Under the pieces are notes generated by a model that saw only the letters and a program-made list of their open reading frames with translations, searched no databases and was not told the DNA's origin. A stretch of 64,000 nucleotides of DNA from an uncultured Holophagales bacterium (GTDB taxonomy: Bacteria; Acidobacteriota; Thermoanaerobaculia; Multivoradales; UBA5704). Below, one piece after another: positions 1 through 64,000 of this stretch. The stretch covers positions 832,001-896,000 of the forward strand of contig CAWJGT010000009.1 in the NCBI GenBank assembly GCA_963842525.1, read 5' to 3'. The position numbers and the translations under genes are program-made. Positions within the stretch are counted from its first letter, which is position 1. Each line of letters begins with the position of its first letter.

Positions 1-104
1 TCCGGGTCGAGGCTCTGAAGAAGGATGGAGCCGTTCAACTCCTGGAAGCCATGAAGCTCGATCCGCCTTCCACCAGACCCGGAAGCTCGAAATATCCCTG
101 GTAG
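1..104 (+). CDS. 3' end of an unidentified gene entering from the left edge
   Basis: Open frame 3-104 (RVEALKKDGAVQLLEAMKLDPPSTRPGSSKYPW*) ending TAG just before the RBS of the next gene. Confidence 0.5.
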   Translation, partial: RVEALKKDGAVQLLEAMKLDPPSTRPGSSKYPW

Positions 105-126
105 GCCCGACTCAAGGAGATTCAAG

Positions 127-1665
127 ATGAACAGGATTACCCGGCTGATCTGTGCAAGGGTCTACTGCTTCGGCCTCTTTGCCAGCATTCCTACCCTTCA
201 TCGTCTGATGGGCCTGCCATTTCGGGGATTCGACCGGGATCCGGGAATCGATCGCCGGCTCGCGCTCTTCCACACGATCCAATCTCTGCTGCTGTCCTTG
301 ATGTTCCTGATCCCTGCCACGCTGATCTATTTCTTCGCTCCGGCTACATCCCGAGCCGCCGCGATCGTCCTGTTCCTCCTCTGCTTCCTGAAGATCGCCG
401 TCCTCAATTTTTGGATTGCCCGCCGCTTTTTCCAGAAGCCGGCGAGCGCAGCGAGGTTCAAGCTGCCTTTGCTCGCGCGCCTGGCGGGATACTTCAGCGA
501 AAGACTACATCCCCTGTCTGTCTCCGATGGAATCGAGAGCCCTGGGGAGGCAGTCTACTTCCGCGGTTCGCGCCCTTTTGTCGGGTTCGGTTCAGAGATC
601 AATGCCTGGACCCTCGCCATCGATACGACAAGCCGGTCGCATGTAGAGTCCGCTGCCCTGGACTCGCCGCATCAGGCCTCCGATTTGGAGATCGAAGACC
701 TCTACCGCGCGATCGAGAAGAAGGTCGAGACCGTCGAGGTCGATGGAGTCACCACTCGTCGCATCTTCTTCATGGACGGCGACATTCCGGACGAGGAGCG
801 GTACCTTCGGGGAGGCAGGTACGGGCGGCCATCTCCCTACCTGCCGGAAAACCTCCTGAAGAACCTGGACAAGCCTGGAGAGCGAGGGCGCCAATACCTG
901 GTGCTCTCCGTACTCAACTCCGCCCGCGACCTTATGGTGAGTCAGTTCATCCGTTTCTCCCGCTCCGGTAAATTCATCTTCTGCGAGTTTGCATCGCACG
1001 TGATCCCACCTGGCAAGTCGAAGTTCTATACCTTCGACGTCCTCTTCCAGTATCACCCGGCGCTCTATGCCCTGATGGGACCACTCGTCTTATTTGCGAT
1101 CGGCCTCCTCGCGACCCTTGTCGCTCCTTTCACCGAAAGCTGGTTCTGGCTTGGCCCGGGCGTAGGCCAGAAGTACCTGGAAATGCTGAGTGTAGAAGGA
1201 TATGTCGAGTATGTGTTTGAGCAGATGCTGGGCGGATGGTTCGCTTATCGGATAACGGGCTTTTCTATCTTCCTGCTGACTGCCTTCGTCCTTTGGAGAG
1301 GAGTGCTCTGGTTGAGCAATGTCGTCGGGGTTTTCCTTCGGCTCAGGCACAACTTTGGGATCGACGTCTCCTGCCGGGAGCGCTGGGCTAGCGGTACCCG
1401 GCTTGCCTACTTTGACTTACAGGAGACGGTTCGGGCGCTGAAGATCCAGGAGAGGATCATCACGGGAGGCCTGATCGATTGCCTAGAGGGGCACGGGATC
1501 GATACGTCGGACCTAAAGCAGAGCATCACGGCGTTCATCAATCAGGGCGTGATCAATTCAGGGGAGATTCGCGGCAATGTATCGAACAAGATCGCCTCCA
1601 TCGTCTTCAGGCGGGATCGGAAGCGCAGGGCGCGCCGCGGGCTTCACCCCTTGATGGCTCCATAG
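127..1665 (+). CDS. Multi-pass membrane protein with C-terminal N/G/I-rich motif
   Basis: 512-aa ORF, AAGGAG RBS, several hydrophobic segments; C-terminus DCLEGHGIDTSDLKQSITAFINQGVINSGEIRGNVS. Confidence 0.75.
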   Translation: MNRITRLICARVYCFGLFASIPTLHRLMGLPFRGFDRDPGIDRRLALFHTIQSLLLSLMFLIPATLIYFFAPATSRAAAIVLFLLCFLKIAVLNFWIARRFFQKPASAARFKLPLLARLAGYFSERLHPLSVSDGIESPGEAVYFRGSRPFVGFGSEINAWTLAIDTTSRSHVESAALDSPHQASDLEIEDLYRAIEKKVETVEVDGVTTRRIFFMDGDIPDEERYLRGGRYGRPSPYLPENLLKNLDKPGERGRQYLVLSVLNSARDLMVSQFIRFSRSGKFIFCEFASHVIPPGKSKFYTFDVLFQYHPALYALMGPLVLFAIGLLATLVAPFTESWFWLGPGVGQKYLEMLSVEGYVEYVFEQMLGGWFAYRITGFSIFLLTAFVLWRGVLWLSNVVGVFLRLRHNFGIDVSCRERWASGTRLAYFDLQETVRALKIQERIITGGLIDCLEGHGIDTSDLKQSITAFINQGVINSGEIRGNVSNKIASIVFRRDRKRRARRGLHPLMAP

Positions 1666-1701
1666 CCGCTGACGCCTTGTTCATGAAGACGGAGGCCGGC
1701 C

Positions 1702-2148
1702 GTGACGATCAATACAGGGATCCTCAACTCCGGGAAGATCGGAGGTAACGCGAGTGTAAGCAACCTGGCAGGACACTTTGGCAATGACGTTCATGTGACG
1801 TCCACCGCCTCTGTGGTGGACATCCAAGGGCTGATAGAGCGGGTCCGTGTGCAGATCCAGGGGAAACTCGGTTTCCCCGGTCGGGATGCGGAGATCCGAC
1901 AAAAACTGGACCAGTTACTTGGCGAATTAGAAAAGCTAAGGGAACGCTACCCTGCGGAAACCAGGCGGGTCGTGAGCGCGCTCGAGTTGGTGATCCAGGA
2001 GCTGGGCACAGAGAAGCCAAACCAGGACTTCCTGGCATCTTCTTGGGAGCTTACCAAGCAGGCCTTGGGTAATATGGTCCAGTTGGAACCGGCCATTGCG
2101 GTCCTCGGAGAGAAGTTCGCTGAGAGCGTTTCGCAAACCCTGGCCTGA
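1702..2148 (+). CDS. Small protein: N-terminal N/G-rich motif plus helical bundle
   Basis: 148 aa, GTG start after GGAGG; N-terminus TINTGILNSGKIGGNASVSN followed by amphipathic helices. Confidence 0.75.
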   Translation: MTINTGILNSGKIGGNASVSNLAGHFGNDVHVTSTASVVDIQGLIERVRVQIQGKLGFPGRDAEIRQKLDQLLGELEKLRERYPAETRRVVSALELVIQELGTEKPNQDFLASSWELTKQALGNMVQLEPAIAVLGEKFAESVSQTLA

Positions 2149-2286
2149 GGAACCGTATGCGGTAATTCTGCACGTACGGGTCTGTGAGGCCTGGGTGGGC
2201 AGACTGAGGCCGAGGGTATTCGAAGAGCCCGAGGCGGAACCTGTGCGACGGATTATGGACGCCAAAAACAGAGTAAAGGAGAGATC

Positions 2287-2766
2287 ATGAGAGCGCAAGC
2301 GATCACAAGGATGCTTTTTGGGAGTGCAATGCTATTCTTGTTTACTGCACCTGCCTATTCAGCGCCTGTATTCTATTCGTGGGGCGGCGAGAAAATAATC
2401 AAGATAATGGACTTTCCCGACAGTTCTGACCTTCAAAGGTTGGACGGAAACTATGTAGATGCAGGGTATCGATATCAACAGGTGACCATCTTCTTTATTC
2501 CTGTCTGGAATTATAATGAGAAATGGTGTGGATATATTGGTAATGACAACGAATATCTCGACCTTGACAGACAAAGCTTGTCAGAATTGGCAGAGGCGGC
2601 AGGTTTAAGCTTGCCTGAAAGCCCTTCGTTGCCCTTTTGGGATTCCATTGGGGGAAAACTCTTGCTTGGAGTTATTTTATTAATGTATTTTGGCTACAAA
2701 GGGAGTGGCGCTGAGAAGAAAGGAGAAGAGATAGGCCAACCACAGGGAGGCAGCATGAAAGCCTAA
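2287..2766 (+). CDS. Hypothetical exported/membrane-anchored protein, low GC
   Basis: 159 aa, AAGGAG RBS, signal peptide (..APAYSA), C-terminal TM helix. Confidence 0.75.
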   Translation: MRAQAITRMLFGSAMLFLFTAPAYSAPVFYSWGGEKIIKIMDFPDSSDLQRLDGNYVDAGYRYQQVTIFFIPVWNYNEKWCGYIGNDNEYLDLDRQSLSELAEAAGLSLPESPSLPFWDSIGGKLLLGVILLMYFGYKGSGAEKKGEEIGQPQGGSMKA

Positions 2767-2775
2767 GCCCCAGGG

Positions 2776-3433
2776 GGAGTTTCCCCAGCTCTGCCGGGGT
2801 GGCAGTAGAAGTTTTACATTTCAGGGAGTGTCCATCGCGGAAACTTCCCTCGTGAGCTGCCAAGCACACGAGAGGAGAGGAAACCACGATGGACAAGTTT
2901 GACAGTTTGAACCACACGACGTGGGAGTGCAAATAACACATCGTTCATCCCAAGTGCCGCCGGAAGGTGCTGTACGGCCAGTCGCGGTCGGATTTTGGGG
3001 AGGTGTTTCGCAAACTGGCAGCTCAGAAGGAGAGCCGGATAGAGGAAGGACACTTGATGCCCGATCACGTCCATATGCTGGTGTCGATCCGACGAAGTAC
3101 TCGGTGCCGCAGGTCGTGGGGTTCATCAAGGGCAAGAGCGCCATCCATCTGGCGAGGGTGTATGGGGAGCGCAAGCGCAACTTTGTTGGGCAGCGCTTCT
3201 GGGCGCGGGGATACTTTGTCTCGACAGTCGTTCGGGATGAGGCTGCGATTCGGGAGCACATCAAGAAGCAGGAAAAAGAGAACGAACGATCGCACCAGCT
3301 CAGTCTCTGGCGATGAGTCGCCACCGGAACGGTGTCGCAAACCCCGAGGGGTCGCATTAGCGACCTTCCAGCCGCTTTGAGCGGCTCACAGATTTAAAGC
3401 CCGGCTCTGCCGGCTCTGCCGGGGATACTTACT
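2776..3433 (+). mobile_element. IS200/IS605-family element, inactivated
   Basis: Subterminal hairpins CCCCAGCTCTGCCGGGG (left) and CCGGCTCTGCCGGGGGATACTTACT (right) around a tnpA pseudogene. Confidence 0.8.
2889..3316 (+). pseudogene. tnpA: IS200-type Y1 transposase pseudogene
   Basis: MDKFDSLNHTTWECK* then frameshifted pieces with HUH motif MPDHVHML and FWARGYFVSTV. Confidence 0.85.
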
Positions 3434-3450
3434 ACCCAAAGGAGGGACCA

Positions 3451-3843
3451 ATGAACCCAATAGTCCTCGGAATCGTGATGTTCAGCTGGTACGTGTTCCT
3501 AGTTGTTGCCGGCATTCGCCGTGACAAGAGCATGAAAGGTGACCCGAAAGAGGTAATGGCAAGCAAAATGCGTGGGTTCTTGCTCGTCTGCTTTTTGGCA
3601 GCGATCGTTCTCGTAGTTGGCATGGTTTTTAAAGTGGCTTTCGCTTTCCCTCTAATGGCCATTGTGGTCGGCTCCTATTCAACATGGGCAGGGGTAGCCC
3701 ATCTCAGAAACCCGGACAACTTGATTGGCGCGATTCCCGGTCTGGGAGAAAAGACATTTAGTGGCGTTTTTGCCCGCGTGTTCGGGGCATTTGCGCTAGG
3801 TGTCGCCTATCTTATCCTATTACATCCATTTGTGCCGGAGTGA
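3451..3843 (+). CDS. Small 4-TM hypothetical membrane protein
   Basis: 130 aa, GGAGG RBS, four hydrophobic segments. Confidence 0.7.
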   Translation: MNPIVLGIVMFSWYVFLVVAGIRRDKSMKGDPKEVMASKMRGFLLVCFLAAIVLVVGMVFKVAFAFPLMAIVVGSYSTWAGVAHLRNPDNLIGAIPGLGEKTFSGVFARVFGAFALGVAYLILLHPFVPE

Positions 3844-3990
3844 TCGCAGGAAGCGTATTAGGCAAGAGAAAGGCGTATCTGACTTTGGAGGCACCGCCAG
3901 GCTGAGGTTCGTTGCTTGCAACGAGAAAATGCAGGTCGCGGAGTCCATCCGCTGCGGGAGGCCCTATCCGGCTGGCACTTCTGGACCGGC

Positions 3991-4564
3991 ATCCGGTACT
4001 ACCGCCGTCCCCTCAATCTCCACCAACGCCCGGTCTTCCAGCAGCGCCGCGACGACCAGCAGAGACATCGGCGGATAGTGGCGGCCGATTACCTCGCGGT
4101 AGATGCGGCCGATGTCGCGGCGGGTGGCGAGGTAGGCGGGCTTGTCGGTGATGTACCAGGTCAGGCGGACGAGGTGCTCCGGTCCGGCTCCGGCCTCCTT
4201 GAGGACGGCTACGATGTTTTCCAGAGCCTGACGGACCTGCTCGGCGAGGTCGTCGTCTCGAACTGGCAGGTGGCGGGATTCCAGCCCACTTGGCCGGCCA
4301 CGAAGACCTGACGACCCTGGACGGCCATGCCGTTCGCATAGCCCACCGGGGCTGCCCAGCCAGGAGGCTGGAGCTTCACGCTTCGCGCTCCCTCAGGCGG
4401 AAGCGCTGGAGCTTGCCGGTCAGGGTGCGGGGGAGGGCCTCGACGAATTCGATCTGGCGCGGGTACTTGTAGGGAGCGATCTGGCTCTTGACATGGGTCT
4501 GCAGCTCCTTGACCAGCTCGGGGCCGCCCTCCGGGCCGCCCTCGTTGCCGGGACGGAGGACGAC
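3991..4564 (-). pseudogene. Diverged duplicate of the RidA gene plus the 3' end of the CoA ligase (copy of ~7444-8006)
   Basis: Near-identical DNA and translation ([28 protein letters not shown]); 1-bp deletion near 4255 and a 12-bp local duplication near 4520. Confidence 0.9.
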
Positions 4565-4658
4565 TTTCCTTACCCTCGGTCCCAGACGACGCCCCTGCAG
4601 GCCCTTCTCGCCGATCAGAAGATCAGATTTCGACGGTTTTAGGTGAGCGTTAACAGGC

Positions 4659-4780
4659 GGTGACCCTGGTGATCCTGTCGCTGGTGTCGCTGTTGGGCCG
4701 CGACCGGCAGGCGATCGCGATCGGGCGCACGGCCTACGCCGGGCGGCGTCCTGTTCTGTCCTGTTCGGCTGGCACCTCTG
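4659..4780 (+). repeat. Duplicate of the MHYT gene 3' end and its downstream motif (copy of ~38869-39006)
   Basis: [25 protein letters not shown] vs [25 protein letters not shown], both followed by TGTTCGGCTGGCAC. Confidence 0.85.
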
Positions 4781-4796
4781 CCTGGGGAGGTGCCAG
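4769..4796. repeat. REP-like hairpin; the CGGCTGGCACYT motif also occurs at 3969, 38992 and the IS110 empty site
   Basis: Perfect 10-bp stem CTGGCACCTC/GAGGTGCCAG; related GTGCCAGATCTTYTGCGG at 4790 and 27668. Confidence 0.65.
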
Positions 4797-5196
4797 ATCT
4801 TTTGCGGTTGCCCCCATCGGAAGGACAAGAAAGCCCTGGCACCCACCGCGGAATACGTGAATCGATACCCGTCATCCGGGATCTCATTCAGGCATCCAAG
4901 GAACTGGGACAACATGCGTATGGCGTCCCTGGTTGTCTTCGACCGTCCGAGGTTTCAGAATTTTTCCGAAGCCCTCCAGAATCGTCCGAAGGCGCCTCGA
5001 GACTTCCCCTCCCGACGCTTCTCCACTGCATCGAAAGACGGGATAAGAACCTGAAACCCCGTCAACTGGGCCGCGCCTGTCCGAAGCGGATAAACAAGTG
5101 TCTCCACTTCAGTGTCACAAGGAGAAGATCTCATGCGGTAGACGTCAGGTATGCAGCACCTCCCTGCCTGCTCAATGCGAAAAAGGAGTCTGAACC

Positions 5197-6642
5197 ATGA
5201 AAACCCTCAGTCACCGCACCCTTTCCAGCGTCCTGGCGCTGGCTATCGGCGTGGGTATCTTGATGCTGGCGTGCGCTGACCAGGTCAAGGCCATGCCGGG
5301 GGACAAGACCGGCGGGAGTACCCAGGTGCTCGCCGTGGTCAACGGCGAGTCCGTTACCGATGCTGATGTAAGGGGGAACGCCGCCGCCCAGCTTACACAG
5401 CTTGAGCGCGATTACGAGCAGAAGAAGCACCAACTTCTCCAGAGCCAGTTGGAGCAGATGATCGAGGATCGTCTGCTGGAGGTCGAGGCCGCTGCCCTCG
5501 GCGTGACCAAAGAGCGGATCCTCGCCGACTTGAAGCCGGCGGTGGTGACCGACGCCGCTGTCGACGCATTCTACGAAGAGAACAAGGCGCAGATTCCGCA
5601 GCCCAAAGACCAGGTTCTTCCGCAGATCAAGAAGTATCTGGAGCAGCGCGGGCAGCTCGAAGCACGCAAGAAGTTTTTTGCCGACTTGGGCAACAAGCAT
5701 AAAGTCGAGATAAAACTGGAACCTATGCGCGTCGAGGTCGCCGCCGCGGGTCCAGCCAAGGGTCCGGCGACCGCGCCGGTGACGATCGTCGAGTTCTCGG
5801 ATTTCCAGTGCCCGTTCTGCTCGCGCCTCGTCCCGACCCTGGATCAGGTAAAGACGAAGTATGGCGACAAGGTGCGGGTGGTCTATCGTCAGTTTCCCTT
5901 GGCTATGCATGCGCAGGCGCGGAAGGCCGCGGAGGCTTCGCTCTGCGCCAACGACCAAGGCAAGTTTTGGGAAATGCACGACGCCATGTTCAAGAGCCAG
6001 CAGCAGTTGGCCATCGAGAACCTGAAGACAATGGCCATCGAGTTGAGCTTGAATGACGAGAAGTTCAACTTCTGCCTCGACTCCGGAAAGCACGCCTCGA
6101 AGGTAGCTGAGGATCTGCAGGCGGGCACGGCCGCAGGGGTCAGTGGCACGCCGGCGCTCTTCATCAATGGCCGCTTCATCAACGGTGTGGTGCCGCTCGA
6201 GCAGATCACCGAGGTGGTCGACGACGAGCTGCGGCGCAAGGACCTCCCCTCTGTCGGAGTCGCCAGCCAAACCATCGTGTCACCAGCTGGAGCAGATACG
6301 ATAAAAGCGATCGGTGACGAAGTTCAGTGGACTGAGTATCACGACATCGAATCTGATGATTGTATATCCATTATTTTCGTAGGCGCGGTTTGCCATCACG
6401 TGACTTACAAGTTCGAATTCCGGGGTAGGATCGCCAGCATCAATCACCAGCACAAAGAATACAATGTCTCTCTGACTAGTCGGAAAGTCATTCCGCAAGA
6501 ATTGGTTTCTCCGATGTATTGGAGCTACAAGGATCGAGCTCAACAATGGGCCGGCCATGAATCTGACCGTTCTAGACATTTGCTTGCAAGATTGGCAAAG
6601 CTATTCAATATCGCTCTGATTGCACCTGTCTCCACCAGCTAA
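5197..6642 (+). CDS. DsbA/thioredoxin-family protein with SurA-like N-terminus and a low-GC C-terminal extension
   Basis: Signal peptide, FSDFQCPFC active site, GVSGTPALFING; composition shifts after DDELRRK (~6240). Confidence 0.85.
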   Translation: MKTLSHRTLSSVLALAIGVGILMLACADQVKAMPGDKTGGSTQVLAVVNGESVTDADVRGNAAAQLTQLERDYEQKKHQLLQSQLEQMIEDRLLEVEAAALGVTKERILADLKPAVVTDAAVDAFYEENKAQIPQPKDQVLPQIKKYLEQRGQLEARKKFFADLGNKHKVEIKLEPMRVEVAAAGPAKGPATAPVTIVEFSDFQCPFCSRLVPTLDQVKTKYGDKVRVVYRQFPLAMHAQARKAAEASLCANDQGKFWEMHDAMFKSQQQLAIENLKTMAIELSLNDEKFNFCLDSGKHASKVAEDLQAGTAAGVSGTPALFINGRFINGVVPLEQITEVVDDELRRKDLPSVGVASQTIVSPAGADTIKAIGDEVQWTEYHDIESDDCISIIFVGAVCHHVTYKFEFRGRIASINHQHKEYNVSLTSRKVIPQELVSPMYWSYKDRAQQWAGHESDRSRHLLARLAKLFNIALIAPVSTS

Positions 6643-6663
6643 TGTGCTGCGCCTAAGCGAGGC

Positions 6664-7189
6664 ATGCTGCCTCTTCAAATGTTACCGCTGAACCGATTTG
6701 GGCGAGCTATACTTGCGGCATTCGCTTTAGCTTCATTGCTACCATGTTCACTGCGTTCTCAAACGGAAGAGGTCAAGATAAAGGTCAATGCAGCTCTAAA
6801 GGCTGCGGACGAAGGGCGGCCCGAGGAGGCTTACCGAATTTGGATGGAACTCCTGGCGTTGGGGCGGCCAATCGGTCTTGGTGAAGAAGGTCTCTCTTTT
6901 GTGCGCGCGCACGTATACCATGCCTCGGAACGCAGATCAGTATCTTGATGCTGTGAACGAGCATGTAATTTCGGAGGGAGATTACGTCACTAATAAAGGC
7001 GTTCTGCAGGCCTGGATTGGCTGGGTAGTCAGTCGATCGGGAGACGCCATCGAGGTGAAGATCACCTATATAAATAAGGATCTCGCTGCGGGTTTAATGA
7101 AGGGTGCTCGAGCTAGATTTTCTGTATCTGAATGCAAGGAGCTAGGTGCCATTAGCGCAGATGCCGCGCTCAAAGGATGGAAGGAGTAA
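6664..7189 (+). pseudogene. Exported hypothetical protein split by a frameshift near 6935
   Basis: Overlapping ORFs 6664-6948 (signal peptide) and 6878-7189, low GC. Confidence 0.5.
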
Positions 7190-7441
7190 TCACGCAAGAA
7201 TTTGGCAACTAGAGATGGTGTACTGGCGCACCTCGCGGGGAGCCTGGGCTGGCTCGGGCTTCTTCGGATCGGTCCTGCTGTGGCTGGCCAGCAGGGAAGC
7301 CGTCAGCAGGATGAGGGGGAGGAGGCATGGAGGGCTCCTGGGATTTGGGCCAGGACGGGGCTGATGAGCGAAATGTCAAAGGCCGGCGGATCTATGAGGT
7401 AGTCCAGAGAGGTCAAAGGATACCACCGCAGGCAGTATCTA

Positions 7442-7834
7442 TTAATCCGGCACCACCGCCGTAGCCTCGATCTCCACCAGCGCCCGGTCTTCCAGCAGCG
7501 CCGCGACGACCAGCAGAGACATCGGCGGATAGTGGCGGCCGATCACTTCCCGGTAGATGCGGCCGATGTCGCGGCGGGTGGCAAGGTAGGCGGACTTGTC
7601 GGTGATGTACCAGGTCAGGCGGACGAGGTGCTCCGATCCGGCCCCGGCTTCCTTGAGGACGGCGACGATGTTTTCCAGGGCCTGACGGACCTGCGCGACG
7701 AGGTCGTCGGTCTCGAACTGGCAGGTGGCGGGATTCCAGCCTACCTGGCCGGCTACGAAGACCTGACGACCCTGGACGGCCATGCCGTTCGCATAGCCCA
7801 CCGGGGCTGCCCAGCCAGGCGGCTGGAGCGTCAC
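7442..7834 (-). CDS. RidA/YjgF family protein
   Basis: GTG start overlapping the ligase stop; [33 protein letters not shown]. Confidence 0.92.
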   Translation of the reverse strand: MTLQPPGWAAPVGYANGMAVQGRQVFVAGQVGWNPATCQFETDDLVAQVRQALENIVAVLKEAGAGSEHLVRLTWYITDKSAYLATRRDIGRIYREVIGRHYPPMSLLVVAALLEDRALVEIEATAVVPD

Positions 7835-9468
7835 GCTTCGCGCTCCCTCAGGCGGAAGCGCTGGAGCTTGCCGGTCAGGGTGCGGGGAAGGCTCTCCACG
7901 AGCTCGATCTGGCGCGGGTACTTGTAGGGAGCGATCTGGCTCTTGACATAGGTCTGCAGCTCCTTGACCAGCTCGGGGCTGCCCTCGTTGCCGGGACGGA
8001 GCACGATGAAGGCCTTGACCACTTGGCCGCGCTCGTCGTCGGGCACCCCGATGACCCCGCACTCCAGCACCTTGGGATGCTCCAGGAGCACGTTCTCCAC
8101 CTCGACGCCCGAGATGTTGATCCCCGCGGAGATGATCATGTCGTCCGTGCGCGCCTGGTACCAGAAGTAGCCGTCGTCATCCATCAGGAAGGAGTCGCCG
8201 GTCAGGTTCCAGCCGTTCTGCACGTAGCCGCGTTGCCGCTCGGGATCGTCCAGGTAGCGGCAGCCCGTGGGACCCTTGACCGCCAGCTTGCCGACAGTTC
8301 CGGGAGGCAGCGCGCGGCCGTCCTCGTCCACGATCTGTGCCTGGTAGCCGGGCACCACCCGGCCCGTTGCGCCGGGACGGATACCGTCCCCGGACTCGCT
8401 GATGAACATGTGCAGCATCTCGGTCGAGCCGATGCCGTCGATGATCCCGAGGCCGGTCGCCTCCTTCCAGGACTCCCAGGTGGGACGCGGCAGGTGCTCG
8501 CCCGCCGATACGCAGGCCCGCAGGCTCGAGATGTCGTGCTTCGGGAGCATCGGGAGCATCGCCCGGTACGCGGTCGGCGCCGTGAACACGACCGTGGCCC
8601 GGAAGTCCTGGATGCCCTGGATGAGCTGCGGCGGCGCGGCCTGCTCCAGCAGCACGGCCGAGGCGCCGATCCGCATCGGAAACAGGATCAGGCCCCCGAG
8701 CCCGTAGGTGAAGGCGAAGGGCGGCGAGCCGGCGAAGATGTCGTCGCGGTCGGGCTTGAGCACGTAGGGCGGGAAGCAGTCGCAGGCCGCGATCACGTCG
8801 CGGTGGAAGTGGACCGTCCCTTTTGCGTTGCCCGTGGTGCCCGAGGTGAAGGCAATGAGGGCGATGTCGTCCGCCGCGGTGTCGCAGTTGTCGAAGGTGG
8901 GGGGCTTGTCCCGCATCAGGTCTTCGAGCGACCCCGGCTTGCCGGAGCTCAAGTGGACGACCCTCGCCCCTTCCCGCGGCCGGCCGTCGCCGGTTTTTGC
9001 CATGGCCTCCTCGCACTCGCCGCAGATGCGCGCGTCGGTCAGGGCGAGGCGGATGGCTGCCTTGTCGGCCATGTAGACCAGCTCCCGCGAGCGCAGCAGC
9101 GGCATGGTGCAGACCACGATGCCGCCGGCCTTCAGGATCGCGAACCAGCAGGCCGCCGTCATCGGGTTGTTGTAGCCGCGCAGGAGCACGCGGTTGCCCG
9201 GGACGAGGCCGAGGTCTTCCACCAGGACGCGAGCGATGCGGTTCGCGGTCTCCAGCAGCTCGCGGTAGGTCCAGCGTCCGCCGGAGAAGTGGAAAACGGT
9301 CCGGTCGCCGTCGCCCGCGGCGATCCGCGCGTCGAGGAGCTCGGCCGCGCAGTTCATCCGGTCCGGGTAGGCGAGCTCCGGGATGCCGCTGTAGTCCATC
9401 TCGGGCCATTGCTCGGGCGGGGGCAGGAGATCGCGGCAGAAGGTATCCACATGAGCTGATTCAGGCAT
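7831..9468 (-). CDS. Benzoate/2-aminobenzoate-CoA ligase (AMP-binding)
   Basis: [10 protein letters not shown] start; [33 protein letters not shown]. Confidence 0.92.
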
Positions 9469-10675
9469 CTGGCGTCTCCTTGAGGAGCTGACCGGCGATG
9501 ACCAGCTTCTGGACCTCGCTGGTCCCTTCGTAGATCCGCAGGGCACGGACTTCGCGGTACAGGCGCTCGACCGGCGCGCCCGCGAGCACGCCGCGCCCGC
9601 CGAGGAGCTGCACGGCGTCGTCGATGACGCGCTGGGCTGTCTCGGTGGAGTAGAGCTTGGCCATGGCCGCCTCGCGCGTGACCCGCGGCGCGCCCGCGTC
9701 CCGCGTCCAGGCCGCGCGATAGACCAGGAGCGCGCTGGCGTCCACACCGACGGCCATGTCCGCCAGCCGCGCCTGGGTGAGCTGCAGGTCGGCGAGAGGC
9801 TTGCCGAAAACCTTTCTTTTGCGCGCGTGGCTCACCGCTTCGTCCAGGGCGCGGCGGGCGAAGCCGAGCGCCGCGGCCCCTACGGTGGAGCGGAACACGT
9901 CCAGCGTGCCGAGCGCGATCCGCAGCCCGCGGCCGGGCTCGCCGATCAGGGCCGAGGCGGGCACACGGCAGCGCTCGAAGCGGATCGTGCCCAGCGGGTG
10001 CGGCGCCATCAGGTCGAGCCGCGCGGTCACGGTCAAGCCGGGGTTGTCCGCTTCCACTACGAAGGCTCCGAAACCTTTTTCTCCCAGCTCGGGCATGCGG
10101 CAGAAGGCCACGTAGACGTCCGCGAGCCCCGCGTTGGAGATCCAGGTCTTCTCGCCATCGATCACATATCCCGCCCCGTCGCGGTGGGCGGTCGTGGTCA
10201 TGGCGCCGACGTCGGAGCCGGCCTCGGCCTCGGACAGCGCGAACGCCGGGATGGCTTCTCCGGAGGCGACCTTCGGCAGCCACTGCCGGCGCTGCTCCTC
10301 CGAGCCGAAGAGGGAGATGGGACCGCTGCCCAGGCCCTGGAGAGCGAAGACGAAGTCGGCGAGGCCGGAGGTCCGGGCCAGGGTCTCGCGGATCAGGCAG
10401 AGCGAGCGGACGTCGAGCCTGTTCCCGACTGCATACCGCAGCCAGCCGCCGGATGCGAGACGGCGGACGAGCTCGCGGCAGGTGCCGTCGAGGGACCCCT
10501 CACCCCCCTGGCCCCCCTCTCCCATCCCCTCCGCCTCCTTTTCTCCTCCCGGGAGGGGGGGCGATGGGAGAGGGAGGGGTCCGATCTCGCGCTCCGTCCA
10601 CTCCGCCAGCTCGCGGGCGAGAACGCGGTGCGCCTCATCGAAGAACGGCCAGGAAAGAAAGGTTTCGTCTGCCAT
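9461..10675 (-). CDS. Acyl-CoA dehydrogenase
   Basis: [12 protein letters not shown] start; [31 protein letters not shown]. Confidence 0.93.
10496..10579. repeat. REP-like palindrome inserted in frame in the acyl-CoA dehydrogenase
   Basis: CCCCTCACCCCCCTGGCCCCCCTCTCCCATC...GATGGGAGAGGG, same family as 11560-11703; encodes [28 protein letters not shown]. Confidence 0.8.
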
Positions 10676-11508
10676 CAATCGCCCTGGAAGACCGGCTTTT
10701 CCCTGGCAACGAACGCCCGGTAGGCGCGGGCGAAATCCTCGGTCTGCATGCAGATCGCCTGGGCCTGGGCCTCGGCCTCGATGGCCTCGTCGACCCCCAT
10801 CGACCACTCCTGGTGGAGGGCCTTCTTGGTCATGGAATGGGCGAAGCTGGGGCCCTTGGCGAGAGAGGCGGCCAGGGTCTGGGCTTCCGCGAGGAGCTGC
10901 TCCGGCTCCACCAGCCGGTTGTAGAACCCCCAACGCTCCGCCTCGGGTCCCTCCATGAACCGCCCGGTATAGAGCAGCTCGCTGGCCCGGCCCTGTCCGA
11001 CGATGCGTGGCAGCATGGCGCAGGCTCCCATGTCCGCGCCGGAGAGGCCGACCTTGACGAAGAGGAAAGCGACCCGGCTGCGCGCCGTGCCAAGCCGCAT
11101 GTCCGAGGCCATGGCAAGGATTGCGCCCGCGCCCACGCACATGCCGTCGATGGCCGTGATGATCGGCTGCGGGCAGGCGCGCATCGTGCGGACCAGCTCG
11201 CCGGTCAGCCGCGTGAAGGCGAGGAGCTTGTCCATCCGTTTCTCCTCGCGCCATTGGACCAGCGGGCCGATGATGTCGTGGACGTCGCCTCCCGAGCAGA
11301 AGTCTTCACCTGCGCCGGTCAGCACCACGGCCCGCACCTCGTCCACACGGCGAAGACGGTCGAACGTGTCGGACAGCTCGCGGTAGGACTCGAAGGTGAG
11401 CGGGTTCTTGCGTTCCGGACGCGACAGCGTGATGGTCGCGACCCGCCCCTCGACGCTCCAGGCGAAGCTCGTCGGGCGGATGTCTTCTACAGGGATGCGG
11501 TCTTGCAA
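10675..11508 (-). CDS. Enoyl-CoA hydratase/isomerase family
   Basis: TTG start after GGAGG; [26 protein letters not shown]. Confidence 0.92.
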
Positions 11509-11559
11509 AGGTGGTCCTCCTGTCTCAGAGGATATCTGGAAATTCCTGCGCGAGCCCTG

Positions 11560-11703
11560 GCCCCTCACCCCCGGCCCCTCTCCCATCCGCACTCCCTTCC
11601 CCCGGGAGAGGGGAGAAATGCATGATCAGGAAGCTCCTGGGTGGGGGCTCCCCTCGCCCGGGCGGGTGTGAGTGCGGATGGGAGAGGGGCCGGGGGTGAG
11701 GGC
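11560..11703. repeat. Intergenic REP-like inverted repeat pair
   Basis: CCCTCACCCCCGGCCCCTCTCCCATCCGCACTC and its exact reverse complement ending at ~11702. Confidence 0.85.
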
Positions 11704-11737
11704 CCTGCCGGCCGCCTCAACCTTTCCAAACACCCTC

Positions 11738-14035
<2,298 letters not shown>

Positions 14036-14163
14036 GGCGCGGAGTCTAGCAAAGGGGGGCTCATCCTGGTAGGCCGGCTTGTCGCCTTTATGTCAACACA
14101 AGTGGCGTGGTTGACTGCCATCTCCACGCGGGCTAACCTGTAGGCGGCCTGAGGACTCTAAAG

Positions 14164-14654
14164 ATGACGAAGCGCGCCGCAGCCGAATTCATCCCACTGG
14201 AAGCCGACTCGCAGGGGGTTCTGCGAATCTCTGGGACGCATGTGACTCTGGAGTCGGTGGTGGCGGTGTATAGGACCGGCAGAACGGCCGAGCAGATTGC
14301 CGAGCTGTACTCGTCTCTCCAGCTAGCGGATATCTATGCCGTGCTGACCTATTACCTGCGCCACCAAGAGGAGGTCGAGACATACATCCGGCGGCATCAT
14401 CGCCAAGTCGATCCCGCCTTTATGATTGATCAGGTAGCGAGCGAGCGATCAGAGCCTCCTAGCCCGTAAATACGGGGGTCAGGAGCTTTCTGCTAATGAT
14501 CAGGAGCGGCTTGAAGCGCTCACCGCAAGACTCAAGGATGCTTTACCGCCTGTCTCCTTTGACGACCTCAAGGTCCTCCTGGAAATGACGGAAGAAGTGG
14601 AGAGCATCCGCGAGCGCGCCCGCGAGCGTCGGCAGCGTCTCGGGTTGAGATAGG
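14164..14654 (+). CDS. DUF433-domain protein, apparently frameshifted near 14450
   Basis: GVLRISGTHVTLESVV..TAEQIAELYSSLQLADIYAVLTYY; another frame continues SLLARKYGG..RQRLGLR* to 14654. Confidence 0.65.
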
Positions 14655-14659
14655 CGGAA

Positions 14660-15304
14660 ATGGACGATCTTATCGAGTCGCTGCTCTTTCCGAGACAGCG
14701 CCAGGAGCGGGGTCACGATCCAGGCCCTTTCAGCGACCATCGCCTCTACAAACCACATCTCCAGAGGGGATTCCGAAGGAAGTGCGTTTATTGCCGCGTC
14801 TCGGATGGGCTGAAAGGTTATGAGGGTTTCGGCGTCGATCACTACCTACCCAAATCCAAGTTCCCCGCTCTCACAGCAGAATGGTCAAACCTCTTGTATG
14901 CCTGTAACGTCTGCAACACCTGGAAGGGTGAGTCCGTATCCACTCCTGAACGATTCCTTCCCAACCCTTGTGTGCATACAATGGCGGATCACCTCCAATA
15001 CCAAGGAGCCGATATCGAGACCTACACGCCGCATGGAGAATGGCTGGCGGAGTTGCTCCATCTCGCGGAGCGACGAGAGCTACGAGAGCTTATCTTCGCC
15101 ACCCTCGGCCAGTTCCTCAGGACTCGCAACGAGCTCCTTCGGGATCTGACTACCTATGAAGCCCAGCTCGATGAGGATCCGGACGCAAAGGAGCGGAGCG
15201 CAATTCAGGTCGCAATTCAGGAAAGTACGGAAGAACTGGCGCGGGTGAGCCGATATATCGAGCTCATCACCGGAGAGCCGGTTGCTGCGGAACGGGGCGG
15301 CTGA
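14660..15304 (+). CDS. HNH endonuclease
   Basis: CVYC..VDHYLPKS..WSNLLYACNVCNTWK. Confidence 0.88.
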   Translation: MDDLIESLLFPRQRQERGHDPGPFSDHRLYKPHLQRGFRRKCVYCRVSDGLKGYEGFGVDHYLPKSKFPALTAEWSNLLYACNVCNTWKGESVSTPERFLPNPCVHTMADHLQYQGADIETYTPHGEWLAELLHLAERRELRELIFATLGQFLRTRNELLRDLTTYEAQLDEDPDAKERSAIQVAIQESTEELARVSRYIELITGEPVAAERGG

Positions 15305-15539
15305 CGGGGCCAGATCCAGCGGCGGACACGCGCCGGAGAATCGTCTGGCGCCTCCACCGCCTGGCCTGCCTACCGCAGTGGGGGTATAATAAGGGCGCGA
15401 TGAAACGGGAAAAAGAACAGATCCTCGCTATCCTGCCTACACGGCCGGCTTCACCTTTCCCCAGGCGATCGGCTGACGTTCTGAACGGTGCTGCGCCAGA
15501 AGCGGCTGCGGCGTTGTCGCTCGAGGAAATTGGGGGCCC

Positions 15540-15845
15540 ATCCAGAGTCCGTGGAACCACGCCAGGAAATTTGGACCGCGTCCAGAGCTCTGTGGAACCG
15601 ATTCAGGGTCACGCTGCATCGATCCAGGAAATTTGGAAGGCGTACAGAAATTTTGGAAGCGATCCCAAAAATTTGGAACGGGTCCAGAATTTTTTGGAAC
15701 CGCTTCCGCGTTTCGCTGTATCGATCCAGAAAATTTGGAACGCGTACAGAAATTTTGGAAGCGATCTCAAAGATTTGGAACCGGTCCAGAAAATTTGGAA
15801 CGCGTCCAGAACCCCGGGAATCGATCCCGCGTCATCCGGATCTCG
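15540..15845. repeat. Tandem array of 20-21-bp units with a ~102-bp higher-order repeat
   Basis: About 13 units of type CCAGAAAATTTGGAACGCGT with a TCCA..TGGA dyad; AT-rich relative to flanks. Confidence 0.85.
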
Positions 15846-15887
15846 TTCAGGCACCCTCCGAACGATGAAATGTAACGCCTCTTCGGA

Positions 15888-17249
15888 TCACGGAGTTCCC
15901 GATCCAGAGAAGAGGAGCGGCTCGGCATCTTCCGCAACTCCGGGGAAGCGCGCGTCGGGATCGTGGCGTGCCCTCAGGAGGAAAGCGGCAACCTGGCGGG
16001 CCAGACCGGCGTTGGCCGCCTCGGTGAGCGCCGCGTTCTGGAAGACCGCCAAGGCGGCGAGCGCCTCGCGGTGCACCTCCTGGGAGAGGAAGATCGGGAC
16101 CATCCCACGGACAAGGTCCTTGACCTCGGCGGTCTGCCCTTCCTCGTCATAGAGGGCTGCCAGCTCCAGCGCCGCGAGGGAGGCATCATAAGCCATCCCC
16201 CTGTCCAGAAACGCGCGCCAGACCTCATCGAGCATCCGGACCGCCTCCCTCCGCTCGCCGGTGCCAGCCGCGACCCGCCCCTCCGTCCATCTCAACCGGG
16301 CCAGATCCAGGGCATTTTCCAGCTCCCGACAGAGCCCCTGGACGCCGGGAAGAAGCTCCCTGGCTTCTTCGAACCGGCCAAGCGTTGTCAGATTCCAGAC
16401 GAGGTTGTGCCGGCAACACAGGAGGAGGCGAGGATCACGGCCTGGGTCTATGAGGTGGACAGCCTCCTTCAACAGCTCGACCGCCGCTTCCGGCTGCTCG
16501 GCGTCCGCGAAGGCGAATGCCTTCTTGACCATGGCCCGCCCTGCCAGATGTGGATCTCGCTGCTCCGGTCTCCCTTCCTTATAGATATGGATCACGCGGT
16601 CCAGCAGGCCCAGAGCCTCGGGAAACCGCCGCTGAGCGATTCGTAGCGAGGCTTGCAGGTCCCAGAGGACCGGCCGATAGCCGAGGGCATCCTCTTCCCG
16701 ATCAGCCCAGAATCGGTCCGAAACGGCGTCAGCCTCTTCGGCGCTCCGGAGCTCGCCAAGCACCCGGCGGGCGTTAGCGAGGTAGATCCAGGCGAGAGAC
16801 CGGACCTCGTCGAGCCAATCTTCCTCGAAGGGTTTGCCCGCTTCGAGGCGATCAGCAACAGCCACCGCCAGCTCCGCGATCTCGACTGCCAGGACGACCT
16901 CGCTAGCTGCGATGGCTTCGCTCTTCTGAGCGAGAAGCTCGCACAAGCCCAGGCTTCGGAACCGGGGCTCGTGATCGATCCGGACGAGTTGCTCGTTCAA
17001 AGAGAGGCCGGAGAGTTCCTCCCAGAGGGTCGGCGCCTCAGCTCTCGATTGCGCGAGTTCCACATCGAGCCGCCCGAAGACGGCCGGGAGGTGACCCGCC
17101 CGATGGAGGTCCAGGATGTAGCCGCCCACCTCCGAGCACTGCGGGCAGACCTCCAGTCGGTGCAACAGGGACGCACAGCGATCCGCCTCGGTCTCCTCGC
17201 CGGCCAGCCATTGCTCCAGAGCCTCCGGGCTCAGGTGCCGCTCGTTCAC
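15888..17249 (-). CDS. TPR-repeat protein with N-terminal zinc-binding (anti-sigma-like) motif
   Basis: GTG start after AAGGAG; HLSPEALEQW..HRLEVCPQC then TPR-like helices (LANARRVLGELRSAE, RFPEALGLLDR, LGRFEEARELL). Confidence 0.85.
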   Translation of the reverse strand: MNERHLSPEALEQWLAGEETEADRCASLLHRLEVCPQCSEVGGYILDLHRAGHLPAVFGRLDVELAQSRAEAPTLWEELSGLSLNEQLVRIDHEPRFRSLGLCELLAQKSEAIAASEVVLAVEIAELAVAVADRLEAGKPFEEDWLDEVRSLAWIYLANARRVLGELRSAEEADAVSDRFWADREEDALGYRPVLWDLQASLRIAQRRFPEALGLLDRVIHIYKEGRPEQRDPHLAGRAMVKKAFAFADAEQPEAAVELLKEAVHLIDPGRDPRLLLCCRHNLVWNLTTLGRFEEARELLPGVQGLCRELENALDLARLRWTEGRVAAGTGERREAVRMLDEVWRAFLDRGMAYDASLAALELAALYDEEGQTAEVKDLVRGMVPIFLSQEVHREALAALAVFQNAALTEAANAGLARQVAAFLLRARHDPDARFPGVAEDAEPLLFSGSGTP

Positions 17250-17332
17250 GCGCTTCTCCTTTCGGACCAATGCTTACGACACTTCGTATCCTACACCGGA
17301 GTTTGCGCGATACGTCTAGGCATGCCGGCATT

Positions 17333-17605
17333 CTAGCCATGCGGGTCCAACTGGCCGCCGTTGTCGCCCGTCACGCCGCTCGGGTCCAACTGCCCGCCGT
17401 TGTCGCCCGTGATGCCATCGGGATCGAGCTGGCCGCCGTTCTGGCTCCAGACGGCGGTGAGCAGGTTACACACCTGCTCGAAGAAGCCGGGGTCCGCGGT
17501 CCTGCCGGAATCCTGGAAGAGGGGGAGAGCTTGGGCGAGCCCAGGTGAGAGAAGAGCTGCCAGGGCGAGAGCTGCGATCGTACGGCCCGTCTTGGGAGGC
17601 AACAT
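17333..17605 (-). CDS. Secreted small peptide with three NGGQLDPxG repeats
   Basis: 90 aa, AGGAG RBS, signal peptide ending LAQA, 39-bp DNA repeats at the C-terminus. Confidence 0.8.
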   Translation of the reverse strand: MLPPKTGRTIAALALAALLSPGLAQALPLFQDSGRTADPGFFEQVCNLLTAVWSQNGGQLDPDGITGDNGGQLDPSGVTGDNGGQLDPHG

Positions 17606-17808
17606 GGCAAGGCTCCTAGGAAGCGGCTGCGCCTCACCGCCGCCACGGCCGCGAGCGAGCCGCCCTCAAGAACGTGAGTGCCCCGGCAGCGCGACAACGA
17701 TCCTCGAAGCAAAGTCATGGAGGGGGCAGTTTTCCGGCGGGGGCGTGGTGAGAGTCCCTGGGAAAGCGGGCGGGGCGCCCGCCCTCCCAAGGAACAAGCA
17801 TATTGATG

Positions 17809-17874
17809 AATGGCCATGACATCAGGACCGTCCAGGAGCTCCTGGGGCACCAGAGCGTCAAGACGACGATGTAG
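17809..17874 (+). pseudogene. C-terminal remnant of a tyrosine recombinase (integron-integrase-like)
   Basis: Translates [21 protein letters not shown]. Confidence 0.7.
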
Positions 17875-18334
17875 GCCCGCAAGCGTGCTGCGGCTTGCGC
17901 GCTTGTTGCAGCGATACGCCATCGTGGTTGAGAAGGGGGGGAGCATTGGCATCATTGATCGAGGTCTCCCCGACGCCATCTCTCGCCTCATTCAGGATGG
18001 AGGCATGACGCTGGCCGACGCAATGGTGTTCGTCAGCGTCGTGATTCCGACTGATTTGCCAGCGTTAAACATTCGCCTCGACATTCAGCCGAAGCTCGCG
18101 TTCGATCGCGTCTTAAGTCGTGGCAAGCAGTTCTCGGCGAGTGAAGCACGCGGAATGTCCTACCTTCAAAATCGTCACGCGGCCCTCAGTGATGTATTTG
18201 GAGTCCTCGATACGCTCGGCCGAGATGTCGCAATTCTCGATGCTCGGCAACCACTCAAAGAGCTACATGCGAGCGCTTTTTCACGTATAGATGCTTGGCT
18301 AAAACGATCCAATTGGGTACCAGCCGAATCTTAA
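17875..18334 (+). pseudogene. 5'-truncated thymidylate-kinase-like protein
   Basis: IIDRG and RLDIQPKLAFDRVLSRG resemble the dTMP kinase C-terminal half; no P-loop present. Confidence 0.45.
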
Positions 18335-18457
18335 TCGCACCCAGATGCCTGAATGCCGCGGCGAGATGCGGGAGGGTCGGCCAGCTTGCATTCGCTCTCT
18401 CGGAGCGCTTGGGCGAGCTGCGGGGGCCTCCAGATCTCCAAGAATCCGCTTGGCGGA

Positions 18458-20116
18458 TCAACCTTGAATGGATCTCCCGGGAACATGGTTTCGCAGGACT
18501 AAATCGAGGCATTGGGTAAACTGAGAACGAAAGCTTTCACCCGGTACCGGCGAAAACAAAAAATAATAACGTTCACCGTGTATAGCCTTATAATCGATCA
18601 TGTTGGTGCCGTCTTCGATCAAAACACCATAGGATAGACGCAAGGCGCTGGCGACTCCAAGTTCCCAAAGTAACCAAGGCGAGCACCGACTACTTCCCAC
18701 ATCCTTTTCTGATGGTGCCCAAATTCCTATAAAGTGTGTGGCCTGCGAAATACGGCCTAAAACCTCATCGCGAACTACTGGCTGCTCTTTCGTACCTCGA
18801 ACCAAATCAAATGCGATCCCCCTAGCCTTGCAACATTCACGCGCGATATCTATGCGAGCTTCATTGATTTTTGAAAACTCTACAGACAGAAATACCGTCG
18901 GCCTTATCTGGCCACGAGCCGTGCGAACCTTTCGAATGCCATGAAGCAATGCAGCCTTAGAGACCTGAGCAGCCTCTGCATCTCCCGCCGGGACATCGCG
19001 CTGGGATTGCTCCAAAGAGAGTTCCTTCTCTGCCAACCATTCATGCACTCCTACCTGCCGCGCCAAAAGCCACACAGCCGCAGGCGCATCTTTCCCGGGA
19101 GGAGTACGCATTTCATCCTTCACTATCTCCTTGTCAAAAAATGTAGTTGATGCATAAACCTCAAGAGCCCCCGATTTAAAAAGTGCGGCCACTTCTTTTT
19201 CTCGCCCCCTGTCCTCATCTTCACCTGCGTGTGTCCATTCCTCTCTCGAGAGAATGACCTCGAACCAACTTCTCCCCTGGTGACGCTGGATTCGGTTTAG
19301 AGCAGAAAGTATTGTGATTCCGCCTTGTCTAATCTGATCCGTAATAGCCGACAACGCGCCAGGTCTATCGTTATGTCTGATAGAACACCAAAGAATTTGC
19401 CGATCATTTGGAACTATGGTGATGCGAAATAGGCGTTCCCTTGTATCGGATGAAATGAAATATGTGAGCGGCAAAGAAAGCGCGATAGATCGACCACTTT
19501 GCGGCTGGGTGGACAGCATATGAATTAGCGGCTCCCGGAGAGTTAGGTAGCCATGGTTTGTAAGTTCCTCTTCTTGCACGAGAGTATTGTGACGCGAGCT
19601 GCGCAGTCTCTTGAGCAGTGAGTCTAAGTTACGGAGGGTTGAATTGGGGCGGACGCGAATCCCAAAACCGAACCCCGGTCCCTCCACAATGTGGTCGTTG
19701 CAATCAGCCAAGAGAAGTCCCTCAATTTCACTTGAGAGATCGACTCCAGCTCCTTCGGATTCGCTCAGGCTCGCAAAATCAACTACCAACTCAACGTGAT
19801 GGCGACTCTCTTGATCAGTGGAAGTGCTATCAAGGTTAAGTACATTGCCACCGTGTCGCGAAATGGAAGCCAGGATGGAGTGAAGCACTCCCGGCGCATC
19901 CTTAAGTGCGACAGAGACTAGATATACGGCAGGCCAAGAACTCTGCTGTATAGTTGTCCCAAGAACTTCAGGTAATTGTTTTTTCCCGGTACCGAGTTGG
20001 TGAACTGGAGCTAGAAACACTGTGGTACCTGGAGACAGAGATAGGTGCCCTCGGTGATAAAGCGGTAAGGCAACCTTCCAATCTTCCGTGACTTGCGGCC
20101 AATCTAAAACGAACAT
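18458..20116 (-). CDS. Two ACT-like domains plus C-terminal TIR/nucleoside-deoxyribosyltransferase-like domain, low GC
   Basis: LKDAPGVLHSILASISRHGGNVL and HNDRPGALSAITDQIRQGGITIL; PTVFLSVEF..ISQATHFIGIW..SPWLLWELGVA. Confidence 0.7.
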   Translation of the reverse strand: MFVLDWPQVTEDWKVALPLYHRGHLSLSPGTTVFLAPVHQLGTGKKQLPEVLGTTIQQSSWPAVYLVSVALKDAPGVLHSILASISRHGGNVLNLDSTSTDQESRHHVELVVDFASLSESEGAGVDLSSEIEGLLLADCNDHIVEGPGFGFGIRVRPNSTLRNLDSLLKRLRSSRHNTLVQEEELTNHGYLTLREPLIHMLSTQPQSGRSIALSLPLTYFISSDTRERLFRITIVPNDRQILWCSIRHNDRPGALSAITDQIRQGGITILSALNRIQRHQGRSWFEVILSREEWTHAGEDEDRGREKEVAALFKSGALEVYASTTFFDKEIVKDEMRTPPGKDAPAAVWLLARQVGVHEWLAEKELSLEQSQRDVPAGDAEAAQVSKAALLHGIRKVRTARGQIRPTVFLSVEFSKINEARIDIARECCKARGIAFDLVRGTKEQPVVRDEVLGRISQATHFIGIWAPSEKDVGSSRCSPWLLWELGVASALRLSYGVLIEDGTNMIDYKAIHGERYYFLFSPVPGESFRSQFTQCLDLVLRNHVPGRSIQG

Positions 20117-20630
20117 AGCTCACCACCTTTCTTATCCAACCTCTGCCTCAAGGATTCACCGGCAACCACCACGCAGGTGTATACGACAAGCCCTGCGATT
20201 GTCTCTACTGCCGGTCCGGGCGTCGGGCTTGCAGGATCTTTAGTCTTAGCTTACAGGAGTTTACACCTCTTCCTTATCCACGTCAAGTCCGTGAGGAGCA
20301 CTAGCCGTGGATTCCACGGGAAGTTATTGGCCTAACAGGCCCCGTCCCGAGAGGCCGTGCCTTCAAAGGGAAGCCATAGGCTTCGGCGGTTAGGTCGTTG
20401 GGTGCTCTGATAGGCCAATATGCGCAGTCCCATCCGGGGCGTTTTGGCCCCAAAACGCCCAATAACTCCGAAGAGGGACCGTGCATGGACGCCTATCAGA
20501 GCACCTATCTGGATAACGCATCTCGGTCTCGAACGGCAGTGCTCGGCCCGTGGGGCCCCCTCTGGCGGCGTTAGACGAACTTCTCGCCGTGGAAATCCAG
20601 GCTAGAATAGCAAGAGGGCGAGACCCTACA

Positions 20631-21797
20631 ATGAAATCACCCATACACATCACCCCGTTCTCGATCCAGATCGAGGCAGAGATCCTGTCTGACCTCCGAG
20701 AGCGTATCCGCGGCACGCGCTGGCCTGATCAGGCACCAGGCACGGCCTGGGAGCAGGGGACTGACCTTGAATACCTTAAACAGTTGCTTGCGTATTGGAC
20801 CGCCGAGTTCGATTGGCACGCACAAGAGCGCAAGCTGAACGCGGTCAAGCAGTTCCGCGCCGAGCTCGACGGCGTCCATATCCACTTCGTCCATGAGCGG
20901 GCCAGACACGGGCACGGCATTCCGCTGATCCTGACCCATGGCTGGCCTAGCACGTTCGTTGAGCTGCTTCCGCTCGTGCCATTCCTGACCGATCCAGACG
21001 CCCACAGTATCGACGGTCCCGCCTTTGACGTTGTCATCCCTTCACTGCCGGGTTACGGGTTTTCCGATCGGCCCGCTCAGGTGGGCGTGAACTATCAGCA
21101 CGTCGCCGGTCTGTGGCATCGCCTCATGCGTGGCCTGGGTTACGAGCGCTACGGGGCTCAAGGCGGAGATTTCGGGGCCGGTGTTGCCACGTTTATGGCA
21201 TTGACCGATCCCGAGCCGATGATTGGTGTCCACCTGAGCAATCTGGAGATTCGGCCCTACACTGGCGCAGGGGCGCGGCCACTGTCCGCGGCGGAGAGAA
21301 CCTATCTCGAGCGCAATGAGGCATTTTGGCAGGAGGAGTACGGTTACAAGGCAATCCAATCCACGAAGCCCCAGACGCTCGGATACGGGCTGAACGACTC
21401 GCCCGCTGGACTCGCCGCCTGGATTCTGGAGAAGTGGCGCTCCTGGGCCGATTCCCGCGGTCATCTCGATCAGCGCTTCTCCCGCGATTTCCTGTTGACC
21501 ACGGTAACGCTCTATTGGGTCACCCAGACGATCACATCCTCGATGCGGGACTACTTCGACAACGACAACTGGCGGTTCCGAGTCACGCTTGGACCACAGG
21601 AGCTCGTCAGCGTGCCAACTGGCATCGCTGTCTTCGCCAATACGTTTGTTGATGAGGGAACACCTCCCCGCGAGTGGGCCGAGCGTCTATACAACGTCGT
21701 CCAGTGGACCTCGATGCCGAGCGGCGGGCATTTCGCCCCGGCAGAAGAGCCCGAGTTGCTCGCCCGCGATATCGCAGCGTTCTTCGCCGGTTTATGA
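20631..21797 (+). CDS. Epoxide hydrolase (microsomal type, alpha/beta hydrolase)
   Basis: LTHGWP, PSLPGYGFS, AQGGDFG, GGHFAPAEEP. Confidence 0.93.
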   Translation: MKSPIHITPFSIQIEAEILSDLRERIRGTRWPDQAPGTAWEQGTDLEYLKQLLAYWTAEFDWHAQERKLNAVKQFRAELDGVHIHFVHERARHGHGIPLILTHGWPSTFVELLPLVPFLTDPDAHSIDGPAFDVVIPSLPGYGFSDRPAQVGVNYQHVAGLWHRLMRGLGYERYGAQGGDFGAGVATFMALTDPEPMIGVHLSNLEIRPYTGAGARPLSAAERTYLERNEAFWQEEYGYKAIQSTKPQTLGYGLNDSPAGLAAWILEKWRSWADSRGHLDQRFSRDFLLTTVTLYWVTQTITSSMRDYFDNDNWRFRVTLGPQELVSVPTGIAVFANTFVDEGTPPREWAERLYNVVQWTSMPSGGHFAPAEEPELLARDIAAFFAGL

Positions 21798-21818
21798 GTC
21801 GCCCCAATTTAGGTGCCA

Positions 21819-22259
21819 CCCATTAGAAGGCTCTTGTCAACGACCCACACGTCTCCCACCCGGGAGTGTTCGTTTCAAGAACGGCTCGTTCCGGCAAGAT
21901 GTGCTCCCGTGTCGGGTTTGCGCGCCCGTAGTCTCGCTGTGCTTCAGGTGCGGAGATCCGCACCAGCCACCCATCGGGATCAAGGCGGGTCGGAGCCGGT
22001 GACGGCTCCGACCCGCCCCTGGCACGGTTTGCGTGCCCCCAGAAAATCTTCGGTTCCAGGTTCGTGTCCAAGGGTTCAGGACAACCAATAAGGCTACCTC
22101 CGCCCCCCCGAAAGGTTCAGAGGTGCCAGCACATTCGGGCTCACGACCTGGGCGCATCTCCAACAAAAGAGCCAAAAACGGTGGAAGACAGGGGCCAATC
22201 AGCCGTAGAGGGTTCTTTCGCCCAGCACCTAATTGCAGGCTCCCTGTCTTCCACCTGAA
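21819..22259 (-). ncRNA. Candidate bridge/seekRNA of IS110 #1
   Basis: Structured 3' non-coding region; a 14-bp stem (22180-22193/22242-22255) encloses loop strands matching the insertion site. Confidence 0.65.
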
Positions 22260-23277
22260 TCAACCAAAAGCTTGCGCCGACCTGAACGGCACCTGGTCGC
22301 GCAGGATGTAGTACGCGGCACGAGTCAGCTTGTTCGAGATCGTCCGCAGGGCCACCAACTCGTTGGTCCTGGCCCGCTTGCGCTCGTAGAGACGCTTGGC
22401 GAGGGGCTCGAACCGAATGGCGAAATGTGAGGCCTCCATGAACGCCCAGGACAGGTACGGGTTGCCATTGCGTACGTTGCCGGAGCCCTTGACCTTGCCG
22501 TTGCTGAGGTGCTGACTGGGTACACAGCGGCAGTAGGAGGAGAAGTGGCCCGCCTCGGCAAAGCGAGCGATGGAGCCGGTCTCGTACATGATCGTCAGGG
22601 CAAGGGTCAGACCGATGCCGGGAATGCTCTCGAGCAGCTCGAACTCGGGCCTCAGTCTGGCCTGTTTGAGAACAGTTTTCTCGATGCCAGAGATTTGGTC
22701 TTTCAGCGTGCGGGCGATCGCCAGGCTGCTCGTGATCGTCAAGGCAATATGTGGGTCTGTGAATTGCTCCTCGACCTGCTCGGCAGTCATGCGCTTGAGC
22801 TCGCTGAGAGGAACTTGAGTCTCCGGTGTAGCGCGAGAAGACGTTTTTGACGCTCAGCAAGCTGGCGGTGCGCTGTCGCACCAGAAAGGCTCGACGGCGC
22901 AGTAGATCCCGCACCGCGCGCTCCTTTTTCGGATAGATGTGGCCGGTGGGCAAAATGTTGAGGTGGAGTAGACGCGCCAGCCATCGCGCGTCATGGCGAT
23001 CATCGACGTACTTCAACCCCTCGTACTGGCGAACTGCGGAGGTGTTGACCAAGCGAACCTCGTAGCCGGCCTCCATGAGGCCATCCACCAACCAGTACCA
23101 GTTGAAGGTGGACTCCACGGCGATCGCCTGGATCTGCTCCCGGAAGGGCTCCAGGGCTTCCAGGGCCGCCTCCAGACGGTTGGGCAACCGACGGCTGAGG
23201 ACAGCTTGTAGTTGTTCGTTCATCACCACGAGATAGCTGTTGGTTGAATGCAAGTCGATTCCGCAGTACAGTCCCAT
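22260..23277 (-). pseudogene. IS110 DEDD recombinase, frameshift near 22815
   Basis: YCGIDLHS, AVESTFNWYW, DDRHDA; C-terminal SIPGIG and HLSNGK in another frame. Confidence 0.88.
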
Positions 23278-23598
23278 ACGCTCCTCCTTTCAGGGATTGG
23301 TCTCCCGACGAGCCTATCGCGGCTCGTCAGAAGGGAGGAACCTTCTAGAGGATCATCAGCCGAATCTTGACCTCCTGAAGAGTCAATCGCACTTCCCAGC
23401 CGCGTTTCGGCGAGAAAACTGGCTGGTAAGTAGCACCTGAGCACGCCTTGAGGCCGTCGCTCACCCTTTGTGTGTGCGTTTTGGATGGCTTGTATGACCC
23501 GTCCGGACTTGAAGTGCACACACCTCTCCCTCTTCCGCGCGCAGGAAGTCGGCGGCCGGAAACTGCGAAGGCTGTCAGCGGCCAGAAACGCCCGAAGC

Positions 23599-23850
23599 CT
23601 ATCCGCTCACCCAGGGTAGGGCCGGTGGGCAGCTGCCCGCCGGGAAGACAACATCACGCATCCCCGCCTTGAGCTTTTCCGCAGCCGTTCGAAAGGCACC
23701 CAGGAATTCGCCGTAGGCCCGGTAGAGCTCGAGGCGGACCTTCTTGCTCGCCGCATGGAAGAGAGGAGCGGGCGATTTCTTGGATGGCTGGCCGGCCATG
23801 TCGCTTCTGGTTTCGGATTGCCTCGGGCCCGAGAGCCGCCTTTGGCGGGC
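23599..23850 (-). pseudogene. C-terminal remnant of a HUH/RAYT-like transposase
   Basis: LGPEAIRNQ..SKKSPAPLFHAASKKVR..FPAGSCPPALPWV; cut off at the MITE end; family recognised from recollection only. Confidence 0.55.
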
Positions 23851-24002
23851 ACCTAGTTCTACTTTGTCAGATTCGCTCGGCTTCGGTTGGAGAGGCCCCG
23901 AAGGGGTCTGGGCATAAAGATGCTATGCAGGGCGAGGGGGTGCAAGAGCGGGGCCGCTGGTTGTATGTTTCGGGGAACTTAGCGTTTGAAAGGGGAACCC
24001 CG

Positions 24003-25142
24003 ATGAACCAGACAGCCCAGAAGGCAGAGTTTACGCGAACGGAGAGAGCATTGCACGTGGCATTGGAGCTGGGCGGTAGCGAGTGGAAGTTGGCTTTTGC
24101 TGCGGAGGCTGGCCCGAAACCTCGGCTGCGCTCGGTGGCGGCCGGGGATCTCAACGGGCTGATGTTGGAGATCGGACGCGCCAAACACCGTTTCGGTTTA
24201 CCGGAAACAACTCCTGTCGTGAGTTGCTACGAGGCAGGCCGGGATGGATTCTGGCTTCACCGGTTCTTGCTGCTGGAGGGTGTGGAGAACGTTGTGGTGG
24301 ACTCCTCGAGCATCGAGGTGAATCGTCGGGCTCGGCGGGCGAAGACGGACCGGGTTGACGCTGAGAAGTTGCTGTCGCTGCTGATCCGCTACGCGGCAGG
24401 TGAAAGAAAAGTGTTCGGTGTGGCGCATGCGCCGACGCCGGAGCAGGAGGATGTGCGCCACCTGGGTCGAGAGTTGGAGGGCCTGAAGCAGGAGCGGACG
24501 GCCCACACCAATCGGATCAAGTCCTTGCTGGTGAGCCTTGGAATCCGGGTGAAGGTAGGCAAGGGGTTTGCGCAGCAGTTGGAGCAGTTGCGGCAGTGGA
24601 ACGGCGAGCCGCTGCTGCCAGTCTTGCGGGAGCGTCTGCGTCGGGAAGTCGAGCGGCTGGAGCTTCTGGAGAGTCAGATCAAGGAGTTGGAGCAAACTCG
24701 GCAGCGGGCCGAAGCCGCGTCCAGAGAGGGCGGGATGGTGCAGCGGCTGAAAAAGCTCAAGGCCATCGGCGACAACAGCGCCTGGTTGTTCGTCCTGGAA
24801 TTTTTTGGCTGGCGGCAGTTCCGGAATCGCCGTGAGGTAGGCAGCTTGGCTGGGTTGACGCCGATGCCCTACAAGAGCGGCACGACGGTGGACCACGAGC
24901 AGGGGATCAGTAAGTCCGGCAATGTGCGGGTGCGTACGATGTCGATCGAGATCGCCTGGGCGTGGTTGCGGTTCCAGCCGCAGAGCCGCTTGAGCTTATG
25001 GTTCCAGGGGCGCTATGGCCCTGGGAACCGGCGCTCGCGACGGGTAGGGATCGTGGCCCTGGCGCGCAAGCTTCTGACCGCGCTGTGGCGCTACTTGGAC
25101 CAAGGGATCATTCCTGATGGCGCTGAGCTGAAGGCCAGGTAA
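24003..25142 (+). CDS. IS110 recombinase (intact)
   Basis: VALELGGSEW, CYEAGRDGFWLHR, KTDRVDA, GLTPMPYKSG, EQGISKSGN. Confidence 0.92.
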   Translation: MNQTAQKAEFTRTERALHVALELGGSEWKLAFAAEAGPKPRLRSVAAGDLNGLMLEIGRAKHRFGLPETTPVVSCYEAGRDGFWLHRFLLLEGVENVVVDSSSIEVNRRARRAKTDRVDAEKLLSLLIRYAAGERKVFGVAHAPTPEQEDVRHLGRELEGLKQERTAHTNRIKSLLVSLGIRVKVGKGFAQQLEQLRQWNGEPLLPVLRERLRREVERLELLESQIKELEQTRQRAEAASREGGMVQRLKKLKAIGDNSAWLFVLEFFGWRQFRNRREVGSLAGLTPMPYKSGTTVDHEQGISKSGNVRVRTMSIEIAWAWLRFQPQSRLSLWFQGRYGPGNRRSRRVGIVALARKLLTALWRYLDQGIIPDGAELKAR

Positions 25143-25520
25143 GGATCAAGAGGCAGAAAGTGTGACCGCAAAATAGGAGATTTCAGGCTGGGAGGAGCGT
25201 GCCCGGCGCCAGGCTGGGTTCGGTTTCGAGCCGCCATTAAAGATGGGGCCGCTCCGTTTGCTTGCCCGAGTCGCTCGCAGCGCATGCTGCATTTGGTGCC
25301 CTCTCCAAGAAATTGAGGGAGGTCAGCACGGATAGAAGCTTGACGGGGACTACGGTTCCTGGCGCAATCGGCAAGCCCCAGACGGGATCGCATTTGAGGT
25401 AGGAGAAACAGCACCTTGCTGCCGGGGGAGCTCCGGGCAACAAACCTCAGGCGGCATTCAGGAAGGAGACGAAACGCAGACCCACTTACCCGAAACGCTT
25501 GACAACGGGGGCCCACATAG
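25143..25520 (+). ncRNA. Candidate bridge RNA of IS110 #2
   Basis: Two stem/internal-loop modules whose loop strands match the target (25206-25215, 25238-25242) and donor junction (25289-25294, 25332-25338). Confidence 0.7.
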
Positions 25521-25688
25521 AAGCCTGGCGCTTCAGCGCCAGGTTGGCGCCTCCAATTTCCAGGAGCCCTGAAGGGGCGCAGGCATTCCATCCACCCGCA
25601 GCGGGGCTCGCGCACTCGCCCATGCCGTCGCCCCTTCGGGGCTGAGGATTGAATGGGGCCGCGGTCCTGGGGTTGAAACCCCAGGCTT

Positions 25689-27529
25689 GTGCGCCCGTGA
25701 GCGCACACGTTCAGAGAGGTGAAAGTCCTCTTCAGGCATACGCTCTCCGGCCTGTAACCGAAGGTAACTGCGTCGCCCAAAGCGAGGTGGAGAGCAACCG
25801 GAGGTGAGAGACCAGTCCGCAGGAGACGAAATCGATTCGGCCTTGTGACCCCGACGAGCCTGCAAGCCACTGGCGAAGTCTGGACCCTCAAGGGAGACCC
25901 ATCGAGCTGAGGGGTAGCGTGCGAAAGCGGCGATGGGGGGGCGTAGGGTGATTGGATGCAGAATGGTCTCAAAGGACGTGTGACGTGAAGCGGGGAGACC
26001 TCGGTCGGGCAGGAGACTTGCCGAGGAGTCAGAGTCCTCATAGGAGCTGAGAAGCGCCGTAACGGGCGTGGAGCAAAGGGGGACAGGGAGGTGGATGCGT
26101 GACGACTGGACAAGCGGAAAGCAACCGCGCGTCAGTGCCTGTAAGGGCTAAACAAGCCGGAGAAGTCCGGGGCCGGTGGCCCTGGGTGGAACCGCATGTC
26201 TGGACGGATCGCATGTTGACGGCCCTCGAAGCTGGGGTCCAAGGAGGCCAATGGTTCAGTCTGATCGACAAGGTCTATGACTCGCGCAACCTGGACTCTT
26301 CCTACCAGCGGGTCAGGCGGAACCAGGGAAGCGCTGGGGTTGACCACGTGACGGTCGCGCAGTTCAGCGCCCACCTCGGCAAGAACCTGGAGAACCTGGC
26401 GGCTAGTCTGAAAGACGGCAGTTATCGTCCGCAGGCGATTCGCCGGGTGTGGATACCCAAGCCGGGTAGCTCCGAGGAGCGCCCTCTGGGGATTCCGACG
26501 GTTCAAGACCGGGTGGTGCAAGGAGCGCTGCGCAATGTCTTGGAACCGATCTTCGAACGGGAGTTTGCAGCCCAGAGCTACGGATTCCGTCCGGGGAGAA
26601 GTACCAAGGCTGCGCTGCGTCGCGTCTCGGAGCTGCTGGAGGCCGGCTATACCCATGTGGTGGACGCCGACCTGCGCAGCTATTACGACACGATCCCTCG
26701 CCAGGGTTTGATGGCGAGAATCGAAGCGAAGGTATCGGACGGCCGGGTCTTGGACCTGGTGCGTGCCTTTCTCGACCAGGAAGTGATGGTGGGTCTGGAG
26801 CACTGGACTCCTGAGGAGGGAACTCCACAAGGAGCGGTGATCAGTCCCCTGCTGTCGAATATCTACCTGGACCCTCTCGACCATCAAATGGCCGAACAAG
26901 GTTATGAGATGGTGCGGTACGCTGATGACTTCGTGATTTTGTGCCGTAGCCGAGAAGAGGCCGAGCGAGCGTTGGCGGAGGTGGAGGAGTGGACGGCAGC
27001 CGCCGGTCTGCAACTTCATCCCGACAAGACGCGCATCGTGGACGCCACCCAGCCGGGTGGCTTCGACTTCCTTGGGTACCACTTCGAGCGCGGCTATCGC
27101 TGGCCGAGCAAGAAGAGCCTGAAGAAGCACAAGGACACGATCCGTTCCCACACCAAGCGCACGCACGGCATCAGCCTGCGAGAGATCATCCGCCGAGTCA
27201 ACGCAGTCCGTCGGGGCTGGTTTGAGTACTTCAAACACAGTCACGGCACCACGTTCAAGCCTCTCGACCAGTGGGTGCGGATGCGCCTGAGGAGCATCCT
27301 TCGCCACCGGCAAGGGAGACGAGGACGTGGCCGGGGTCAGGACCATCATCGCTGGCCGAACGCCTTCTTTGCTGAGCATGGGTTGTTCTCCTACGTCACA
27401 GCCTATGCTCAGGCCCGTCAATCCTCTAGCAGGTAAAACCACCAACTGGAGAGCCGGATGCGGGAGATCCGCATGTCCGGTTCGGAGGGAGGGGGAGCCG
27501 GGAACTCAACCGGCCCTCCCTACCCCTAT
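25689..27529 (+). mobile_element. Group II intron (full length)
   Basis: 5' GTGCG; domain V GAGAGCCGGATGCGGGAGATCCGCATGTCCGGTTCGGAGGGAGG (~27449); 3' end CCCTACCCCTAT; exons rejoin into REP CCAGGCTT|TACGCCGTCGCCCCTTCGGGGC. Confidence 0.92.
26099..27436 (+). CDS. ltrA: Group II intron reverse transcriptase/maturase, no endonuclease domain
   Basis: RPLGIPTVQDR, GTPQGAVISPLLSN, RYADDFV, FDFLGY. Confidence 0.95.
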   Translation: MTTGQAESNRASVPVRAKQAGEVRGRWPWVEPHVWTDRMLTALEAGVQGGQWFSLIDKVYDSRNLDSSYQRVRRNQGSAGVDHVTVAQFSAHLGKNLENLAASLKDGSYRPQAIRRVWIPKPGSSEERPLGIPTVQDRVVQGALRNVLEPIFEREFAAQSYGFRPGRSTKAALRRVSELLEAGYTHVVDADLRSYYDTIPRQGLMARIEAKVSDGRVLDLVRAFLDQEVMVGLEHWTPEEGTPQGAVISPLLSNIYLDPLDHQMAEQGYEMVRYADDFVILCRSREEAERALAEVEEWTAAAGLQLHPDKTRIVDATQPGGFDFLGYHFERGYRWPSKKSLKKHKDTIRSHTKRTHGISLREIIRRVNAVRRGWFEYFKHSHGTTFKPLDQWVRMRLRSILRHRQGRRGRGRGQDHHRWPNAFFAEHGLFSYVTAYAQARQSSSR

Positions 27530-29106
27530 TACGCCGTCGCCCCTTCGGGGCAGTCGCAAGCCGGGCTCAGTCTAACAAAGTAGAACTAGGCCGGCGCCCT
27601 TGGGGAAGGGAACGACGTAAACCCTTGATTTGAAGTGAGCAAGAGCCGTGTCCAGTCATTAGGCGGGGTGCCAGATCTTCTGCGGAGGCTCAGAAGGGGC
27701 GCCGGCTCATCGGGTGGAACCTCCTGAGGGGAGGAGCGCGCGCCCCTCCCTGGACCGGGTGTAGAATCGGGTGGAACCTCTTTGGTTCTGCGCCGGCTGC
27801 ATCCAAAACGGCGCGTGCCACCGTCTCAGGCGCAGGAGGGAACGGTGATGATAAGGACCTTCACGATGCTTGCCAGAAGCCTCTTTGCCCTGGCGCTGCT
27901 GGTCAACGCGAGCGGATTGTTATCCCAAACGCTGCCGTCGAGCGATGACAAGAAACGGCTGGAACGTTTCGAGAAGGAGGTCGATGACCTTCGCAACCGC
28001 CTCAAGATCCCCGGCCTGTCCGCGGTCATCGTCAAGGATCAAAAGGTGTTGTGGGTCAAAGGATTCGGTTTCGCGGACCTCGAGAACCGGACCCCTGCGA
28101 CCCCGGATACCCTTTACTCCATCGCCTCAGTGACCAAGACATTCGCGGCGACGCTCGTCATGCAGCTCGTGGAGCAAGGGAAGCTGGACCTCGACGAGCC
28201 GATCTCCCATTACTCGAGCGATTTCAAGGACGATACGGTCAGGATCAAGCACCTTCTCAGCCATACCGCGCATGGAACGCCCGGAGAACGCTTCCAGTAC
28301 GACGGCAACCGCTTCGACTACCTGACGGCAGTCATCGAGAAGAAGACCGGCAAGCGGTTCCTCGAGGTGATCGTCGAAACCTTCTTCGACCCTCTGGAGA
28401 TGTCGAGCAGCGTTCCGTATCACAACGTCGTGGACGATGCGGACAAGTGGGTTGCTTCGCTGGGGAAGAAACACCTCGATCGTTACAGGGAAAACCTGGC
28501 GAGGTTGGCTCAACCCTATACGTATTACGGCGACGGCGAAACCGTTCACGATACCTACCCACCCAAGGATTTCATCGGTGCGGCGGCAGGGTTGCTATCG
28601 ACCGTCCAGGATGTGGCCAAGTACGATATCGCGATCGATCGCCACGTATTCCTGAAGAAGGAGACGCAGGAAAAAGCCTGGACGCCTTTCGTCTCGAACG
28701 GCGGAGAGCGGCTCCCTTACGGATGGGGCTGGTTCGTCACGGATTACCACGGGCTCAAGCTGATCTGGCATTACGGTCACTGGGGCACCGGGTTCTCCGC
28801 GACGTATGTCAAAGTACCGGAGAAGAATGTCTCGATCGTCATGCTCGCCAACAGCGAGGCACTTGCCGACCACGGGGGCGAGGACCTCACAACCAATGTC
28901 TTCGTGTGCAGGTTCCTCGGCCTGTGGGGCCATGCATACGACTGCGAGCGAAATTCCCAAACAGCGCTCGCGAAGTGGATCGAGCAGCGTAGGGCGAAGG
29001 GGCGCGTCGCCGTGCGTGTAGCCCCCAACATCCTCGAAGCCTATGTTGGACTGGAGTTGCCCCGGTTTCGTGGACACTTTATCCTTTGGGATAATAGGAG
29101 TGTCCG

Positions 29107-29427
29107 ATGCCCAGAACCCGTCCCCCGTACAGTCCTGAGTTCCGGCAACAGATGGTGGAGTTGGTGCGAGCAGGTCGCACCCCGGAGGAGCTGTCGCGAG
29201 AGTTTGAGCCATCGGCTCAGGCGATCCGCAACTGGGTCCAGCAGAGCGGCGGGAACGTCGAGAGTCGTCGCGAGGCCGGCGGCCTGACGAGCGCAGAGAA
29301 CGAGGAGCTGCGCCGTCTGAGGCGGGAGAACCGTCAACTGCGTGAAGAGCGGGAGATTCTGGCAAAAGCCGCGGCCTGGTTCGCTCGGGAGACCGGATCG
29401 ATTCCGTCGAGGTGTTCAGATTCGTGA
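29107..29427 (+). CDS. IS3 OrfA (HTH)
   Basis: YSPEFRQQMVELV..AIRNWV..LREEREILAKAAAWF; possible slippery AAAAG at ~29364. Confidence 0.9.
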   Translation: MPRTRPPYSPEFRQQMVELVRAGRTPEELSREFEPSAQAIRNWVQQSGGNVESRREAGGLTSAENEELRRLRRENRQLREEREILAKAAAWFARETGSIPSRCSDS

Positions 29428-30269
29428 GCGCCAACCAGGCGAAGTACCCGGTGCGCCGGCTGTGCCGTCTGCTGGGAGTCTCCCCCAGCGGGTACTACGC
29501 GTGGTCGCGTCGATCGATCTCGCAGCATGCACGGTCCGACGCGGAGCTTGTGGCGCGGATCAGAGCCATCCACGAGCGTTCGCGGGGGACGTACGGGTCG
29601 CCGCGGATCCACGCAGAGCTGCGCGCTTGCGGTGTGCTGGTGAGCCGCAAGCGGGTGGCTCGGCTGATGCGCGAGGCGGGGTTGCGGGGAGCCAGTCGTC
29701 GTCGCCCGATCACCACGACGGTGCGGGATGCGAAGAGCCGTCCGGCCCCGGACCTGGTGAAGAGGGACTTCGCGGCCGGCGGTCGCGATCGGCTCTGGGT
29801 GGCCGACATCACCTACATTCCGACCGGGTCGGGGTTCCTGTACCTGGCGGTGGTGGTGGATGCCTGGAGCCGTCGTGTGGTGGGCTGGTCGATGGCCACG
29901 CATCTGCGGACAGAACTGGTTTTGGAGGCGCTGAACATGGCCTTGGGGCAACGCCGGCCGCAGGGAGTGATCCATCACTCCGACCAGGGGAGCCAGTACA
30001 CCTCCATCGCCTTCGGCCAGCGCTGCCGTGAGGCCGGCGTGCGGCCGTCAATGGGGTCCGTGGGTGACTGTTTCGACAACGCGCTGTGTGAGAGCTTTTT
30101 CGCCACCCTGGAGTGCGAGCTCTTGGAGCGCCGTCGGTTCGGCACGCAGGTGGAGGCCCGCCTGGCCGTCTTCGAGTTCCTCGAGGGCTGGTACAACCCG
30201 CATCGTCGTCATTCGGGCCTGGGCTACCTGAGCCCAGTGGAGTTCGAACGACGCGGGGAGGCGGCGTAA
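29412..30269 (+). CDS. IS3 OrfB (DDE integrase core)
   Basis: WVADITY, HHSDQGSQY, DNALCESFF. Confidence 0.93.
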   Translation: MFRFVSANQAKYPVRRLCRLLGVSPSGYYAWSRRSISQHARSDAELVARIRAIHERSRGTYGSPRIHAELRACGVLVSRKRVARLMREAGLRGASRRRPITTTVRDAKSRPAPDLVKRDFAAGGRDRLWVADITYIPTGSGFLYLAVVVDAWSRRVVGWSMATHLRTELVLEALNMALGQRRPQGVIHHSDQGSQYTSIAFGQRCREAGVRPSMGSVGDCFDNALCESFFATLECELLERRRFGTQVEARLAVFEFLEGWYNPHRRHSGLGYLSPVEFERRGEAA

Positions 30270-30680
30270 CGTGACGCCAAACCGCGGCCCGCTACGCGTT
30301 TCCGTAGGACCTTGGTGCTGGGGGGCTCTGCCCCCCAGGCCCCCCGAAGAACGAGTTGAGAACCCAAGCCCTAAACCGTCCACCAAACCGGGGCAGGTCC
30401 AGACAGTACCAATTCGAGACGCTGGACAACCGGATTTTCACCATCACGCGGGAGGGCGACAGGCTATTCATCACCTATCCCACGGGTTCCAAGATCGAGC
30501 TGTTTGCCGAGTCGGAGTCGAGATTCTTCCTGAAGATCAGACCGTATCAGTTGGTATTCACCAAAGGTGAAGGGAAGGCCGCTCAGCTGGAAATTGTTGA
30601 GGGTGACGAGACTTTCCACTCGAAGAGGATCAAGTAGAAACTCCAGCCGTTTTCGGGAAGCTTCGGCGCGATCCAAGGAG

Positions 30681-30793
30681 GCGGAGGCCCTCCTTGACCC
30701 CATGGCTCAGGATGTACGTGAGGCGCTCGATCTGGGCCTGGGGCTCGTCGCTGATCGGGATGGCCTGGAAACGGCGGGTCCAGAGATTTCTGG
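30681..30793 (-). pseudogene. Internal remnant of a HUH/RAYT-like transposase
   Basis: LWTRRFQAIPISDEPQAQIERLTYILSHGVKEGL resembles the Y1 catalytic-Tyr region. Confidence 0.5.
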
Positions 30794-30884
30794 AAGCCGA
30801 CCAACCCTTCGTGCTTGCCGTGCCACAAAGAGGATGAAGAGTGAGATGACCCGTTCGGCGATGCCGAACAGACAAGGAGGTCTT

Positions 30885-31988
30885 ATGTGGCGATCGATGC
30901 AAGTGACAGTTGGAGCGCTTCTCGTCGCAGCCTGCGCCCTGCCGTTGGAGGCGCAGACTGCGACCGATCCGTCCCAAAGCCCCGGCGGGACCCCGCCGGT
31001 GGGAGGGCTCGGCATCACGAGGCTCTTCTGTGAAGGGGGGCCGTGCCATCCGAAGGCGCCGGACGGCGGCTGGGACCCGCGCTTCCGGGTCGAGCCGGAG
31101 GTCCGTGGCATCGAGAAGGACTGCCCGGCGGACAGCGCTCTTTTCCGCGGCGACGTTCTGGTCGCCATCGACGGGCTCCGTCTCACGACCGCGGAGGGTG
31201 GCCGCCGCTTCTCCCGGCTCCCTGCGGACCACCCCGTGACCCTGACGGTGCGGCGGGACGGGGATCTGCGCGACGTGCAACTGGTGACGAGCAGCGAATG
31301 CCCGCCCCCGCCCCAGCCACCGGCGCCGCCACGCCCGCCGGCACCGCCAAGCCCGCCCGCGCCGCCGAGCCAGCCGGCGGTAGTCCCTGCTCCGGCGCCG
31401 CCACCCCCGCCCCAACTGTCGGCCCCGCCCAAACCGCCGGCCCCGCCCAAGCCGCCGGCCCCACCCAAGCCTCCTATTCCGCAGGCCACGGCTCCGCACG
31501 TTTGGCTGGGCTTCAGCTTCGAGTGCCGGAACTGCAGTTATCGGTCGGGTCCGGGAGGAGAGCAGGGCTGGACGTTCGTCGACCTGCCATTCGTCGACCA
31601 GGTCGAGCCTGGCGGACCCGCGGCCACGGCCGGTCTCCAGACCGGCGATCGTCTGACCCATCTCGACGGCATTCCGATGAATTCCCCGGAAGCGGGGCGT
31701 CGCTTCACGGCCCTGCAGCCGGGCCAGGCCATGGTCTGGACCGTGGAGCGCGGCGGCGAACAGCGGAAGATCCGGATGGTGGCCCAGCCGCGGCGGGATA
31801 AGGCCGGCGCCGCCGTCTCCGGCGACGCAGCGGAGCGGCTTCGCTACACCGGTGCAGTCAAGGGGGCTCAGGTCGAGGTGCGGGGCGCCCCTGTCAATGT
31901 GACCGAGGATGCCCGCAACGGTGAGATCCTGATCCGGAGCCGCGACCTTCTGGTGCGGGTCAAGGTGCCGCCGAAGAGTCAGGGGTAA
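30885..31988 (+). CDS. Exported protein with two PDZ domains and a Pro-rich linker
   Basis: AAGGAGG RBS, signal peptide, GDVLVAIDG and VEPGGPAATAGLQTGDRLTHLDG. Confidence 0.85.
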   Translation: MWRSMQVTVGALLVAACALPLEAQTATDPSQSPGGTPPVGGLGITRLFCEGGPCHPKAPDGGWDPRFRVEPEVRGIEKDCPADSALFRGDVLVAIDGLRLTTAEGGRRFSRLPADHPVTLTVRRDGDLRDVQLVTSSECPPPPQPPAPPRPPAPPSPPAPPSQPAVVPAPAPPPPPQLSAPPKPPAPPKPPAPPKPPIPQATAPHVWLGFSFECRNCSYRSGPGGEQGWTFVDLPFVDQVEPGGPAATAGLQTGDRLTHLDGIPMNSPEAGRRFTALQPGQAMVWTVERGGEQRKIRMVAQPRRDKAGAAVSGDAAERLRYTGAVKGAQVEVRGAPVNVTEDARNGEILIRSRDLLVRVKVPPKSQG

Positions 31989-32056
31989 ACCCAGGGGTAA
32001 GCGTCTTCGATTTGAGAGCAACAGCCGAACCGCGGAGCCACTTGGGGCCATTGCAC

Positions 32057-32623
32057 ATGCGATCCGAGCCAGAGGTGCAGGAGCAACTGAATCCAGAGGC
32101 CGATGCCGAGCTGGTGGCCCGGGTGCTCCGCGACGGCGACGAAAGAGCCTTCCGGACGCTTTATCAACGGCACACTCCGGCGCTCCTCCAATTCGTGCAT
32201 CGTCTGTTGGGGAGCGACCAGCGGGAGGCCGAGGACGCCGTGCAGGATACCTGGATCCGGGCGGTCGAGAGATTCGCCGATTTTCGTTGGCAGGCCAGCT
32301 TGCGGACCTGGCTCTTCGGCATCGGCCTCAACCGTGTGCGGGAGATTCGCCGCAAGGCAAGGCTCTCGCAGGGGGAAGCCACCCAGGAGATCCGCGATGT
32401 CTCGCCTCTTCCTCACCTCGTCGAGCGGATCGATCTGGAGGAGGCGATCCGCCAACTGCCTGAGGGATACCGGGAAGTCCTGCTGCTCCACGACGTCGAA
32501 GGATTCACCCACGAAGAGATCGCCGGTCAATTCGGCATCACGAGCGGTACCTCCAAAAGCCAATTGCACTTCGCCCGCCAGGCGCTCTGCCGCCTTCTGA
32601 CCGGGAAAGGAGTCCAGACATGA
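32057..32623 (+). CDS. ECF sigma factor
   Basis: AEDAVQDTW, SLRTWLFGI, LPEGYREVLLLHDVEGFTHEEIA..GTSKSQL. Confidence 0.93.
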   Translation: MRSEPEVQEQLNPEADAELVARVLRDGDERAFRTLYQRHTPALLQFVHRLLGSDQREAEDAVQDTWIRAVERFADFRWQASLRTWLFGIGLNRVREIRRKARLSQGEATQEIRDVSPLPHLVERIDLEEAIRQLPEGYREVLLLHDVEGFTHEEIAGQFGITSGTSKSQLHFARQALCRLLTGKGVQT

Positions 32624-33154
32624 GCCCTGAAAACGACGACCTGCCATCCGAGATTCGTGCCCGTCTTCAATCTCTGCGCCGGGAGCTCGCCCCAAGCGAT
32701 CTTCTGGAAGAGCGTGTCGTGCGTGACCTGCGGGCCCGCGGTCTGCTCCGGTCGCGCCGTCCATGGCTTCGTCCCGCCTCCTGGACCGCCCGGCTCGCAG
32801 CCGGGCTGCTTCTCTTCGTCTCGGGATGGATGGTCGGCAGCCGATGGATGGCAGAGCGCCCTGGAAGCGAAGGCACACCGTCGCAGCAAGGAGCGGTGTC
32901 GGCCGCGGAGCTGGTGGAACAGGCCGGGGACGAGCTCGATTCAGGCGCTGACGATTGTGGCCCGGCAGACACCCTCAGAGGCCAGGGATCAAGGGCGCGA
33001 CGCAGCCCTGACCTCACTTCGCGCGGCAGCGGGAGAGCTCACCCGCATCCAGGAAGACGATGCGCGTCTCGAGCAGGTCATCCTCCTTCTCGATGAGGCA
33101 AGCGGGAAGAGCTCACGTGAGCCTTCTGAGCCAAACCAGGTGTTCTGGTTCTGA
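32620..33154 (+). pseudogene. Single-TM anti-sigma-like protein, frameshift in the G-run near 32927
   Basis: ATGA-coupled to the sigma gene; TM LAAGLLLFVSGWMVG; C-terminus continues in the 32657-33154 frame. Confidence 0.6.
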
Positions 33155-33203
33155 TTAGGGCATAGTATTCAGCACCGGGCCTGGTACCGGAGGAGGACAG
33201 CCG

Positions 33204-33858
33204 ATGAGATCCCCTATCAGAATAACGGTGTCGCTGCTCGCAGCTCTGGCGCTCGCGACGACAGCTCTTTCGCGCGTCGCGGCCGAGAGCACCCGCCGCC
33301 GAGGCGCCCGACCCCTTCTCCTACGACGCACCGGAGGGGTGGAAGTCCGAGCGCATCCCGTTCCCGCTCGGCTTCGCTCCCTCGCTCTCCTACAAAGGGT
33401 TCGAGCAGCTACGCTTCGCTCCGGGGATGTTCGATCCGAAGTCGGATACGTACTTCACGTATTTCTTTTTCTGGTGGCTCGAGGACGAGCCGCACATCTC
33501 GGCCGACGGCCTTGCGCGCGATCTCACTGAATACTACAAGGGTCTGAGCGGCGCCGTGGCGGGCGCCAAGAACGTCACGCTCGACCTGTCGAAGGTGAGG
33601 GCGCGCGTCGAGCGAGCTGCTCTCGAGCAGCCGAAGCTGCCATTCCGGACCGAGCGCTTCGCGGGGGTGATCGAGGCCTACGACCCGTTCATGACCTCTC
33701 AACCCATCACGTTAAACGTCGAGATCTGGGCGTGGCGCTGCGACGAGGCGCGTCGGACGTGCGTGTTCTTTAGCGTCTCGCCGAAGCCGACGACGGACCC
33801 CGTCTGGGCGCCCATGCGGACCGCGCTCGCTTCGTTTCGCTGCGCGCGACCGCAGTAG
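33204..33858 (+). pseudogene. Exported hypothetical protein, frameshift near 33280
   Basis: GGAGG RBS and signal peptide, then coding-like frame ..PGMFDPKSDTYFTYFFFWW.. Confidence 0.55.
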
Positions 33859-33911
33859 ACGGAGGCGTGGCGCCGTCGGCCCCAGGCGGCGCTCACATCG
33901 TCTCTACCTCG

Positions 33912-34464
33912 TCATTGCTTCCCGGAGCCGGCCGCCGCGATCACCCGGCGGCTCTGGGCTTCCAGGGCCTGCTGGGCCCGCAGCGACAGGTCGCTGTAGC
34001 TGCGGCGCGCCCGCACGCGCAGCCCGGAATTGCGCACCTCGAGCCGGATGTCGTGCTTCTTGCCGTCGGCATTCCAGGTCGGCGAGAAGCCGAGCCAGTA
34101 GTAGGCCTGGGTGTCGTCCAGGGTCCGTTCGAGAGCCGCCTCCCGCAGGCCGTTCAGCGAGGCCTTGCCGCCGGTCTCTCTCGCCAGAACCTCGAAGCCG
34201 TAATGGACCCGCCGCTCCCAGCCCGACGTGACGAACCCGTAGCTAGCATTGGAGTCCTCCGGCGCGAGCCCGACCTTGGACGCATCCAGAGGCACCGCCG
34301 AGGCCTGGAGGCCCGACACGTCCACGGGATAGAGCGAATAGCCGAGCAGTCGACTCGCCGACCATGCCCTCGACGCTCGCGCCGGCCGGAGCCGGCTCCT
34401 GCGCGGAGAGCGCCATCGAGCCGGCCAGGAGCAGCAGCGGGATCAGAGTGCCGGGAACCTTCAT
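33912..34464 (-). pseudogene. Internally deleted VWA-domain protein remnant
   Basis: Signal peptide joined out of frame to GYSLYPVD..LARETGG..YYWLGFSP..LRVRARRSY. Confidence 0.55.
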
Positions 34465-34943
34465 ATAGATCCTCCTGTCAGGAATCTCTGCAACGCGAGT
34501 CAGCCTTCGCAAGACGGATGCCGGCCGGAAAAGCCCATTCTGACAGGATTTTGGCGGCCCGGGCGTGCTCGCCGGAGGTCGGGAGACTGCGGGAGCGTCC
34601 TCCGGCGAGGACGGGATGCCCCTTCAAAAGACCTAAAACGAATCGCGAATCTTGCATAACGTGGCAAAGTTCTTGTCGCGAACGGAGTTGGGGCCCGGAT
34701 TGCTGCCTGAATGTCAACGAAGAGCTTGATGGGAGGCTTCCATTGGCAATTGAGCACATCTGCGATCAGGACTCCCTCGGCGTGCTGAAGGTGGCCGGCG
34801 CCCCGATCCATTGCGCTTGCCTCAAATTACCTGTAGAGTCTGGAAAATCATCTGGCCCCGCCTTCAACGCGCGCCTGCTTTCGCGTAATGCTCAACTTAA
34901 TGCAACCTGGATAGCCGGCACCTGCGAAAGGAGACAACAAGGC

Positions 34944-37310
34944 TTGAACGAGGTCGAAAAGCCTTCTGGTGAAGCACCGGCGCCGGCCGCAGCTTCTGAG
35001 CGGCAGCCCGCGGCCAGCCGCCGCCGGCCGCGGCTGGGAAGCCTGGCGTGGCAGGGAGTGGTCGGTCTCCTGGCTCTGTTCTCCCTGGTCTTCATGGGCA
35101 TTGCGCTGGTCATGAACACCTATGGCCGGCAGCAGGTCGCGGAGGAATCCGCCGGCAAGCTGGAGGAGGCCGGCAGGCGGAGAGTGGAGGAGGTGCGGCG
35201 ATGGCTTGGCGGCGAGAGACCCCTCGACTCGTCCAACCTGCAGCGTCTCTCCCAGGCGTGGCAGGGCGAGGGCAGCGGCTACGCCTTCCTGCTCGATCGC
35301 AATCAACGGTTCCTCTCCTTCCCCCGGCCCGAGCTGGTCAAGAAGGCCGGTGCGGCGCTCACCGCCGGCGAGGTGGCGGCTCGCCATCCCGGATTCCGGC
35401 CGATCGTGAACGCGCTCGGGCGGCTGCAGGCGGGCGGCGGAGCGGCAGCGCCGGTCCGCGTCCCGGTCCGAGTCGAGCTGCCGGCCGATCTGCTCAACGG
35501 GGGGCCTTCCCTGGCCCTCGTTTTCCCGGTGCCCGGGACCGACTGGAAGCTGGTCCAGGTCTCTCCCAAGGGTGAGCTGGAGCAGGCCGCCGGCCGCATC
35601 TCCCGCTCGCTGCTGCTGCTGATCTCCGGCATCCTGCTCGCCGTGCTGCTGCCCTCCTATCTGTTCCTCTCCCGCCGCTGGATCATGCCGGTCACCACCC
35701 TGGCCGAGGCCGCCACCCTGGTGCGCGATGGCGAGCTCGACGTGCGGGTCAGCATGCCGGGGCGGGACGAGATCGCGGTGCTGGCGGATTCGTTCAACCA
35801 GATGGTCGACCAACTGGCGGCCAACACGGCCGGCCTGAAGCAGGCCAACGTCGAGCTCGGGCGCTCGCTGGGCCTCACCGACACCATCATGGGGGCGGTG
35901 CGTGAGGGCCTGTTCCTGCTCACCCCCGAGCTCGCGATCGAGGCCAAATACTCGGCCGCGGCGCGGCGGATCTTCGGCCAGGAGGATCTGGAGGGGGCTG
36001 ATTTCCTCGACCTGATCCGCCGTATCACCCCCGAGCGCACCCACGAGCTCACCGCCCGCTTCCTGCGCCTGCTGTTCAACCCGGCCAAGACCGACAGTGT
36101 GATCGCCAAGATCAACCCCTTGAAGGAGGTCGAGGCCTCGTTCCCCAGCCGCAGCGGGCAGTTGGAGCAGAAGTTCCTGACCTTCACCTTCGAGCGCATC
36201 CGCGAGGGCGGCGAGATCCGCCACGCGATGGTGACGGTGGCCGACATCACCCCCCGGGTGCTGCTGGCGCAGCAGCTCAGGGAGTCGCAGCAGCGCATGG
36301 AGCGCCAGGCCGAGCTGCTGTTGTCGGTGATGCACGTCGAGCCCCAGATGCTGCGCGAGTTCATCGAGGACGCCCACACCGAGCTCGAGAGCATCAACGC
36401 GCTGCTGCGCGAGGGCCGGTCGCCGGTGCTCTCGATCCCCGATCGCAACACCTTCTACCGCTACCTGGCGGAGGACATCTTCAAGAGCGTCCACACCATC
36501 AAGGGCACGGCGGCGATGCTGCGCATCGACTACTTCGCCGCCGCCGCCGACCGCTTCGAGGAGAAGCTGGCCGCCCTCCGGGGCCGGACCATCCTGGACG
36601 GCAGCGACTTCGTCCCGATCGTGCTCGAGCTGTCGGAGATGGTCGACAGCCTGGCCGAGATCCGCGGCGTGCTGGCCCGATTCGCCGAGACCCAGCGCAG
36701 CCTCAAGGCAGCCTCCGGCGCCAGCGACACCGAGGTGCTCTCGGCGCTGGTGACCCGCTTCGTCGACGACCTGGCGGAGAAGTCGGGAAAGAAGGTCGTG
36801 GTGGCGTTCCGCGCTCCCGGCGACCTGGCGATCCCGTTCAAGTACAAGAGCGCGCTCCGCAACGTCATGGCCCAACTGGTTCGCAACTCGATCGTCCACG
36901 GCATCGAGACCCCGGCCGAGCGGCAGGTGGCGGGCAAGCCGGAGGAGGGGCACATCCTGGTGGCGGCCCGGCAGAACAACGGCAACCTCGAGTTCCTGTT
37001 CAAGGACGACGGCCGGGGCATCGACCACAAGCAGGTGGTCGAGCGGGTTAAGGAACTGGCCAAGAGCGAGCCCTCGATCCTCGAGCCGCTGATCGACCGC
37101 GAGCAGAATCGGTGGAAACCGGACGCGCTCGACCAGATGATCTTCCATCCCGGCTTCTCCACCGCCGACCAGGCGACCGAAGACGCCGGGCGCGGCGTCG
37201 GCATGAGCGCCGTGCGCGATGCGCTGGCCAGGCTGGGTGGGCGAATCGCGCTACGGCAGAAGAGGGGCCAGTTCTGCGAGTTTCACATCGTGCTGCCAAA
37301 TGGGGGTTAG
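34944..37310 (+). CDS. Membrane CheA-like histidine kinase (sensor-HAMP-PAS-like-HPt-HATPase)
   Basis: Two TMs, GRDEIAVLADSFNQM, VHTIKG, QLVRNSIVHGIE, DDGRGID, FHPGFST, AGRGVGMS; no CheW domain. Confidence 0.88.
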   Translation: MNEVEKPSGEAPAPAAASERQPAASRRRPRLGSLAWQGVVGLLALFSLVFMGIALVMNTYGRQQVAEESAGKLEEAGRRRVEEVRRWLGGERPLDSSNLQRLSQAWQGEGSGYAFLLDRNQRFLSFPRPELVKKAGAALTAGEVAARHPGFRPIVNALGRLQAGGGAAAPVRVPVRVELPADLLNGGPSLALVFPVPGTDWKLVQVSPKGELEQAAGRISRSLLLLISGILLAVLLPSYLFLSRRWIMPVTTLAEAATLVRDGELDVRVSMPGRDEIAVLADSFNQMVDQLAANTAGLKQANVELGRSLGLTDTIMGAVREGLFLLTPELAIEAKYSAAARRIFGQEDLEGADFLDLIRRITPERTHELTARFLRLLFNPAKTDSVIAKINPLKEVEASFPSRSGQLEQKFLTFTFERIREGGEIRHAMVTVADITPRVLLAQQLRESQQRMERQAELLLSVMHVEPQMLREFIEDAHTELESINALLREGRSPVLSIPDRNTFYRYLAEDIFKSVHTIKGTAAMLRIDYFAAAADRFEEKLAALRGRTILDGSDFVPIVLELSEMVDSLAEIRGVLARFAETQRSLKAASGASDTEVLSALVTRFVDDLAEKSGKKVVVAFRAPGDLAIPFKYKSALRNVMAQLVRNSIVHGIETPAERQVAGKPEEGHILVAARQNNGNLEFLFKDDGRGIDHKQVVERVKELAKSEPSILEPLIDREQNRWKPDALDQMIFHPGFSTADQATEDAGRGVGMSAVRDALARLGGRIALRQKRGQFCEFHIVLPNGG

Positions 37311-37314
37311 AACC

Positions 37315-37692
37315 GTGCTGGGGACCAGCGGCAAATTGTTGATCGTCGACGATTCGAGCACCATCCGGCGGAGCATCGAGCGGCACATCTTCTCGGACCG
37401 GGTGACCGAGATCTACCAGGCCGCCAACGGCCGCGAGGCGATGGAGCTGTTCGAGCGCTACCGCCCGGAGTTCGTCACCATGGACCTGACCATGCCCGAG
37501 ATGGACGGCCTGACCTGCATCTCCAAGATGATGGCCCTGAAGCCGGACACCCGCCTGATGGTGATCTCGGCCCTGGGCGACGCCGAGACCGCCATCGAGG
37601 CGGTGGAACGGGGCGCCAACGAGTACGTGGTCAAGCCGTTCTCGGCCGAGGATCTCAACCTGGCGCTCGCCAACCTGGTCGCCGAGGCCTGA
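37315..37692 (+). CDS. CheY-like single-domain response regulator
   Basis: LIVDDS, MDLTMPEMDG, KPF. Confidence 0.9.
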   Translation: MLGTSGKLLIVDDSSTIRRSIERHIFSDRVTEIYQAANGREAMELFERYRPEFVTMDLTMPEMDGLTCISKMMALKPDTRLMVISALGDAETAIEAVERGANEYVVKPFSAEDLNLALANLVAEA

Positions 37693-37707
37693 GGTCCTGG
37701 GAGAGCG

Positions 37708-38163
37708 ATGAGAGACGAGGAGATCAAGGTCTTCATCGACGGCGTGGTGCGCTATTTCGAACGGGTCACCGGCGAGCCGGCGGAGGTCGATCCACCGTAC
37801 CTCAAGGGCGAGGACTCGGTCACCCTGGACTTCACCGGAGTGATCGGCATCTCCGGGCGCCACCGCGGCGCGGTGTACTTTACCTCCGGCGCCGAGCAAC
37901 TGACCGAGCTGCTGCGCCGCTTCGGCTTCGGCGAGACCGAGGTCGGCTTCTCCGACCACGAGGACCTGGTGGGCGAGGTCGCCAACACCATCGCCGGCAA
38001 CGCCCGCCAGTACTTCGGCAGCGAGTTCCTGATCTCGGTTCCGATCGTGCTCTTCGGGCGGCCGGACAAAATCTCTTTTCCCCGCCATCTGAAGAACTTC
38101 GTCATCCCGATCACCTGGCGCAGCCACCGGAGCTACCTCATCATCTGCCTCGAGCGGGCCTGC
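37708..38163 (+). CDS. cheX: CheX-family phosphatase (expected stop missing; frame runs on to 39186)
   Basis: FTGVIGISG, DLVGEVANTIAGNAR (ExxN); end approximate. Confidence 0.8.
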
Positions 38164-38209
38164 GAGCCGAGCGCGCCGTCGACCTCCAACCCTGAAGCCG
38201 GGAGGTGTC

Positions 38210-38947
38210 ATGGACACGATGCCGCACAACTACAACCTGTTCCTCATCGCCCTCTCCTACGTGATCTCGGTCCTGGGCTCCTTCACCGCGCTCAAGCTCT
38301 GCCGCCAGCACGCCGGGGCCCGCGGCGCCGAGAAGTGGCGCTCGCTCCTGGCCGGGGCCCTGGCGATGGGGGCGGGGGCGATCTGGTCGATGCACTTCAT
38401 CGGCATGCTGGCCTTCGACATGGGCATGCCGGTGGCCTACGACGTGCCGATCACCCTGGCCTCTCTGCTGGTGGCGGTGGTCGTCACCGGCCTCGGGATC
38501 TACGTTGTGGGCAAGGGGCCGACCAGCCTGTGGCGGCTGGTCGGCGGGGGCACGGCCATGGGGGTGGGGGTGGCCGCCATGCACTACACCGGCATGGCCG
38601 CGATGCGGATGCAGGCCCAACTGTCCTACGACCTGGTGATCGTGGCGATCTCGCTGGGGATCGCGGTGGTGGCGTCGATCGCCGCCCTTTGGCTGGTCTT
38701 CAACACCACCCGCCTGTGGCAGATCGTCGCCAGCGCCCTGGTGATGGGGCTGGCGGTGTGCGGCATGCACTACACCGGCATGAAGGCGGCGATCATGCGG
38801 CACGACCCGGCGCTGCCGGCCCAGGTGGTAGGGCTCTCGCCCGAGATCCTGGCCTACGTGATCTTCCTGGTGACCCTGGTGATCCTGTCGCTGGCGTCGC
38901 TGTTGGGCCGCGACCGGCAGGCGATCGCGATCCGGCGTACGGCCTAG
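38210..38947 (+). CDS. MHYT-domain membrane sensor protein
   Basis: IWSMHFIGM, AMHYTGM, GMHYTGM. Confidence 0.92.
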   Translation: MDTMPHNYNLFLIALSYVISVLGSFTALKLCRQHAGARGAEKWRSLLAGALAMGAGAIWSMHFIGMLAFDMGMPVAYDVPITLASLLVAVVVTGLGIYVVGKGPTSLWRLVGGGTAMGVGVAAMHYTGMAAMRMQAQLSYDLVIVAISLGIAVVASIAALWLVFNTTRLWQIVASALVMGLAVCGMHYTGMKAAIMRHDPALPAQVVGLSPEILAYVIFLVTLVILSLASLLGRDRQAIAIRRTA

Positions 38948-39088
38948 CTAGGCCGGCGGCGTCCTGTTCGAACCCGGTTCCGTCCTCTGTTCGGCTGGCA
39001 CTTCTGCGGACGCACCTCCCGGGACCCCCTGTCCGCGGTCAAGGCGAGCGGCTGACGGCGGCAGGAAACTGTGCTACAAAAGGCGGCG

Positions 39089-40231
39089 ATGCGATTCCTG
39101 GCTCGAACCCTCCCGCTCGTCCTCGCCTTCGCCTGCCCGTCGTGGGCTCAGCAGCCCTCGCCTCCGCCCGCGAACCCTCCCGCTGACGAGCACCAACACC
39201 ATCACCATGAGAGCCCGGCCCCTGCGGCCGGCGAGGAAGGCGTTCCCCGGGAGCTGGAGATGGAAGGCGGGACCGAGCGGCCGCCCGACTCTCCCGAGGT
39301 GGTCGAGCTCAAAGGCAGGTTCGCCGTCGACTACATGCTCAAGGCGGGGCAGCGGCGCCAGGTCTACGAGAGCTATCTGAGCACCCTCGGGACGCAGGGC
39401 ATCCTGGACGTCCTGGAGGAACGGAACACCCTCTGCCACAACGAGGCGCACGAGCTGGGGCGGGCCGTCTACGCCCATTTCAAGGACGTCGGCCGGGCCT
39501 TGAGCGAGTGCGGCTCGCGCTGCACCTCGGCCTGCCTGCACGGCGTGCTCAAAGAGGCGTACGGCAACAGCACCGTCGACCAGCTTCGCCCGCAACTGGC
39601 GTCGGTCTGCACCAAGGGCGCCATGGCCGGCATCAAGCGGCCCGGCAACTGCGCCCACGGTATGGGCCACGCGCTGATGATGGTCGCCAACAACGACGTC
39701 GAGAAGTCGATCGACGGCTGCTCCGGTTTCGGCAGCCCGGCCATGGCGTACTACTGCGTCACGGGTGTCTACATGGAGCTGTTCGACCAGGCCGCGCAGT
39801 GGAAGGGCAAGGGCACCTTCTATCCATGCGACACCTACACCCGGTTTCCGGCCGCCTGCTACCGCTACCAATCACCCCGGATGCTCATCAAGCTCGGGGG
39901 GGACCGCAACAAGCTGGCAGAGCTGTGCCGTTCGCTCCCTGCCGACCAGCGCAGCGGGTGCTTCCACGGTGCCGGCTTCGCGGCCCTGTTGCCCGTCACG
40001 AAGCAGCCCGAGCTGATCGCCACCGCCTGCCCGGATCAACCGGCCGAGGACCAGACGCTGTGCCTCGAAGGGCTGGTCGAGAGCTTCGCCGCCTACGAGC
40101 CCACCAAGGCGGCGGCGAGCTGCGCTCACCTCCAGGGCAAGGCGGCCGAGGTCTGCCAGGCCGCGGCCCGCGAAGGTACCTACCGGTTGACCAAGCCGTC
40201 GCTGCCGCTTTATCTGGACAAGGATCGATGA
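39089..40231 (+). CDS. Exported Cys/His-rich repeat protein of unknown function
   Basis: Signal peptide, HQHHHH, repeats CHNEAHELG, ACLHG, CAHGMGH, GCFHG. Confidence 0.8.
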   Translation: MRFLARTLPLVLAFACPSWAQQPSPPPANPPADEHQHHHHESPAPAAGEEGVPRELEMEGGTERPPDSPEVVELKGRFAVDYMLKAGQRRQVYESYLSTLGTQGILDVLEERNTLCHNEAHELGRAVYAHFKDVGRALSECGSRCTSACLHGVLKEAYGNSTVDQLRPQLASVCTKGAMAGIKRPGNCAHGMGHALMMVANNDVEKSIDGCSGFGSPAMAYYCVTGVYMELFDQAAQWKGKGTFYPCDTYTRFPAACYRYQSPRMLIKLGGDRNKLAELCRSLPADQRSGCFHGAGFAALLPVTKQPELIATACPDQPAEDQTLCLEGLVESFAAYEPTKAAASCAHLQGKAAEVCQAAAREGTYRLTKPSLPLYLDKDR

Positions 40232-40243
40232 GCTTGAACGTCC

Positions 40244-40726
40244 TCAGATCCAGCGGCGGACCTGCGCCCTGTACTGCCGGTATTCGTCGCCGAACTTCCC
40301 TTCGAGGTACCGTTCCTCCCTGGCGATGACCATTCGTCCGACCAGCAGCACGACGACCGGGCTCAGCAGCAGCGCCCAGAGCACGTCGAAGAGCAGGGCG
40401 ATGCCCAGGTAGACCAGCAGCATCGCCAGATACATGGGGTTGCGGGTCCATCGATACGGCCCCGACAGGACGAGAGAGCTCGTCGGCCGCATCGGCAACG
40501 GGCTCGTCCGGGCCCGCAGGAAGAGCCACAGGCTCCAGAAAAGCAGCCCGAATCCAGGGAGGAGGAGGACTGCCGCGATCAGTCGAGAAGGTGTGCGAGG
40601 CAGCGGAGGCAAGGGAACGAGGCGGTCCAGCAGGAACCCCAGCAGGAACAGGGCGACATAGAGGAATGGGGGAGGGAAGCGAATCCCGGAGCTGTGCGGA
40701 TGCCCGGTCGTGGAGGGGGCGGCCAT
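40244..40726 (-). CDS. Isoprenylcysteine/phospholipid methyltransferase family membrane protein
   Basis: GPYRWTRNPMYL, REERYLEGKFG..YRAQVRRWI. Confidence 0.9.
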   Translation of the reverse strand: MAAPSTTGHPHSSGIRFPPPFLYVALFLLGFLLDRLVPLPPLPRTPSRLIAAVLLLPGFGLLFWSLWLFLRARTSPLPMRPTSSLVLSGPYRWTRNPMYLAMLLVYLGIALLFDVLWALLLSPVVVLLVGRMVIAREERYLEGKFGDEYRQYRAQVRRWI

Positions 40727-40817
40727 GGCAGTGTGATCCTACACTGCATGAGGTATGATACCGCAAAGCCGCATCGCGGCAACGACGCCAAACTCCGCCA
40801 GACTCAGGAGGAGAGGA

Positions 40818-41747
40818 ATGAGCCGATCCACGCATCGCCTCGCCCTGTTCACCGGCACCGTAATGGCCTTGACGACGTTCGGTCCTCCGGCCGTCTCGGA
40901 GGCTGCCGTCGTCAAAGACCATCCGCTGGTCCAACCCTATTCCGGCTCGACGCTGACGCGCCGCGAGGATGAAGGTTTCAGTGAATACAAAGTGGTCGTC
41001 GGCCTCGATCAGAAGGGCAAGACCGATGACGAGGTCATGAAGACGACCAAGGCCTCCGGCGAGCTGACGCGCCTCTTCTACGAGAATCCCAAGGAGAGGT
41101 CTCCGCTCGAGGTCTTCAACAACTACAAGGAGGCGCTCGAGCGCGCCGGTTTCCAGATCCTCTTCGAGTGTGCGGACACGGGATGCGGGCCGAGCTGGGC
41201 ATCGAGCCGCTGGGGTCGTGTCAACGGCATGAGATACGTATCGAGCTCGATGTGGTATCTCGCGGCGCGGCGGCAACGTGAGGAAACCTATGTCGCGCTG
41301 TCGGTCATGAAATTGCGCCACCAGATCGACGTCCTCGAGGGAAAGCCGATGGAACGGGGTCTGGTGACCGTCACGGCCGAGGCGCTGCAGAAGGGATTGA
41401 TGGCCGACGGGAGAGCCGTCCTTGACGGCGTCCTGTTCGATCATGACAAGGCGACGATCAAGGCCGAATCGAAACCGGCGCTCGACGTCATCGGCAAGTA
41501 CCTGAAGGACAACCCCGGCCTCAAGGTCTTCATCGTCGGACATACCGATACCGCGGGCGCCCTCGATTACAATCTGAGCCTCTCGCGCCAACGCGCGCAA
41601 GCCGTGGTGGACGCCCTCGTCAAGAGCTATGGAATTCCCGCCGAGCGGCTGGCGGCTCATGGCGTCGGCCCGCTGTCGCCCGCCAGATCGAACCGGTCCG
41701 ACCCAGGCAGGGCCGAAAACCGGCGCGTCGAGATGGTCGAGCGATAG
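40818..41747 (+). CDS. OmpA-family protein (DUF4892-like N-terminus)
   Basis: VGHTD..YNLSLSRQRA..NRRVE. Confidence 0.9.
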   Translation: MSRSTHRLALFTGTVMALTTFGPPAVSEAAVVKDHPLVQPYSGSTLTRREDEGFSEYKVVVGLDQKGKTDDEVMKTTKASGELTRLFYENPKERSPLEVFNNYKEALERAGFQILFECADTGCGPSWASSRWGRVNGMRYVSSSMWYLAARRQREETYVALSVMKLRHQIDVLEGKPMERGLVTVTAEALQKGLMADGRAVLDGVLFDHDKATIKAESKPALDVIGKYLKDNPGLKVFIVGHTDTAGALDYNLSLSRQRAQAVVDALVKSYGIPAERLAAHGVGPLSPARSNRSDPGRAENRRVEMVER

Positions 41748-41767
41748 CCGCGCGAGTCAGAAGCCCG

Positions 41768-44227
41768 TCACTTCGCCGCTCCGTCCGCCAACCCAAGATC
41801 GTCGAGGATCACCACGCCCTCGGGGCTGCGGTCGAAGACGAGTCGGATTTCCTGGAGGGCCGCTGGATCGAATCCGGGCTTGGCCGCGGCGAAGGCGCGC
41901 AGCGGCAGCTCGAAGGTCTGGAGGATCGGCTCCCAGGCGTCGCCATAGAGCTCGGCTTCGTCTTTCAGCTTGGTGAAATGGGACTGGAGCGGGATCGGCA
42001 AGGCGCGGAAGCGTGACAACGGCAGGCGGACGGTGGTTCCGTCATCCGCGACGAGCTCGACGGAGAGGTCGAGGGGCTCTTTGCCCTCCTTCTTGTCCCG
42101 CTCCTCCTTGGCTTCGCGCTCTTTCGCCTTCCGCTCTTCTTCCTTTTCCTCGGCCTTCTTCGCGGCCTCGCTTTTAGGCTTGTCGTCCTTCTTCGCTTTG
42201 TCCTTGGGGTCGGGCGGCTCGTCGCCGGAATCGGTCAGGGAGAAGACGAGCATGGATTCGGCGTCCGGGCCTTTCCAGTCGGGCGGCAGCTCGTGCGGCA
42301 GCCGGACGGCGTACGTTGCAACCTTTTTTGGCGTGGCGGAGTCGCGCTTCCAGCCGAGGACGACCACCTGGTTCTGCTTCGTGCCCTCTCCCTGGCGGAA
42401 GCCGAGGTCTTTCTCTTTCCAGAGGGCGAGATCGCGGCCTTCGATCTTAGCGCCTTTCAGGGCCGCCGTGGTCACGTCCACGTCCTCTTCGGAATCGGCG
42501 ACCGCGCGGAAGGTGGAGTCCTGGAACCGGGTGATGTAGAGGTCGTCGGGCAACCAGGCGCGGGCGCTTCGGCTGTCGCGGAAGAGGCCGACATAGGCCG
42601 GATTGTCATGGAGCGTCGCCTCCAGAAAGGCGGAGATGTAGACCACTCCGATCTTCCGTTGCGCCTCGGGCGTGAGGAGCGCGGCGCGGTTGAGGAGCAG
42701 GGAGCCGGGCTGACCGTTGTCGGCGTCGCCCCAGACGGTGTTGAACTGGCCGTGGTTGGCCCGGTAGCTGTAGAGGATCGCCTTGAAGGCATAGCGGCCG
42801 TCCTCGAAGGTGAGCCGGCGGTAGAGGCGCTCGCCGAGGAAGACCGAGACGTCGGCGTCGTGTGCCCCTTGGAGGAGGAGATAGCTGACGTCCGCAACCG
42901 GCGCCGGCTTGCCGGCGGGTTTGTACTGGCCGTCGCTCGGTGCGATGGCCACGACCGCGCGGATGTTGAAGTTGAAGCCGAGGGGCACGGTGGCGTCGTC
43001 GGGATAGCGGGGGAGGCGGTTGAAAGAGGCGGCAAGGCCCGCGGCCTCGCCGCCGCGTGAGTGGCCGATCAGGGCGATGCGGTCGAGGTTCACCTTGCGA
43101 TGGAAAGGATTTCCCGGCGTGCGGTTCCAGCCGCGCCAGACCTCCAGGTGCTTCAGGAGCATCCAGCCGCGGCCGTCGTTCTCCTTCTCCAGCCCGCCGG
43201 ACCAGGAGCCGTTGAAGAAGTTTTCGTCCACCGATACGGTGATGATCCCGCGGCTGGCGAGGAGCTTGCCCAGCCATTCGTAGCCGGGATCGGAGAAATC
43301 GGACATGTCGTGGTTGCCGTGGACGACGAGGACGAGCGGGAAGGGCCCAGGGCCGTCGGGGTACCAGACGCGGCCGTTGCGGGGGAACTTGTCGAAGCCG
43401 AAGCCCCAGTACCACTCGCGCACGTCGATGGTCCACCCTTCGTTGCCTTCGACGAACGGCGTCGCGTCCACGGTCGGGGCTTTGAGGTCGACATTGCGTC
43501 CAAATTCGGGGCGCCAGCGGTCGGTGCCGCTGCCGTAGGTCAGGGTGAGGACGCGGTAGGGGCCCGGCCGCGATGGATCGGCGGCGGCAATGGGTGCGAC
43601 GCGCACGGGATCGGGCCGCCGCAGCTTGACCAGGTGCTCGGTATTGCCGCGGTCGGCGATCCAGAGGACGAGCCAGACGTTGGCGGCCAGAGCGGCGAGG
43701 ACGGCCAGGACCAGAGCTGTGCGCTTCGCCGGCCGAAGGCGCTCCTTTCCCAGGAGCAGGACGAGGGCGCCGCCCAGGAAGGCCTCGACGAGCACGATCC
43801 CCAGGCCGGTCAGGATACCGAGCTGCGCCGGCAGCCCGAGCGTGAGCAGCCCGATGAGGAGGACGCCGAGCGCCCCGAAACCGGCCCAGCCGAGGAAGCG
43901 CGGGAGCAGGCTCAGGAGCTTCCAGGCCAGGACCACGGCGAGGCCGGCGAGCCCGGCGAAAATCAGCGCCACCAGGATGCCGGCCGGGATGTCCAACCGG
44001 AGTCCCACGCCGGGACGGAGGAAGGCGCCGACCAAGGCGACGAAGAGGCCGGCCGCGGCAACCGCCCCCCAGGCTGCACCCTTCCGCGTCCGCGGCCCCG
44101 GCTGTATCCGCTGCCAGGTGCGCGACAGCCAGCCGCGGAACCGTTGCCCTCGGCCCGGCCGGCCGGGCTGTTCCGGCTCGGCCGGGACGGGTTGGACCGC
44201 ATGCACCGGTTCGCTCGCCATGGGCAC
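41768..44227 (-). CDS. Membrane-anchored alpha/beta hydrolase
   Basis: N-terminal TMs, VVHGNH, GHSRGGEA, ANHGQFN. Confidence 0.85.
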   Translation of the reverse strand: MPMASEPVHAVQPVPAEPEQPGRPGRGQRFRGWLSRTWQRIQPGPRTRKGAAWGAVAAAGLFVALVGAFLRPGVGLRLDIPAGILVALIFAGLAGLAVVLAWKLLSLLPRFLGWAGFGALGVLLIGLLTLGLPAQLGILTGLGIVLVEAFLGGALVLLLGKERLRPAKRTALVLAVLAALAANVWLVLWIADRGNTEHLVKLRRPDPVRVAPIAAADPSRPGPYRVLTLTYGSGTDRWRPEFGRNVDLKAPTVDATPFVEGNEGWTIDVREWYWGFGFDKFPRNGRVWYPDGPGPFPLVLVVHGNHDMSDFSDPGYEWLGKLLASRGIITVSVDENFFNGSWSGGLEKENDGRGWMLLKHLEVWRGWNRTPGNPFHRKVNLDRIALIGHSRGGEAAGLAASFNRLPRYPDDATVPLGFNFNIRAVVAIAPSDGQYKPAGKPAPVADVSYLLLQGAHDADVSVFLGERLYRRLTFEDGRYAFKAILYSYRANHGQFNTVWGDADNGQPGSLLLNRAALLTPEAQRKIGVVYISAFLEATLHDNPAYVGLFRDSRSARAWLPDDLYITRFQDSTFRAVADSEEDVDVTTAALKGAKIEGRDLALWKEKDLGFRQGEGTKQNQVVVLGWKRDSATPKKVATYAVRLPHELPPDWKGPDAESMLVFSLTDSGDEPPDPKDKAKKDDKPKSEAAKKAEEKEEERKAKEREAKEERDKKEGKEPLDLSVELVADDGTTVRLPLSRFRALPIPLQSHFTKLKDEAELYGDAWEPILQTFELPLRAFAAAKPGFDPAALQEIRLVFDRSPEGVVILDDLGLADGAAK

Positions 44228-44334
44228 ACCTCCTCCAGGTCTGGTGATCTACGCCCTGGAGGATAGAACGAGTCGGAGGCGGGCAAGGTTGCTGCGAGGT
44301 GGGATCGCGACCCGATCCCATCTCACCACCGCAT

Positions 44335-45666
44335 TCATCCGCCGGCAGGCTCCGGGATGGCCGGCAGGGGTGGGGGCGGCGGCTCCACGACGCTTCCCGG
44401 TGCGGGCGTCAGGACCGAGTACACCTCGCGCGGGGCGAGCCCCAGCCAGGGGTCCCAGCCGGGTGTCCGGAACAGCTCCCGGTAGACCCTGCTGTTGAAG
44501 TCTTCCAGGTTGGGTACGAGCTCAGCCTCGGCGAGCCAGGAGTGGATGGTGGCGTGGAGGAGGTATTCGTTGCGCACCGTGTCCTCGGCCAGAAGCTCTT
44601 CGAAGCGAGCGAACGACGGTTCCAGGCCGTGTGCGCCGACCCAGGAGCCGAGCTTGCTGCGGAGCAGCCGCCGGCTGGCGTCGTCGAGGACCGCCTCGTC
44701 GCGGTGGAGGGACGCGACGTCCACCGGGGTGATCTCGGCCGCGTCGGGAGCCTGGACGCGGTCCAGTGTGATTGCCGTGAGGAACGACTGCTCCCCGGCC
44801 GACTTCATCATCGTGAGCCGCGACAACCGGACAGCCGAGTAGATCGGCTTGCCCCCGCCCCAGCGGGCCGCGCTGATGGTGGATGCAGCCATGATTTCGG
44901 GTATCTCCACCCCCAGCTCCTGGAGGTCCCGGGTGAGGGCGCTCTGAAGGGACTCGAGCCGGTCGCGATGGTACCGCGCGCTCCTCTTGGCAAACTTCGG
45001 GTCCGGGAGGTCCGCCAGCCGCTTCGCCTCGGCCTCGGCCTGGCCCAGCGCTTTCAGGAAGGCCTGCGGTCCGTAGAGGCCGGGCAGGGCGTCGACAAGC
45101 CGGCCGTTCTGGTCCAGCACGTAGTGGATGCTGTTTCCTGTGATCGTCCCTTCGAGGCGCCGGCCGTCCCCGAAGTCGACGGTCACCTTGGGCACCGGCC
45201 GTTCCGACTGCCAATACAGCACGAAGCGGTCGCGCAGCACGCTGGAGACCGATTCGTTGGCGTACAGCACGGCGCGGAAAAAACGGCTGTTGGCGCAGCT
45301 CAGCTCCTCGTCCAGCCGGCCGAGCAGGCGCAGGGAGAGGATCGGCCTGCCGGTCCGTTGCGCCGCCTCGCGGGCCGACGCGAGGTCGGTATACCAGTAG
45401 AGGTGAGAGGCGGCGCAGTCCCGCTGCGCGCAGACCGCGTCGAGGGCCGCCTGGAACGCAGGGCTCTCGCCCAGATCGGGCTCGGCTTCCGCGAAGGCGA
45501 GCATGTCCTCGACGCCCGAAGGCCCGGCGGCGCGCAGCTCCGCGATCGCCGCGGCGTCGCCACCTGCCGCGCGATGGAGCAGGTCCGGCGTGGCCGTGAC
45601 GGCTGCACAGATGCCGAGGCTGGCGCCCAGCAGAAGGATCACTGACTTCCATGTTCTGGGTTGCAT
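44335..45666 (-). CDS. Exported conserved hypothetical protein
   Basis: 443 aa, GGAGG RBS, signal peptide, LLGRLDEELSCANSRFFR. Confidence 0.75.
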   Translation of the reverse strand: MQPRTWKSVILLLGASLGICAAVTATPDLLHRAAGGDAAAIAELRAAGPSGVEDMLAFAEAEPDLGESPAFQAALDAVCAQRDCAASHLYWYTDLASAREAAQRTGRPILSLRLLGRLDEELSCANSRFFRAVLYANESVSSVLRDRFVLYWQSERPVPKVTVDFGDGRRLEGTITGNSIHYVLDQNGRLVDALPGLYGPQAFLKALGQAEAEAKRLADLPDPKFAKRSARYHRDRLESLQSALTRDLQELGVEIPEIMAASTISAARWGGGKPIYSAVRLSRLTMMKSAGEQSFLTAITLDRVQAPDAAEITPVDVASLHRDEAVLDDASRRLLRSKLGSWVGAHGLEPSFARFEELLAEDTVRNEYLLHATIHSWLAEAELVPNLEDFNSRVYRELFRTPGWDPWLGLAPREVYSVLTPAPGSVVEPPPPPLPAIPEPAGG

Positions 45667-45776
45667 TGCATCCTCCTTTCGATCGTGGCCAGTCTAGGAT
45701 CTGGCCGGGCCTCGTTTCGTAACGCCTCTGTAACTTCGGCCCGGGCTGCCGAACCCGTGCGCTAGACTGAACGCGC

Positions 45777-46469
45777 ATGACCTGCCGCACCGTGCTCGTG
45801 ATCGAGGATGACCTGGCCATTCGCCGCGGTCTGCGCGACGCCCTGCGCTACGAGGGATACGAGGTCCAGGAGGCGGGCGATGCCGCCGCGGGAGAACGGC
45901 TGGCGCTGGACAGCGATGCCGACCTCGTCCTCCTCGACCTGGTGTTGCCGCGGGGGGACGGGCTCGCGGTGCTGTCGCGGATCCGCGCGGCAAAGCCCGC
46001 ATTGCCGGTCATCCTGATTACCGCGCGGGGCTCCGAAGAGGACCGCGTGCGCGGCCTGCGGCTCGGCGCCGACGACTACGTGGTGAAGCCCTTCAGCGTT
46101 CGCGAGCTGCTGGCACGCGTCGAGTCGGTCCTGCGGCGCTCGCCGGAGAGGCAGGCCGGCGTGGCCTCGCTCCCGCTGCCTGGCGGCGAAGTGGATCTCG
46201 ACCGCCTGGAGATCCGGTTCGCGGACGGGCCGAGCGTCGAGCTGACGCCGCTGGAGGCCGACCTGCTCCGCTATCTGGCATCGAGCACCGACCGCGCCCT
46301 GTCACGCGAAGAGCTGCTCCTGCGCATCTGGAAGCTCGACCCGCGGCACGTGCAGACCCGCTCTGTGGACATGGCCGTCGCACGTCTGCGAAAGAAGCTG
46401 CGCGACGACGTCGATCCGCCCCGTCTCCTCCTCACGGTGCGTGGCAAGGGCTACAAGCTGGCGCGATGA
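45777..46469 (+). CDS. OmpR-family response regulator
   Basis: VIEDD, LLDLVLP, GADDYVVKPF, TVRGKGY. Confidence 0.93.
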   Translation: MTCRTVLVIEDDLAIRRGLRDALRYEGYEVQEAGDAAAGERLALDSDADLVLLDLVLPRGDGLAVLSRIRAAKPALPVILITARGSEEDRVRGLRLGADDYVVKPFSVRELLARVESVLRRSPERQAGVASLPLPGGEVDLDRLEIRFADGPSVELTPLEADLLRYLASSTDRALSREELLLRIWKLDPRHVQTRSVDMAVARLRKKLRDDVDPPRLLLTVRGKGYKLAR

Positions 46470-48112
46470 TCTGGCGGCGGCTCGCTCTCGGCCTGGCTCT
46501 TGCGGTCGCCGTGACCGTGCTCGCGGGCGCGCTGGTCTGGATCACCCGTACGACCCTGAAGCTCGAAGAGGACCAGGTTGAGGCACAGCGTCTCGCGACC
46601 CAGGAGGAGAAGGTCCGGCTCGCGCTGTGGCGCCTGGATTCGGCGCTCACCGCCTTTGTCGGCCGCGAGAACTCGCGCCCCGCCGAGCCGTTCCCGAAAG
46701 AAAACCGGAGTGATGACGTCTACAGCCGCTTCGAACGGAGCCGGTTCGATGTGAGCGCTGGACGTTCGGCCCGCGCGGCTTCGGATGGCGGCGTGCCCGT
46801 CGAGACGCTCTTCGCCGCTCTCGCCGCGTCGCCTTCGCTGCCCGAGCTGCCGCCGGCTCCCCGGCCGCCTCCGCCGCCGGAGCCCAAGCAGATCGCACAG
46901 GCAGAACCGGACCCGCAGGAGATCCAGTCCCTGCTGAACGAGAACGAGTTCGTCCAGCGCAGCATGAACATGTCCCAGCAGACGGCCTTGTACGTGCCAC
47001 CTGCAGGCCCCCCTGCCCCGACCGGCCGCCAGCAGGCTGGTCCGGCCCCGCGCCAGGTTGAAACCACGTTCCAGCCGGTGTGGGTGGGGGAGGACCTCTA
47101 CCTCGTGCGGCGGGTGCGCCAGGGCCGGGAGGTGCGTCTCCAGGGAATCGCGATCGAATGGCCGGAGATGCGCGGCTGGATGCTCGATCAGGTGCGTGAT
47201 TTACTCCCGCGCGGCGCCCTCCTGCCGGCTGTCGCGAAGACGGCCGATCCCGGGCGCCGCCTCGCTCTGCTGCCGGTGCGCCTGGTCCCGGGCCCGCTGC
47301 CCACGCCGGCGTCCCCTGCCTGGACCCCGGCGCGGCTCACCCTGGCCGCGGCCTCCGGGGCCATCGTGCTCGTCGTGGGAGGATTCGCGGCGCTCCTCCT
47401 CGGCAGCCTCCACCAGAGCCGGCGGCGCGCCGACTTCGTCTCCGCAGTCACCCATGAGCTGCGCACCCCGCTCACCACCTTCCGGATGTACGCGGACATG
47501 CTGGCCGACGGCATGGTCCCGGCCGGCCAACAGGGGGAGTACCTCGACACCCTCCGGGTCGAGGCGGGCCGCCTCGGGCACCTGGTAGAAAACGTGCTCG
47601 CCTACGCGCGCCTGGAGCGGCGGTCGCGGCACGTCGAGCCCGAGCCGGTGGATTTGGAAGCGTTCCTCCAGGAGATGGAGGACCGGCTCGGCGAGCTTGC
47701 GGCCCGTGGCGGCTTCGAGGTGGTGCTTCATCCGGCCGGCGACGCCGCGGGGGCCTGCGTCCTGGTCGATCGCGGCGCGGTCGAGCGCATCCTCCTCAAC
47801 TGGGTGGACAACGCCTGCAAGTACGCCGCGGAGGCCGAAGACCGCAGGCTGGAGATCCAGCCGCTGCGGCGGGGCTCGTCCGTCATCCTACGCCTGCGGG
47901 ACCACGGGCCGGGCATCCCGCAGCCCGAGCGCCGGCGGATCTTCCGTCCCTTCCACAAATCCGCCCACCGCGCCGCCGCCAGCGCGCCCGGCGTAGGCCT
48001 CGGGCTCACGCTCAGCCGCGGGCTCGCCCGCAGCCAGGGAGGCGATCTGCGGCTGGTCGATGCCGAGGGGGGAGGGGCGGCGTTCGAGCTGCGGCTGCAG
48101 GTAGTGTGTTGA
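46466..48112 (+). CDS. Sensor histidine kinase
   Basis: THELRTPL, NWVDNACKY, DHGPGI, GVGLGL. Confidence 0.93.
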   Translation: MIWRRLALGLALAVAVTVLAGALVWITRTTLKLEEDQVEAQRLATQEEKVRLALWRLDSALTAFVGRENSRPAEPFPKENRSDDVYSRFERSRFDVSAGRSARAASDGGVPVETLFAALAASPSLPELPPAPRPPPPPEPKQIAQAEPDPQEIQSLLNENEFVQRSMNMSQQTALYVPPAGPPAPTGRQQAGPAPRQVETTFQPVWVGEDLYLVRRVRQGREVRLQGIAIEWPEMRGWMLDQVRDLLPRGALLPAVAKTADPGRRLALLPVRLVPGPLPTPASPAWTPARLTLAAASGAIVLVVGGFAALLLGSLHQSRRRADFVSAVTHELRTPLTTFRMYADMLADGMVPAGQQGEYLDTLRVEAGRLGHLVENVLAYARLERRSRHVEPEPVDLEAFLQEMEDRLGELAARGGFEVVLHPAGDAAGACVLVDRGAVERILLNWVDNACKYAAEAEDRRLEIQPLRRGSSVILRLRDHGPGIPQPERRRIFRPFHKSAHRAAASAPGVGLGLTLSRGLARSQGGDLRLVDAEGGGAAFELRLQVVC

Positions 48113-48118
48113 CCAGGT

Positions 48119-48415
48119 CTAACGCCGGCCGATCCAGTACTCGGGATGACGTTTCTGGTGAGCTACAGCCAGAATACGGATTCTACCTTTCGGGAGAGGG
48201 CGATACAGCAGGGAGTAGGGAAACTTGGGGAGAACGAGCCGCCGAGTGTTGCCTCGGATCTTCGGAGCAATCTCCGGATAATCCATGAGGAGCGCCACAC
48301 CAGCCTCTACCTCATCGAGGAAGCGACGACCAAGGCCGGGCACCTCTCGTTCATAGTGTTCGATCGCCTCGGCGAGCTCGCGCTCGGCCAAGCGATTGAA
48401 GATAGCGCCCCTCAT
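48119..48415 (-). CDS. RelE/ParE-family toxin
   Basis: AERELAEAIEHY..FPYSLLY..ILAVAHQKRHPEYW. Confidence 0.88.
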   Translation of the reverse strand: MRGAIFNRLAERELAEAIEHYEREVPGLGRRFLDEVEAGVALLMDYPEIAPKIRGNTRRLVLPKFPYSLLYRPLPKGRIRILAVAHQKRHPEYWIGRR

Positions 48416-48648
48416 CCGAGAGACGAGCGGAGGCGCTGGAAGACCTCCTCAGCCGGAATCTCCGGCTCCTCTCCGCTCTCCATCGCCAGATCCCGGCGCT
48501 CCGCTTCCTCTGCCCAGACCTGGGCAACCCTCTCGTCGATCTCCAGACTATGCTCGTATTTCAGGAGCAGGCGCTCCAATAGCTCGGCGCGGTCTCCTGG
48601 AGGCAGCCTGAGGGCTTCGGCTTCGATCTCGTCGATCGTCAGGTTCAT
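48412..48648 (-). CDS. Addiction-module antitoxin
   Basis: EALRLPPGDRAELLERLL..WAEEAERR; overlaps the toxin start. Confidence 0.85.
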   Translation of the reverse strand: MNLTIDEIEAEALRLPPGDRAELLERLLLKYEHSLEIDERVAQVWAEEAERRDLAMESGEEPEIPAEEVFQRLRSSLG

Positions 48649-48732
48649 AGGTTCCCCTCGGTCATTCCGATCTCGGCAACTCATATCTTATACTGCCATC
48701 GGAATACTTTCTACCCTTGCCGAGACCGGCCG

Positions 48733-50628
48733 TCACCAACCGATCCCGTAGTCCTCGCCGAAATCGCTGGCGCCGCCCCACATGGTGCCGTGCTCGTGGT
48801 CGAAAAGGATGGCGTTGGTGGGACCGGAGGTGCGCTCTTCGACCTCGATCCTGTAGCCCATCTTCTGCAGCTCGGCCCTCACCCAGGACGGGGTGCTGGC
48901 ATGCACCATGACCCGCCCTGGCTGGGATTCGTGATTCCCGAAGGAGCTGCGCATCTGGAAGCTGTTGATGTTGGGGCCTTCAACCGCCTCCTGGACGTTC
49001 ATCCCGAACTCCACGACGTCGAGGAAGAACTGGAGGAGGTTCTGGTCCTGCGTGTCGCCACCCTGGACCGCGAAGGCCAGATAGGGCTTGCCGTTCTTGA
49101 GGGCCAGGGTGGGGGTGAGCGTCACGCGTGGGTGCTTGCCGGGCACCAGCACGTTGAAGGGGTTCTGCCCCTCGTCCAGCACGAAGCTCTGCATGCGCTG
49201 CGAAAGGCCGATGCCGGTGCGGCCGGCCACGAAGGCCGGCACCCAGCCGCCGCTCGGCGTCACGGACACCACCCAGCCCTCCTCGTCGGCGGCCTCGATC
49301 GAGGTCGTCCCGGCGCGGAAGCCTTCGTCGAAGCTCATCGCCGGTTCGAGGGAAGCATTGTGCGGCTGCGTCCAGCTCTTCGACTCCTCGGGCGTCCCCC
49401 ATTTCTCCAGGAGCTGGAGAAAAGGGTTCTTTTTCCCCTGCCCTTCGAACGGATAGGGGTCGCCCGGCTTGACCGCCGGATCGTTGCGCTCCCAGTTGAT
49501 CTGCTTCCGCCGGGTTTCGGCATAAGCCTTGGACAGCAGCCCCTGGACAGGCTCCTCGGGCGGGAAGTACGGGTCGCCGTAGTAGAAGTCGCGGTCGGCG
49601 AAAGCCAGGTTCATGGCCTGATAAATGGTATGGATATAGCGCGAGCTGTTGAGCCCCATCCCTTTCAAGTCCAGGGGCTCCAGGATGTTCAGGGCCTGGA
49701 GCATCGCGGGACCCTGGGTCCAGACCGTCAGCTTGTAGACGTCGATCCCCTTGTAGGTGGTCTTGACCGGCTCCTCGATCCTCACCTGCCATTTCGCCAG
49801 GTCGTCGCGGGTGATGAGGCCGCCCTGTTCCTGCGTGCCGCGGGCGAGCTCTTCGGCAATGTCGCCCTTGTAGAAACGGTCGTAGGCGGCCTGGATGGCC
49901 TCCTTGCGGTTCTTGCCCTGGGACAGGGCCTGCCGCTCGGCCTCCACCAGCTTGCGCAGGGTGGCGGCCAGGTCGGGCTGGCGGAAGACCTCGCCGGCCC
50001 AGGGCGCCTCCCGAGTCTCCCCGAGGTGGGGGAGGAAGACGGCGCGGGAGGCAGGCCACTCCTTGATCCGCTTCTTCTCGGCCTCGATCCGGTTGGTGAG
50101 CTGCGCCTCGATGGGGAAGCCGTCGGCCATCTGGATCGCCGGCCCGAGGACGTCGGCAAGCGAGAGGCGTCCATACTCCGCCAGCATCACCATGAGCCCA
50201 CCCGGCGTGCCCGGGGTCACCGCCGCCAGAGGTCCGTACTCCGGCGGATAGGCCATGTTCTTGCCGTGGTAGTAGTCCGGCGTCGCCCCGGTGGGCGCCA
50301 CGCCCAGCGCGTTGATGCCGATGACCTTGCGGGTCTTGGGGTTCCAGATCAGGGCCTGGGTCTCGCCGCCCCAGCCCAGGGTGTCCCACATGGTGCAGGT
50401 GGCGGCCAGCATGGCGCACGCGGCATCCACGGCGTTGCCGCCCTTCTGGAACATCATGGCGCCGGCCGTGGCCGCGAGCGGCTTGCCGGTGATGGCCAGC
50501 CAGTGGCGGGCATGGAGAACAGGCTTGGCGGTGCGGGCCGTCCCAGGCTGGACAGCCAGGCTGGTGACCAGGAGCGCGAGCGTTGCGGCGAGCAGAGCGG
50601 GGCGACGAAGACCGGAGAGCTGGGCCAT
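48733..50628 (-). CDS. ggt: Gamma-glutamyltransferase family protein
   Basis: GGNAVDAA, FYKGDIA, AFADRD, N-terminal nucleophile GTTSIEAAD, GGDTQDQ. Confidence 0.9.
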   Translation of the reverse strand: MAQLSGLRRPALLAATLALLVTSLAVQPGTARTAKPVLHARHWLAITGKPLAATAGAMMFQKGGNAVDAACAMLAATCTMWDTLGWGGETQALIWNPKTRKVIGINALGVAPTGATPDYYHGKNMAYPPEYGPLAAVTPGTPGGLMVMLAEYGRLSLADVLGPAIQMADGFPIEAQLTNRIEAEKKRIKEWPASRAVFLPHLGETREAPWAGEVFRQPDLAATLRKLVEAERQALSQGKNRKEAIQAAYDRFYKGDIAEELARGTQEQGGLITRDDLAKWQVRIEEPVKTTYKGIDVYKLTVWTQGPAMLQALNILEPLDLKGMGLNSSRYIHTIYQAMNLAFADRDFYYGDPYFPPEEPVQGLLSKAYAETRRKQINWERNDPAVKPGDPYPFEGQGKKNPFLQLLEKWGTPEESKSWTQPHNASLEPAMSFDEGFRAGTTSIEAADEEGWVVSVTPSGGWVPAFVAGRTGIGLSQRMQSFVLDEGQNPFNVLVPGKHPRVTLTPTLALKNGKPYLAFAVQGGDTQDQNLLQFFLDVVEFGMNVQEAVEGPNINSFQMRSSFGNHESQPGRVMVHASTPSWVRAELQKMGYRIEVEERTSGPTNAILFDHEHGTMWGGASDFGEDYGIGW

Positions 50629-50766
50629 GGTTCCTCCTCCTCTTCGGGGCAGGAGTCTACAGGAGGAGGGTGTGAAACTTTTTGCCCGCCCAATCGCCTA
50701 TGATTGACGAAACAACTGGACAACGGCCCGGGAATAGTGGCCCGGCGATCGTCCGGGGAGGTGCAT

Positions 50767-51816
50767 ATGCCCAAGCGACTGGCGCTCTTCTTTGACGGGA
50801 CCTGGAACACCCCGGATTCCAACGAGGATGTCGACGGCGATAAGAACACCAACGTCTGCAGGCTGTATAAGGCGGTGCTGCCGGCCGGGGGCGGGACCAA
50901 GCAGGTCGCCTGGTACCAGGAAGGCGTCGGGACGAAGTGGTACAACCGGCTGCGGGGCGGCATTTTCGGCGTCGGCCTGTCGACCAACATCCAGAACGGC
51001 TACCGGTTCCTGATCGACAGCTACGAGCCGGGAGACGAGGTCTTCCTCTTCGGCTTCAGCCGGGGGGCCTATACGGCGCGCAGCCTCGTGGGACTGGTCC
51101 GCAACTCGGGCCTGCTCAAGAAGGAACACGCCTCCCTGGTGCCTCAGGCCTACTCCCTCTACCGGACCCGGGACAAAGAGGGCGGCGGAGCGGACTCGGC
51201 AAACGCGCGGTTCTTCCGCCAGAAGTATGCGCGCGACGCCAAGATCAAATGCCTCGGGGTCTGGGACACGGTCGGCGCGCTGGGCGTCCCCCTGTCATCC
51301 TTCGAGTGGTTCAACCGCTCCTACTATGCGTTCCATGACACGGAGCTGAGCGGCATCGTCGAGAACGCCTTCCACGCCCTCGCCATCGACGAGCACCGGG
51401 AGGACTACCCGGCGACGCTCTGGGCACCGAAGGCGAAGCCCAACCAGCGGATCGAGCAGGTCTGGTTCGCGGGTGCCCATTCCAACGTCGGAGGCGGCTA
51501 TACCGACAAGGTCCTGGCGGACATCACCTTGGACTGGATGGCCGGCCGGGCGACGTCCTGTGGTCTCATCTTCGACCGTGCGAAGCTCCCGCGCATCCAG
51601 GAGAGTAATGTCCGGGGAGCAGTCCGGGATTCGTACAAAGAGTTCATGGGTGGCAAGTACGCGAAGGCCCGCAAGCCCTACTACCGCGCGATCGGGTCCG
51701 CGGAGCATGGCTTCGAGGAGATCCACCCGTCGGTCGTCGGCCGGCTGGGAAGCGGCGGCTATTCGCTGGACAAGCACCGGGTGGGCAAGTTCGTCAAGGG
51801 CTTGCCGCAACGGTGA
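50767..51816 (+). CDS. DUF2235 (Tle1-like alpha/beta hydrolase)
   Basis: FFDGTWN, FGFSRGAYTAR, GVWDTV, WFAGAHSNVGGG. Confidence 0.92.
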   Translation: MPKRLALFFDGTWNTPDSNEDVDGDKNTNVCRLYKAVLPAGGGTKQVAWYQEGVGTKWYNRLRGGIFGVGLSTNIQNGYRFLIDSYEPGDEVFLFGFSRGAYTARSLVGLVRNSGLLKKEHASLVPQAYSLYRTRDKEGGGADSANARFFRQKYARDAKIKCLGVWDTVGALGVPLSSFEWFNRSYYAFHDTELSGIVENAFHALAIDEHREDYPATLWAPKAKPNQRIEQVWFAGAHSNVGGGYTDKVLADITLDWMAGRATSCGLIFDRAKLPRIQESNVRGAVRDSYKEFMGGKYAKARKPYYRAIGSAEHGFEEIHPSVVGRLGSGGYSLDKHRVGKFVKGLPQR

Positions 51817-52011
51817 ATGATTCTGGGCTTCACTCCTCCCGCAGCGCCAGGGACGGTGACGTGCGGGCCATCTTCCAGGCAGGGTAGAGGCCGGCGCCTC
51901 CCAGGCAGGAGCCAGGGGCGCGAGAGAGCGGCACGGATGAGCGTGGACGGCATGGATAGGCGTGTCTACGGCAGAGGATGTCATCTGTTCCGGATAAGCC
52001 TGGCCGCGCTG

Positions 52012-52370
52012 GATAGCGTTATCTGCGCTGGATAAGCTTATCTACGCCGGATAAGCTTATCCTGGCCCAGATAAGCTTATCTGCGGAGGATACGCTTATC
52101 CGTGGCGGATAGCGTTATCTACGGCAGATAAGCTTATCTACGGCGGATAGCCTTATCTGGGCCGGATAAGCTTATCCGCGGCGGATAACGTTATCTGCGC
52201 TGGATAAGCTTATCCGCGGCAGATAGGCTTATCCGCCGCGGATAGTGTTATCTGGGCTGGATAAGCTTATCCGGGCTGGATACCGCTATCTACGCCGGAT
52301 AAGCTTATCCGCGGGCGGATAACGTTATCTGGGGCGGATACGCTTAGCTGTACCGGATACGCTGATCCGC
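52012..52370. repeat. Tandem array of GATA-N4-TATC palindromes with 19-bp period
   Basis: 17 exact GATA-N4-TATC units (commonest GATAAGCTTATC) plus degenerate edge units, 7-8-bp GC-rich linkers. Confidence 0.92.
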
Positions 52371-52380
52371 GCCGGATGAC

Positions 52381-52680
52381 TTACGCTGGCGCCGGTAAGG
52401 GTCTCTGCGATGGATACGGGCTGATTGCCTGCACCCGGAGGGATGCTGCGACGTTGCGCCGCCTGGCTTTGTGGGGAGGGAGCCTGGGCAGATCGACTGC
52501 GGAGGTGGCGGGAACAGACGACGGCGCCGGCTTCGTGGCGCTGCTGGCGCGGTTGCGGCCACGGAAGGGCTGCTGCTGGAGGAATGCCTGGATCGCCTCG
52601 TTGCGGACGCACATGCCTGCCAGCGCGGCGATGAGCCACGGCAGTGCTCCCAGCGTCCCTACATAGGCGAATTCAGTCAT
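52381..52680 (-). pseudogene. Possible remnant of a small helical protein gene (..QPFRGR..) upstream of the array
   Basis: Purine-rich RBS (GAGGAAAGAG), ATG; short and appears internally deleted. Confidence 0.3.
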
Positions 52681-53068
52681 TCTCTTTCCTCTCGTTCCTC
52701 ATCGGTCTCTGATGATACTCTGGATCGAAATCGACCTCGCAGCGCATGATAGGGATGAGGAACTCACAGTGGTCTCGACCGCGGCAATCAGCTCCTGGGC
52801 TTGCTGCTCGGGCGTACCCGCAGTTCCCGGCTGGGGAGTCGGCGGCGTGGCCGGCACACGCACTGGGTAGGGCTGGCCCGCCGACCTTGGTGCGGCCGTG
52901 ATCCGGTCCTCATGGTCTATGACGCTGCTGTCGGCGAGGAGGGCGGATGGGTGCAGGTCCACGCTGTCTTTGCCTGCATCCGGATTCGGGCCGAGGCCCG
53001 ATTGCGAATGAAGGCGTATTGGGCGTTAGGTAGGCATGGAGCGGGGGCGGAGCGCACTTCTTCTCAGC

Positions 53069-54133
53069 TCATCTCATCAGCCCTCCGCACGCCGCTTTGA
53101 TCTGGTCAACCGACAGCCCCGCGCCCTGCATCTGGATAATCTGGTCGACCGTGCAGACCGGAGGCTTCGGCGCTTCCACCATCACGGCCTTTTTCGCAAG
53201 AACCTCCTCCAGAAGGCCTTCAAGAATAGGCGCTGCTACCTTAGTTATGGATTGACTGTCGGCCGGGGCTTCTCCGCTCGCCGTTGCCGCAGCGACCGCC
53301 CTGCCAGCAGTGTCGAAGACGTTCAGCGTCATGCTGTAATGCAGCGCCTGCGCGACCTCCCATTGCTTCAGCTCCAGGAGAAACAAGCGCATTCCGCCGG
53401 TCGCCCTGAGCTTTTCGACGAGTTCGCTACGGTCAACCACCGGTGCAGCCTCGACGGCGGTGTAGCTCAGCCCGCGGCTTCTTAGAATCCGGCCCAGCAA
53501 CCCTCGGACCTCTGTAACCGGGACCCCCCGCGCGCCCTCGGGCCTCTGGTCCCATACGGCCACTCCCGCCATGTCCTCAGGAGATCGGCCGTCGGTCAGG
53601 CCTAGATCAGGATCCCATCCCCTGAAACCACCTCTGTCAGGCACTGACGAGACCACCACGGTGGAAACGCCCGACTCAACAACCTCTGCAATCGCTGCCA
53701 CTATGCCGCCCTGAATACCCGCGTTGCCAGCGCTCCAAGTGACAACTGAACGGACGAAGTAGCGGCCTGGAGCTAGGTTCGCAAAGACAAACCTCCCGTC
53801 TGCGTCGGCCGTCGTTACTCTGCGCGCGTGGCGAAAACGCCCGTCAGGGGGCATCGCCTTCTTTTCCCGCCAGTCTGAACCGGCGTGTTTCCACCAGACC
53901 GCTGAATAGGGCGTCACCGGATCGAGGGTCACCTCGGCGCCCGCCGCCGGCTTGACAGCCCCCCCAACCGTCGTCAAGAACGCCTGGCCCCTCAACGACC
54001 CGGGGCCGCCGACAGCAAACGAAGCGTACTCCTCGGTAGGGAAGGGCGGATACTGCGGGTCCCTCTCTCTCGCTGCCAGCGGCGCAACGGCCGCTGCTAC
54101 GGCAAGGGCGATCGCTACGACTCTGACGCGCAT
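53069..54133 (-). CDS. Exported hypothetical protein (prealbumin/carboxypeptidase-regulatory-like N-domain)
   Basis: GGAG RBS, signal peptide, TTADADGRFVFANLAPGRYFV. Confidence 0.75.
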   Translation of the reverse strand: MRVRVVAIALAVAAAVAPLAARERDPQYPPFPTEEYASFAVGGPGSLRGQAFLTTVGGAVKPAAGAEVTLDPVTPYSAVWWKHAGSDWREKKAMPPDGRFRHARRVTTADADGRFVFANLAPGRYFVRSVVTWSAGNAGIQGGIVAAIAEVVESGVSTVVVSSVPDRGGFRGWDPDLGLTDGRSPEDMAGVAVWDQRPEGARGVPVTEVRGLLGRILRSRGLSYTAVEAAPVVDRSELVEKLRATGGMRLFLLELKQWEVAQALHYSMTLNVFDTAGRAVAAATASGEAPADSQSITKVAAPILEGLLEEVLAKKAVMVEAPKPPVCTVDQIIQMQGAGLSVDQIKAACGGLMR

Positions 54134-54312
54134 GGCTGTGCTCCTCTCTCAGAGGGAGTGGGGGTTCCCAGCGGGCTTCTCTTCCCCCCGTGCCTCTCTG
54201 GAAATTCTGTAGCGGCGCCGTTACGACGTCCAACCGCCCCACTACCGCCCAAGTCTACCTCAGGGAGTGCATGTTGGGCCCACGGTCCGCCCGTCCGGAA
54301 GCACCCCCCAAC

Positions 54313-54425
54313 GGCTCCTGGAAATTGGGAGGCGCCAACCTGGCGCTGAAGCGCCAGGCTTTATGCCCAGGCCCCTTCGGGGCCTCTCCAATCGAAGCCG
54401 AGCGAATCTGACAAGGTAGGTTTAG
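54313..54425 (-). repeat. Partial uninterrupted copy of the MITE/REP element of 23853-27589
   Basis: Reverse complement aligns to 23853-23919 joined to 25524-25567. Confidence 0.85.
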
Positions 54426-54534
54426 GCGTCCCCCTATAATTGCCGGCCGACCTCACCCTTCCCATATATTTCTCGATAGTCTGTATCGAAGTTCTTTGTC
54501 GACAACCACGACTCGGTAGTAAGCGCCTTTCCGC

Positions 54535-57129
54535 TCACTCCTCCCGCAGCGCCAGAGCCGGCGACGTTCTGGCCATCCTCCAGGCCGGGTAGAGGCCGGC
54601 GAGGAGGGCGGCAGCGAGGGCCAGGAGGAGGGCCTGGAGGAGGATCTCGGGGGCGACTTCCATCCGAATGGTCCAGCCGAAAGAGCGCCGGTTGATCACG
54701 AAGATCATGATTGCCGCGAGCGCCAGGCCCACCGGGATCGACAGCAGGCCGGCGGCGAGTCCGATCAGGCCGGTCTGGGCCGTGATCAGCTCCCAGACCT
54801 GTCCCGGCGTGAGACCGTTGGCGCGAAGCACGCCGAGCTCCCGTGCCCGTTCGAGCTGCAGGGCCATCAGCGACGAGAGGACGCCCAGGAAGGCGACCAA
54901 TCCGGCCAGAAGCCGGAGCACGGCGGTGATCCGGAACGTGCGGTCGAAGACTTCGAGCGAGCCCTGCTTGAGGGCCCGGTTCGAGCGAAAGAGCACCGCC
55001 TGGTCTCCCAGGGCGGCGCGCAGGCGCTCGATCGTCGCGTCGGGATCCGCTCCCGGCGCAAGGTCCAGCGAAAAGCCTGAAAGCTTCGGATCGTTCCACC
55101 AGCGCAGGTAGGCAGGCCGGCTCATGAGGACGAGCCCCTGGTCCGAGGCGTAGTCGTAATAGACGCCTGCGATCCGGAAGGTCTGGTCGCCGCGGGCGGT
55201 CCGCAGCCGCAGGGTCGAGCCCGCCTCCACGCCGTGGCGGCGGGCGAACGGCTCGGACACGGCCACAGCCTCGCCGCGCTGGAACGCCGGCCAGACCTCG
55301 TCCGGGTCGCCGTCCAGCAGCTCGAAGGAGGAGGCCAGGCTCCGCTCGTCCGTGCCGAGAGCGAGCATGCGGACCGGCCCCTCGGGGGTCGGGATCTCGA
55401 CCCGCCGCAGCAGATGGACCCGCTCGACTCCGGGAAGCGCGGCAGTGCGGCGAGCTACCTCCGGATCGAGGTCGGCGCCCGCGAAGCCGCCGGCCCGGCT
55501 CAGGACGGAGGCGTAGATGTCGGACTGGAGCGACATCTCCAGCCAGCGCACGACCGTCTGCCGGAAGCTGCCGATCATGACTCCGATCCCGACCGTCACC
55601 GAGACGGCGATCACCAGCGCGGCGATGGCGACCGCGGTGCGCGACAGCGACGCGACCACGCCGCCGGCCGCCATTTTCCCCAGGATGCCGAACAGTGCTC
55701 CCATCGGGCGGCGGAGCAGGAGCATCAGCAAGACTGTCGCGCCAGGAGCTAGCAGGGCGCAGCCCAGGATGACCCCGAAGAGGCCCACGAAGCTCAGGAC
55801 CAGGCTGCCGGGGACGGCGAGGAGCACCGCGCCGGCCAGCAGGAGCCCGAGGCCGAGGAGCGTGGCGCGGGGCAGGGCCCTGCGCAGACGCGCCTCCAGG
55901 GCGGAGCGGGTGAGCACGGCGCGCGGCGGCGCCTGCGTGGCCTCCCAGGCCGGGGCCAGGGCGGCGAGCAGGGTCGCTCCGAGGCCGATCGCCGCCCCCT
56001 TGACCAGAGAGAAGAGCGGCAGGTCGAGGTCGCGCACGGACAGGACGAAGTAGAGGTCGTTGATCGTCTGCGTGGTCAGCCGCACGAGCTCGCGGCCGAG
56101 CAGGACGCCGCAGACCAGCCCCGCCGCGGTGCCGAGCACGGCCACGCCGAGCGCTTCGGCGAGCACCAGGGTGAAGACCTCGCGGCGGGTCACGCCCAGG
56201 GCGCGCAGCGTGCCGATCAGCGTCCGGCGCTGCACGACCGAAAAGGTCATGGTGTTGTAGATGAGGAAGACGCCGCAGACCAGGGCGAGCAGGGAAAGAG
56301 CGGTCAGATTCAGCCGGAAGGCGCTCGTCATCTCCTCCGTTGTCCGGGAGCGGCCCGCTGCCTGGAGGATCTGGGCTCCGGGCGGCAGGACGGCTTCAGC
56401 GCGGGCGAGGAGGCTGGCGCCGGCAGGTCCTTCCGGGGTGATCAGGTCGATGCGGTCGATCCGCCCGGCGCGGCCGAGCAGCTCCTGGGCCGCCGCGATG
56501 TCCATCACCAGGAGGTCGGCCAGCGCACGGCGGGTGTTGTCGTCGTCCGGCTCCAGGATGCCGGCGAGCTCGACGGTCTTTTCGGTATTGCCGATCCGCA
56601 CCACGAACCGGTCTCCGGGCCGGAGGCCCAGCTCCGCGGCGGTGAAGGAGGAGAGCACGGCCGCTCCCGGACGGGTGAGCAGGGGGCCGAGGTCGACGCC
56701 TCCTCCCCGATCCTCGGCACCGCGGGAGAGGGTGCCGGTTGCCCGAAGGTAAGGCCGGAACGGAGGCTCCGAAAAGGGATCGATTCCCAGGACGCGAAAC
56801 AAGCGGATCCCTTGGCCGGGCCGGCGGGGGATTGTGACGTATCCCTCGACCGCGGGGGCCATGGGCAACTCGCCGGCGAGCCCCGCATCCACCGCCAGCC
56901 GGCGGAAGACCGGATCGGGCAGCCCCTGCGGCCCGCCGACGATCTGATGAGTGGCGCGTCCGGTCACCGCCTCGGTCGAGAGCGCGAAGGCGCGGCTCGC
57001 GCTGGTGTTGGCAACGTCGATCGAGACCATGACGGCGACGCCGAGCGCCACGCCCAGGATGGCGAGCCCGATCTGCCAGGGGTGCCGGACGAGGTAGCGC
57101 CGGCTCGACCGCCAGAGGAGAGGCGTCAC
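54535..57129 (-). CDS. ABC transporter permease, double FtsX/MacB-like
   Basis: [36 protein letters not shown]. Confidence 0.92.
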
Positions 57130-57824
57130 TGCTCCCCCCGGGCTGTCTGCTCGACGAGGCGGCAGTCCTCGACCCGGAACACCCGGTCGGCGAGCCCTAC
57201 GACCTCGGAGCTGTGGGTGACCATGACCATGGTCTTGCCGGCTTGGCGGGTCAGCCGGTCGAGGATCTCCAGGATCTGGAGGCCGGTTTCCAGGTCCAGA
57301 TTACCGGTCGGCTCGTCGGCGAGCACGAGGAGCGGATCGTGCGCCAGGGCCCGGGCCACGGCGACCCGCTGCTGCTCGCCGCCGGACAGGCGGTCGGGAT
57401 AGCTCGACGCACGGTCGCCCAGCCCCACCTCGTCGAGGAGAGCGAGCGCGGCCCGCCGCTCCTCCGGCCGCACCTTTCCCTTCAGCTCCAAGGGAAGGAG
57501 AAGGTTTTCCTCGACGGTCAAGGTCGGGATCAGGTTGAAGAACTGGAAGACGAAGCCGATCTTGTCGCGCCGGAAGAGAGTCCGTTCCCGTTCGGAGAGG
57601 CGAGCGATCGAGACCCCATCGATCACCACCTCGCCGAAGCTGGGCAGGTCGATCCCTGAGAGCAGGTTGAGCAGCGTCGATTTGCCCGAGCCGCTGCGCC
57701 CGATCAGCACCGCCAGCTCGCCGCGCCCGATCTCCGCGCTGGCATCGCAGAGAACCATCCGCTGCCGCCCGCCCTCCTCGTATGTCTTGGTGAGGTTGCG
57801 GATCTCGATGAGGGGGGACGTCAT
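57126..57824 (-). CDS. ABC transporter ATP-binding protein (LolD/MacB-like)
   Basis: [27 protein letters not shown]. Confidence 0.95.
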
Positions 57825-58243
57825 GCGGAGGCGAGACGGGTCCGGATCGCGTTCACGAAAGTCAGGAGATCGTCGAGATGGAAACGGACGATTTTCTCGA
57901 CTTCTGCCGGATCGACTCTCTCATAGCTATGGACGAGGATGTTGCGGAACCCCACCATCTTGCTCAGGGGCTCTGCGAGGTCTCTGGGAAGCCAGCCATA
58001 CCGCACCAGCAGCTCGAAAAAGCCACGGTTTGTATCGGGAACGCCGTAACGCTCGTCGGCCACGATGTGAGCGGCAATGTCGAGGGCGGCCTGGATTGCG
58101 ATCTGCAACGTACGCTCTTCGAATCGCTGCTCCCTGATGTCCGTCTGGAGCTCTTCTGGGTGAGCAAACGTCCGCAGCTCGCGAACGTAGGACTCGATAA
58201 GGGTGAGTTTCTTGTACACGAGATCGACATCGGTCACGATCAC
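57821..58243 (-). CDS. HepT-like HEPN RNase toxin (DUF86)
   Basis: [10 protein letters not shown] (Rx4HxY); GTGA overlap with the MNT gene. Confidence 0.88.
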
Positions 58244-58647
58244 GCTCCTGGCCGATAACACAGGCGAAGGTACGGTTCGAGATCCCAATATTCCTTGTGC
58301 GAGCGGACCTCGAAGCGGATACGTCGAGAGCGGTCTCGCTCCACGAGCAGCCTGCCGTCGCGCAGCACCCGGAAGATCAGGTCGACAGGCGCGCGGTTCA
58401 GGACGACGACCTGGGTGGGAAGCCCGAGAGCTACGGTCAGGTCTTCTTCGAGGTCGAAGGCGCGCCCGATCTCGTCGAGGGTCTGAGGCCGGTTCTCGCT
58501 GTACAGGATGCCGACATCGACGTCGCTGTCCGGCCGGGCGGTCCCCCGGGCCACACTGCCGAAGAGCCACGCCGCGGCGATCCCCTCCGCCTCCGCCCGG
58601 GCGGACAGGACCTCCCGCAGCTTCCTCTCGATCGCCGCCACGTCCAT
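58240..58647 (-). CDS. MNT/MntA nucleotidyltransferase antitoxin
   Basis: FGSVARGTARPDSDVDVG (GSx10DxD). Confidence 0.9.
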   Translation of the reverse strand: MDVAAIERKLREVLSARAEAEGIAAAWLFGSVARGTARPDSDVDVGILYSENRPQTLDEIGRAFDLEEDLTVALGLPTQVVVLNRAPVDLIFRVLRDGRLLVERDRSRRIRFEVRSHKEYWDLEPYLRLCYRPGA

Positions 58648-58740
58648 GGCTGGGGATTATAGGATGGTCCGAGTGCAGGGCTCTCTCGCCCGGGAAGTCA
58701 TCGCCGGCTGACAACCGCACCCAAGGTGGCGGCACGCGGC

Positions 58741-58904
58741 GCTGGGAGCGCCGGCGTCTCGCCGGCATCATCAAGACAGTGGGCCGAAGGCCCGGCCTTG
58801 TTGGGGACGGCGGGAGGCGAGATGAGGCTTCGGGGCTGCGGAGCCCATCGATGGCCGTCATGGTCGCGGGGAGTGTGGGCCGGCGAGACGCCGGCACTCC
58901 CAGC
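58741..58904. repeat. REP-like inverted pair
   Basis: GCTGGGAGCGCCGGCGTCTCGCCGGC / GCCGGCGAGACGCCGGCACTCCCAGC. Confidence 0.8.
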
Positions 58905-58974
58905 GGGCGATGCTCGGCCTTCGCGCCGAAGGCCTGCATCAAAGTGCAGGTCATCCCTCGCATCGGGAGCAGTG

Positions 58975-59090
58975 CACGCTGATACAGGAGCTCCAGTTCT
59001 GGTTGCTAGGGTTACGTGGTAGAGATCGCCACAAGGGGTTCTTCGAGCGGATCGACCACGAGAAACTCATGCAGACGCTCGAGCTGAGAC
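58975..59090 (+). pseudogene. Short remnant of a group II intron-type reverse transcriptase
   Basis: Frameshifted LIQELQF..GYVVE..KGFFERIDHEKLMQTLELR resembles RT subdomain 3. Confidence 0.5.
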
Positions 59091-59116
59091 CGCAACACAC
59101 TATTCCGCCAGGAAAG

Positions 59117-60064
59117 ATGAACACGGCTTTTCTGCTCGGCGCCGGCTTCTCGAGGTGGGCAGCCGATGTACCTGTCGCCGCGCAGCTGTTTGACTTCCGT
59201 ATATCCGCGACGTCGCGTGACCGCCCCAAGCTGGATCTCGTCCGCAGCCTAAAAGAATCCTGGGACGATGCTCATCCGGGTGCCTACGCCGAGCAGTTCA
59301 TTGCGCACGTGTTCGAGCGCTATCTTCAACGCGAACAAGCAGCCCTCAGCTGGTACATAGCTCGTCGTCTGAACGAACCCTTTCTGTGGCGCCAGCAGCA
59401 CGGTGGCGTTGTTCGACGCCGAACTCTCTCCATCGACGAGACATACAAGCGCCATCTGCCCGGCCTCAGCACCGTACGTGACTTTCTGACCGAGCAGGGG
59501 CTTGAGCGAGCGCTGGGTATTATCACCACCAACTACGACCTCCTCGTTGAGTACGCACTTGGATCAAGCGGCTTTCACTATGGAGAAGAGGGCGAGCAGC
59601 TTCATGGACCGGGTGCGCACCCAATGCGGCGTGAGCCCGTTGTCCTCACCGGTCGTCTTCCGCTCGCGAAGCTTCACGGCAGCATCTCCTGGGACCAGGG
59701 GACACGGACACGGTACACTGATGGGAGGCGTGCACTCACAGGGAATGCCCTCATCGTAGCCCCCGTGCCAGAGAAGACGCCACCGCCTGCTCTGCAGCCA
59801 ACTTGGCAGCTGGCTGCGGACATCTTGAGGCGCAGCGAGCGAGTGGTGGTCTTCGGCTTCGCGTTCAACCCATACGACGTCGCGGTCCAAGAGCTGCTAT
59901 CTGAAGCTGGCAAGTCATTACGAAGGGTGGAGCTGTTCGACATCGCACCACCCGTACAGCGAGCGCAGGAGGTGTGGCCTGCGGCTGAGATCATGCCTCT
60001 GCGCCCGCCCCCTGAAGCCGGTATGCCAACGCTGCCGACTGGTAGCGATCTAATGAGGCGTTGA
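59117..60064 (+). CDS. SIR2-like domain protein (putative NADase/defence)
   Basis: FLLGAGFS, ITTNYDLLVE, KLHGSISW, VVFGFAF. Confidence 0.85.
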   Translation: MNTAFLLGAGFSRWAADVPVAAQLFDFRISATSRDRPKLDLVRSLKESWDDAHPGAYAEQFIAHVFERYLQREQAALSWYIARRLNEPFLWRQQHGGVVRRRTLSIDETYKRHLPGLSTVRDFLTEQGLERALGIITTNYDLLVEYALGSSGFHYGEEGEQLHGPGAHPMRREPVVLTGRLPLAKLHGSISWDQGTRTRYTDGRRALTGNALIVAPVPEKTPPPALQPTWQLAADILRRSERVVVFGFAFNPYDVAVQELLSEAGKSLRRVELFDIAPPVQRAQEVWPAAEIMPLRPPPEAGMPTLPTGSDLMRR

Positions 60065-60185
60065 AGCTGACAAAGCGGCCCGGCTCTCCTCGGCACAGAA
60101 GTCACAGCGTGGGCTGCTTGGCGCTTAACTTTGTTCTCCTGTTGAGGTATGGCACGATCCGCAATAGGCTAAAGACTGCAGTCGA

Positions 60186-61649
60186 TCAGTTTCCCTCCTC
60201 CGCCAGCTCGGCCAACATGGCCTTCAGCAGCTCCCAGAACCTTCCGACCGCGGGGACGTGGACCCGCTCGTCGGGGGAGTGGGCGCCGCGGATGGTGGGT
60301 CCGAAGGAGATCATTTGCATGCCGGGGACCTTCTCGCCGATGATGCCGCATTCGAGCCCGGCATGGACCGCCTTGACCTCGGCCTCCTTGCCGGTCAGGC
60401 GCTGGTGCAGCTCCTGGAACTGGGCGAGAAGGGGCGACTGGGGGTCCGGCTTCCAGCCTGGATAGCCGTGCGGCTCGTCCACCGCGGCGCCGGCCAGCTC
60501 GGCCGCGGCGCGGATCCGGCGGCGGACAGCCCGCAGAGCGGAGTCGACCGAGCTGCGCGAGCTCGAAAGGAGCGCCAGATCACCGTTCCTCGGCTCGATC
60601 GACGCCAGGTTCGTGCTGGTCTCGACGAGGCCGGGGATGGCCTGACTCATCGCGACGACGCCGTGGGGAAGGGCTTCCAGCAGGTCGATCGCGCGATGGC
60701 TGAGCTCCGTGGTCCAGGCGCTCTCCGGTGCGTCGGACGCGCCGACTGTGAGGCGGACGTCGGGCTCGCCCGGATTGAGCTCGGACCGGATCGCCTCCGC
60801 CTCCCGCTCCAGGATCGCTGTCACAGCCTCCCGGTCCTCAGAGCGCACCACGATCGTGGCGGCGGCCTCCCGGGGGATGGCGTTGTGCTTGCCGCCGCCT
60901 CGGAGCTCGCCGAGACGGAAAGGATGCTCGAGCGCCGCTGCGTGGAGGGCCCGGGCGAGGAGCTTGATGGCGTTGCCGCGCGGCAGGTGGATCTCCATCC
61001 CGGAGTGCCCTCCCTGCAGCCCGGACACCTTGACCGCCAAGGCTGTCGAGCCGGCCGGGACCGCCTCGCCCGCGATCGGGAGCGAGAGCGCGCTCATCCC
61101 TGCGCCCGCGCAGCCGATGGTCACCTCCCCCTCCTCCTCGGTGTCGAGGTTGAGCATTTTCTTCCCAGTGAGCAGGCTGGCGTCGAGGTCGGTCGCACCG
61201 GTAAGGCCGGTCTCCTCGTCGATGGTGAACAGGAGCTCCAGAGGACCGTGGACGAGGTCGTCGGCTTCCAGGACGGCGAGCATGGCGGCGGCGCCGATGC
61301 CGTTGTCCGCCCCCAGCGTGGTCCCGGTCGCCCGCACCCAATCGCCGTCGCGCTGCGGCACGATGGGGTCGCGGGAGAAGTCGTGGGTCACGTCCGAGTT
61401 CTTCTCGGTGACCATGTCGAGATGGGATTGGAGGACGACCGTAGGCGCCCCTTCCTTGCCAGGGCTGGCCGGCTTGTGGACCACTGTGTTGCCCGCCGCG
61501 TCGGTGCGGAGGGCAAGGCCCTTGCGGGCGGCCACATCGAGGACATACTGCCGCGCCGCGGCCTCGTGCTTGGACGCGCGCGGGATCTTCAGGATCTCGT
61601 CGAAGTGCTTCCAGAGGGGCTTGGGGTCGAGGTCGGATACGAAGGTCAT
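60186..61649 (-). CDS. pepD: Aminoacyl-histidine dipeptidase (M20C)
   Basis: QSHLDMV, GADNGIG, DEETG, GGHSG, HAGLECG, AHSPDE. Confidence 0.93.
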   Translation of the reverse strand: MTFVSDLDPKPLWKHFDEILKIPRASKHEAAARQYVLDVAARKGLALRTDAAGNTVVHKPASPGKEGAPTVVLQSHLDMVTEKNSDVTHDFSRDPIVPQRDGDWVRATGTTLGADNGIGAAAMLAVLEADDLVHGPLELLFTIDEETGLTGATDLDASLLTGKKMLNLDTEEEGEVTIGCAGAGMSALSLPIAGEAVPAGSTALAVKVSGLQGGHSGMEIHLPRGNAIKLLARALHAAALEHPFRLGELRGGGKHNAIPREAAATIVVRSEDREAVTAILEREAEAIRSELNPGEPDVRLTVGASDAPESAWTTELSHRAIDLLEALPHGVVAMSQAIPGLVETSTNLASIEPRNGDLALLSSSRSSVDSALRAVRRRIRAAAELAGAAVDEPHGYPGWKPDPQSPLLAQFQELHQRLTGKEAEVKAVHAGLECGIIGEKVPGMQMISFGPTIRGAHSPDERVHVPAVGRFWELLKAMLAELAEEGN

Positions 61650-61664
61650 GGGGCGCCTCCCAGG

Positions 61665-62249
61665 TTATTGATCAGTGATCAGGAGCAGGTGTGCGCCGAT
61701 TTGTGCCAGATCGGCGATGAACTGGTCGGGATCGGGTTTGTCGATCCATCTAACGACAGCCCAATCGTCTCGCGTGACAGTGCAGAGAAGGCGTGCCAGA
61801 TCGGCCGGAAAGATGCCCGCCGCCTTGCTGCTGGCGCCCTCCAGGGCAGCCTCGATGGATAATCCCAGGTGACAGCAAAATCCCCAGATATCTGCCGGAT
61901 CTTTCGGTTCTTCCCGGTCGATGAGAGCCGTGATCTTGTTGGCCAGGATGTTCAAGCGGATCGACTCTTCTACGAGACTCAGGCGGACGAATCGCTCCTC
62001 CCGCTGCAAAACGTCGGTGCGCCATGTTTCGCCTTCCGAGAGCGCCGCGATGAAGCGCTCCGCCCAGAGCCGGAAGTCCTTCTGATCATTAACGAAGAGA
62101 TCCAGGTCGTCCGAAAACCGGTGGCGCAAATAGCCCCGCGAGGCGGCCGTCCCACCTGTCAGATAGAAGCCGGTCTCGAGACGGTCCAGTACTTGGAGAG
62201 CTCGATCCTGGAGGGGATAGAGCACATCGAAATAGAAGGAGCTATCCAC
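61665..62249 (-). CDS. AbiEii-family nucleotidyltransferase toxin (possibly internally shortened)
   Basis: FYLTGGTAASRGYLRHRFSDDLDLF, NKITAL..REEPKD. Confidence 0.82.
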   Translation of the reverse strand: MDSSFYFDVLYPLQDRALQVLDRLETGFYLTGGTAASRGYLRHRFSDDLDLFVNDQKDFRLWAERFIAALSEGETWRTDVLQREERFVRLSLVEESIRLNILANKITALIDREEPKDPADIWGFCCHLGLSIEAALEGASSKAAGIFPADLARLLCTVTRDDWAVVRWIDKPDPDQFIADLAQIGAHLLLITDQ

Positions 62250-62550
62250 GCCCGGCGCCCCGATCGCCCTCGGGCGACAGCAGCTCGGGATGCTTCTTCG
62301 GCAGCCAATCGGCGAGGAAATCGAATCCGCGCCTCCGGCCTTCGGAGCGGATGCGTGGACGCCACCGGGACCACCCCTGGACCAGGTCCGGGAAACCGAG
62401 GAGTCTAACGATCTCCGGGTAGGGGGCGTGCTCGAGGAGGCGAACCGCGGCCCAGTCTCGATCCAGGCGGCCCAGCCTCTTCCGGCCAGCCAGGATCTCC
62501 CGGAAGGTGCTCTCGTCGATGTCGTAGTCCCAGAGGTAAGCCGGTTTCAC
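62242..62550 (-). CDS. Small putative antitoxin partner of AbiEii
   Basis: YLWDYD..RLLEHAPY; overlaps the toxin start. Confidence 0.7.
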   Translation of the reverse strand: MKPAYLWDYDIDESTFREILAGRKRLGRLDRDWAAVRLLEHAPYPEIVRLLGFPDLVQGWSRWRPRIRSEGRRRGFDFLADWLPKKHPELLSPEGDRGAGRG

Positions 62551-62721
62551 GATTCAAGAGTCTCCTTGAAGAGACGGACAGCCGTCGCCTGCTGGCGGCC
62601 GGCAGCAAGAGTGTAGCGTGCCGGGCTGGCGCTCTGCTCCCGACTCTGGTAAACACAGACCCTCTCCGAGCCGTCCTGGCTCCGGAGCAGTAGGTGATCT
62701 GCAAAGTGGCAGCGGGAGAGC

Positions 62722-64000
62722 ATGAGGATGAGCGGCGAAGCGGGCTGGCAGCGGGTGGTCATCGAGGGGGTCGTGCCGGAGATCGACTGCGGCCAGTTCC
62801 CGATTCAGCGGGTGGTCGGCGAACGGGTGGTGGTGGAGGCGGATCTGTTCGCCGACGGCCACGACGTCATTGCTTGTCGTCTGCTGTACCGTGCGCCGGC
62901 CGCCGCGGAGTGGAGCGAGGTCGAGATGACGGCCCTCCGCAACGACCGCTGGCGCGCCGCCTTCACCGTCACCGAGGAGGGGCGCTGGCGCTATACGATC
63001 CTCGGCTGGATCGCCGACCGCCGATTCGCCACGCCGTACCGCGAGCTAGAGGTGGTGGTCGACCGCGTCCGGGCGCGGTTTTCCACCTGGTATGAGCTGC
63101 GGCACGGGGCCGAGGAGCGTCTGGAAGACATCGCCGGCCTGGGCTTTGATGTCCTCTGCCTGCCCCCGGACATAACCACAGACCTCCGCCGTTTCCGTGA
63201 GAAGGCCGCGGAGCACGGCCTGGAGATCGCCCTCGATCTCACGGACGAGGTCTCTCCCGACCACCAGCTCGCGAGCGCCGTCGGCTCCTGGGTAGAGCAG
63301 GGGGTGCGCATTTTTCGGGTGCAGGAGCCGCAGAACCGGCCGTTTCCCTTCTGGGAGCGGTTGATCCACGAGGTCAAGCGCGAGCACCCGGACGTGCTCT
63401 TCGCCGCCGCGGCGCACACCCGCCCGAAGGTCGTCATGCGGCTGGCCAAGCTCGGCTTCCATCAGCTCTGCACCGATTTCCCCTCGCGCATCACGCGCCG
63501 GGGGCTGATCGAGTCCATCACCGACCTGCGGCGGGCCGGGATGCGCGAGGTCTTCCGTCCCAATCTGCAAGTGAGCTTACCGGATCCCCAGGAGGCGCCG
63601 GCGGTGTTCGTGCAGCGGCTGATCCTGGCGGCCACCCTCGGTGCGAGCTACGGGCTCGACGGCTCGGAGGTCGAAGAGGGCCTGGGCGAGCTCATCGCCC
63701 GGGTCAACCGCATCCGCAACGAGAACCCGGCCCTCCAGAGCGATCGCGGCCTGCGCTTCCATGCGGCCGAGAACGACCAGATCCTCTGCTACAGCAAGAT
63801 GGACGAGCGGGGCGGCAACGTCCTCCTTGTGGTGGTCAACCTCGATCCGCAGAACGTCCAGTCCACCTGGGTGGAGCTGCCGGTCGAGGACCTCGGGGTG
63901 CCCGGCGAAGAGCCGTTCCAGGTCCACGACCTGCTGACCGGCGCGCGGTATCTCTGGCACGGATCGCGCAACTTCGTCCAGCTCGACCCGAAGTCGATCC
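62722..64000 (+). CDS. GlgE-like (maltosyltransferase) protein, shortened and catalytically degenerate; runs off the window
   Basis: Open frame to the edge: RVVIEGVVPEIDCG, ADGHD, RARFSTWYE, VVVNLDP; catalytic motifs altered. Confidence 0.85.
   Translation, partial: MRMSGEAGWQRVVIEGVVPEIDCGQFPIQRVVGERVVVEADLFADGHDVIACRLLYRAPAAAEWSEVEMTALRNDRWRAAFTVTEEGRWRYTILGWIADRRFATPYRELEVVVDRVRARFSTWYELRHGAEERLEDIAGLGFDVLCLPPDITTDLRRFREKAAEHGLEIALDLTDEVSPDHQLASAVGSWVEQGVRIFRVQEPQNRPFPFWERLIHEVKREHPDVLFAAAAHTRPKVVMRLAKLGFHQLCTDFPSRITRRGLIESITDLRRAGMREVFRPNLQVSLPDPQEAPAVFVQRLILAATLGASYGLDGSEVEEGLGELIARVNRIRNENPALQSDRGLRFHAAENDQILCYSKMDERGGNVLLVVVNLDPQNVQSTWVELPVEDLGVPGEEPFQVHDLLTGARYLWHGSRNFVQLDPKSI

Follow-up and report, generated by a model that had tools for sequence, protein, structure and literature searches.

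At the left end of the window (the whole 64-kb stretch of DNA analyzed here) lie two adjacent genes, A and B, whose products carry a common motif, as the original prediction had claimed; both open reading frames and both motifs are present (Table 1). The ATG start of gene A is preceded by AGGAG 7 nt upstream, as read from the sequence, and 20 aligned relatives of B begin at the same position as its GTG start. The two genes are in the same reading frame, with two stop codons between them, and a promoter and terminator scan of positions 1 to 3000 returned sites no more numerous than in shuffled sequences. An operon reaching past the left edge had also been proposed and was not borne out: the upstream gene differs in four other loci carrying the pair, and therefore conservation is limited to the two genes themselves.

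Table 1. Features of genes A and B, in coordinates of the window
Feature	Position	Strand	Basis	Description
Gene A	127..1665	+	ORF list	512-aa inner-membrane protein of a family without a name
A membrane helices 1 and 2, residues 43-102	253..432	+	Hydropathy peaks; AF2	AF2 helices 43-70 and 76-102
A alpha/beta domain, residues 141-293	547..1005	+	AF2 strands and helices	Predicted between membrane helices 2 and 3
A membrane helices 3 and 4, residues 311-403	1057..1335	+	Hydropathy; AF2	
A-side motif, residues 469-487	1531..1587	+	Family alignment; AF2	AFINQGVINSGEIRGNVSN
A basic C-terminal tail, residues 488-512	1588..1662	+	Sequence	KIASIVFRRDRKRRARRGLHPLMAP, 25 residues
Gene B ribosome-binding site	1691..1695	+	Read from sequence	GGAGG, 6 nt 5' of the GTG start
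Gene B	1702..2148	+	ORF list	148 aa; N-terminal motif and predicted five-helix bundle
B-side motif, residues 1-21	1702..1764	+	Alignment; AF2; HMM	MTINTGILNSGKIGGNASVSN
B five-helix bundle, residues 38-147	1813..2142	+	AF2	Predicted helices 38-55, 63-79, 84-101, 108-128, and 131-147

Hydropathy and the AF2 model of A (mean pLDDT, 76; pTM, 0.77) concur on four membrane helices, which agrees with the membrane protein originally proposed. A homologue search at E≤0.01 gave a family of 16 proteins, the A of the window included, whose overall identity is merely 35 to 45%; the actinobacterial relatives have an FHA or cysteine-rich N-terminus. Scans of A against Pfam, PADLOC, and NCBIfam matched no family, a sequence search of the PDB gave 0 matches, and Foldseek against the PDB gave no significant match (best E, 0.057). 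The Foldseek list shows a weak START/Bet v 1-like trend, to be taken as a lead only. The alpha/beta domain contains two invariant blocks, the first comprising F145, G147, R149, P150, F151, G153, G155, E157, W161, D166, and T167 and the second Q273, F274, R276, F277, E287, F288, A289, and S290. This domain and the C-terminal tail would face the cytoplasm, because basic residues follow helices 2 and 4 in the sequence. The best-conserved stretch of the 16-member alignment is the motif itself, in which I471, N472, Q473, G474, I476, N477, G479, I481, and G483 are invariant in 16/16 members; residues 470 to 487 read FINQGVINSGEIRGNVSN and residues 471 to 487 (positions 1537 to 1587) read INQGVINSGEIRGNVSN. 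The protein had been said to end with this motif, which does lie near the C-terminus but is followed by the basic tail, present in all 16 family members. To see whether the motif stands on other domains, the C-terminal 68 residues of A were used in a word-index search, which brought back the same family only, including P0019, a fragment of it.

The helical bundle predicted for B is likewise supported by its AF2 model (mean pLDDT, 74.6; below 50 for residues 1 to 34), which gives five helices, and we read the protein as a putative cytoplasmic five-helix bundle. The motif, of which residues 3 to 21 (positions 1708 to 1764) read INTGILNSGKIGGNASVSN, is the best-conserved part of the B subfamily, with N4, G6, N9, G11, and G14 invariant in 21/21 aligned B-type proteins. 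The last 22 residues are hydrophobic across the family (mean Kyte-Doolittle value, 1.22; at least 1.0 in 115 of 150 proteins). The B of the window matches no Pfam family at E≤1, DUF4404 and DUF5955 included, and NCBIfam gave nothing credible. Sequence search of the PDB returned composition-driven helical proteins only, and the best Foldseek match to the PDB had an E value of 0.45. Generic four-helix bundles are among the entries of the Foldseek list, such as the CC-R domain of plant NRG1.1 (probability, 0.84; TM, 0.48), again a lead only. Pfam and NCBIfam scans of A and B found no NLR in the pair, as predicted.

A BLASTP comparison of A with B returned the motif (10/16 identities, E = 4e-4) and no second significant match; because nothing beyond the motif is significant, the two proteins are otherwise unrelated, which was also part of the original prediction. 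Their best ungapped BLOSUM62 score is 55, a value reached by none of 1,000 shuffles of B (mean, 29.4; maximum, 44). In a six-frame regular-expression scan of the whole window, the motif occurred at the A and B sites only. An HMM built from the 16 A-side motif sequences matched the N-terminus of the window's B with an E value of 8.5e-5 and, at E≤0.1 among 155 real sequences, residues 3 to 19 of 22 B-type proteins, while 0/155 shuffles matched at this threshold (best shuffle E, 0.6).

The A-B pair was also present in 4/4 other genomes found, from Desulfobacterales, Massilia, Streptomyces, and Nonomuraea. In each of the five genomes that have an A homologue, the A gene is followed collinearly by a B-type gene, encoding a protein of 119 to 150 aa, at spacings of +36, −17, −4, +31, and −4 nt, and the genes flanking the pair are different at every locus. 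Conserved and linked homologous pairs, as anticipated, were thus found in five of five cases, and the observed A-B score was reached by 0, 1, 1, 0, and 0 of 1,000 shuffles, respectively. The motifs fall into three types, each common to both partners. Type 1 combines INQGVIN[ST]GxIRGN on the A side with NxGIINxGxIGG on the B side, type 2 (Streptomyces) pairs NNGIIAGEGAKVESSSVASG with NNGITATGGSSVVGNAVASG, and type 3 (Nonomuraea), in which prolines are present, pairs GSNFGNAPGSNFGNAPGSSFRG with GTNYGNAPGSNFGHAPGSHFHG. Cognate scores range from 49 to 113 and cross-type scores from 19 to 32, in a sample of five genomic pairs and three motif types; all within-type scores (cognate plus same-type pairs) range from 45 to 113. 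Co-variation of the two motifs, which had been put forward as a check, therefore holds across the three types but not more finely inside type 1, where cognate and non-cognate pairs score about alike (45 to 55). In P0076, a single frame runs from the end of A into the beginning of B, with motif copies starting at residues 42 and 84, approximately 40 residues apart; because P0076 is a metagenomic fragment, the fusion could be a sequencing error. Programmed read-through from A to B was considered and rejected, given the two stops in the window and the differing frames at three of the four other loci (L001, L002, and L004).

Direct coupling of A and B through the motif is well supported by these results and presumably involves physical contact. 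Short, G/N-rich motifs in two genes that share a frame in the window could conceivably resemble each other without function, through low-complexity chance or because a local duplication left a remnant where the genes meet. Such an origin is very improbable in view of how rarely a shuffle attained the observed score (0 to 1 per 1,000 for every one of the five pairs) and of the rank of the motif as the best-conserved part of both family A and the B subfamily. It is further opposed by the type-wise co-variation across phyla, by the recognition of B N-termini with the A-side HMM, and by the same two stops and frame differences that exclude read-through.

The motif comprises 17 to 22 glycine, asparagine, and hydrophobic residues and is situated in flexible segments of both proteins, the C-terminal tail in A and the N-terminus in B. 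In the AF2 models both copies are unstructured or form weak helix, in low-confidence termini beside well-folded domains (pLDDT below 50 from residue 474 to 512 of A), and the motif-bearing ends of both proteins are probably disordered. Flexible peptides beside folded domains, together with the strong conservation of the alpha/beta domain, would also suit competitive mimicry, in which the tail motif autoinhibits A in cis via a pocket (e.g., in its own alpha/beta domain) and the N-terminus of B competes with it, switching A on or off; co-evolution of motif and pocket could then give the same type-wise co-variation. We regard this as improbable, since AF2 leaves the low-confidence tail undocked on the domain, and the pocket would have to be remodelled for each of three unrelated motif chemistries, one of which is an octapeptide repeat with prolines, whereas the signature residues of the domain are retained unchanged in the Streptomyces and Nonomuraea homologues. 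Complex prediction with full-length A and B scored 0.00 in two runs without controls, an outcome that has no bearing on whether the two bind.

A profile of 4 B proteins identified 510 proteins at E≤1e-3. DUF4404 (PF14357) matched 34 of 83 longer B-bundle relatives at E≤1e-3, mostly with 22 to 30 bits against a cut-off of 27, so that the majority are below or near the curated cut-off; the Nonomuraea B scored 26.6 bits against DUF5955 (PF19380; cut-off, 27.1). We read the B bundle as a putative distant relative of DUF4404/DUF5955. An atlas look-alike search gave the same two leads. No papers on DUF4404 or DUF5955 were found in the literature searched, and the two names therefore carry no function. 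In proteins with other domains, the bundle forms the C-terminal part and is accompanied by EAD7 (11/83), COR-B (3/83), Peptidase_C14 (2/83), or the Het-E N-terminal domain (1/83). In such relatives EAD7 or EAD1 occupies the spot of the short motif of B, and further members of the B family have other G/N-rich N-termini. EAD7 is placed among effector-recruiting adaptors in the classification of Kaur et al. (2020, eLife, PMC7159879). The EAD7 adaptors and caspases fused to the B-family bundle are components of conflict systems.

Amyloid signaling in fungi and filamentous bacteria was revealed by a signature of this kind, namely, paired terminal motifs. To our knowledge, searches for such pairs have so far been confined to Bell-type effectors with NLRs, apart from one TPR-PIN sensor, that of Bab/Agp. 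As in BASS pairs, the same motif stands at the C-terminus and the N-terminus of adjacent collinear gene products at 5/5 A-B loci. The N-terminal motif does not belong to an NLR-like protein, the B proteins having no NB-ARC or NACHT match, nor does the C-terminal motif belong to a Bell, TIR, CHAT, hydrolase, or cyclase protein, A being a four-TM protein of no family; a Bell domain in A is excluded by architecture alone, because the libraries used held no Bell model. With the Bell/NLR systems BASS1-10 of filamentous bacteria, A-B shares the motif order, C-terminal in the first product and N-terminal in the second, the collinear gene arrangement with little spacing or overlap, and a G/N-rich motif with a hydrophobic pattern and family-wise types common within pairs. 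Unlike them, it has neither an NB-ARC/NACHT protein nor a Bell domain, and it is not confined to actinomycetes, being present in Massilia and Desulfobacterales too. According to the text of Dyrka et al. (bioRxiv 10.1101/2020.01.06.895854), BASS pairs are 91% collinear and 42% overlapping, and their motifs are depleted in prolines. The BASS definition also asks for about 20 to 25 residues rich in G, N, Q, V, and I and with beta propensity; of this, the A-B sequences show the length and an abundance of G, N, I, and V, and type 3 has its prolines. Among the listed entries of the BASS set (PMC8086366), INQGVIN, GVINSG, NSGEIRGN, NFGNAPG, GNAPGS, GSNFG, and NNGII occur 0 times, and the sets C09, C02, and Ccya03 have single entries with IINTG, IGGNA, or NYGGTNY, likenesses at the level of words only.

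NLR-independent amyloid signaling is not new in itself, because it has already been published for Bab/Agp (BASS11), an abortive-infection pair of E. coli ECOR25 (bioRxiv 10.1101/2024.11.07.622273). From the account in that preprint, Bab/Agp resembles A-B in consisting of two adjacent genes without an NLR, in a motif of about 20 residues that both products carry, one C-terminally and the other N-terminally, and in having a small helical bundle as one partner; BASS11 is also described there with EAD7, which also accompanies the bundle family of B. Unlike Bab, with its C-terminal motif and N-terminal hydrophobic helix, B has the motif N-terminal and the hydrophobic helix C-terminal, a mirror layout, and A-B lies outside the prophage or defense-island context described for Bab/Agp. 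This “mirror-Bell” arrangement is the reverse of that of HET-S and Bell proteins as well. Pfam, Foldseek, and PDB sequence searches detected no Bell or Babybell similarity in A or B. In the HET-S/NWD2 system of Podospora anserina, a one-motif sensor is considered to template an executioner whose helical domain targets membranes (bioRxiv 10.1101/2024.11.07.622273). As outlined in the same source, HET-s has two pseudo-repeats, to which the two tandem copies of the P0076 fusion can be likened; unlike HET-S/NWD2, A-B has bacterial hosts and a membrane protein as its large motif-bearing partner. At E≤1, the HET-s, sigma, PP, and RHIM models of Pfam matched neither A nor B; a comparison with RHIM profiles had been put forward as a check in the original prediction. 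EAD-coupled effectors, in the sections of PMC7159879 that describe them, similarly have one small homotypic module on the products of two adjacent genes, one recruiting the other; unlike EADs, which are folded and of about 60 residues or more, the coupling motif of A-B is unstructured and about 20 residues long, and Pfam found no EAD in A or B.

We favor, at somewhat less than an even chance, the reading of A-B as a self-contained two-gene signaling module coupled through its motifs by cross-beta assembly, BASS-like without an NLR or Bell domain. The near absence of shuffles attaining the observed scores, the complete linkage, the three co-varying motif types, the detection of B N-termini by the A-side HMM, and the natural fusion P0076 all argue for such an amyloid-like coupling. 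So do the BASS-like gene geometry, the domain company of the B bundle with the hydrophobic last helix of its family, and the predicted disorder of the motif termini, a disordered terminus beside a folded domain being the layout described for amyloid signaling motifs (bioRxiv 10.1101/2024.11.07.622273; 10.1101/2020.01.06.895854, as presented there). Against it stand the AF2 models, which show no beta structure in either motif, the prolines of type 3, the limited sample of pairs and types with a fusion that may be erroneous, and the lack of any Pfam match for the window's B, DUF4404 included.

The invariance of the type 1 A-side motif, without finer co-variation, suits any conserved binding peptide equally well, and it is typical of a fixed one. 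It would fit stable docking, in which the motifs form a small, ordinary beta-zipper or strand-exchange interface and B, permanently tethered to the cytoplasmic tail of A, serves A as a constitutive subunit or as a regulator, neither undergoing prion-like conversion nor functioning in cell death; a fixed heterodimer agrees with the linkage, the co-variation, and the P0076 fusion as well as an amyloid does. We hold this to be possible, if rather unlikely. Homotypic short G/N-rich motifs at disordered termini are a hallmark of cross-beta signaling and not the usual docking peptides, to judge from the systems described in bioRxiv 10.1101/2024.11.07.622273 and 10.1101/2020.01.06.895854. The EAD7 adaptors and caspases in whose company the B-bundle family is found also tell against mere docking, and three dissimilar motifs for the same pair are easier to accommodate if self-complementary stacking alone matters.

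Under cross-beta coupling, the most likely mode is that the A and B motifs would assemble homotypically into a common beta-arch or solenoid-like structure, on the model of HET-S/NWD2, the Bell/NLR BASS pairs, and Bab/Agp, and that one partner would relay its own change of state, or its clustering, to the other. We infer the cross-beta nature, the contact, the direction of signaling, and any role in defense or cell death from the patterns above. In the direction that we prefer, A would be a membrane-embedded sensor or platform whose clustered tails nucleate the fold and convert the N-terminus of B, so that the bundle is released or re-targeted, and its conserved hydrophobic last helix could engage the membrane; alternatively, B might trigger A as a membrane effector. 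A more far-reaching version, which we consider doubtful, would make A-B a new branch of amyloid signaling with a membrane receptor. Here the clustered four-TM A would seed cross-beta conversion of B as a “mirror-Bell” executioner, and the DUF4404/DUF5955 bundle would be a widespread, unrecognized cell-death or membrane-targeting module recruited by EAD7-type adaptors or by diverse short G/N-rich motifs. Amyloid signaling would then be far from limited to NLRs and to multicellular bacteria and would include ordinary Proteobacteria.

The A-B module places the signature of amyloid signaling, with co-variation, on two families without a name or literature and in another geometry. If the motifs template each other, the pair would provide a membrane-anchored entry into amyloid signaling and a first function for the DUF4404/DUF5955 bundle, whose relatives number in the hundreds and in some cases are part of caspases or EAD7 adaptors, and searches for motif pairs should leave the partner domains unfixed. 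If they merely dock, A-B would still represent a compact and portable pair of co-evolving peptides by which a soluble protein is anchored to one in the membrane.

The genomic context tells against the amyloid-like reading and agrees with stable docking, since the neighborhoods of A-B consist of housekeeping or unrelated genes and are not defense islands, and PADLOC gave nothing credible. In PADLOC-DB 2.0, A matched no model and B only PDC-M14B (E = 0.038; 11.7 bits), which is not credible. The amyloid-like reading is further weakened by the finding of no NLR, Bell, TIR, or CHAT partner with the pair and of no match to A in phages by tblastn; none of the five loci has a vWA-MoxR, GTPase, or STAND gene beside the pair. 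In tblastn searches of plasmids, the Massilia B, P0054, and P0038 had no match, and the Nonomuraea B found its own record only. The Nonomuraea pair is flanked by genes that we take, by eye, to be rpsL and rpoC. The Massilia pair adjoins a thioesterase gene and the histidine kinase (Pfam) of a two-component system, the response regulator of which is presumably the neighboring gene that we read as such by eye.

The two adjacent genes at the left end of the window, encoding the four-helix inner-membrane protein A and its small partner B, share a short stretch rich in glycine, asparagine and hydrophobic residues. BLASTP aligned the two products over this stretch only (10/16 identical residues, E = 4e-4), so that the original prediction of a common motif in two otherwise unrelated proteins was borne out. 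The best ungapped score was 55, and none of 1,000 shuffles of B reached it (mean 29.4, maximum 44); a likeness of motifs without any function is very improbable. B starts with MTINTGILNSGKIGGNASVSN, and its start position gives the same aligned beginning in 20 relatives. The protein A was said to end with the motif, which is not the case, because a basic tail of 25 residues follows residue 487. A six-frame regex scan revealed no further copies of the motif in the 64-kb window.

Neither A nor B has a credible family in Pfam, NCBIfam or PADLOC. A has four hydrophobic helices (residues 43-70, 76-102, 311-342 and 371-403). Helices 2 and 3 flank a conserved alpha/beta domain (141-293), and helix 4 is followed by a helical region. 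To judge from the basic residues that follow helices 2 and 4, the N-terminus, alpha/beta domain and tail of A may all be cytoplasmic. The AlphaFold2 model (mean pLDDT 76, pTM 0.77) drops below a pLDDT of 50 in the last 39 residues, which include most of the motif. Foldseek found nothing significant for this structure in the PDB (best E 0.057; the trend, a weak one, was START/Bet v 1-like), and the sequence had 0 matches there. Look-alike searching in the Atlas pointed to clusters of membrane proteins of 520-537 aa, mostly from Actinomycetota (scores 0.95-0.96). A word-index search retrieved 16 proteins, the window's own included (E<=0.01, 35-90% identical to A). In their alignment I471, N472, Q473, G474, I476, N477, G479, I481 and G483 are invariant, which makes the motif the best conserved part of the A family. 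The last 68 residues of A used as a query retrieved the same family only.

Coordinates of the A and B genes and of nearby features in the window
Feature	Position	Strand	Remarks
ORF entering from left edge	2-130	+	42 residues visible; TGA overlaps ATG of gene A (ATGA)
Gene A	127..1665	+	ORF, 512 aa; start ATG, AGGAG 7 nt upstream
Gene B	1702..2148	+	ORF, 148 aa; start GTG, GGAGG at 1691-1695
ORF directly after B	2287-2766	+	159 aa; signal-peptide-like start, hydrophobic stretch near C-terminus
IS200-like Y1 transposase	2921-3380	+	~0.8 kb downstream of gene B; split over two frames: Pfam Y1_Tnp positions 20-63 in frame of 2967..3380, positions 60-121 in frame of 2921..3316
ORF	4376-4915	-	179 aa; matches only C-terminal domain of AMP-binding enzymes
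AMP-binding enzyme	7831-9747	-	Complete
HNH endonuclease ORF	14660-15304

A scan of genome contigs for the pair gave 116 pattern matches, with two loci confirmed, and tblastn against a plasmid collection, which includes some large replicons, gave the loci of Streptomyces and Nonomuraea. The genes were linked: in 5/5 genomes with an A homologue, a collinear B-type gene lies directly downstream of it. The N-terminus of the Streptomyces A homologue is, by eye, cysteine-rich and zinc-ribbon-like. The flanking genes differ in every locus: a histidine kinase (Pfam-confirmed), a response regulator (by eye) and a thioesterase in Massilia, genes resembling rpsL and rpoC on either side of the pair in Nonomuraea (by eye from translations), a SecDF-like gene in the Desulfobacterales genome and a broken IS200-like gene in the window. 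Therefore, the conserved unit is the A and B genes alone. An operon reaching past the left edge, as had been proposed, is unsupported by these flanks, despite the ATGA overlap with the upstream ORF; the visible part of this ORF has no family match and no counterpart upstream of A in the other loci.

Gene pairs and motifs of the five loci
Locus	Organism	A protein	B protein	Junction	Motif type	A-side motif	B-side motif or N-terminus
Window	Uncultured Holophagales bacterium	512 aa	148 aa	36-nt gap	1	AFINQGVINSGEIRGNVSN (residues 469-487)	MTINTGILNSGKIGGN
L001	Desulfobacterales MAG	535 aa	150 aa	17-nt overlap	1		MPEVNKGIINTGTIGGN
L002	Massilia sp. CF038	545 aa	121 aa	4-nt overlap	1		MNHNSGVINTGSVGGS
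L003	Streptomyces sp. BHT-5-2	24.5% identical to A	126 aa	31-nt gap	2	INNGIIAGEGAKVESSSVASG	RNNGITATGGSSVVGNAVASG
L004	Nonomuraea gerenzanensis	2566-4461; N-terminal FHA domain (E = 7e-14)	119 aa	4-nt overlap	3	GSNFGNAPGSNFGNAPGSSFRG	GTNYGNAPGSNFGHAPGSHFHG

Both actinobacterial pairs lack the window's motif (type 1), and each carries its own motif on both partners. When A tails were scored against B heads, cognate combinations gave 49-113, same-type combinations overall 45-113 and cross-type combinations 19-32. Co-variation of the two motifs, a check originally proposed for this pair, held between types; no finer co-variation was seen inside type 1, where the window, L001, L002 and the chimera P0076 scored 45-55 against one another. 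The observed score was reached by 0/1000 shuffles in each actinobacterial pair and by 1/1000 in each of L001 and L002. An HMM of the A-side motif (25 columns, 16 sequences) matched residues 3-19 of 22 B-type proteins among 155 B-family proteins at E<=0.1, as well as the chimeras P0076 and P0064, while none of the 155 shuffles did so (best E 0.6). As expected, type 2 and type 3 B proteins were unmatched. That the two motifs mimic each other and compete for a common pocket is an improbable reading of such matching ends.

Two metagenomic proteins join parts of A and B. P0076, a 147-aa fragment, carries in one frame the C-terminal region of A, the motif and the basic tail, followed by a B-type N-terminus. 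It thus contains the motif twice, from residue 42 and from residue 84, which recalls the two pseudo-repeats of HET-s. This fusion is support of the Rosetta-stone type for a physical link between A and B, with a sequencing error as a possible source. P0064, in which approximately the first 140 residues of an A protein precede a complete B protein, resembles a deletion product. We consider it probable that A and B are coupled directly and in a sequence-specific manner by both motifs. A cross-beta templating assembly is, tentatively, the best single explanation of this coupling; second comes stable docking through a non-amyloid interface, which is rather unlikely.

The model of B (mean pLDDT 74.6) has five helices between residues 38 and 147, preceded by a disordered N-terminus (residues 1-34, pLDDT <50), and Foldseek and sequence searches of the PDB returned only generic helical bundles. 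The word-index search found a single relative (P0002, 65% identity). HMMER, run exhaustively with a profile of 4 sequences, retrieved 510 proteins at E<=1e-3, 34 of them at E<=1e-10. The best 150 of these 510 comprise 66 proteins shorter than 200 aa and 84 longer ones. Among these 66, 20 have the type 1 motif, or a sequence close to it, at the start, and N4, G6, N9, G11 and G14 are invariant in 21/21 aligned sequences, including the B proteins of the window and Massilia. The first 35 residues of the short members contain 21% G+N versus 9% elsewhere, with at least 25% in 26/66, and many begin with other G/N-rich stretches. Such differing starts, e.g., IGxIGGDLSGNV- or GGxVNIGGEQxF-like, were seen in P0054, P0071, P0093, P0129, P0145, P0156, P0168 and others. 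If each of them has a matching counterpart at the end of the product of an adjacent gene, there would be many more motif pairs within the DUF4404-like family. The last 22 residues are hydrophobic in the family (mean Kyte-Doolittle 1.22; at least 1.0 in 115 of the best 150).

The B bundle forms the C-terminal domain of the 84 longer proteins. A Pfam scan of 83 of them (the A/B chimera P0064 was left out) identified DUF4404 (34), EAD7 (11), COR-B (3), Peptidase_C14 (2) and EAD1 (2), with single cases of pentapeptide repeats and of the Het-E N-terminal domain. NCAB1 was matched below threshold on a repetitive FliK-like (flagellar hook-length) protein, probably because of composition. In 28 of the listed proteins that were examined more closely, 23 of them longer ones, EAD7 or a caspase domain is N-terminal and DUF4404 C-terminal, the latter mostly at 22-30 bits (cut-off 27). 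The Nonomuraea B protein matched DUF5955 at 26.6 bits (cut-off 27.1), and look-alikes of B in the Atlas again pointed to DUF4404 and DUF5955, plus TCAD2 at 0.89. The short motif of B stands where its relatives carry EAD7 or caspase, which suggests a role as minimal adaptor for the motif and as output for the bundle. From the company kept by the B bundle we infer how signalling is directed and that the pair may act in defence or regulated cell death; none of PADLOC, the phage search and the neighbourhoods pointed to a defence island.

Fungal and bacterial amyloid signalling uses a G/N/Q-rich motif of ~20-25 residues common to two proteins: an effector (HeLo, Hell, Bell, or TIR, CHAT and others), which has it C-terminally, and an NLR, which has it N-terminally; the genes are adjacent, usually collinear and often overlapping, and the motifs form families common to both members of pairs (Dyrka et al., bioRxiv 10.1101/2020.01.06.895854). 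The Bab/Agp pair of Escherichia coli ECOR25 (BASS11) showed that the NLR is dispensable, and BASS11 is found with EAD7 too (bioRxiv 10.1101/2024.11.07.622273). EADs are small adaptors that act homotypically and occur in duplicate on the products of adjacent genes; EAD7 is among those that recruit effectors (Kaur et al. 2020, PMC7159879). A/B agrees in geometry and co-variation with the bacterial amyloid signalling sequence (BASS) pairs described in these sources. Unlike known NLR/Bell pairs, it has neither an NLR nor, judging by architecture, a Bell domain, and its large partner is membrane-embedded and belongs to an unnamed family. Moreover, B carries its motif N-terminally and its hydrophobic helix C-terminally, whereas Bab, Bell and HET-S have the reverse. 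The Pfam models of RHIM, HET-s, sigma and PP matched neither A nor B. Full motif words of types 1-3 were absent from the examined part of the published BASS set (PMC8086366 supplement), in which short words occur in single entries (IINTG and IGGNA in sets C09 and C02, NYGGTNY in one Ccya03 entry); at the level of such words, this recurrence shows an apparent likeness of style, not membership. Paired terminal motifs resembling amyloid signalling, NLR-independent ones included, are already known; the novelty lies in the partner families, the membrane anchoring of one partner, the mirrored layout of the bundle and the range of taxa. A literature search with most subscription journals (and, for the pair, bioRxiv supplements) outside its reach found no description of A/B and no paper mentioning DUF4404 or DUF5955.

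Downstream of the pair, the 159-aa ORF has no credible family and is not kept beside the pair in the other four loci. The Y1 transposase is a frameshifted remnant, and the 179-aa ORF may be a gene fragment. The GC content of positions 1-20000, in 2-kb steps, spans 0.51 to 0.70, with 0.58 in the A/B region and 0.51 at 18-20 kb versus 0.65-0.71 across much of the remaining sequence. The left part of the window may have been pieced together from acquired DNA.

Follow-up and report, generated by a model that had tools for sequence, protein, structure and literature searches.

The element and its copies

The window, the whole 64,000-nt stretch of DNA analysed, carries a minus-strand element of the IS110 family that measures 1,541 bp counting one copy of its core. 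Its features, from the left end to the right, are the following.

21817..23359, minus strand: whole insertion sequence; its ends are where five genomic copies diverge, and the coordinates include both TG cores
23358..23359, minus strand: left core TG, with the target flank on this side, TTCGGC, at 23365-23360
23357..21819, minus strand: element body, between the left and right cores
23278..23357, minus strand: left end of 80 nt, in which the subterminal inverted repeat TAGAAGG(T/C)TC (23348-23339), a hairpin of small size and a GGAGG ribosome-binding site are located
22260..23277, minus strand: gene for an IS110-family DEDD transposase, stop codon 22262-22260; frameshifted in the window copy
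22180..22255, minus strand: putative target-binding stem-loop (seekRNA core), in which a closing stem of 14 bp surrounds two guide strands with a small hairpin between them
22225..22232, minus strand: T guide UUAGGUGC, the complement of the right-flank top strand GCACCTAA (21816-21809)
22200..22205, minus strand: B guide CGGCUG, the same as the left flank (4 nt) plus core and able to pair with the bottom strand
21921..22156, minus strand: multi-branched RNA domain, conserved and predicted with RNAalifold from 11 relatives
21968..21974, minus strand: putative donor box AUGGGUG, which repeats the terminal 5 nt of the right end together with the core; in a multiloop, just 5' of the hairpin 21964-21947
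21819..21840, minus strand: right end, with an outward TTGACA (21840-21835), the subterminal inverted repeat GAGCCTTCTA (21833-21824) and the terminal ATGGG (21823-21819)
21817..21818, minus strand: right core TG, with the target flank on this side, GCACCTAA, at 21816-21809

We compared the element and its flanks by blast with the genome that contains the window (9.95 Mb in 34 contigs) and found one truncated copy, several fragments and four full-length copies, one of which is at C9:189634-191187. When the junctions were lined up, the similarity began after TTCGGC-TG with ATGATCC on the transposase-proximal side and stopped on the distal side at CTAATGGG-TG, before GCACCTA. All five copies are situated between GGCTG and GCAC, the four full-length ones in the same orientation, and TTCGGCTG at the left junction is common to four of the five. 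Unoccupied sites elsewhere in the genome read TTCGGCTGGCAC with a single TG, and the TG is thus a core shared by element and target, with no target duplication. An earlier note on this DNA had placed the transposase-proximal end at 23402. The five genomic copies lose similarity at 23359/23364, which puts the left core at 23359-23358, and the CCAGCCG at 23397-23403 belongs to the flanking repeat. The 14-nt empty site that had been deduced from the wrong boundary, TTAGGTGC-CA-GCCG on the plus strand, is nevertheless correct, because CAGCCG is also present at 23358-23363. Contigs assembled from four DNA runs of one sample contained element fragments only, and among them we found no end joint, circle junction or empty site; two of these contigs cease matching at 23362.

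The ends have the subterminal inverted repeats of an IS1111-type element: TAGAAGGCTC lies 9 nt inside the left terminus and its complement 5 nt inside the right terminus. Among relatives, the distance from TTGACA to the terminus is constant. The outward TTGACA is directed antisense into a 415-aa reading frame (20550-21797, plus strand), which stops 12 nt before the right target flank of the element.

Two of the partial structures share a breakpoint. Copy 4 (C9:241644-243513; L042) is a full copy followed directly by a 324-nt partial right end that begins at the internal TGCTGGCACC. An orphan 225-bp fragment (C9:824534-824758), about 7.2 kb before the start of the window, comprises the end of the transposase gene and a complete target-binding stem-loop with the guide variant of copy 4, and breaks off at the internal GTGCTGGCA. 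As the breakpoint recurs in copy 4 and in the orphan fragment, this internal target-like spot looks like a rearrangement hotspot.

A further IS110-family element, unrelated to the first, lies in the window at 23857-25695 on the plus strand, with a 452-aa transposase (23784-25142) and a long non-coding region upstream. It is located within the remnant of a Y1 transposase gene unit, and copies 97-98% identical to it occur at C9:61843-63673, C34:142039-143879 and C19:103167-104975.

The transposase and the downstream stem-loop

The intact copies encode a 338-aa product with the two domains of the family (PF01548, E = 1.5e-14; PF02371, E = 5.4e-18), which reaches 190.7 bits with the NCBIfam model NF033542, "IS110 family RNA-guided transposase", whose cut-off is 140. 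The closest named relative is the ISGsu4 family, a name from plasmid annotation, compared by its transposase alone (48% identity over residues 4-338). The IS1111-type protein that we compared, from the ISEc11 family, is 26% identical over residues 67-324. The non-coding sequence is distributed unevenly, with 80 nt upstream of the transposase gene against 441 nt downstream. The earlier note had remarked on the downstream region of about 440 nt as longer than a minimal bridge RNA; for the IS1111 group, the length is normal.

Beginning 4 nt past the stop codon, 22255-22242 and 22193-22180 form a perfect 14-bp stem around an interior of 48 nt. The predicted fold of this hairpin has an energy of -44.4 kcal/mol (z = -4.83), and none of 200 shuffled sequences was as stable; in the single-sequence fold, the two guide strands partly pair with each other. 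An Rfam search of positions 21500-25500 with E values up to 10 returned chance-level matches only, none near any gathering score, and a scan for sigma-70-like promoters found none inside the integrated element. The stem had been described correctly in the earlier note, with its halves at 22180-22193 and 22242-22255, as had the loop strands: GCACCTAA at 22225-22232 on the plus strand is UUAGGUGC in a minus-strand RNA, and CAGCCG at 22200-22205 is CGGCUG. In the window copy, UUAGGUGC is fully complementary to the 8 nt after the right core. The right flank of copy 3, GCACTCAT, matches the guide imperfectly.

At 22820 the window copy contains a base that the intact copies, and also one metagenome contig, do not have, and owing to the resulting frameshift it is unable to make its own transposase. 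With copy 5 truncated, copy 4 rearranged and solo end fragments present, one could suppose that the family was formerly RNA-guided and that this genome holds decaying, immobile copies in which the loop records a past target. We consider this very unlikely: three copies retain intact 338-aa frames at 96-100% identity, the guides are intact in all copies, and copies 1 and 2 differ at only 4 of 1,555 positions, a near identity that indicates recent movement. The guide region of the window copy is undamaged, and the three copies with intact frames could mobilise it.

Co-variation of guides and target flanks

We collected 93 loci of related elements, 13 from genomes of the same family and 80 from contigs sampled at one genome per species; the closest loci of the latter set came from metagenome bins of Acidobacteriota or Thermoanaerobaculia. 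A scripted test dropped 13 of the 93, in which the landmarks were undetected, and kept 80, representing 58 distinct hairpins. The B guide matched at least 5 of the 6 nt before the core in the element's own left flank for 25 of 58 elements, compared with 61 of 3,306 pairings with the flanks of other elements. For the T guide, a match of at least 7 of 8 nt was found with the own right flank in 25 of 48 elements and with other elements' flanks in 121 of 2,256 pairings. None of 10,000 permutations attained the observed sum of matches on either side, although this count overstates the independence of the data since relatives inherit guides and targets by descent. Several relatives matched only two to three of the six left-flank bases, some of them through mis-detection of landmarks, and a few rows that look mis-anchored, among them L062, L079, L111, L121, L125 and L126, were retained in the counts, which lowers the own-flank scores.

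The pattern is clearest in the close family. Ten differently aimed elements have transposases that are 70-83% identical to the present one, which was represented in this comparison by the window copy, and their guides change together with their targets. It is in the loop strands and flanks that these relatives vary; their ends, their closing stems and the greater part of the 3' region are conserved. Three relatives illustrate the correspondence:

Left flank and core AGCCTG, right flank GCGCTTC; 3' loop strand AGCCUG, 5' loop strand GAAGCGC
Left flank and core CGCGTG, right flank GCACCTAC; 3' loop strand CGCGUG, 5' loop strand GUAGGUGC
Left flank and core GCCCTG, right flank GCTCCTT; 3' loop strand ACCCUG, 5' loop strand AAGGAGC

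We read the close-family series as showing repeated independent retargeting. The earlier note had proposed that the loop strands match the two halves of the site on opposite strands, and this was borne out by the 58 distinct relatives, which track their own flanks. It had also named copies with flanks unrelated to their loops as the contrary observation; the genomic copies and the 58 homologous elements follow their loops on both sides.

A GC-rich 14-bp stem followed by CGUUUUUGG, with U-rich tails after the stem in several close relatives, might also be the intrinsic terminator of the transposase gene, the matches between loop and flanks then being coincidental. Such coincidence is hard to credit, as both loop strands change with the flanks in 58 elements and the sequence of a loop is immaterial to terminator function. 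The 48-nt loop with its conserved internal features is likewise unlike a terminator, and a terminator scan did not call the stem-loop. The roles of terminator and guide could coexist.

The target motif and its association with Y1 transposase genes

From base composition, 2.3 occurrences of the 12-mer TTCGGCTGGCAC would be expected in the genome; there are 23, and many target copies share the longer consensus cTGTTCGGCTGGCACYTCTG, at times in direct tandem. The unoccupied target-like motifs that the earlier note had listed at 3969, 4766 and 38992 are present, with three, two and three mismatches to the 14-mer, respectively. Its description of the target as a palindrome family did not hold: only 1 of the 23 exact TTCGGCTGGCAC sites, at window position 4766, has an inverted partner, which makes the label unfit. 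The motif in inverted orientation does flank three copies of a gene for a 307-aa Y1 transposase (IS200-like, PF01797), and the window copy and copy 3 are inserted exactly at the motif downstream of a Y1 gene, the one in the window being a remnant. The target family is a motif dispersed in direct orientation and associated with Y1 transposase genes. IS1111-type elements are known to aim at repeats that are tied to other mobile elements, REP and attC sequences being among the targets named in the published account (PMC11187229).

Several other repeats were noted during this search. At 23360-23838 of the window, a repeat of about 480 bp consists of the 3' part of a Y1 (PF01797) gene and about 210 nt ending in the target motif of the element; units 80-83% identical to it lie at C9:100798-101282, C3:734106-734589 and C33:36235-36435, and a full 307-aa Y1 gene is found between inverted motif copies at L010:1748-2671. 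Another Y1-repeat end, on the minus strand at 18313-18328 of the window, has the unoccupied near-target AAGATTCGGCTGGTACCCAATTGG, close to the reconstructed pre-insertion site. Downstream of copy 3 (L035), at C9:1078285-1078360, direct tandem units resembling GCACTCATTTCGG are followed by an empty target beside the occupied one. A REP-like near-palindrome, CTGGCGCTTCAGCGCCAG, is present at 25525-25542 and at 54340 of the window, with 12 exact occurrences and 30 with at most two mismatches genome-wide. The 13-mer AGCCTGGCGCTTC, which occurs 26 times in the genome, is the target of an 82%-identical relative elsewhere and not of this genome's element.

The remainder of the 3' region and the donor end

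Downstream of the stem-loop, the RNAalifold prediction for the 11 relatives contained 102 pairs, 27 of them with compensatory changes. The predicted closing helix of this multi-branched domain, UGCGCCC (22156-22150) with GGGCGCG (21927-21921), is invariant among relatives; hairpins inside the domain, for example 22016-21983, have clear compensatory changes.

The domain includes a short box that co-varies with the end of the element. The AUGGGUG box and a tail of the form RCUGGUGCGG were found in 51 of the 58 elements, and in 41 of 46 the box agrees with the right end of the same element. Three lineages (ATGGCTG, ATGAGTG and ATGGATG), with seven elements between them, have the identical change in the box and at the right end. 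Altogether 12 elements have a variant in one or the other, and 5 of them are discordant, 3 of these with CG in place of TG at the right core. The context of the box (N5-UG, then RYUGG) is the same as that of the left-flank guide. The earlier note's tentative match of CCACCCAT at 21967-21974 (= AUGGGUGG) to the donor end is thereby strengthened, since AUGGGUG co-varies with the right end in three lineages.

A comparable search for a guide complementary to the left end gave no consistent position or co-variation in 51 elements, and the UGAUCC upstream of the donor box stays constant while the left ends vary. Donor recognition is therefore only half explained. It is possible, though we hold it to be somewhat short of an even chance, that the 3' region of about 335 nt (22255-~21921) is one guide RNA of two modules that reads the right end, with the protein reading the left. 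Module 1 would be the target loop and module 2 the multiloop in which AUGGGUG reads the right end and core only; the left end would be recognised by the protein through the long subterminal repeats. If true, the donor would be held half by RNA and half by protein, distinct from IS621. Orphan copies of module 1, such as that at C9:824534-824758, could serve as alternative guides in trans.

The segment at 22118-22130 had also been described as resembling the target or donor. The resemblance stands, as GCUGGCACCUCUG is present there, but the corresponding RNA segment GCUGGCACC is unchanged in relatives aimed elsewhere. As a candidate guide it was rejected: GUGCUGGC is kept where targets differ and forms part of a predicted small helix, and the segment is a conserved structural piece. 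The presence of this further target-like DNA within the element (GCTGGCACC at 22118-22130), coinciding with the rearrangement breakpoints of copy 4 and the orphan fragment, could suggest that the matching segments work as DNA, as a target copy for protein-mediated or single-strand pairing or as footprints of nested insertions, a reading with very little to commend it given that a captured target copy would have both halves adjacent on the same strand, that the halves here lie on opposite strands with a small hairpin between them and a closing stem kept by compensatory changes among relatives, which is an RNA signature, and that the relatives tested in the published work use RNA (PMC11187229).

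Comparison with known systems and proposed mechanism

The co-variation of loops and flanks, together with the architecture of IS1111-type seekRNAs (PMC11187229), supports the earlier note's proposal of a bridge RNA or seekRNA of the IS110/IS1111 kind. We put the probability at roughly 90% that the element is a member of the IS1111 group of the IS110 family, an RNA-guided DEDD recombinase with a seekRNA or bridge-RNA guide. The IS1111 type is defined by inverted repeats of 7-17 bp in subterminal position, a transposase of about 340 aa (330-350) whose gene is followed by a long non-coding region, an essential seekRNA of 70-100 nt from this downstream region (Siddiquee et al. 2024) and, within the seekRNA, a top-strand match 5' of the bottom-strand match (PMC11187229). 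The sequence here shows all four features, the seekRNA as a putative one, with UUAGGUGC (22232-22225) lying 5' of CGGCUG (22205-22200). The fit to the IS1111 type appears in the order of the matches, the topology, the subterminal repeats, the downstream non-coding region and the 338-aa transposase.

The described IS1111-type elements ISEc11, ISPa11 and ISKpn4 resemble the present one in having no target duplication and in carrying the guide matches within one stem-loop; natural retargeting among relatives about 70% identical is reported in the same account, as is a REP-like repeat as the target of ISPa11 (PMC11187229). An annotated ISEc11 locus with the published target GTGAAAATACTG has the same layout of stem, T guide, small hairpin, B guide and stem, although its stem-loop lies about 100 nt past the stop codon in comparison with 4 nt here. 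Relative to the IS1111-type seekRNA elements, the present one further differs in a conserved UG-AUUGG anchor after the B guide and in its Acidobacteriota-like host genome.

The bridge RNA of IS621 and the IS110 group likewise reads both strands around a dinucleotide core, and the group shares with our element the DEDD recombinase exchange and a second portion of the RNA that corresponds to an end of the element itself (Durrant et al. 2024, PMC11208160). The IS621 RNA is encoded at the left end of the element, whereas here it would be encoded at the right end, and the two target matches come in the opposite order. A donor loop of IS621 type, with guides for both donor halves, was not found in the 51 elements searched for a left-end guide; the right-end AUGGGUG box was the only match, and the subterminal repeats are long. 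For 93% of IS1111 elements, the same work predicts a bridge RNA that is located in the right end and has its donor-binding bases in a multiloop (PMC11208160). The placement of AUGGGUG in a predicted multiloop agrees with this. ISPpu9 and ISPpu10 of Pseudomonas putida are reported to be IS110-family elements inserted in repeated extragenic sequences, and ISPpu9 is reported to have a small-RNA gene downstream of its transposase and orphan copies of it, comparable with the orphan stem-loop at C9:824534-824758.

We propose that the non-coding region directly downstream of the transposase gene would be transcribed and fold into the stem-loop. On the right side of the TG core, the 5' loop strand UUAGGUGC would pair with the target's top strand; the 3' loop strand CGGCUG would pair with the bottom strand of the left flank and core, and the recombinase would exchange strands at TG, giving insertion in one orientation into CGGC-TG-GCACCTAA with no target duplication. 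The second conserved RNA domain, whose AUGGGUG matches the element's own right end and core, probably holds the donor end. In an excision circle, TTGACA (21840-21835), a spacer of 17 nt and G+ATGAT, the latter supplied by the first five bases of the left end, would form a junction promoter. For the production and processing of the RNA, its binding by the protein, the circle with its promoter and the chemistry of strand exchange, this proposal draws on tested relatives; the ends, the target, the protein family and the co-variation of loop with flank and of box with end are observations on the present elements.

With this element, the RNA-guided IS1111 elements extend to an Acidobacteriota-like lineage. 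As the mechanism is already described for relatives, the general picture of how such elements work is unchanged. What the analysis contributes is a compact natural series of retargeting, comprising 10 elements with transposases at least 70% identical but different guide pairs and targets, and 58 distinct guide and target pairs overall. The series should be useful for the pairing rules of this less-studied branch of bridge RNAs and seekRNAs, with about 5 nt plus the core on the left and 7-8 nt on the right, and may also inform which G-U positions are tolerated and how the donor end is read in the IS1111 branch.

Follow-up and report, generated by a model that had tools for sequence, protein, structure and literature searches.

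An intact IS110/IS1111-kind insertion sequence with a probable 3'-encoded guide RNA at an Acido-Lenti-1-type repeat of a Holophagales bacterium

A recombinase gene in the genome of an uncultured Holophagales bacterium raises the question of whether the gene and the non-coding DNA behind it form a complete, RNA-guided mobile element, and where such an element belongs within the IS110 superfamily. Guide RNAs encoded 3' of the gene in IS1111-type elements, their guide order and the junction promoter were published in 2024 (PMC11187229; PMC11208160). A sequence-only reading of the window (the whole stretch of 64,000 nucleotides analysed) had proposed such an element, named IS110 #2, and the strings and coordinates quoted for it were all found in place, almost base for base. 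The locus holds an insertion sequence of the IS110/IS1111 kind that is intact and was active recently, with a recombinase probably steered by a guide RNA encoded directly 3' of its gene. We are highly confident that it represents an autonomous member of the IS110 superfamily with an IS1111-type layout, i.e. a short left end, the gene, and a long right end that codes for the guide RNA (Table 1). It is a genuine and probably functional addition to the bridge-RNA system known since 2024.

The insertion sequence spans positions 23920-25523. The left flank ends at 23919 with ...GGGCATAAAG and the element opens at 23920 with ATGCTATGC, while its last bases at 25523 (...CACATAGAAG) are followed from 25524 by CCTGGCGC. 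The subterminal inverted repeats CTATG and CATAG, each 3 nt from its tip, are perfect over 5 bp and match at 8 of 11 positions if extended. An empty target had been proposed within the same window, and both flanks of the element (80 nt left, 60 nt right) indeed align to this paralogous site, which reads GGGCATAAAGCCTGGCGC on the minus strand, at adjacent positions and with a single AG (empty-site positions 17-92 with 67/76 identical, and 93-150 with 52/57 identical). The recombination core, on the other hand, had been read as the three nucleotides AAG and has to be shortened to AG, the only letters that the left flank shares with the right element end throughout the three lineages of this genome. 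In the two sister lineages, B and C, the left side reads TCAG and the right end GAAG; the third A of the window copy is therefore a coincidence.

Table 1. Positions in the window of the element, its guide RNA and its target sites
Feature	Position	Strand	Evidence
Left core AG copy	23918..23919	+	end of left target flank ...CATAAAG
Left end, 83 nt, first bases ATGC	23920..24002	+	in homologs, bases 1-4 covary with the 5' strand of the donor loop
Subterminal repeat CTATG, in left end	23923-23927	+	
Recombinase gene, 379 aa	24003..25142	+	NF033542, PF02371, PF01548, conservation, AF2/Foldseek
Right non-coding end, 381 nt	25143..25523	+	
Two-module guide RNA (bridge/seekRNA), ~195 nt	25188..25381	+	covariance-model hit 25189-25400, 145.1 bits; covariation
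Closing helix CUGGG/CCCAG, tentative	25188-92 / 25377-81	+	34% paired in hand register, better in RNAalifold register
Target module: stem P1 (25194-25204 with 25246-25255) encloses target loop and hairpin P2 (25217-25232)	25194..25255	+	
Target-loop 5' strand GCGCCAGGCU	25206..25215	+	complement of AG+CCTGGCGC on the top strand (core, then 8 nt of the right flank)
Target-loop 3' strand UAAAG (3 nt left flank + core, top-strand sense), then AUG	25238..25245	+	
Donor module: stem P3 (25260-66 with 25370-76) encloses hairpins P4 (25272-82), P5 (25296-25329), P6 (25345-60)	25260..25376	+	
Donor-loop 5' strand GCAU+UU (DNA GCATTT)	25289..25294	+	GCAU pairs with element bases 1-4 (ATGC)
Donor-loop 3' strand AUAGA+AG (DNA ATAGAAG)	25332..25338	+	sense of right element end + core; nearly invariant in family
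Handshake position, C	25339	+	identical to first right-target-flank base (25524)
TTGACA, -35-like box, 25 nt from right end	25499..25504	+	conservation among relatives
Right tip: CATAG (25516-20), A, core AG (25522-23)	25516..25523	+	
Right target flank, hairpin CCTGGCGCTTCAGCGCCAGG of Acido-Lenti-1-type repeat	25524..25543	+	
Empty paralogous target GGGCATAA-AG-CCTGGCGC	54351..54368	-	flank alignment

The genome holds four copies of the element that are 99.8-100% identical and have open frames, all of them flanked by ...GCATAAAG on the left and CCTGG... on the right. Lineages B (6 RNA copies) and C (2) have their ends and donor loop in common with it. Each of the 12 RNA copies in the genome sits within an element, and 19 exact empty 13-mer targets are left compared to 0.4 expected. 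These counts speak against the very improbable reading of inactive relics, or of a domesticated recombinase, with loop matches left over from past activity. An integrated state without a promoter and a Glu in place of the canonical Asp (both treated below) would suit such relics, but they would hardly be near-identical in four open copies, with empty targets still present in the genome and every RNA copy confined to an element, and the Glu is the norm of the family and no lesion.

Comparative evidence supports the proposed 3' bridge RNA, with a target and a donor loop, beside an intact IS110-family recombinase. A covariance model (R1) of the RNA downstream of the recombinase gene gave 69 matches over 70 sources. 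Covariation across homologs had been named as a check on the earlier reading, and the helices do covary in 68 distinct homologous RNAs: 79.2% of cells are paired in the alignment fitted to the covariance model versus 37-49% with slid partners, and the raw MAFFT alignment, before model fitting, gives 76% versus 36-48% in the controls. Double changes occur at 33 of the 41 pairs, and none of 500 shuffles reached any of the five measures. In the target module, P1 is 85% paired with double changes at 8/10 pairs and P2 90% (4/5 pairs); in the donor module, pairing amounts to 79% (P3), 92% (P4), 89% (P5) and 77% (P6), with double changes at all 7 pairs of P3 and all 6 of P6. RNAalifold recovers only the P1 core, P2, P4, P5 and the closing helix from the raw MAFFT alignment; the outer part of P1, P3 and P6 were obtained from a hand-drawn structure and re-alignment. 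Folded as single sequences, 25143-25516 and 25185-25360 did not surpass their shuffles in energy (z -0.60 and -0.94), and the minimum-energy structures of these two segments, which differ from the conserved structure, were set aside. Rfam 15 contained no family matching 25188-25400 at E up to 1.

The same alignment bears on whether the conserved 3' region might act as DNA rather than RNA, through hairpins bound by the recombinase or through an internal duplicate of the sites, which we find barely credible. The region does repeat end and target sequences, and the sequence of one relative (L037) parts from that of its near-twin (L027) directly behind the internal ATAGAAG, as though this stretch had served as an end. 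However, many helix positions are G:U or U:G on the plus strand only (e.g. 17, 12, 14 and 28 sequences at four pairs), which means A-C mismatches on the other strand, and related IS1111 transposases co-purify with RNA from the 3' region (PMC11187229).

A guide RNA is the reading that we follow, and its loops match the DNA at the target and at the element ends. The 5' strand of the target loop reads GCGCCAGGCT in DNA letters at 25206-25215; TAAAG itself lies at 25238-25242, and the AUG that follows it in the RNA repeats bases 1-3 of the element. The match of the left target guide in the window copy reaches only 3 nt past the core. The two sister lineages have different target-loop strands, each fitting its own, different insertion site, namely GCCCAGGGCT in lineage B, which adjoins AG+CCCTGGGC, and GGGCGGAGCT in lineage C, which adjoins AG+CTCCGCCC. 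As in the element itself, both strands match their own flanks at 10 of 10 positions. The recombinases of B and C are 361/382 identical (94.5%) and their right flanks differ; the right flanks of the copies of IS110 #1, another element named in the earlier reading, are unrelated to one another and define no target for it, so the match in guide order suggested there is at most tentative. The three lineages offer a natural example of retargeting within one genome, with ends and scaffold alike and target strands different, and it includes two recombinases of 94.5% identity at different sites.

Across homologs, with ends placed by motif rules and not by empty sites, the right-flank guide matches at 7.14/10 positions compared to 4.13 after permutation (sd 0.19, n=50 homologs), and the exact run of the left-flank guide beyond the core averages 2.89 compared to 0.85 (n=46), both far outside the shuffles. 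This scored permutation test replaced an exact-match search for right-flank complements, in which wobble pairs and a 1-nt register shift had hidden many of the relatives. The donor-loop strands GCAUUU and AUAGAAG likewise match the element start and the right tip with the core, as had been read. The donor 4-mer agrees with element bases 1-4 at 3.57/4 positions versus 2.83 permuted, where only 3 positions are free because base 4 is fixed by the end-finding rule. A register of the donor 5' strand pairing CUGCAU with element bases 6-11 was ruled out, given that the 4-mer tracks bases 1-4 across relatives. Of 47 unique elements, 44 have a handshake base identical to the first base of their target; permutation gives a mean of 16.2, and 0 of 5000 permutations attained the observed value. 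Three guide strands of the element contain the core (CU, AG, AG) and the fourth has UU, placed opposite the core as A:U and G:U. Many relatives have AC, GC or CC instead of CU as core-proximal bases of the target-loop 5' strand. The two donor 5'-strand bases opposite the core are not conserved in the family, so this part of the pairing scheme is uncertain. For reprogramming, the rules of this clade would comprise 8+2 nt on the right side of the target and 3+2 nt on its left side, together with one handshake base in the donor loop that is to be altered jointly with the target.

A junction promoter had been suggested from the TTGACA near the right end, and conservation backs it. TTGAC is found 24-25 nt from the right end in 33/33 relatives, and the circle joint gives TTGACA-N17/18-GATNCT, in which A2 and T6 are present in 33/33 compared to 3/33 in the integrated state. 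In the window element, the -35 TTGACA, G25523 and ATGCT (23920-24) would come together as a promoter in the circle only, and the junction -10 GATGCT is weak (3/6). A sigma-70 scan of 23700-25700 detected no promoter in the integrated element.

We infer the following course of transcription, processing, binding and chemistry. Excision would join the two element ends into a circle, whose joint would make the promoter (TTGACA, 18 nt, then G and, across the joint, ATGCT) and drive a single transcript that runs through the gene for the recombinase and on through the 3' RNA. The RNA of ~195 nt would be cut out of this transcript and bound by the recombinase. The 5' strand of the target module would pair with the top strand (core AG and 8 nt to its right) and the 3' strand with the bottom strand (3 nt on the left and the core), and the donor module would read the circle joint likewise, GCAU(UU) corresponding to the first 4 nt of the element and AUAGAAG to its last 5 nt and the core. 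The handshake base after the donor-loop core, which matches the first target base, would probably keep the incoming strand in place once the strands have been exchanged. The recombinase (E22, E77, D116, D119, S292) would exchange strands at the AG/CT core, and the circle would end up inserted in the linker that separates the two hairpins in an Acido-Lenti-1-type repeat.

The recombinase matches the NCBIfam model NF033542 ('IS110 family RNA-guided transposase') with 193.6 bits (cut-off 140) and the Pfam models PF02371 for the Tnp domain with 56.4 bits and PF01548 for the RuvC-like DEDD domain with 29.9 bits (cut-off 29), the match to this DEDD model beginning only at profile position 50. Its AF2 model (pLDDT 82.9) has the ISCro4 and IS621 synaptic complexes as top Foldseek matches (E about 1e-12, full length). 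Motif, spacing and invariance make E22, E77, D116, D119 and S292-G293 the candidate catalytic residues; S292-G293 is aligned to YESG of IS621, and E77, D116, D119, S292 and G293 are invariant in both the 31-sequence and the 68-sequence sets. The first acidic motif is ALELG at residues 20-24, as read before, with Glu where the IS110 family has Asp. Among 68 relatives, 60 have Glu at position 22 and 7 have Asp. The motif GL-P----SG is found as G284 L285 x P287 xxxx S292 G293. A narrow literature search for 'IS110' together with 'EEDD' gave no match, which does not make the Glu variant unpublished.

Much of this organization is shared with IS1111-type seekRNA elements (ISEc11, ISKpn4, ISPa11; Siddiquee et al. 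2024, PMC11187229), such as a non-coding region downstream of the gene, an RNA segment complementary to the target top strand that lies 5' of the bottom-strand one, two target matches overlapping at the insertion point, subterminal inverted repeats with short terminal extensions, the GL-P----SG motif, and a sole promoter that the circle joint creates. Folded repeats serve as targets in both cases, REP and attC for the IS1111-type and Acido-Lenti-1-type for our element. Unlike in those elements, the first acidic residue of ours is Glu instead of Asp. Its recombinase has 379 aa compared to 330-350 aa for IS1111 transposases (PMC11187229), and the identity to IS5075/IS4321 is only 28-29% over two thirds of the protein (residues 114-362 only, 66-69 bits). 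The perfect subterminal repeat of 5 bp compares to 7-17 bp in the IS1111 group (PMC11187229; PMC11208160).

IS621 and ISCro4 (Durrant et al. 2024, PMC11208160; Hiraizumi et al. 2024, PMC11208158; PDB 8wt6, 9t56) match over the full length in fold, whereas sequence similarity is confined to the C-terminal domain (C-terminal half, E about 3e-6). They also share a two-module RNA in which each module is an internal loop with one strand per DNA strand, a dinucleotide core (CT on the opposite strand in our element) and a donor-loop handshake position for reading the target. When the opposite DNA strand is taken as the reference, the 5' strand again carries the long guide and the 3' strand the short one, similar to LTG (9 nt) and RTG (4 nt) of IS621. 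In contrast to these systems, the RNA of our element lies 3' of the gene and not at the left end, the guide order relative to the gene is reversed, and the donor module is a multi-helix junction (P3-P6) instead of a simple stem, loop, stem. The REP-targeting ISPpu9 of Pseudomonas putida is reported (PMC12288879) to have likewise several copies in repeated extragenic palindromes and a small-RNA gene downstream of its transposase gene, but extra RNA copies outside the element, unlike the situation here.

These likenesses and differences leave a serious prospect, towards which we lean slightly less than against, that the element functions in the way described and yet forms part of a separate deep clade within the IS110 superfamily that is neither IS1111 nor IS110 proper. 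Such a clade would be marked by Glu as the first acidic residue, a recombinase of ~380 aa and a four-way donor module. The prevalence of Glu22, the longer protein, the low and partial identity to IS5075/IS4321, the restriction of sequence similarity to the C-terminal half and the short perfect repeat all point in this direction, whereas layout, guide order, the GL-P----SG motif and the junction promoter are IS1111-like. Moreover, some IS110-type groups have a 3' non-coding region (PMC11187229) and could already include this clade. An IS110-superfamily element of IS1111-type layout is the description that we prefer.

The target connects the element to an abundant repeat. The genome contains 98 matches to Acido-Lenti-1 (Rfam RF01687) above the gathering cut-off of 37 bits. 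With 29.3 bits for the empty and 27.2 bits for the filled site, the two sites in the window stay below it, and other exact 13-mer targets sit in Acido-Lenti-1 matches of 49.2, 46.2 and 38.4 bits. A group II intron also invades an Acido-Lenti-1-type target repeat, 1 nt from the insertion-sequence site: the bridge-RNA element recombines at the CT of ...CCAGG-CT-TTATGCC, and the intron inserts one base further, between ...CCAGGCTT and TATGCC. With insertion points one base apart, the insertion of either element would destroy the site of the other. The Acido-Lenti-1 motif, described in 2010 by Weinberg and colleagues, has reportedly been noted near group II introns.

As a tool candidate, the element is one orthologue among thousands. 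Biologically more interesting than the element itself is the meeting of a bridge-RNA element and a group II intron on the same few bases of an abundant repeat. There is nearly an even chance that two unrelated RNA-guided mobile elements compete for the inter-hairpin linker of this repeat and that the Glu-Glu-Asp-Asp clade, with its recombinase of ~380 aa, single handshake base and multi-helix donor module, may represent a third, undescribed branch of bridge recombinases.

The element known as IS110 #2 is a real, intact bridge/seekRNA insertion sequence of IS1111-like organisation (see table), and the sequence-only reading that described it as a bridge-RNA element was accurate, with every string and coordinate matching when the window was re-read. 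It starts with ATGCTATGC..., preceded by ...GGGCATAAAG, and ends in ...CACATAGAAG, followed by CCTGGCGC. To a paralogous empty site (GGGCATAAAGCCTGGCGC on the minus strand), the 80 nt to the left of the element align at positions 17-92 (67/76 identical) and the 60 nt to its right at 93-150 (52/57); the two flanks abut in this alignment and AG is present once. The core had been read as AAG, but the same genome holds two sister lineages, B and C, whose left sequence is TCAG and whose right tip is GAAG, and the core common to all lineages is therefore AG. The element is most probably active.

Features in the window
Feature	Position	Strand	Remark
IS110 #2	23920-25523	+	lineage A
Recombinase gene	24003-25142	+	379 aa
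Predicted guide RNA	25188-25381	+	covariance model match 25189-25400
Target module	25194-25255	+	helices P1-P2
Donor module	25260-25376	+	helices P3-P6
Empty site	54351-54368	-	paralogous
Two-hairpin target repeat	54339-54384	+	resembles Acido-Lenti-1; also genome-wide
Two-hairpin target repeat	25524-25543		same
Two-hairpin target repeat	25666-25688		same
Group II intron	25689-27529		
Reverse transcriptase/maturase ORF	26099-27436		in intron
Domain V match	27449-27529		in intron
IS110 #1	about 21810-23364	-	recombinase split over two frames

The recombinase matches PF02371 (56.4 bits), PF01548 (29.9 bits at a cut-off of 29, covering only profile positions 50-152) and NCBIfam NF033542, "IS110 family RNA-guided transposase" (193.6 bits, cut-off 140). 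This family is very large, as at least 8000 proteins of the protein collection match NF033542 with E up to 0.001 (8000/8000 scored candidates). In an alignment of 68 sequences, Glu occupies the first acidic position 60 times and Asp 7 times, with one gap; E77, D116, D119, S292 and G293 do not vary. Sequence similarity to ISCro4 (E 3e-6) and IS621 (E 4e-6) covers only the C-terminal half, where YKSG aligns onto their YESG. For the AlphaFold2 model (pLDDT 82.9, pTM 0.72), Foldseek ranks synaptic-complex chains of ISCro4 and IS621 first, at E 8e-13 to 6e-11 and a target-normalised TM of 0.61-0.67 over about 365 columns. The closest annotated plasmid relatives are unnamed "IS110 family transposase" genes (identity up to 55%); IS5075 and IS4321 share 28-29% over residues 114-362.

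Covariation across homologs, proposed as a check, supports the RNA helices. A protein scan of the genome contig collection gave 173 relatives, of which the best 80 (identity 49-76%) were used. From 46 candidate segments plus lineage C, 38 were aligned after omission of nine (near-duplicates L004, the L017 second copy and L039; truncated L037; poorly anchored L045, L050, L065, L067 and L091). In the raw MAFFT alignment, a hand-drawn 41-pair structure reached 76.0% paired cells versus 36-48% with slid partners, and the covariance model R1 was built from both. We searched 70 of 93 sources (the window and 69 of 92 loci, excluding duplicate copies and truncated loci) and obtained 69 matches, all on the plus strand and 3' of the gene except the L017 second copy, with a single match in the window (145.1 bits). 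Re-alignment of 68 distinct sequences gave 79.2% paired cells versus 37-49% slid, in an alignment that was fitted to the model and favours the structure; two-sided changes occurred at 33/41 pairs, and 0/500 shuffles attained any measure. Pairing was 85% in P1, 90% in P2, 79% in P3, 92% in P4, 89% in P5 and 77% in P6; the closing helix P0 was weak (34% in the hand-drawn register). Numerous helix pairs are G:U on the plus strand only, which fits a plus-strand RNA. Across the element's own genome, R1 matched exactly 12 times (four A, six B, two C), with 0 of 12 beyond element boundaries. Lineages A and B do not align over the ~115 nt from the RNA to the conserved right tip (25382-25498). Locus L017 carries convergent RNA copies of a relative, 2678-2877 (+) and 3231-3430 (-), within ~750 nt, with identical right-flank and different left-flank guides (CATAAAG vs CGTATAG). 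L037 and L027, from the same MAG, are identical as far as the internal GGATAGAAG in the donor loop and differ from the next base on; the DNA encoding this donor-loop strand may have served as a false right end.

The guides follow flanks and ends across the family. The right end of a homolog was placed where its own donor-loop 7-mer first recurs downstream, and the left end where the pattern AG + 3 nt + CTATG occurs (52 and 47 of 69 homologs, respectively); duplicates were then removed. The 5' strand of the target loop was complementary to the core plus 8 nt of right flank at 7.14/10 positions, versus 4.13 when permuted (sd 0.19, maximum 4.84, n=50), and to the right flank without core at 5.78 versus 3.04. 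The exact run of the 3' strand past the core into the left flank was 2.89 nt versus 0.85 permuted (n=46); in the window, TAAAG plus AUG of this loop is identical to the left junction TAAAG/ATG. The donor 4-mer paired with element bases 1-4 at 3.57/4 versus 2.83 permuted, base 4 being preset by the end rule (typically GCAT/ATGC, GGAT/ATCC, GGCT/AGCC, GTAT/ATAC and GTTT/AAAC). The two bases past it, opposite the core, are unconserved (13 different dinucleotides; UU in the window), making pairing there uncertain. The base after the donor-loop 3' strand core (25339) equals the first right-flank base in 44 of 47 unique elements (permuted mean 16.2; 0/5000 permutations attain 44), matching the IS621 handshake guides as described in PMC11208158; the two following bases gave no signal.

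Sister lineages illustrate this retargeting of guides within the 9.95 Mb host genome (34 contigs). Lineage A has four copies (100, 100, 99.9 and 99.8% identity), each lying between ...GCATAAAG and CCTGG...; the site of one copy has diverged (CCTGGGGT). B (five full copies, one partial) and C (two copies) lie outside the window at 76-77% nucleotide identity, and all three share their tips and donor-loop strings. The same target-loop position reads GCGCCAGGCT in A, GCCCAGGGCT in B and GGGCGGAGCT in C; the right flanks of B (CCCTGGGC) and C (CTCCGCCC) each match their guide at 10/10 including the core. The second strand is TAAAG in A and CTCAG in B and C, as in their own left flanks. Proteins of A are 78% identical to B (294/377) and C (291/374); those of B and C are identical at 361/382 positions, and their right flanks nonetheless differ. 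What chiefly distinguishes B from C is the target-loop 5' strand. Their targets are two other repeat families (B ...GGCCTCAG/CCCTGGGC, C ...CTCAG/CTCCGCCC).

The suggestion that a TTGACA near the right end could form a junction promoter was partly borne out. A sigma-70 scan found no site inside the integrated element. TTGAC(A/G/T) precedes the right tip by 24-25 nt in 33/33 relatives with both ends placed, and the circle joint adds a -10 GATNCT at 17-18 nt spacing with A2 and T6 in 33/33, versus 3/33 for the integrated right end plus flank. This pattern is suggestive of a promoter rather than proof, because recognition of the donor also constrains the bases of the left tip. In ISEc11, the sole promoter seen was one formed in the circle (PMC11187229).

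Elements of the bridge/seekRNA kind have been known since 2024. Durrant et al. (PMC11208160) report that 93% of IS1111 elements have a bridge RNA predicted in their right end. In four IS1111 members, Siddiquee et al. (PMC11187229) show seekRNAs that come from the 3' region and in which the segment matching the top strand lies 5' of the one matching the bottom strand. Our element shares this layout and guide order, but its recombinase length, its Glu and its short perfect subterminal repeat all differ from IS1111 proper, which makes an assignment to that group tentative. Read on the opposite strand, the core is CT, and the 5' and 3' loop strands would be the long and short guides, as in IS621, whose guides measure 9 nt and 4 nt (PMC11208158). 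In the neighbouring IS110 #1, the DEDD domain opens at ATG 23277 and the C-terminal domain, in a different frame, ends at 22260; a 100% identical copy elsewhere spans the same stretch, right flanks of its copies are unrelated, and R1 had no match in its 3' region.

The lineage A 13-mer TAAAGCCTGGCGC has 19 unoccupied genomic sites versus 0.4 expected from composition; the corresponding 13-mer of B is present 13 times and that of C 5 times (1.7 expected each). One two-hairpin repeat holds nearly all A sites. The empty site scores 29.3 bits against Acido-Lenti-1 (Rfam RF01687), under the cut-off of 37; other exact A targets sit within matches of 38-49 bits. At least 98 genomic matches exceed the cut-off, among 135 listed (150/2775 candidates scored), and inverted pairs of such repeats are frequent at ~150 nt spacing. 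The group II intron begins 165 nt past the element, right behind ...CCCCAGGCTT of another Acido-Lenti-1-type repeat. Five copies of the intron 5' end are present in the genome, four of them with the 3' end, and the 3' exon starts TAYGCC...GCCCCTTCGGGGC in every case; the contig 6 copy exactly splits a lineage A target, one base off the AG/CT core. In its behaviour the target motif resembles a REP-type repeat and a landing pad for mobile elements.
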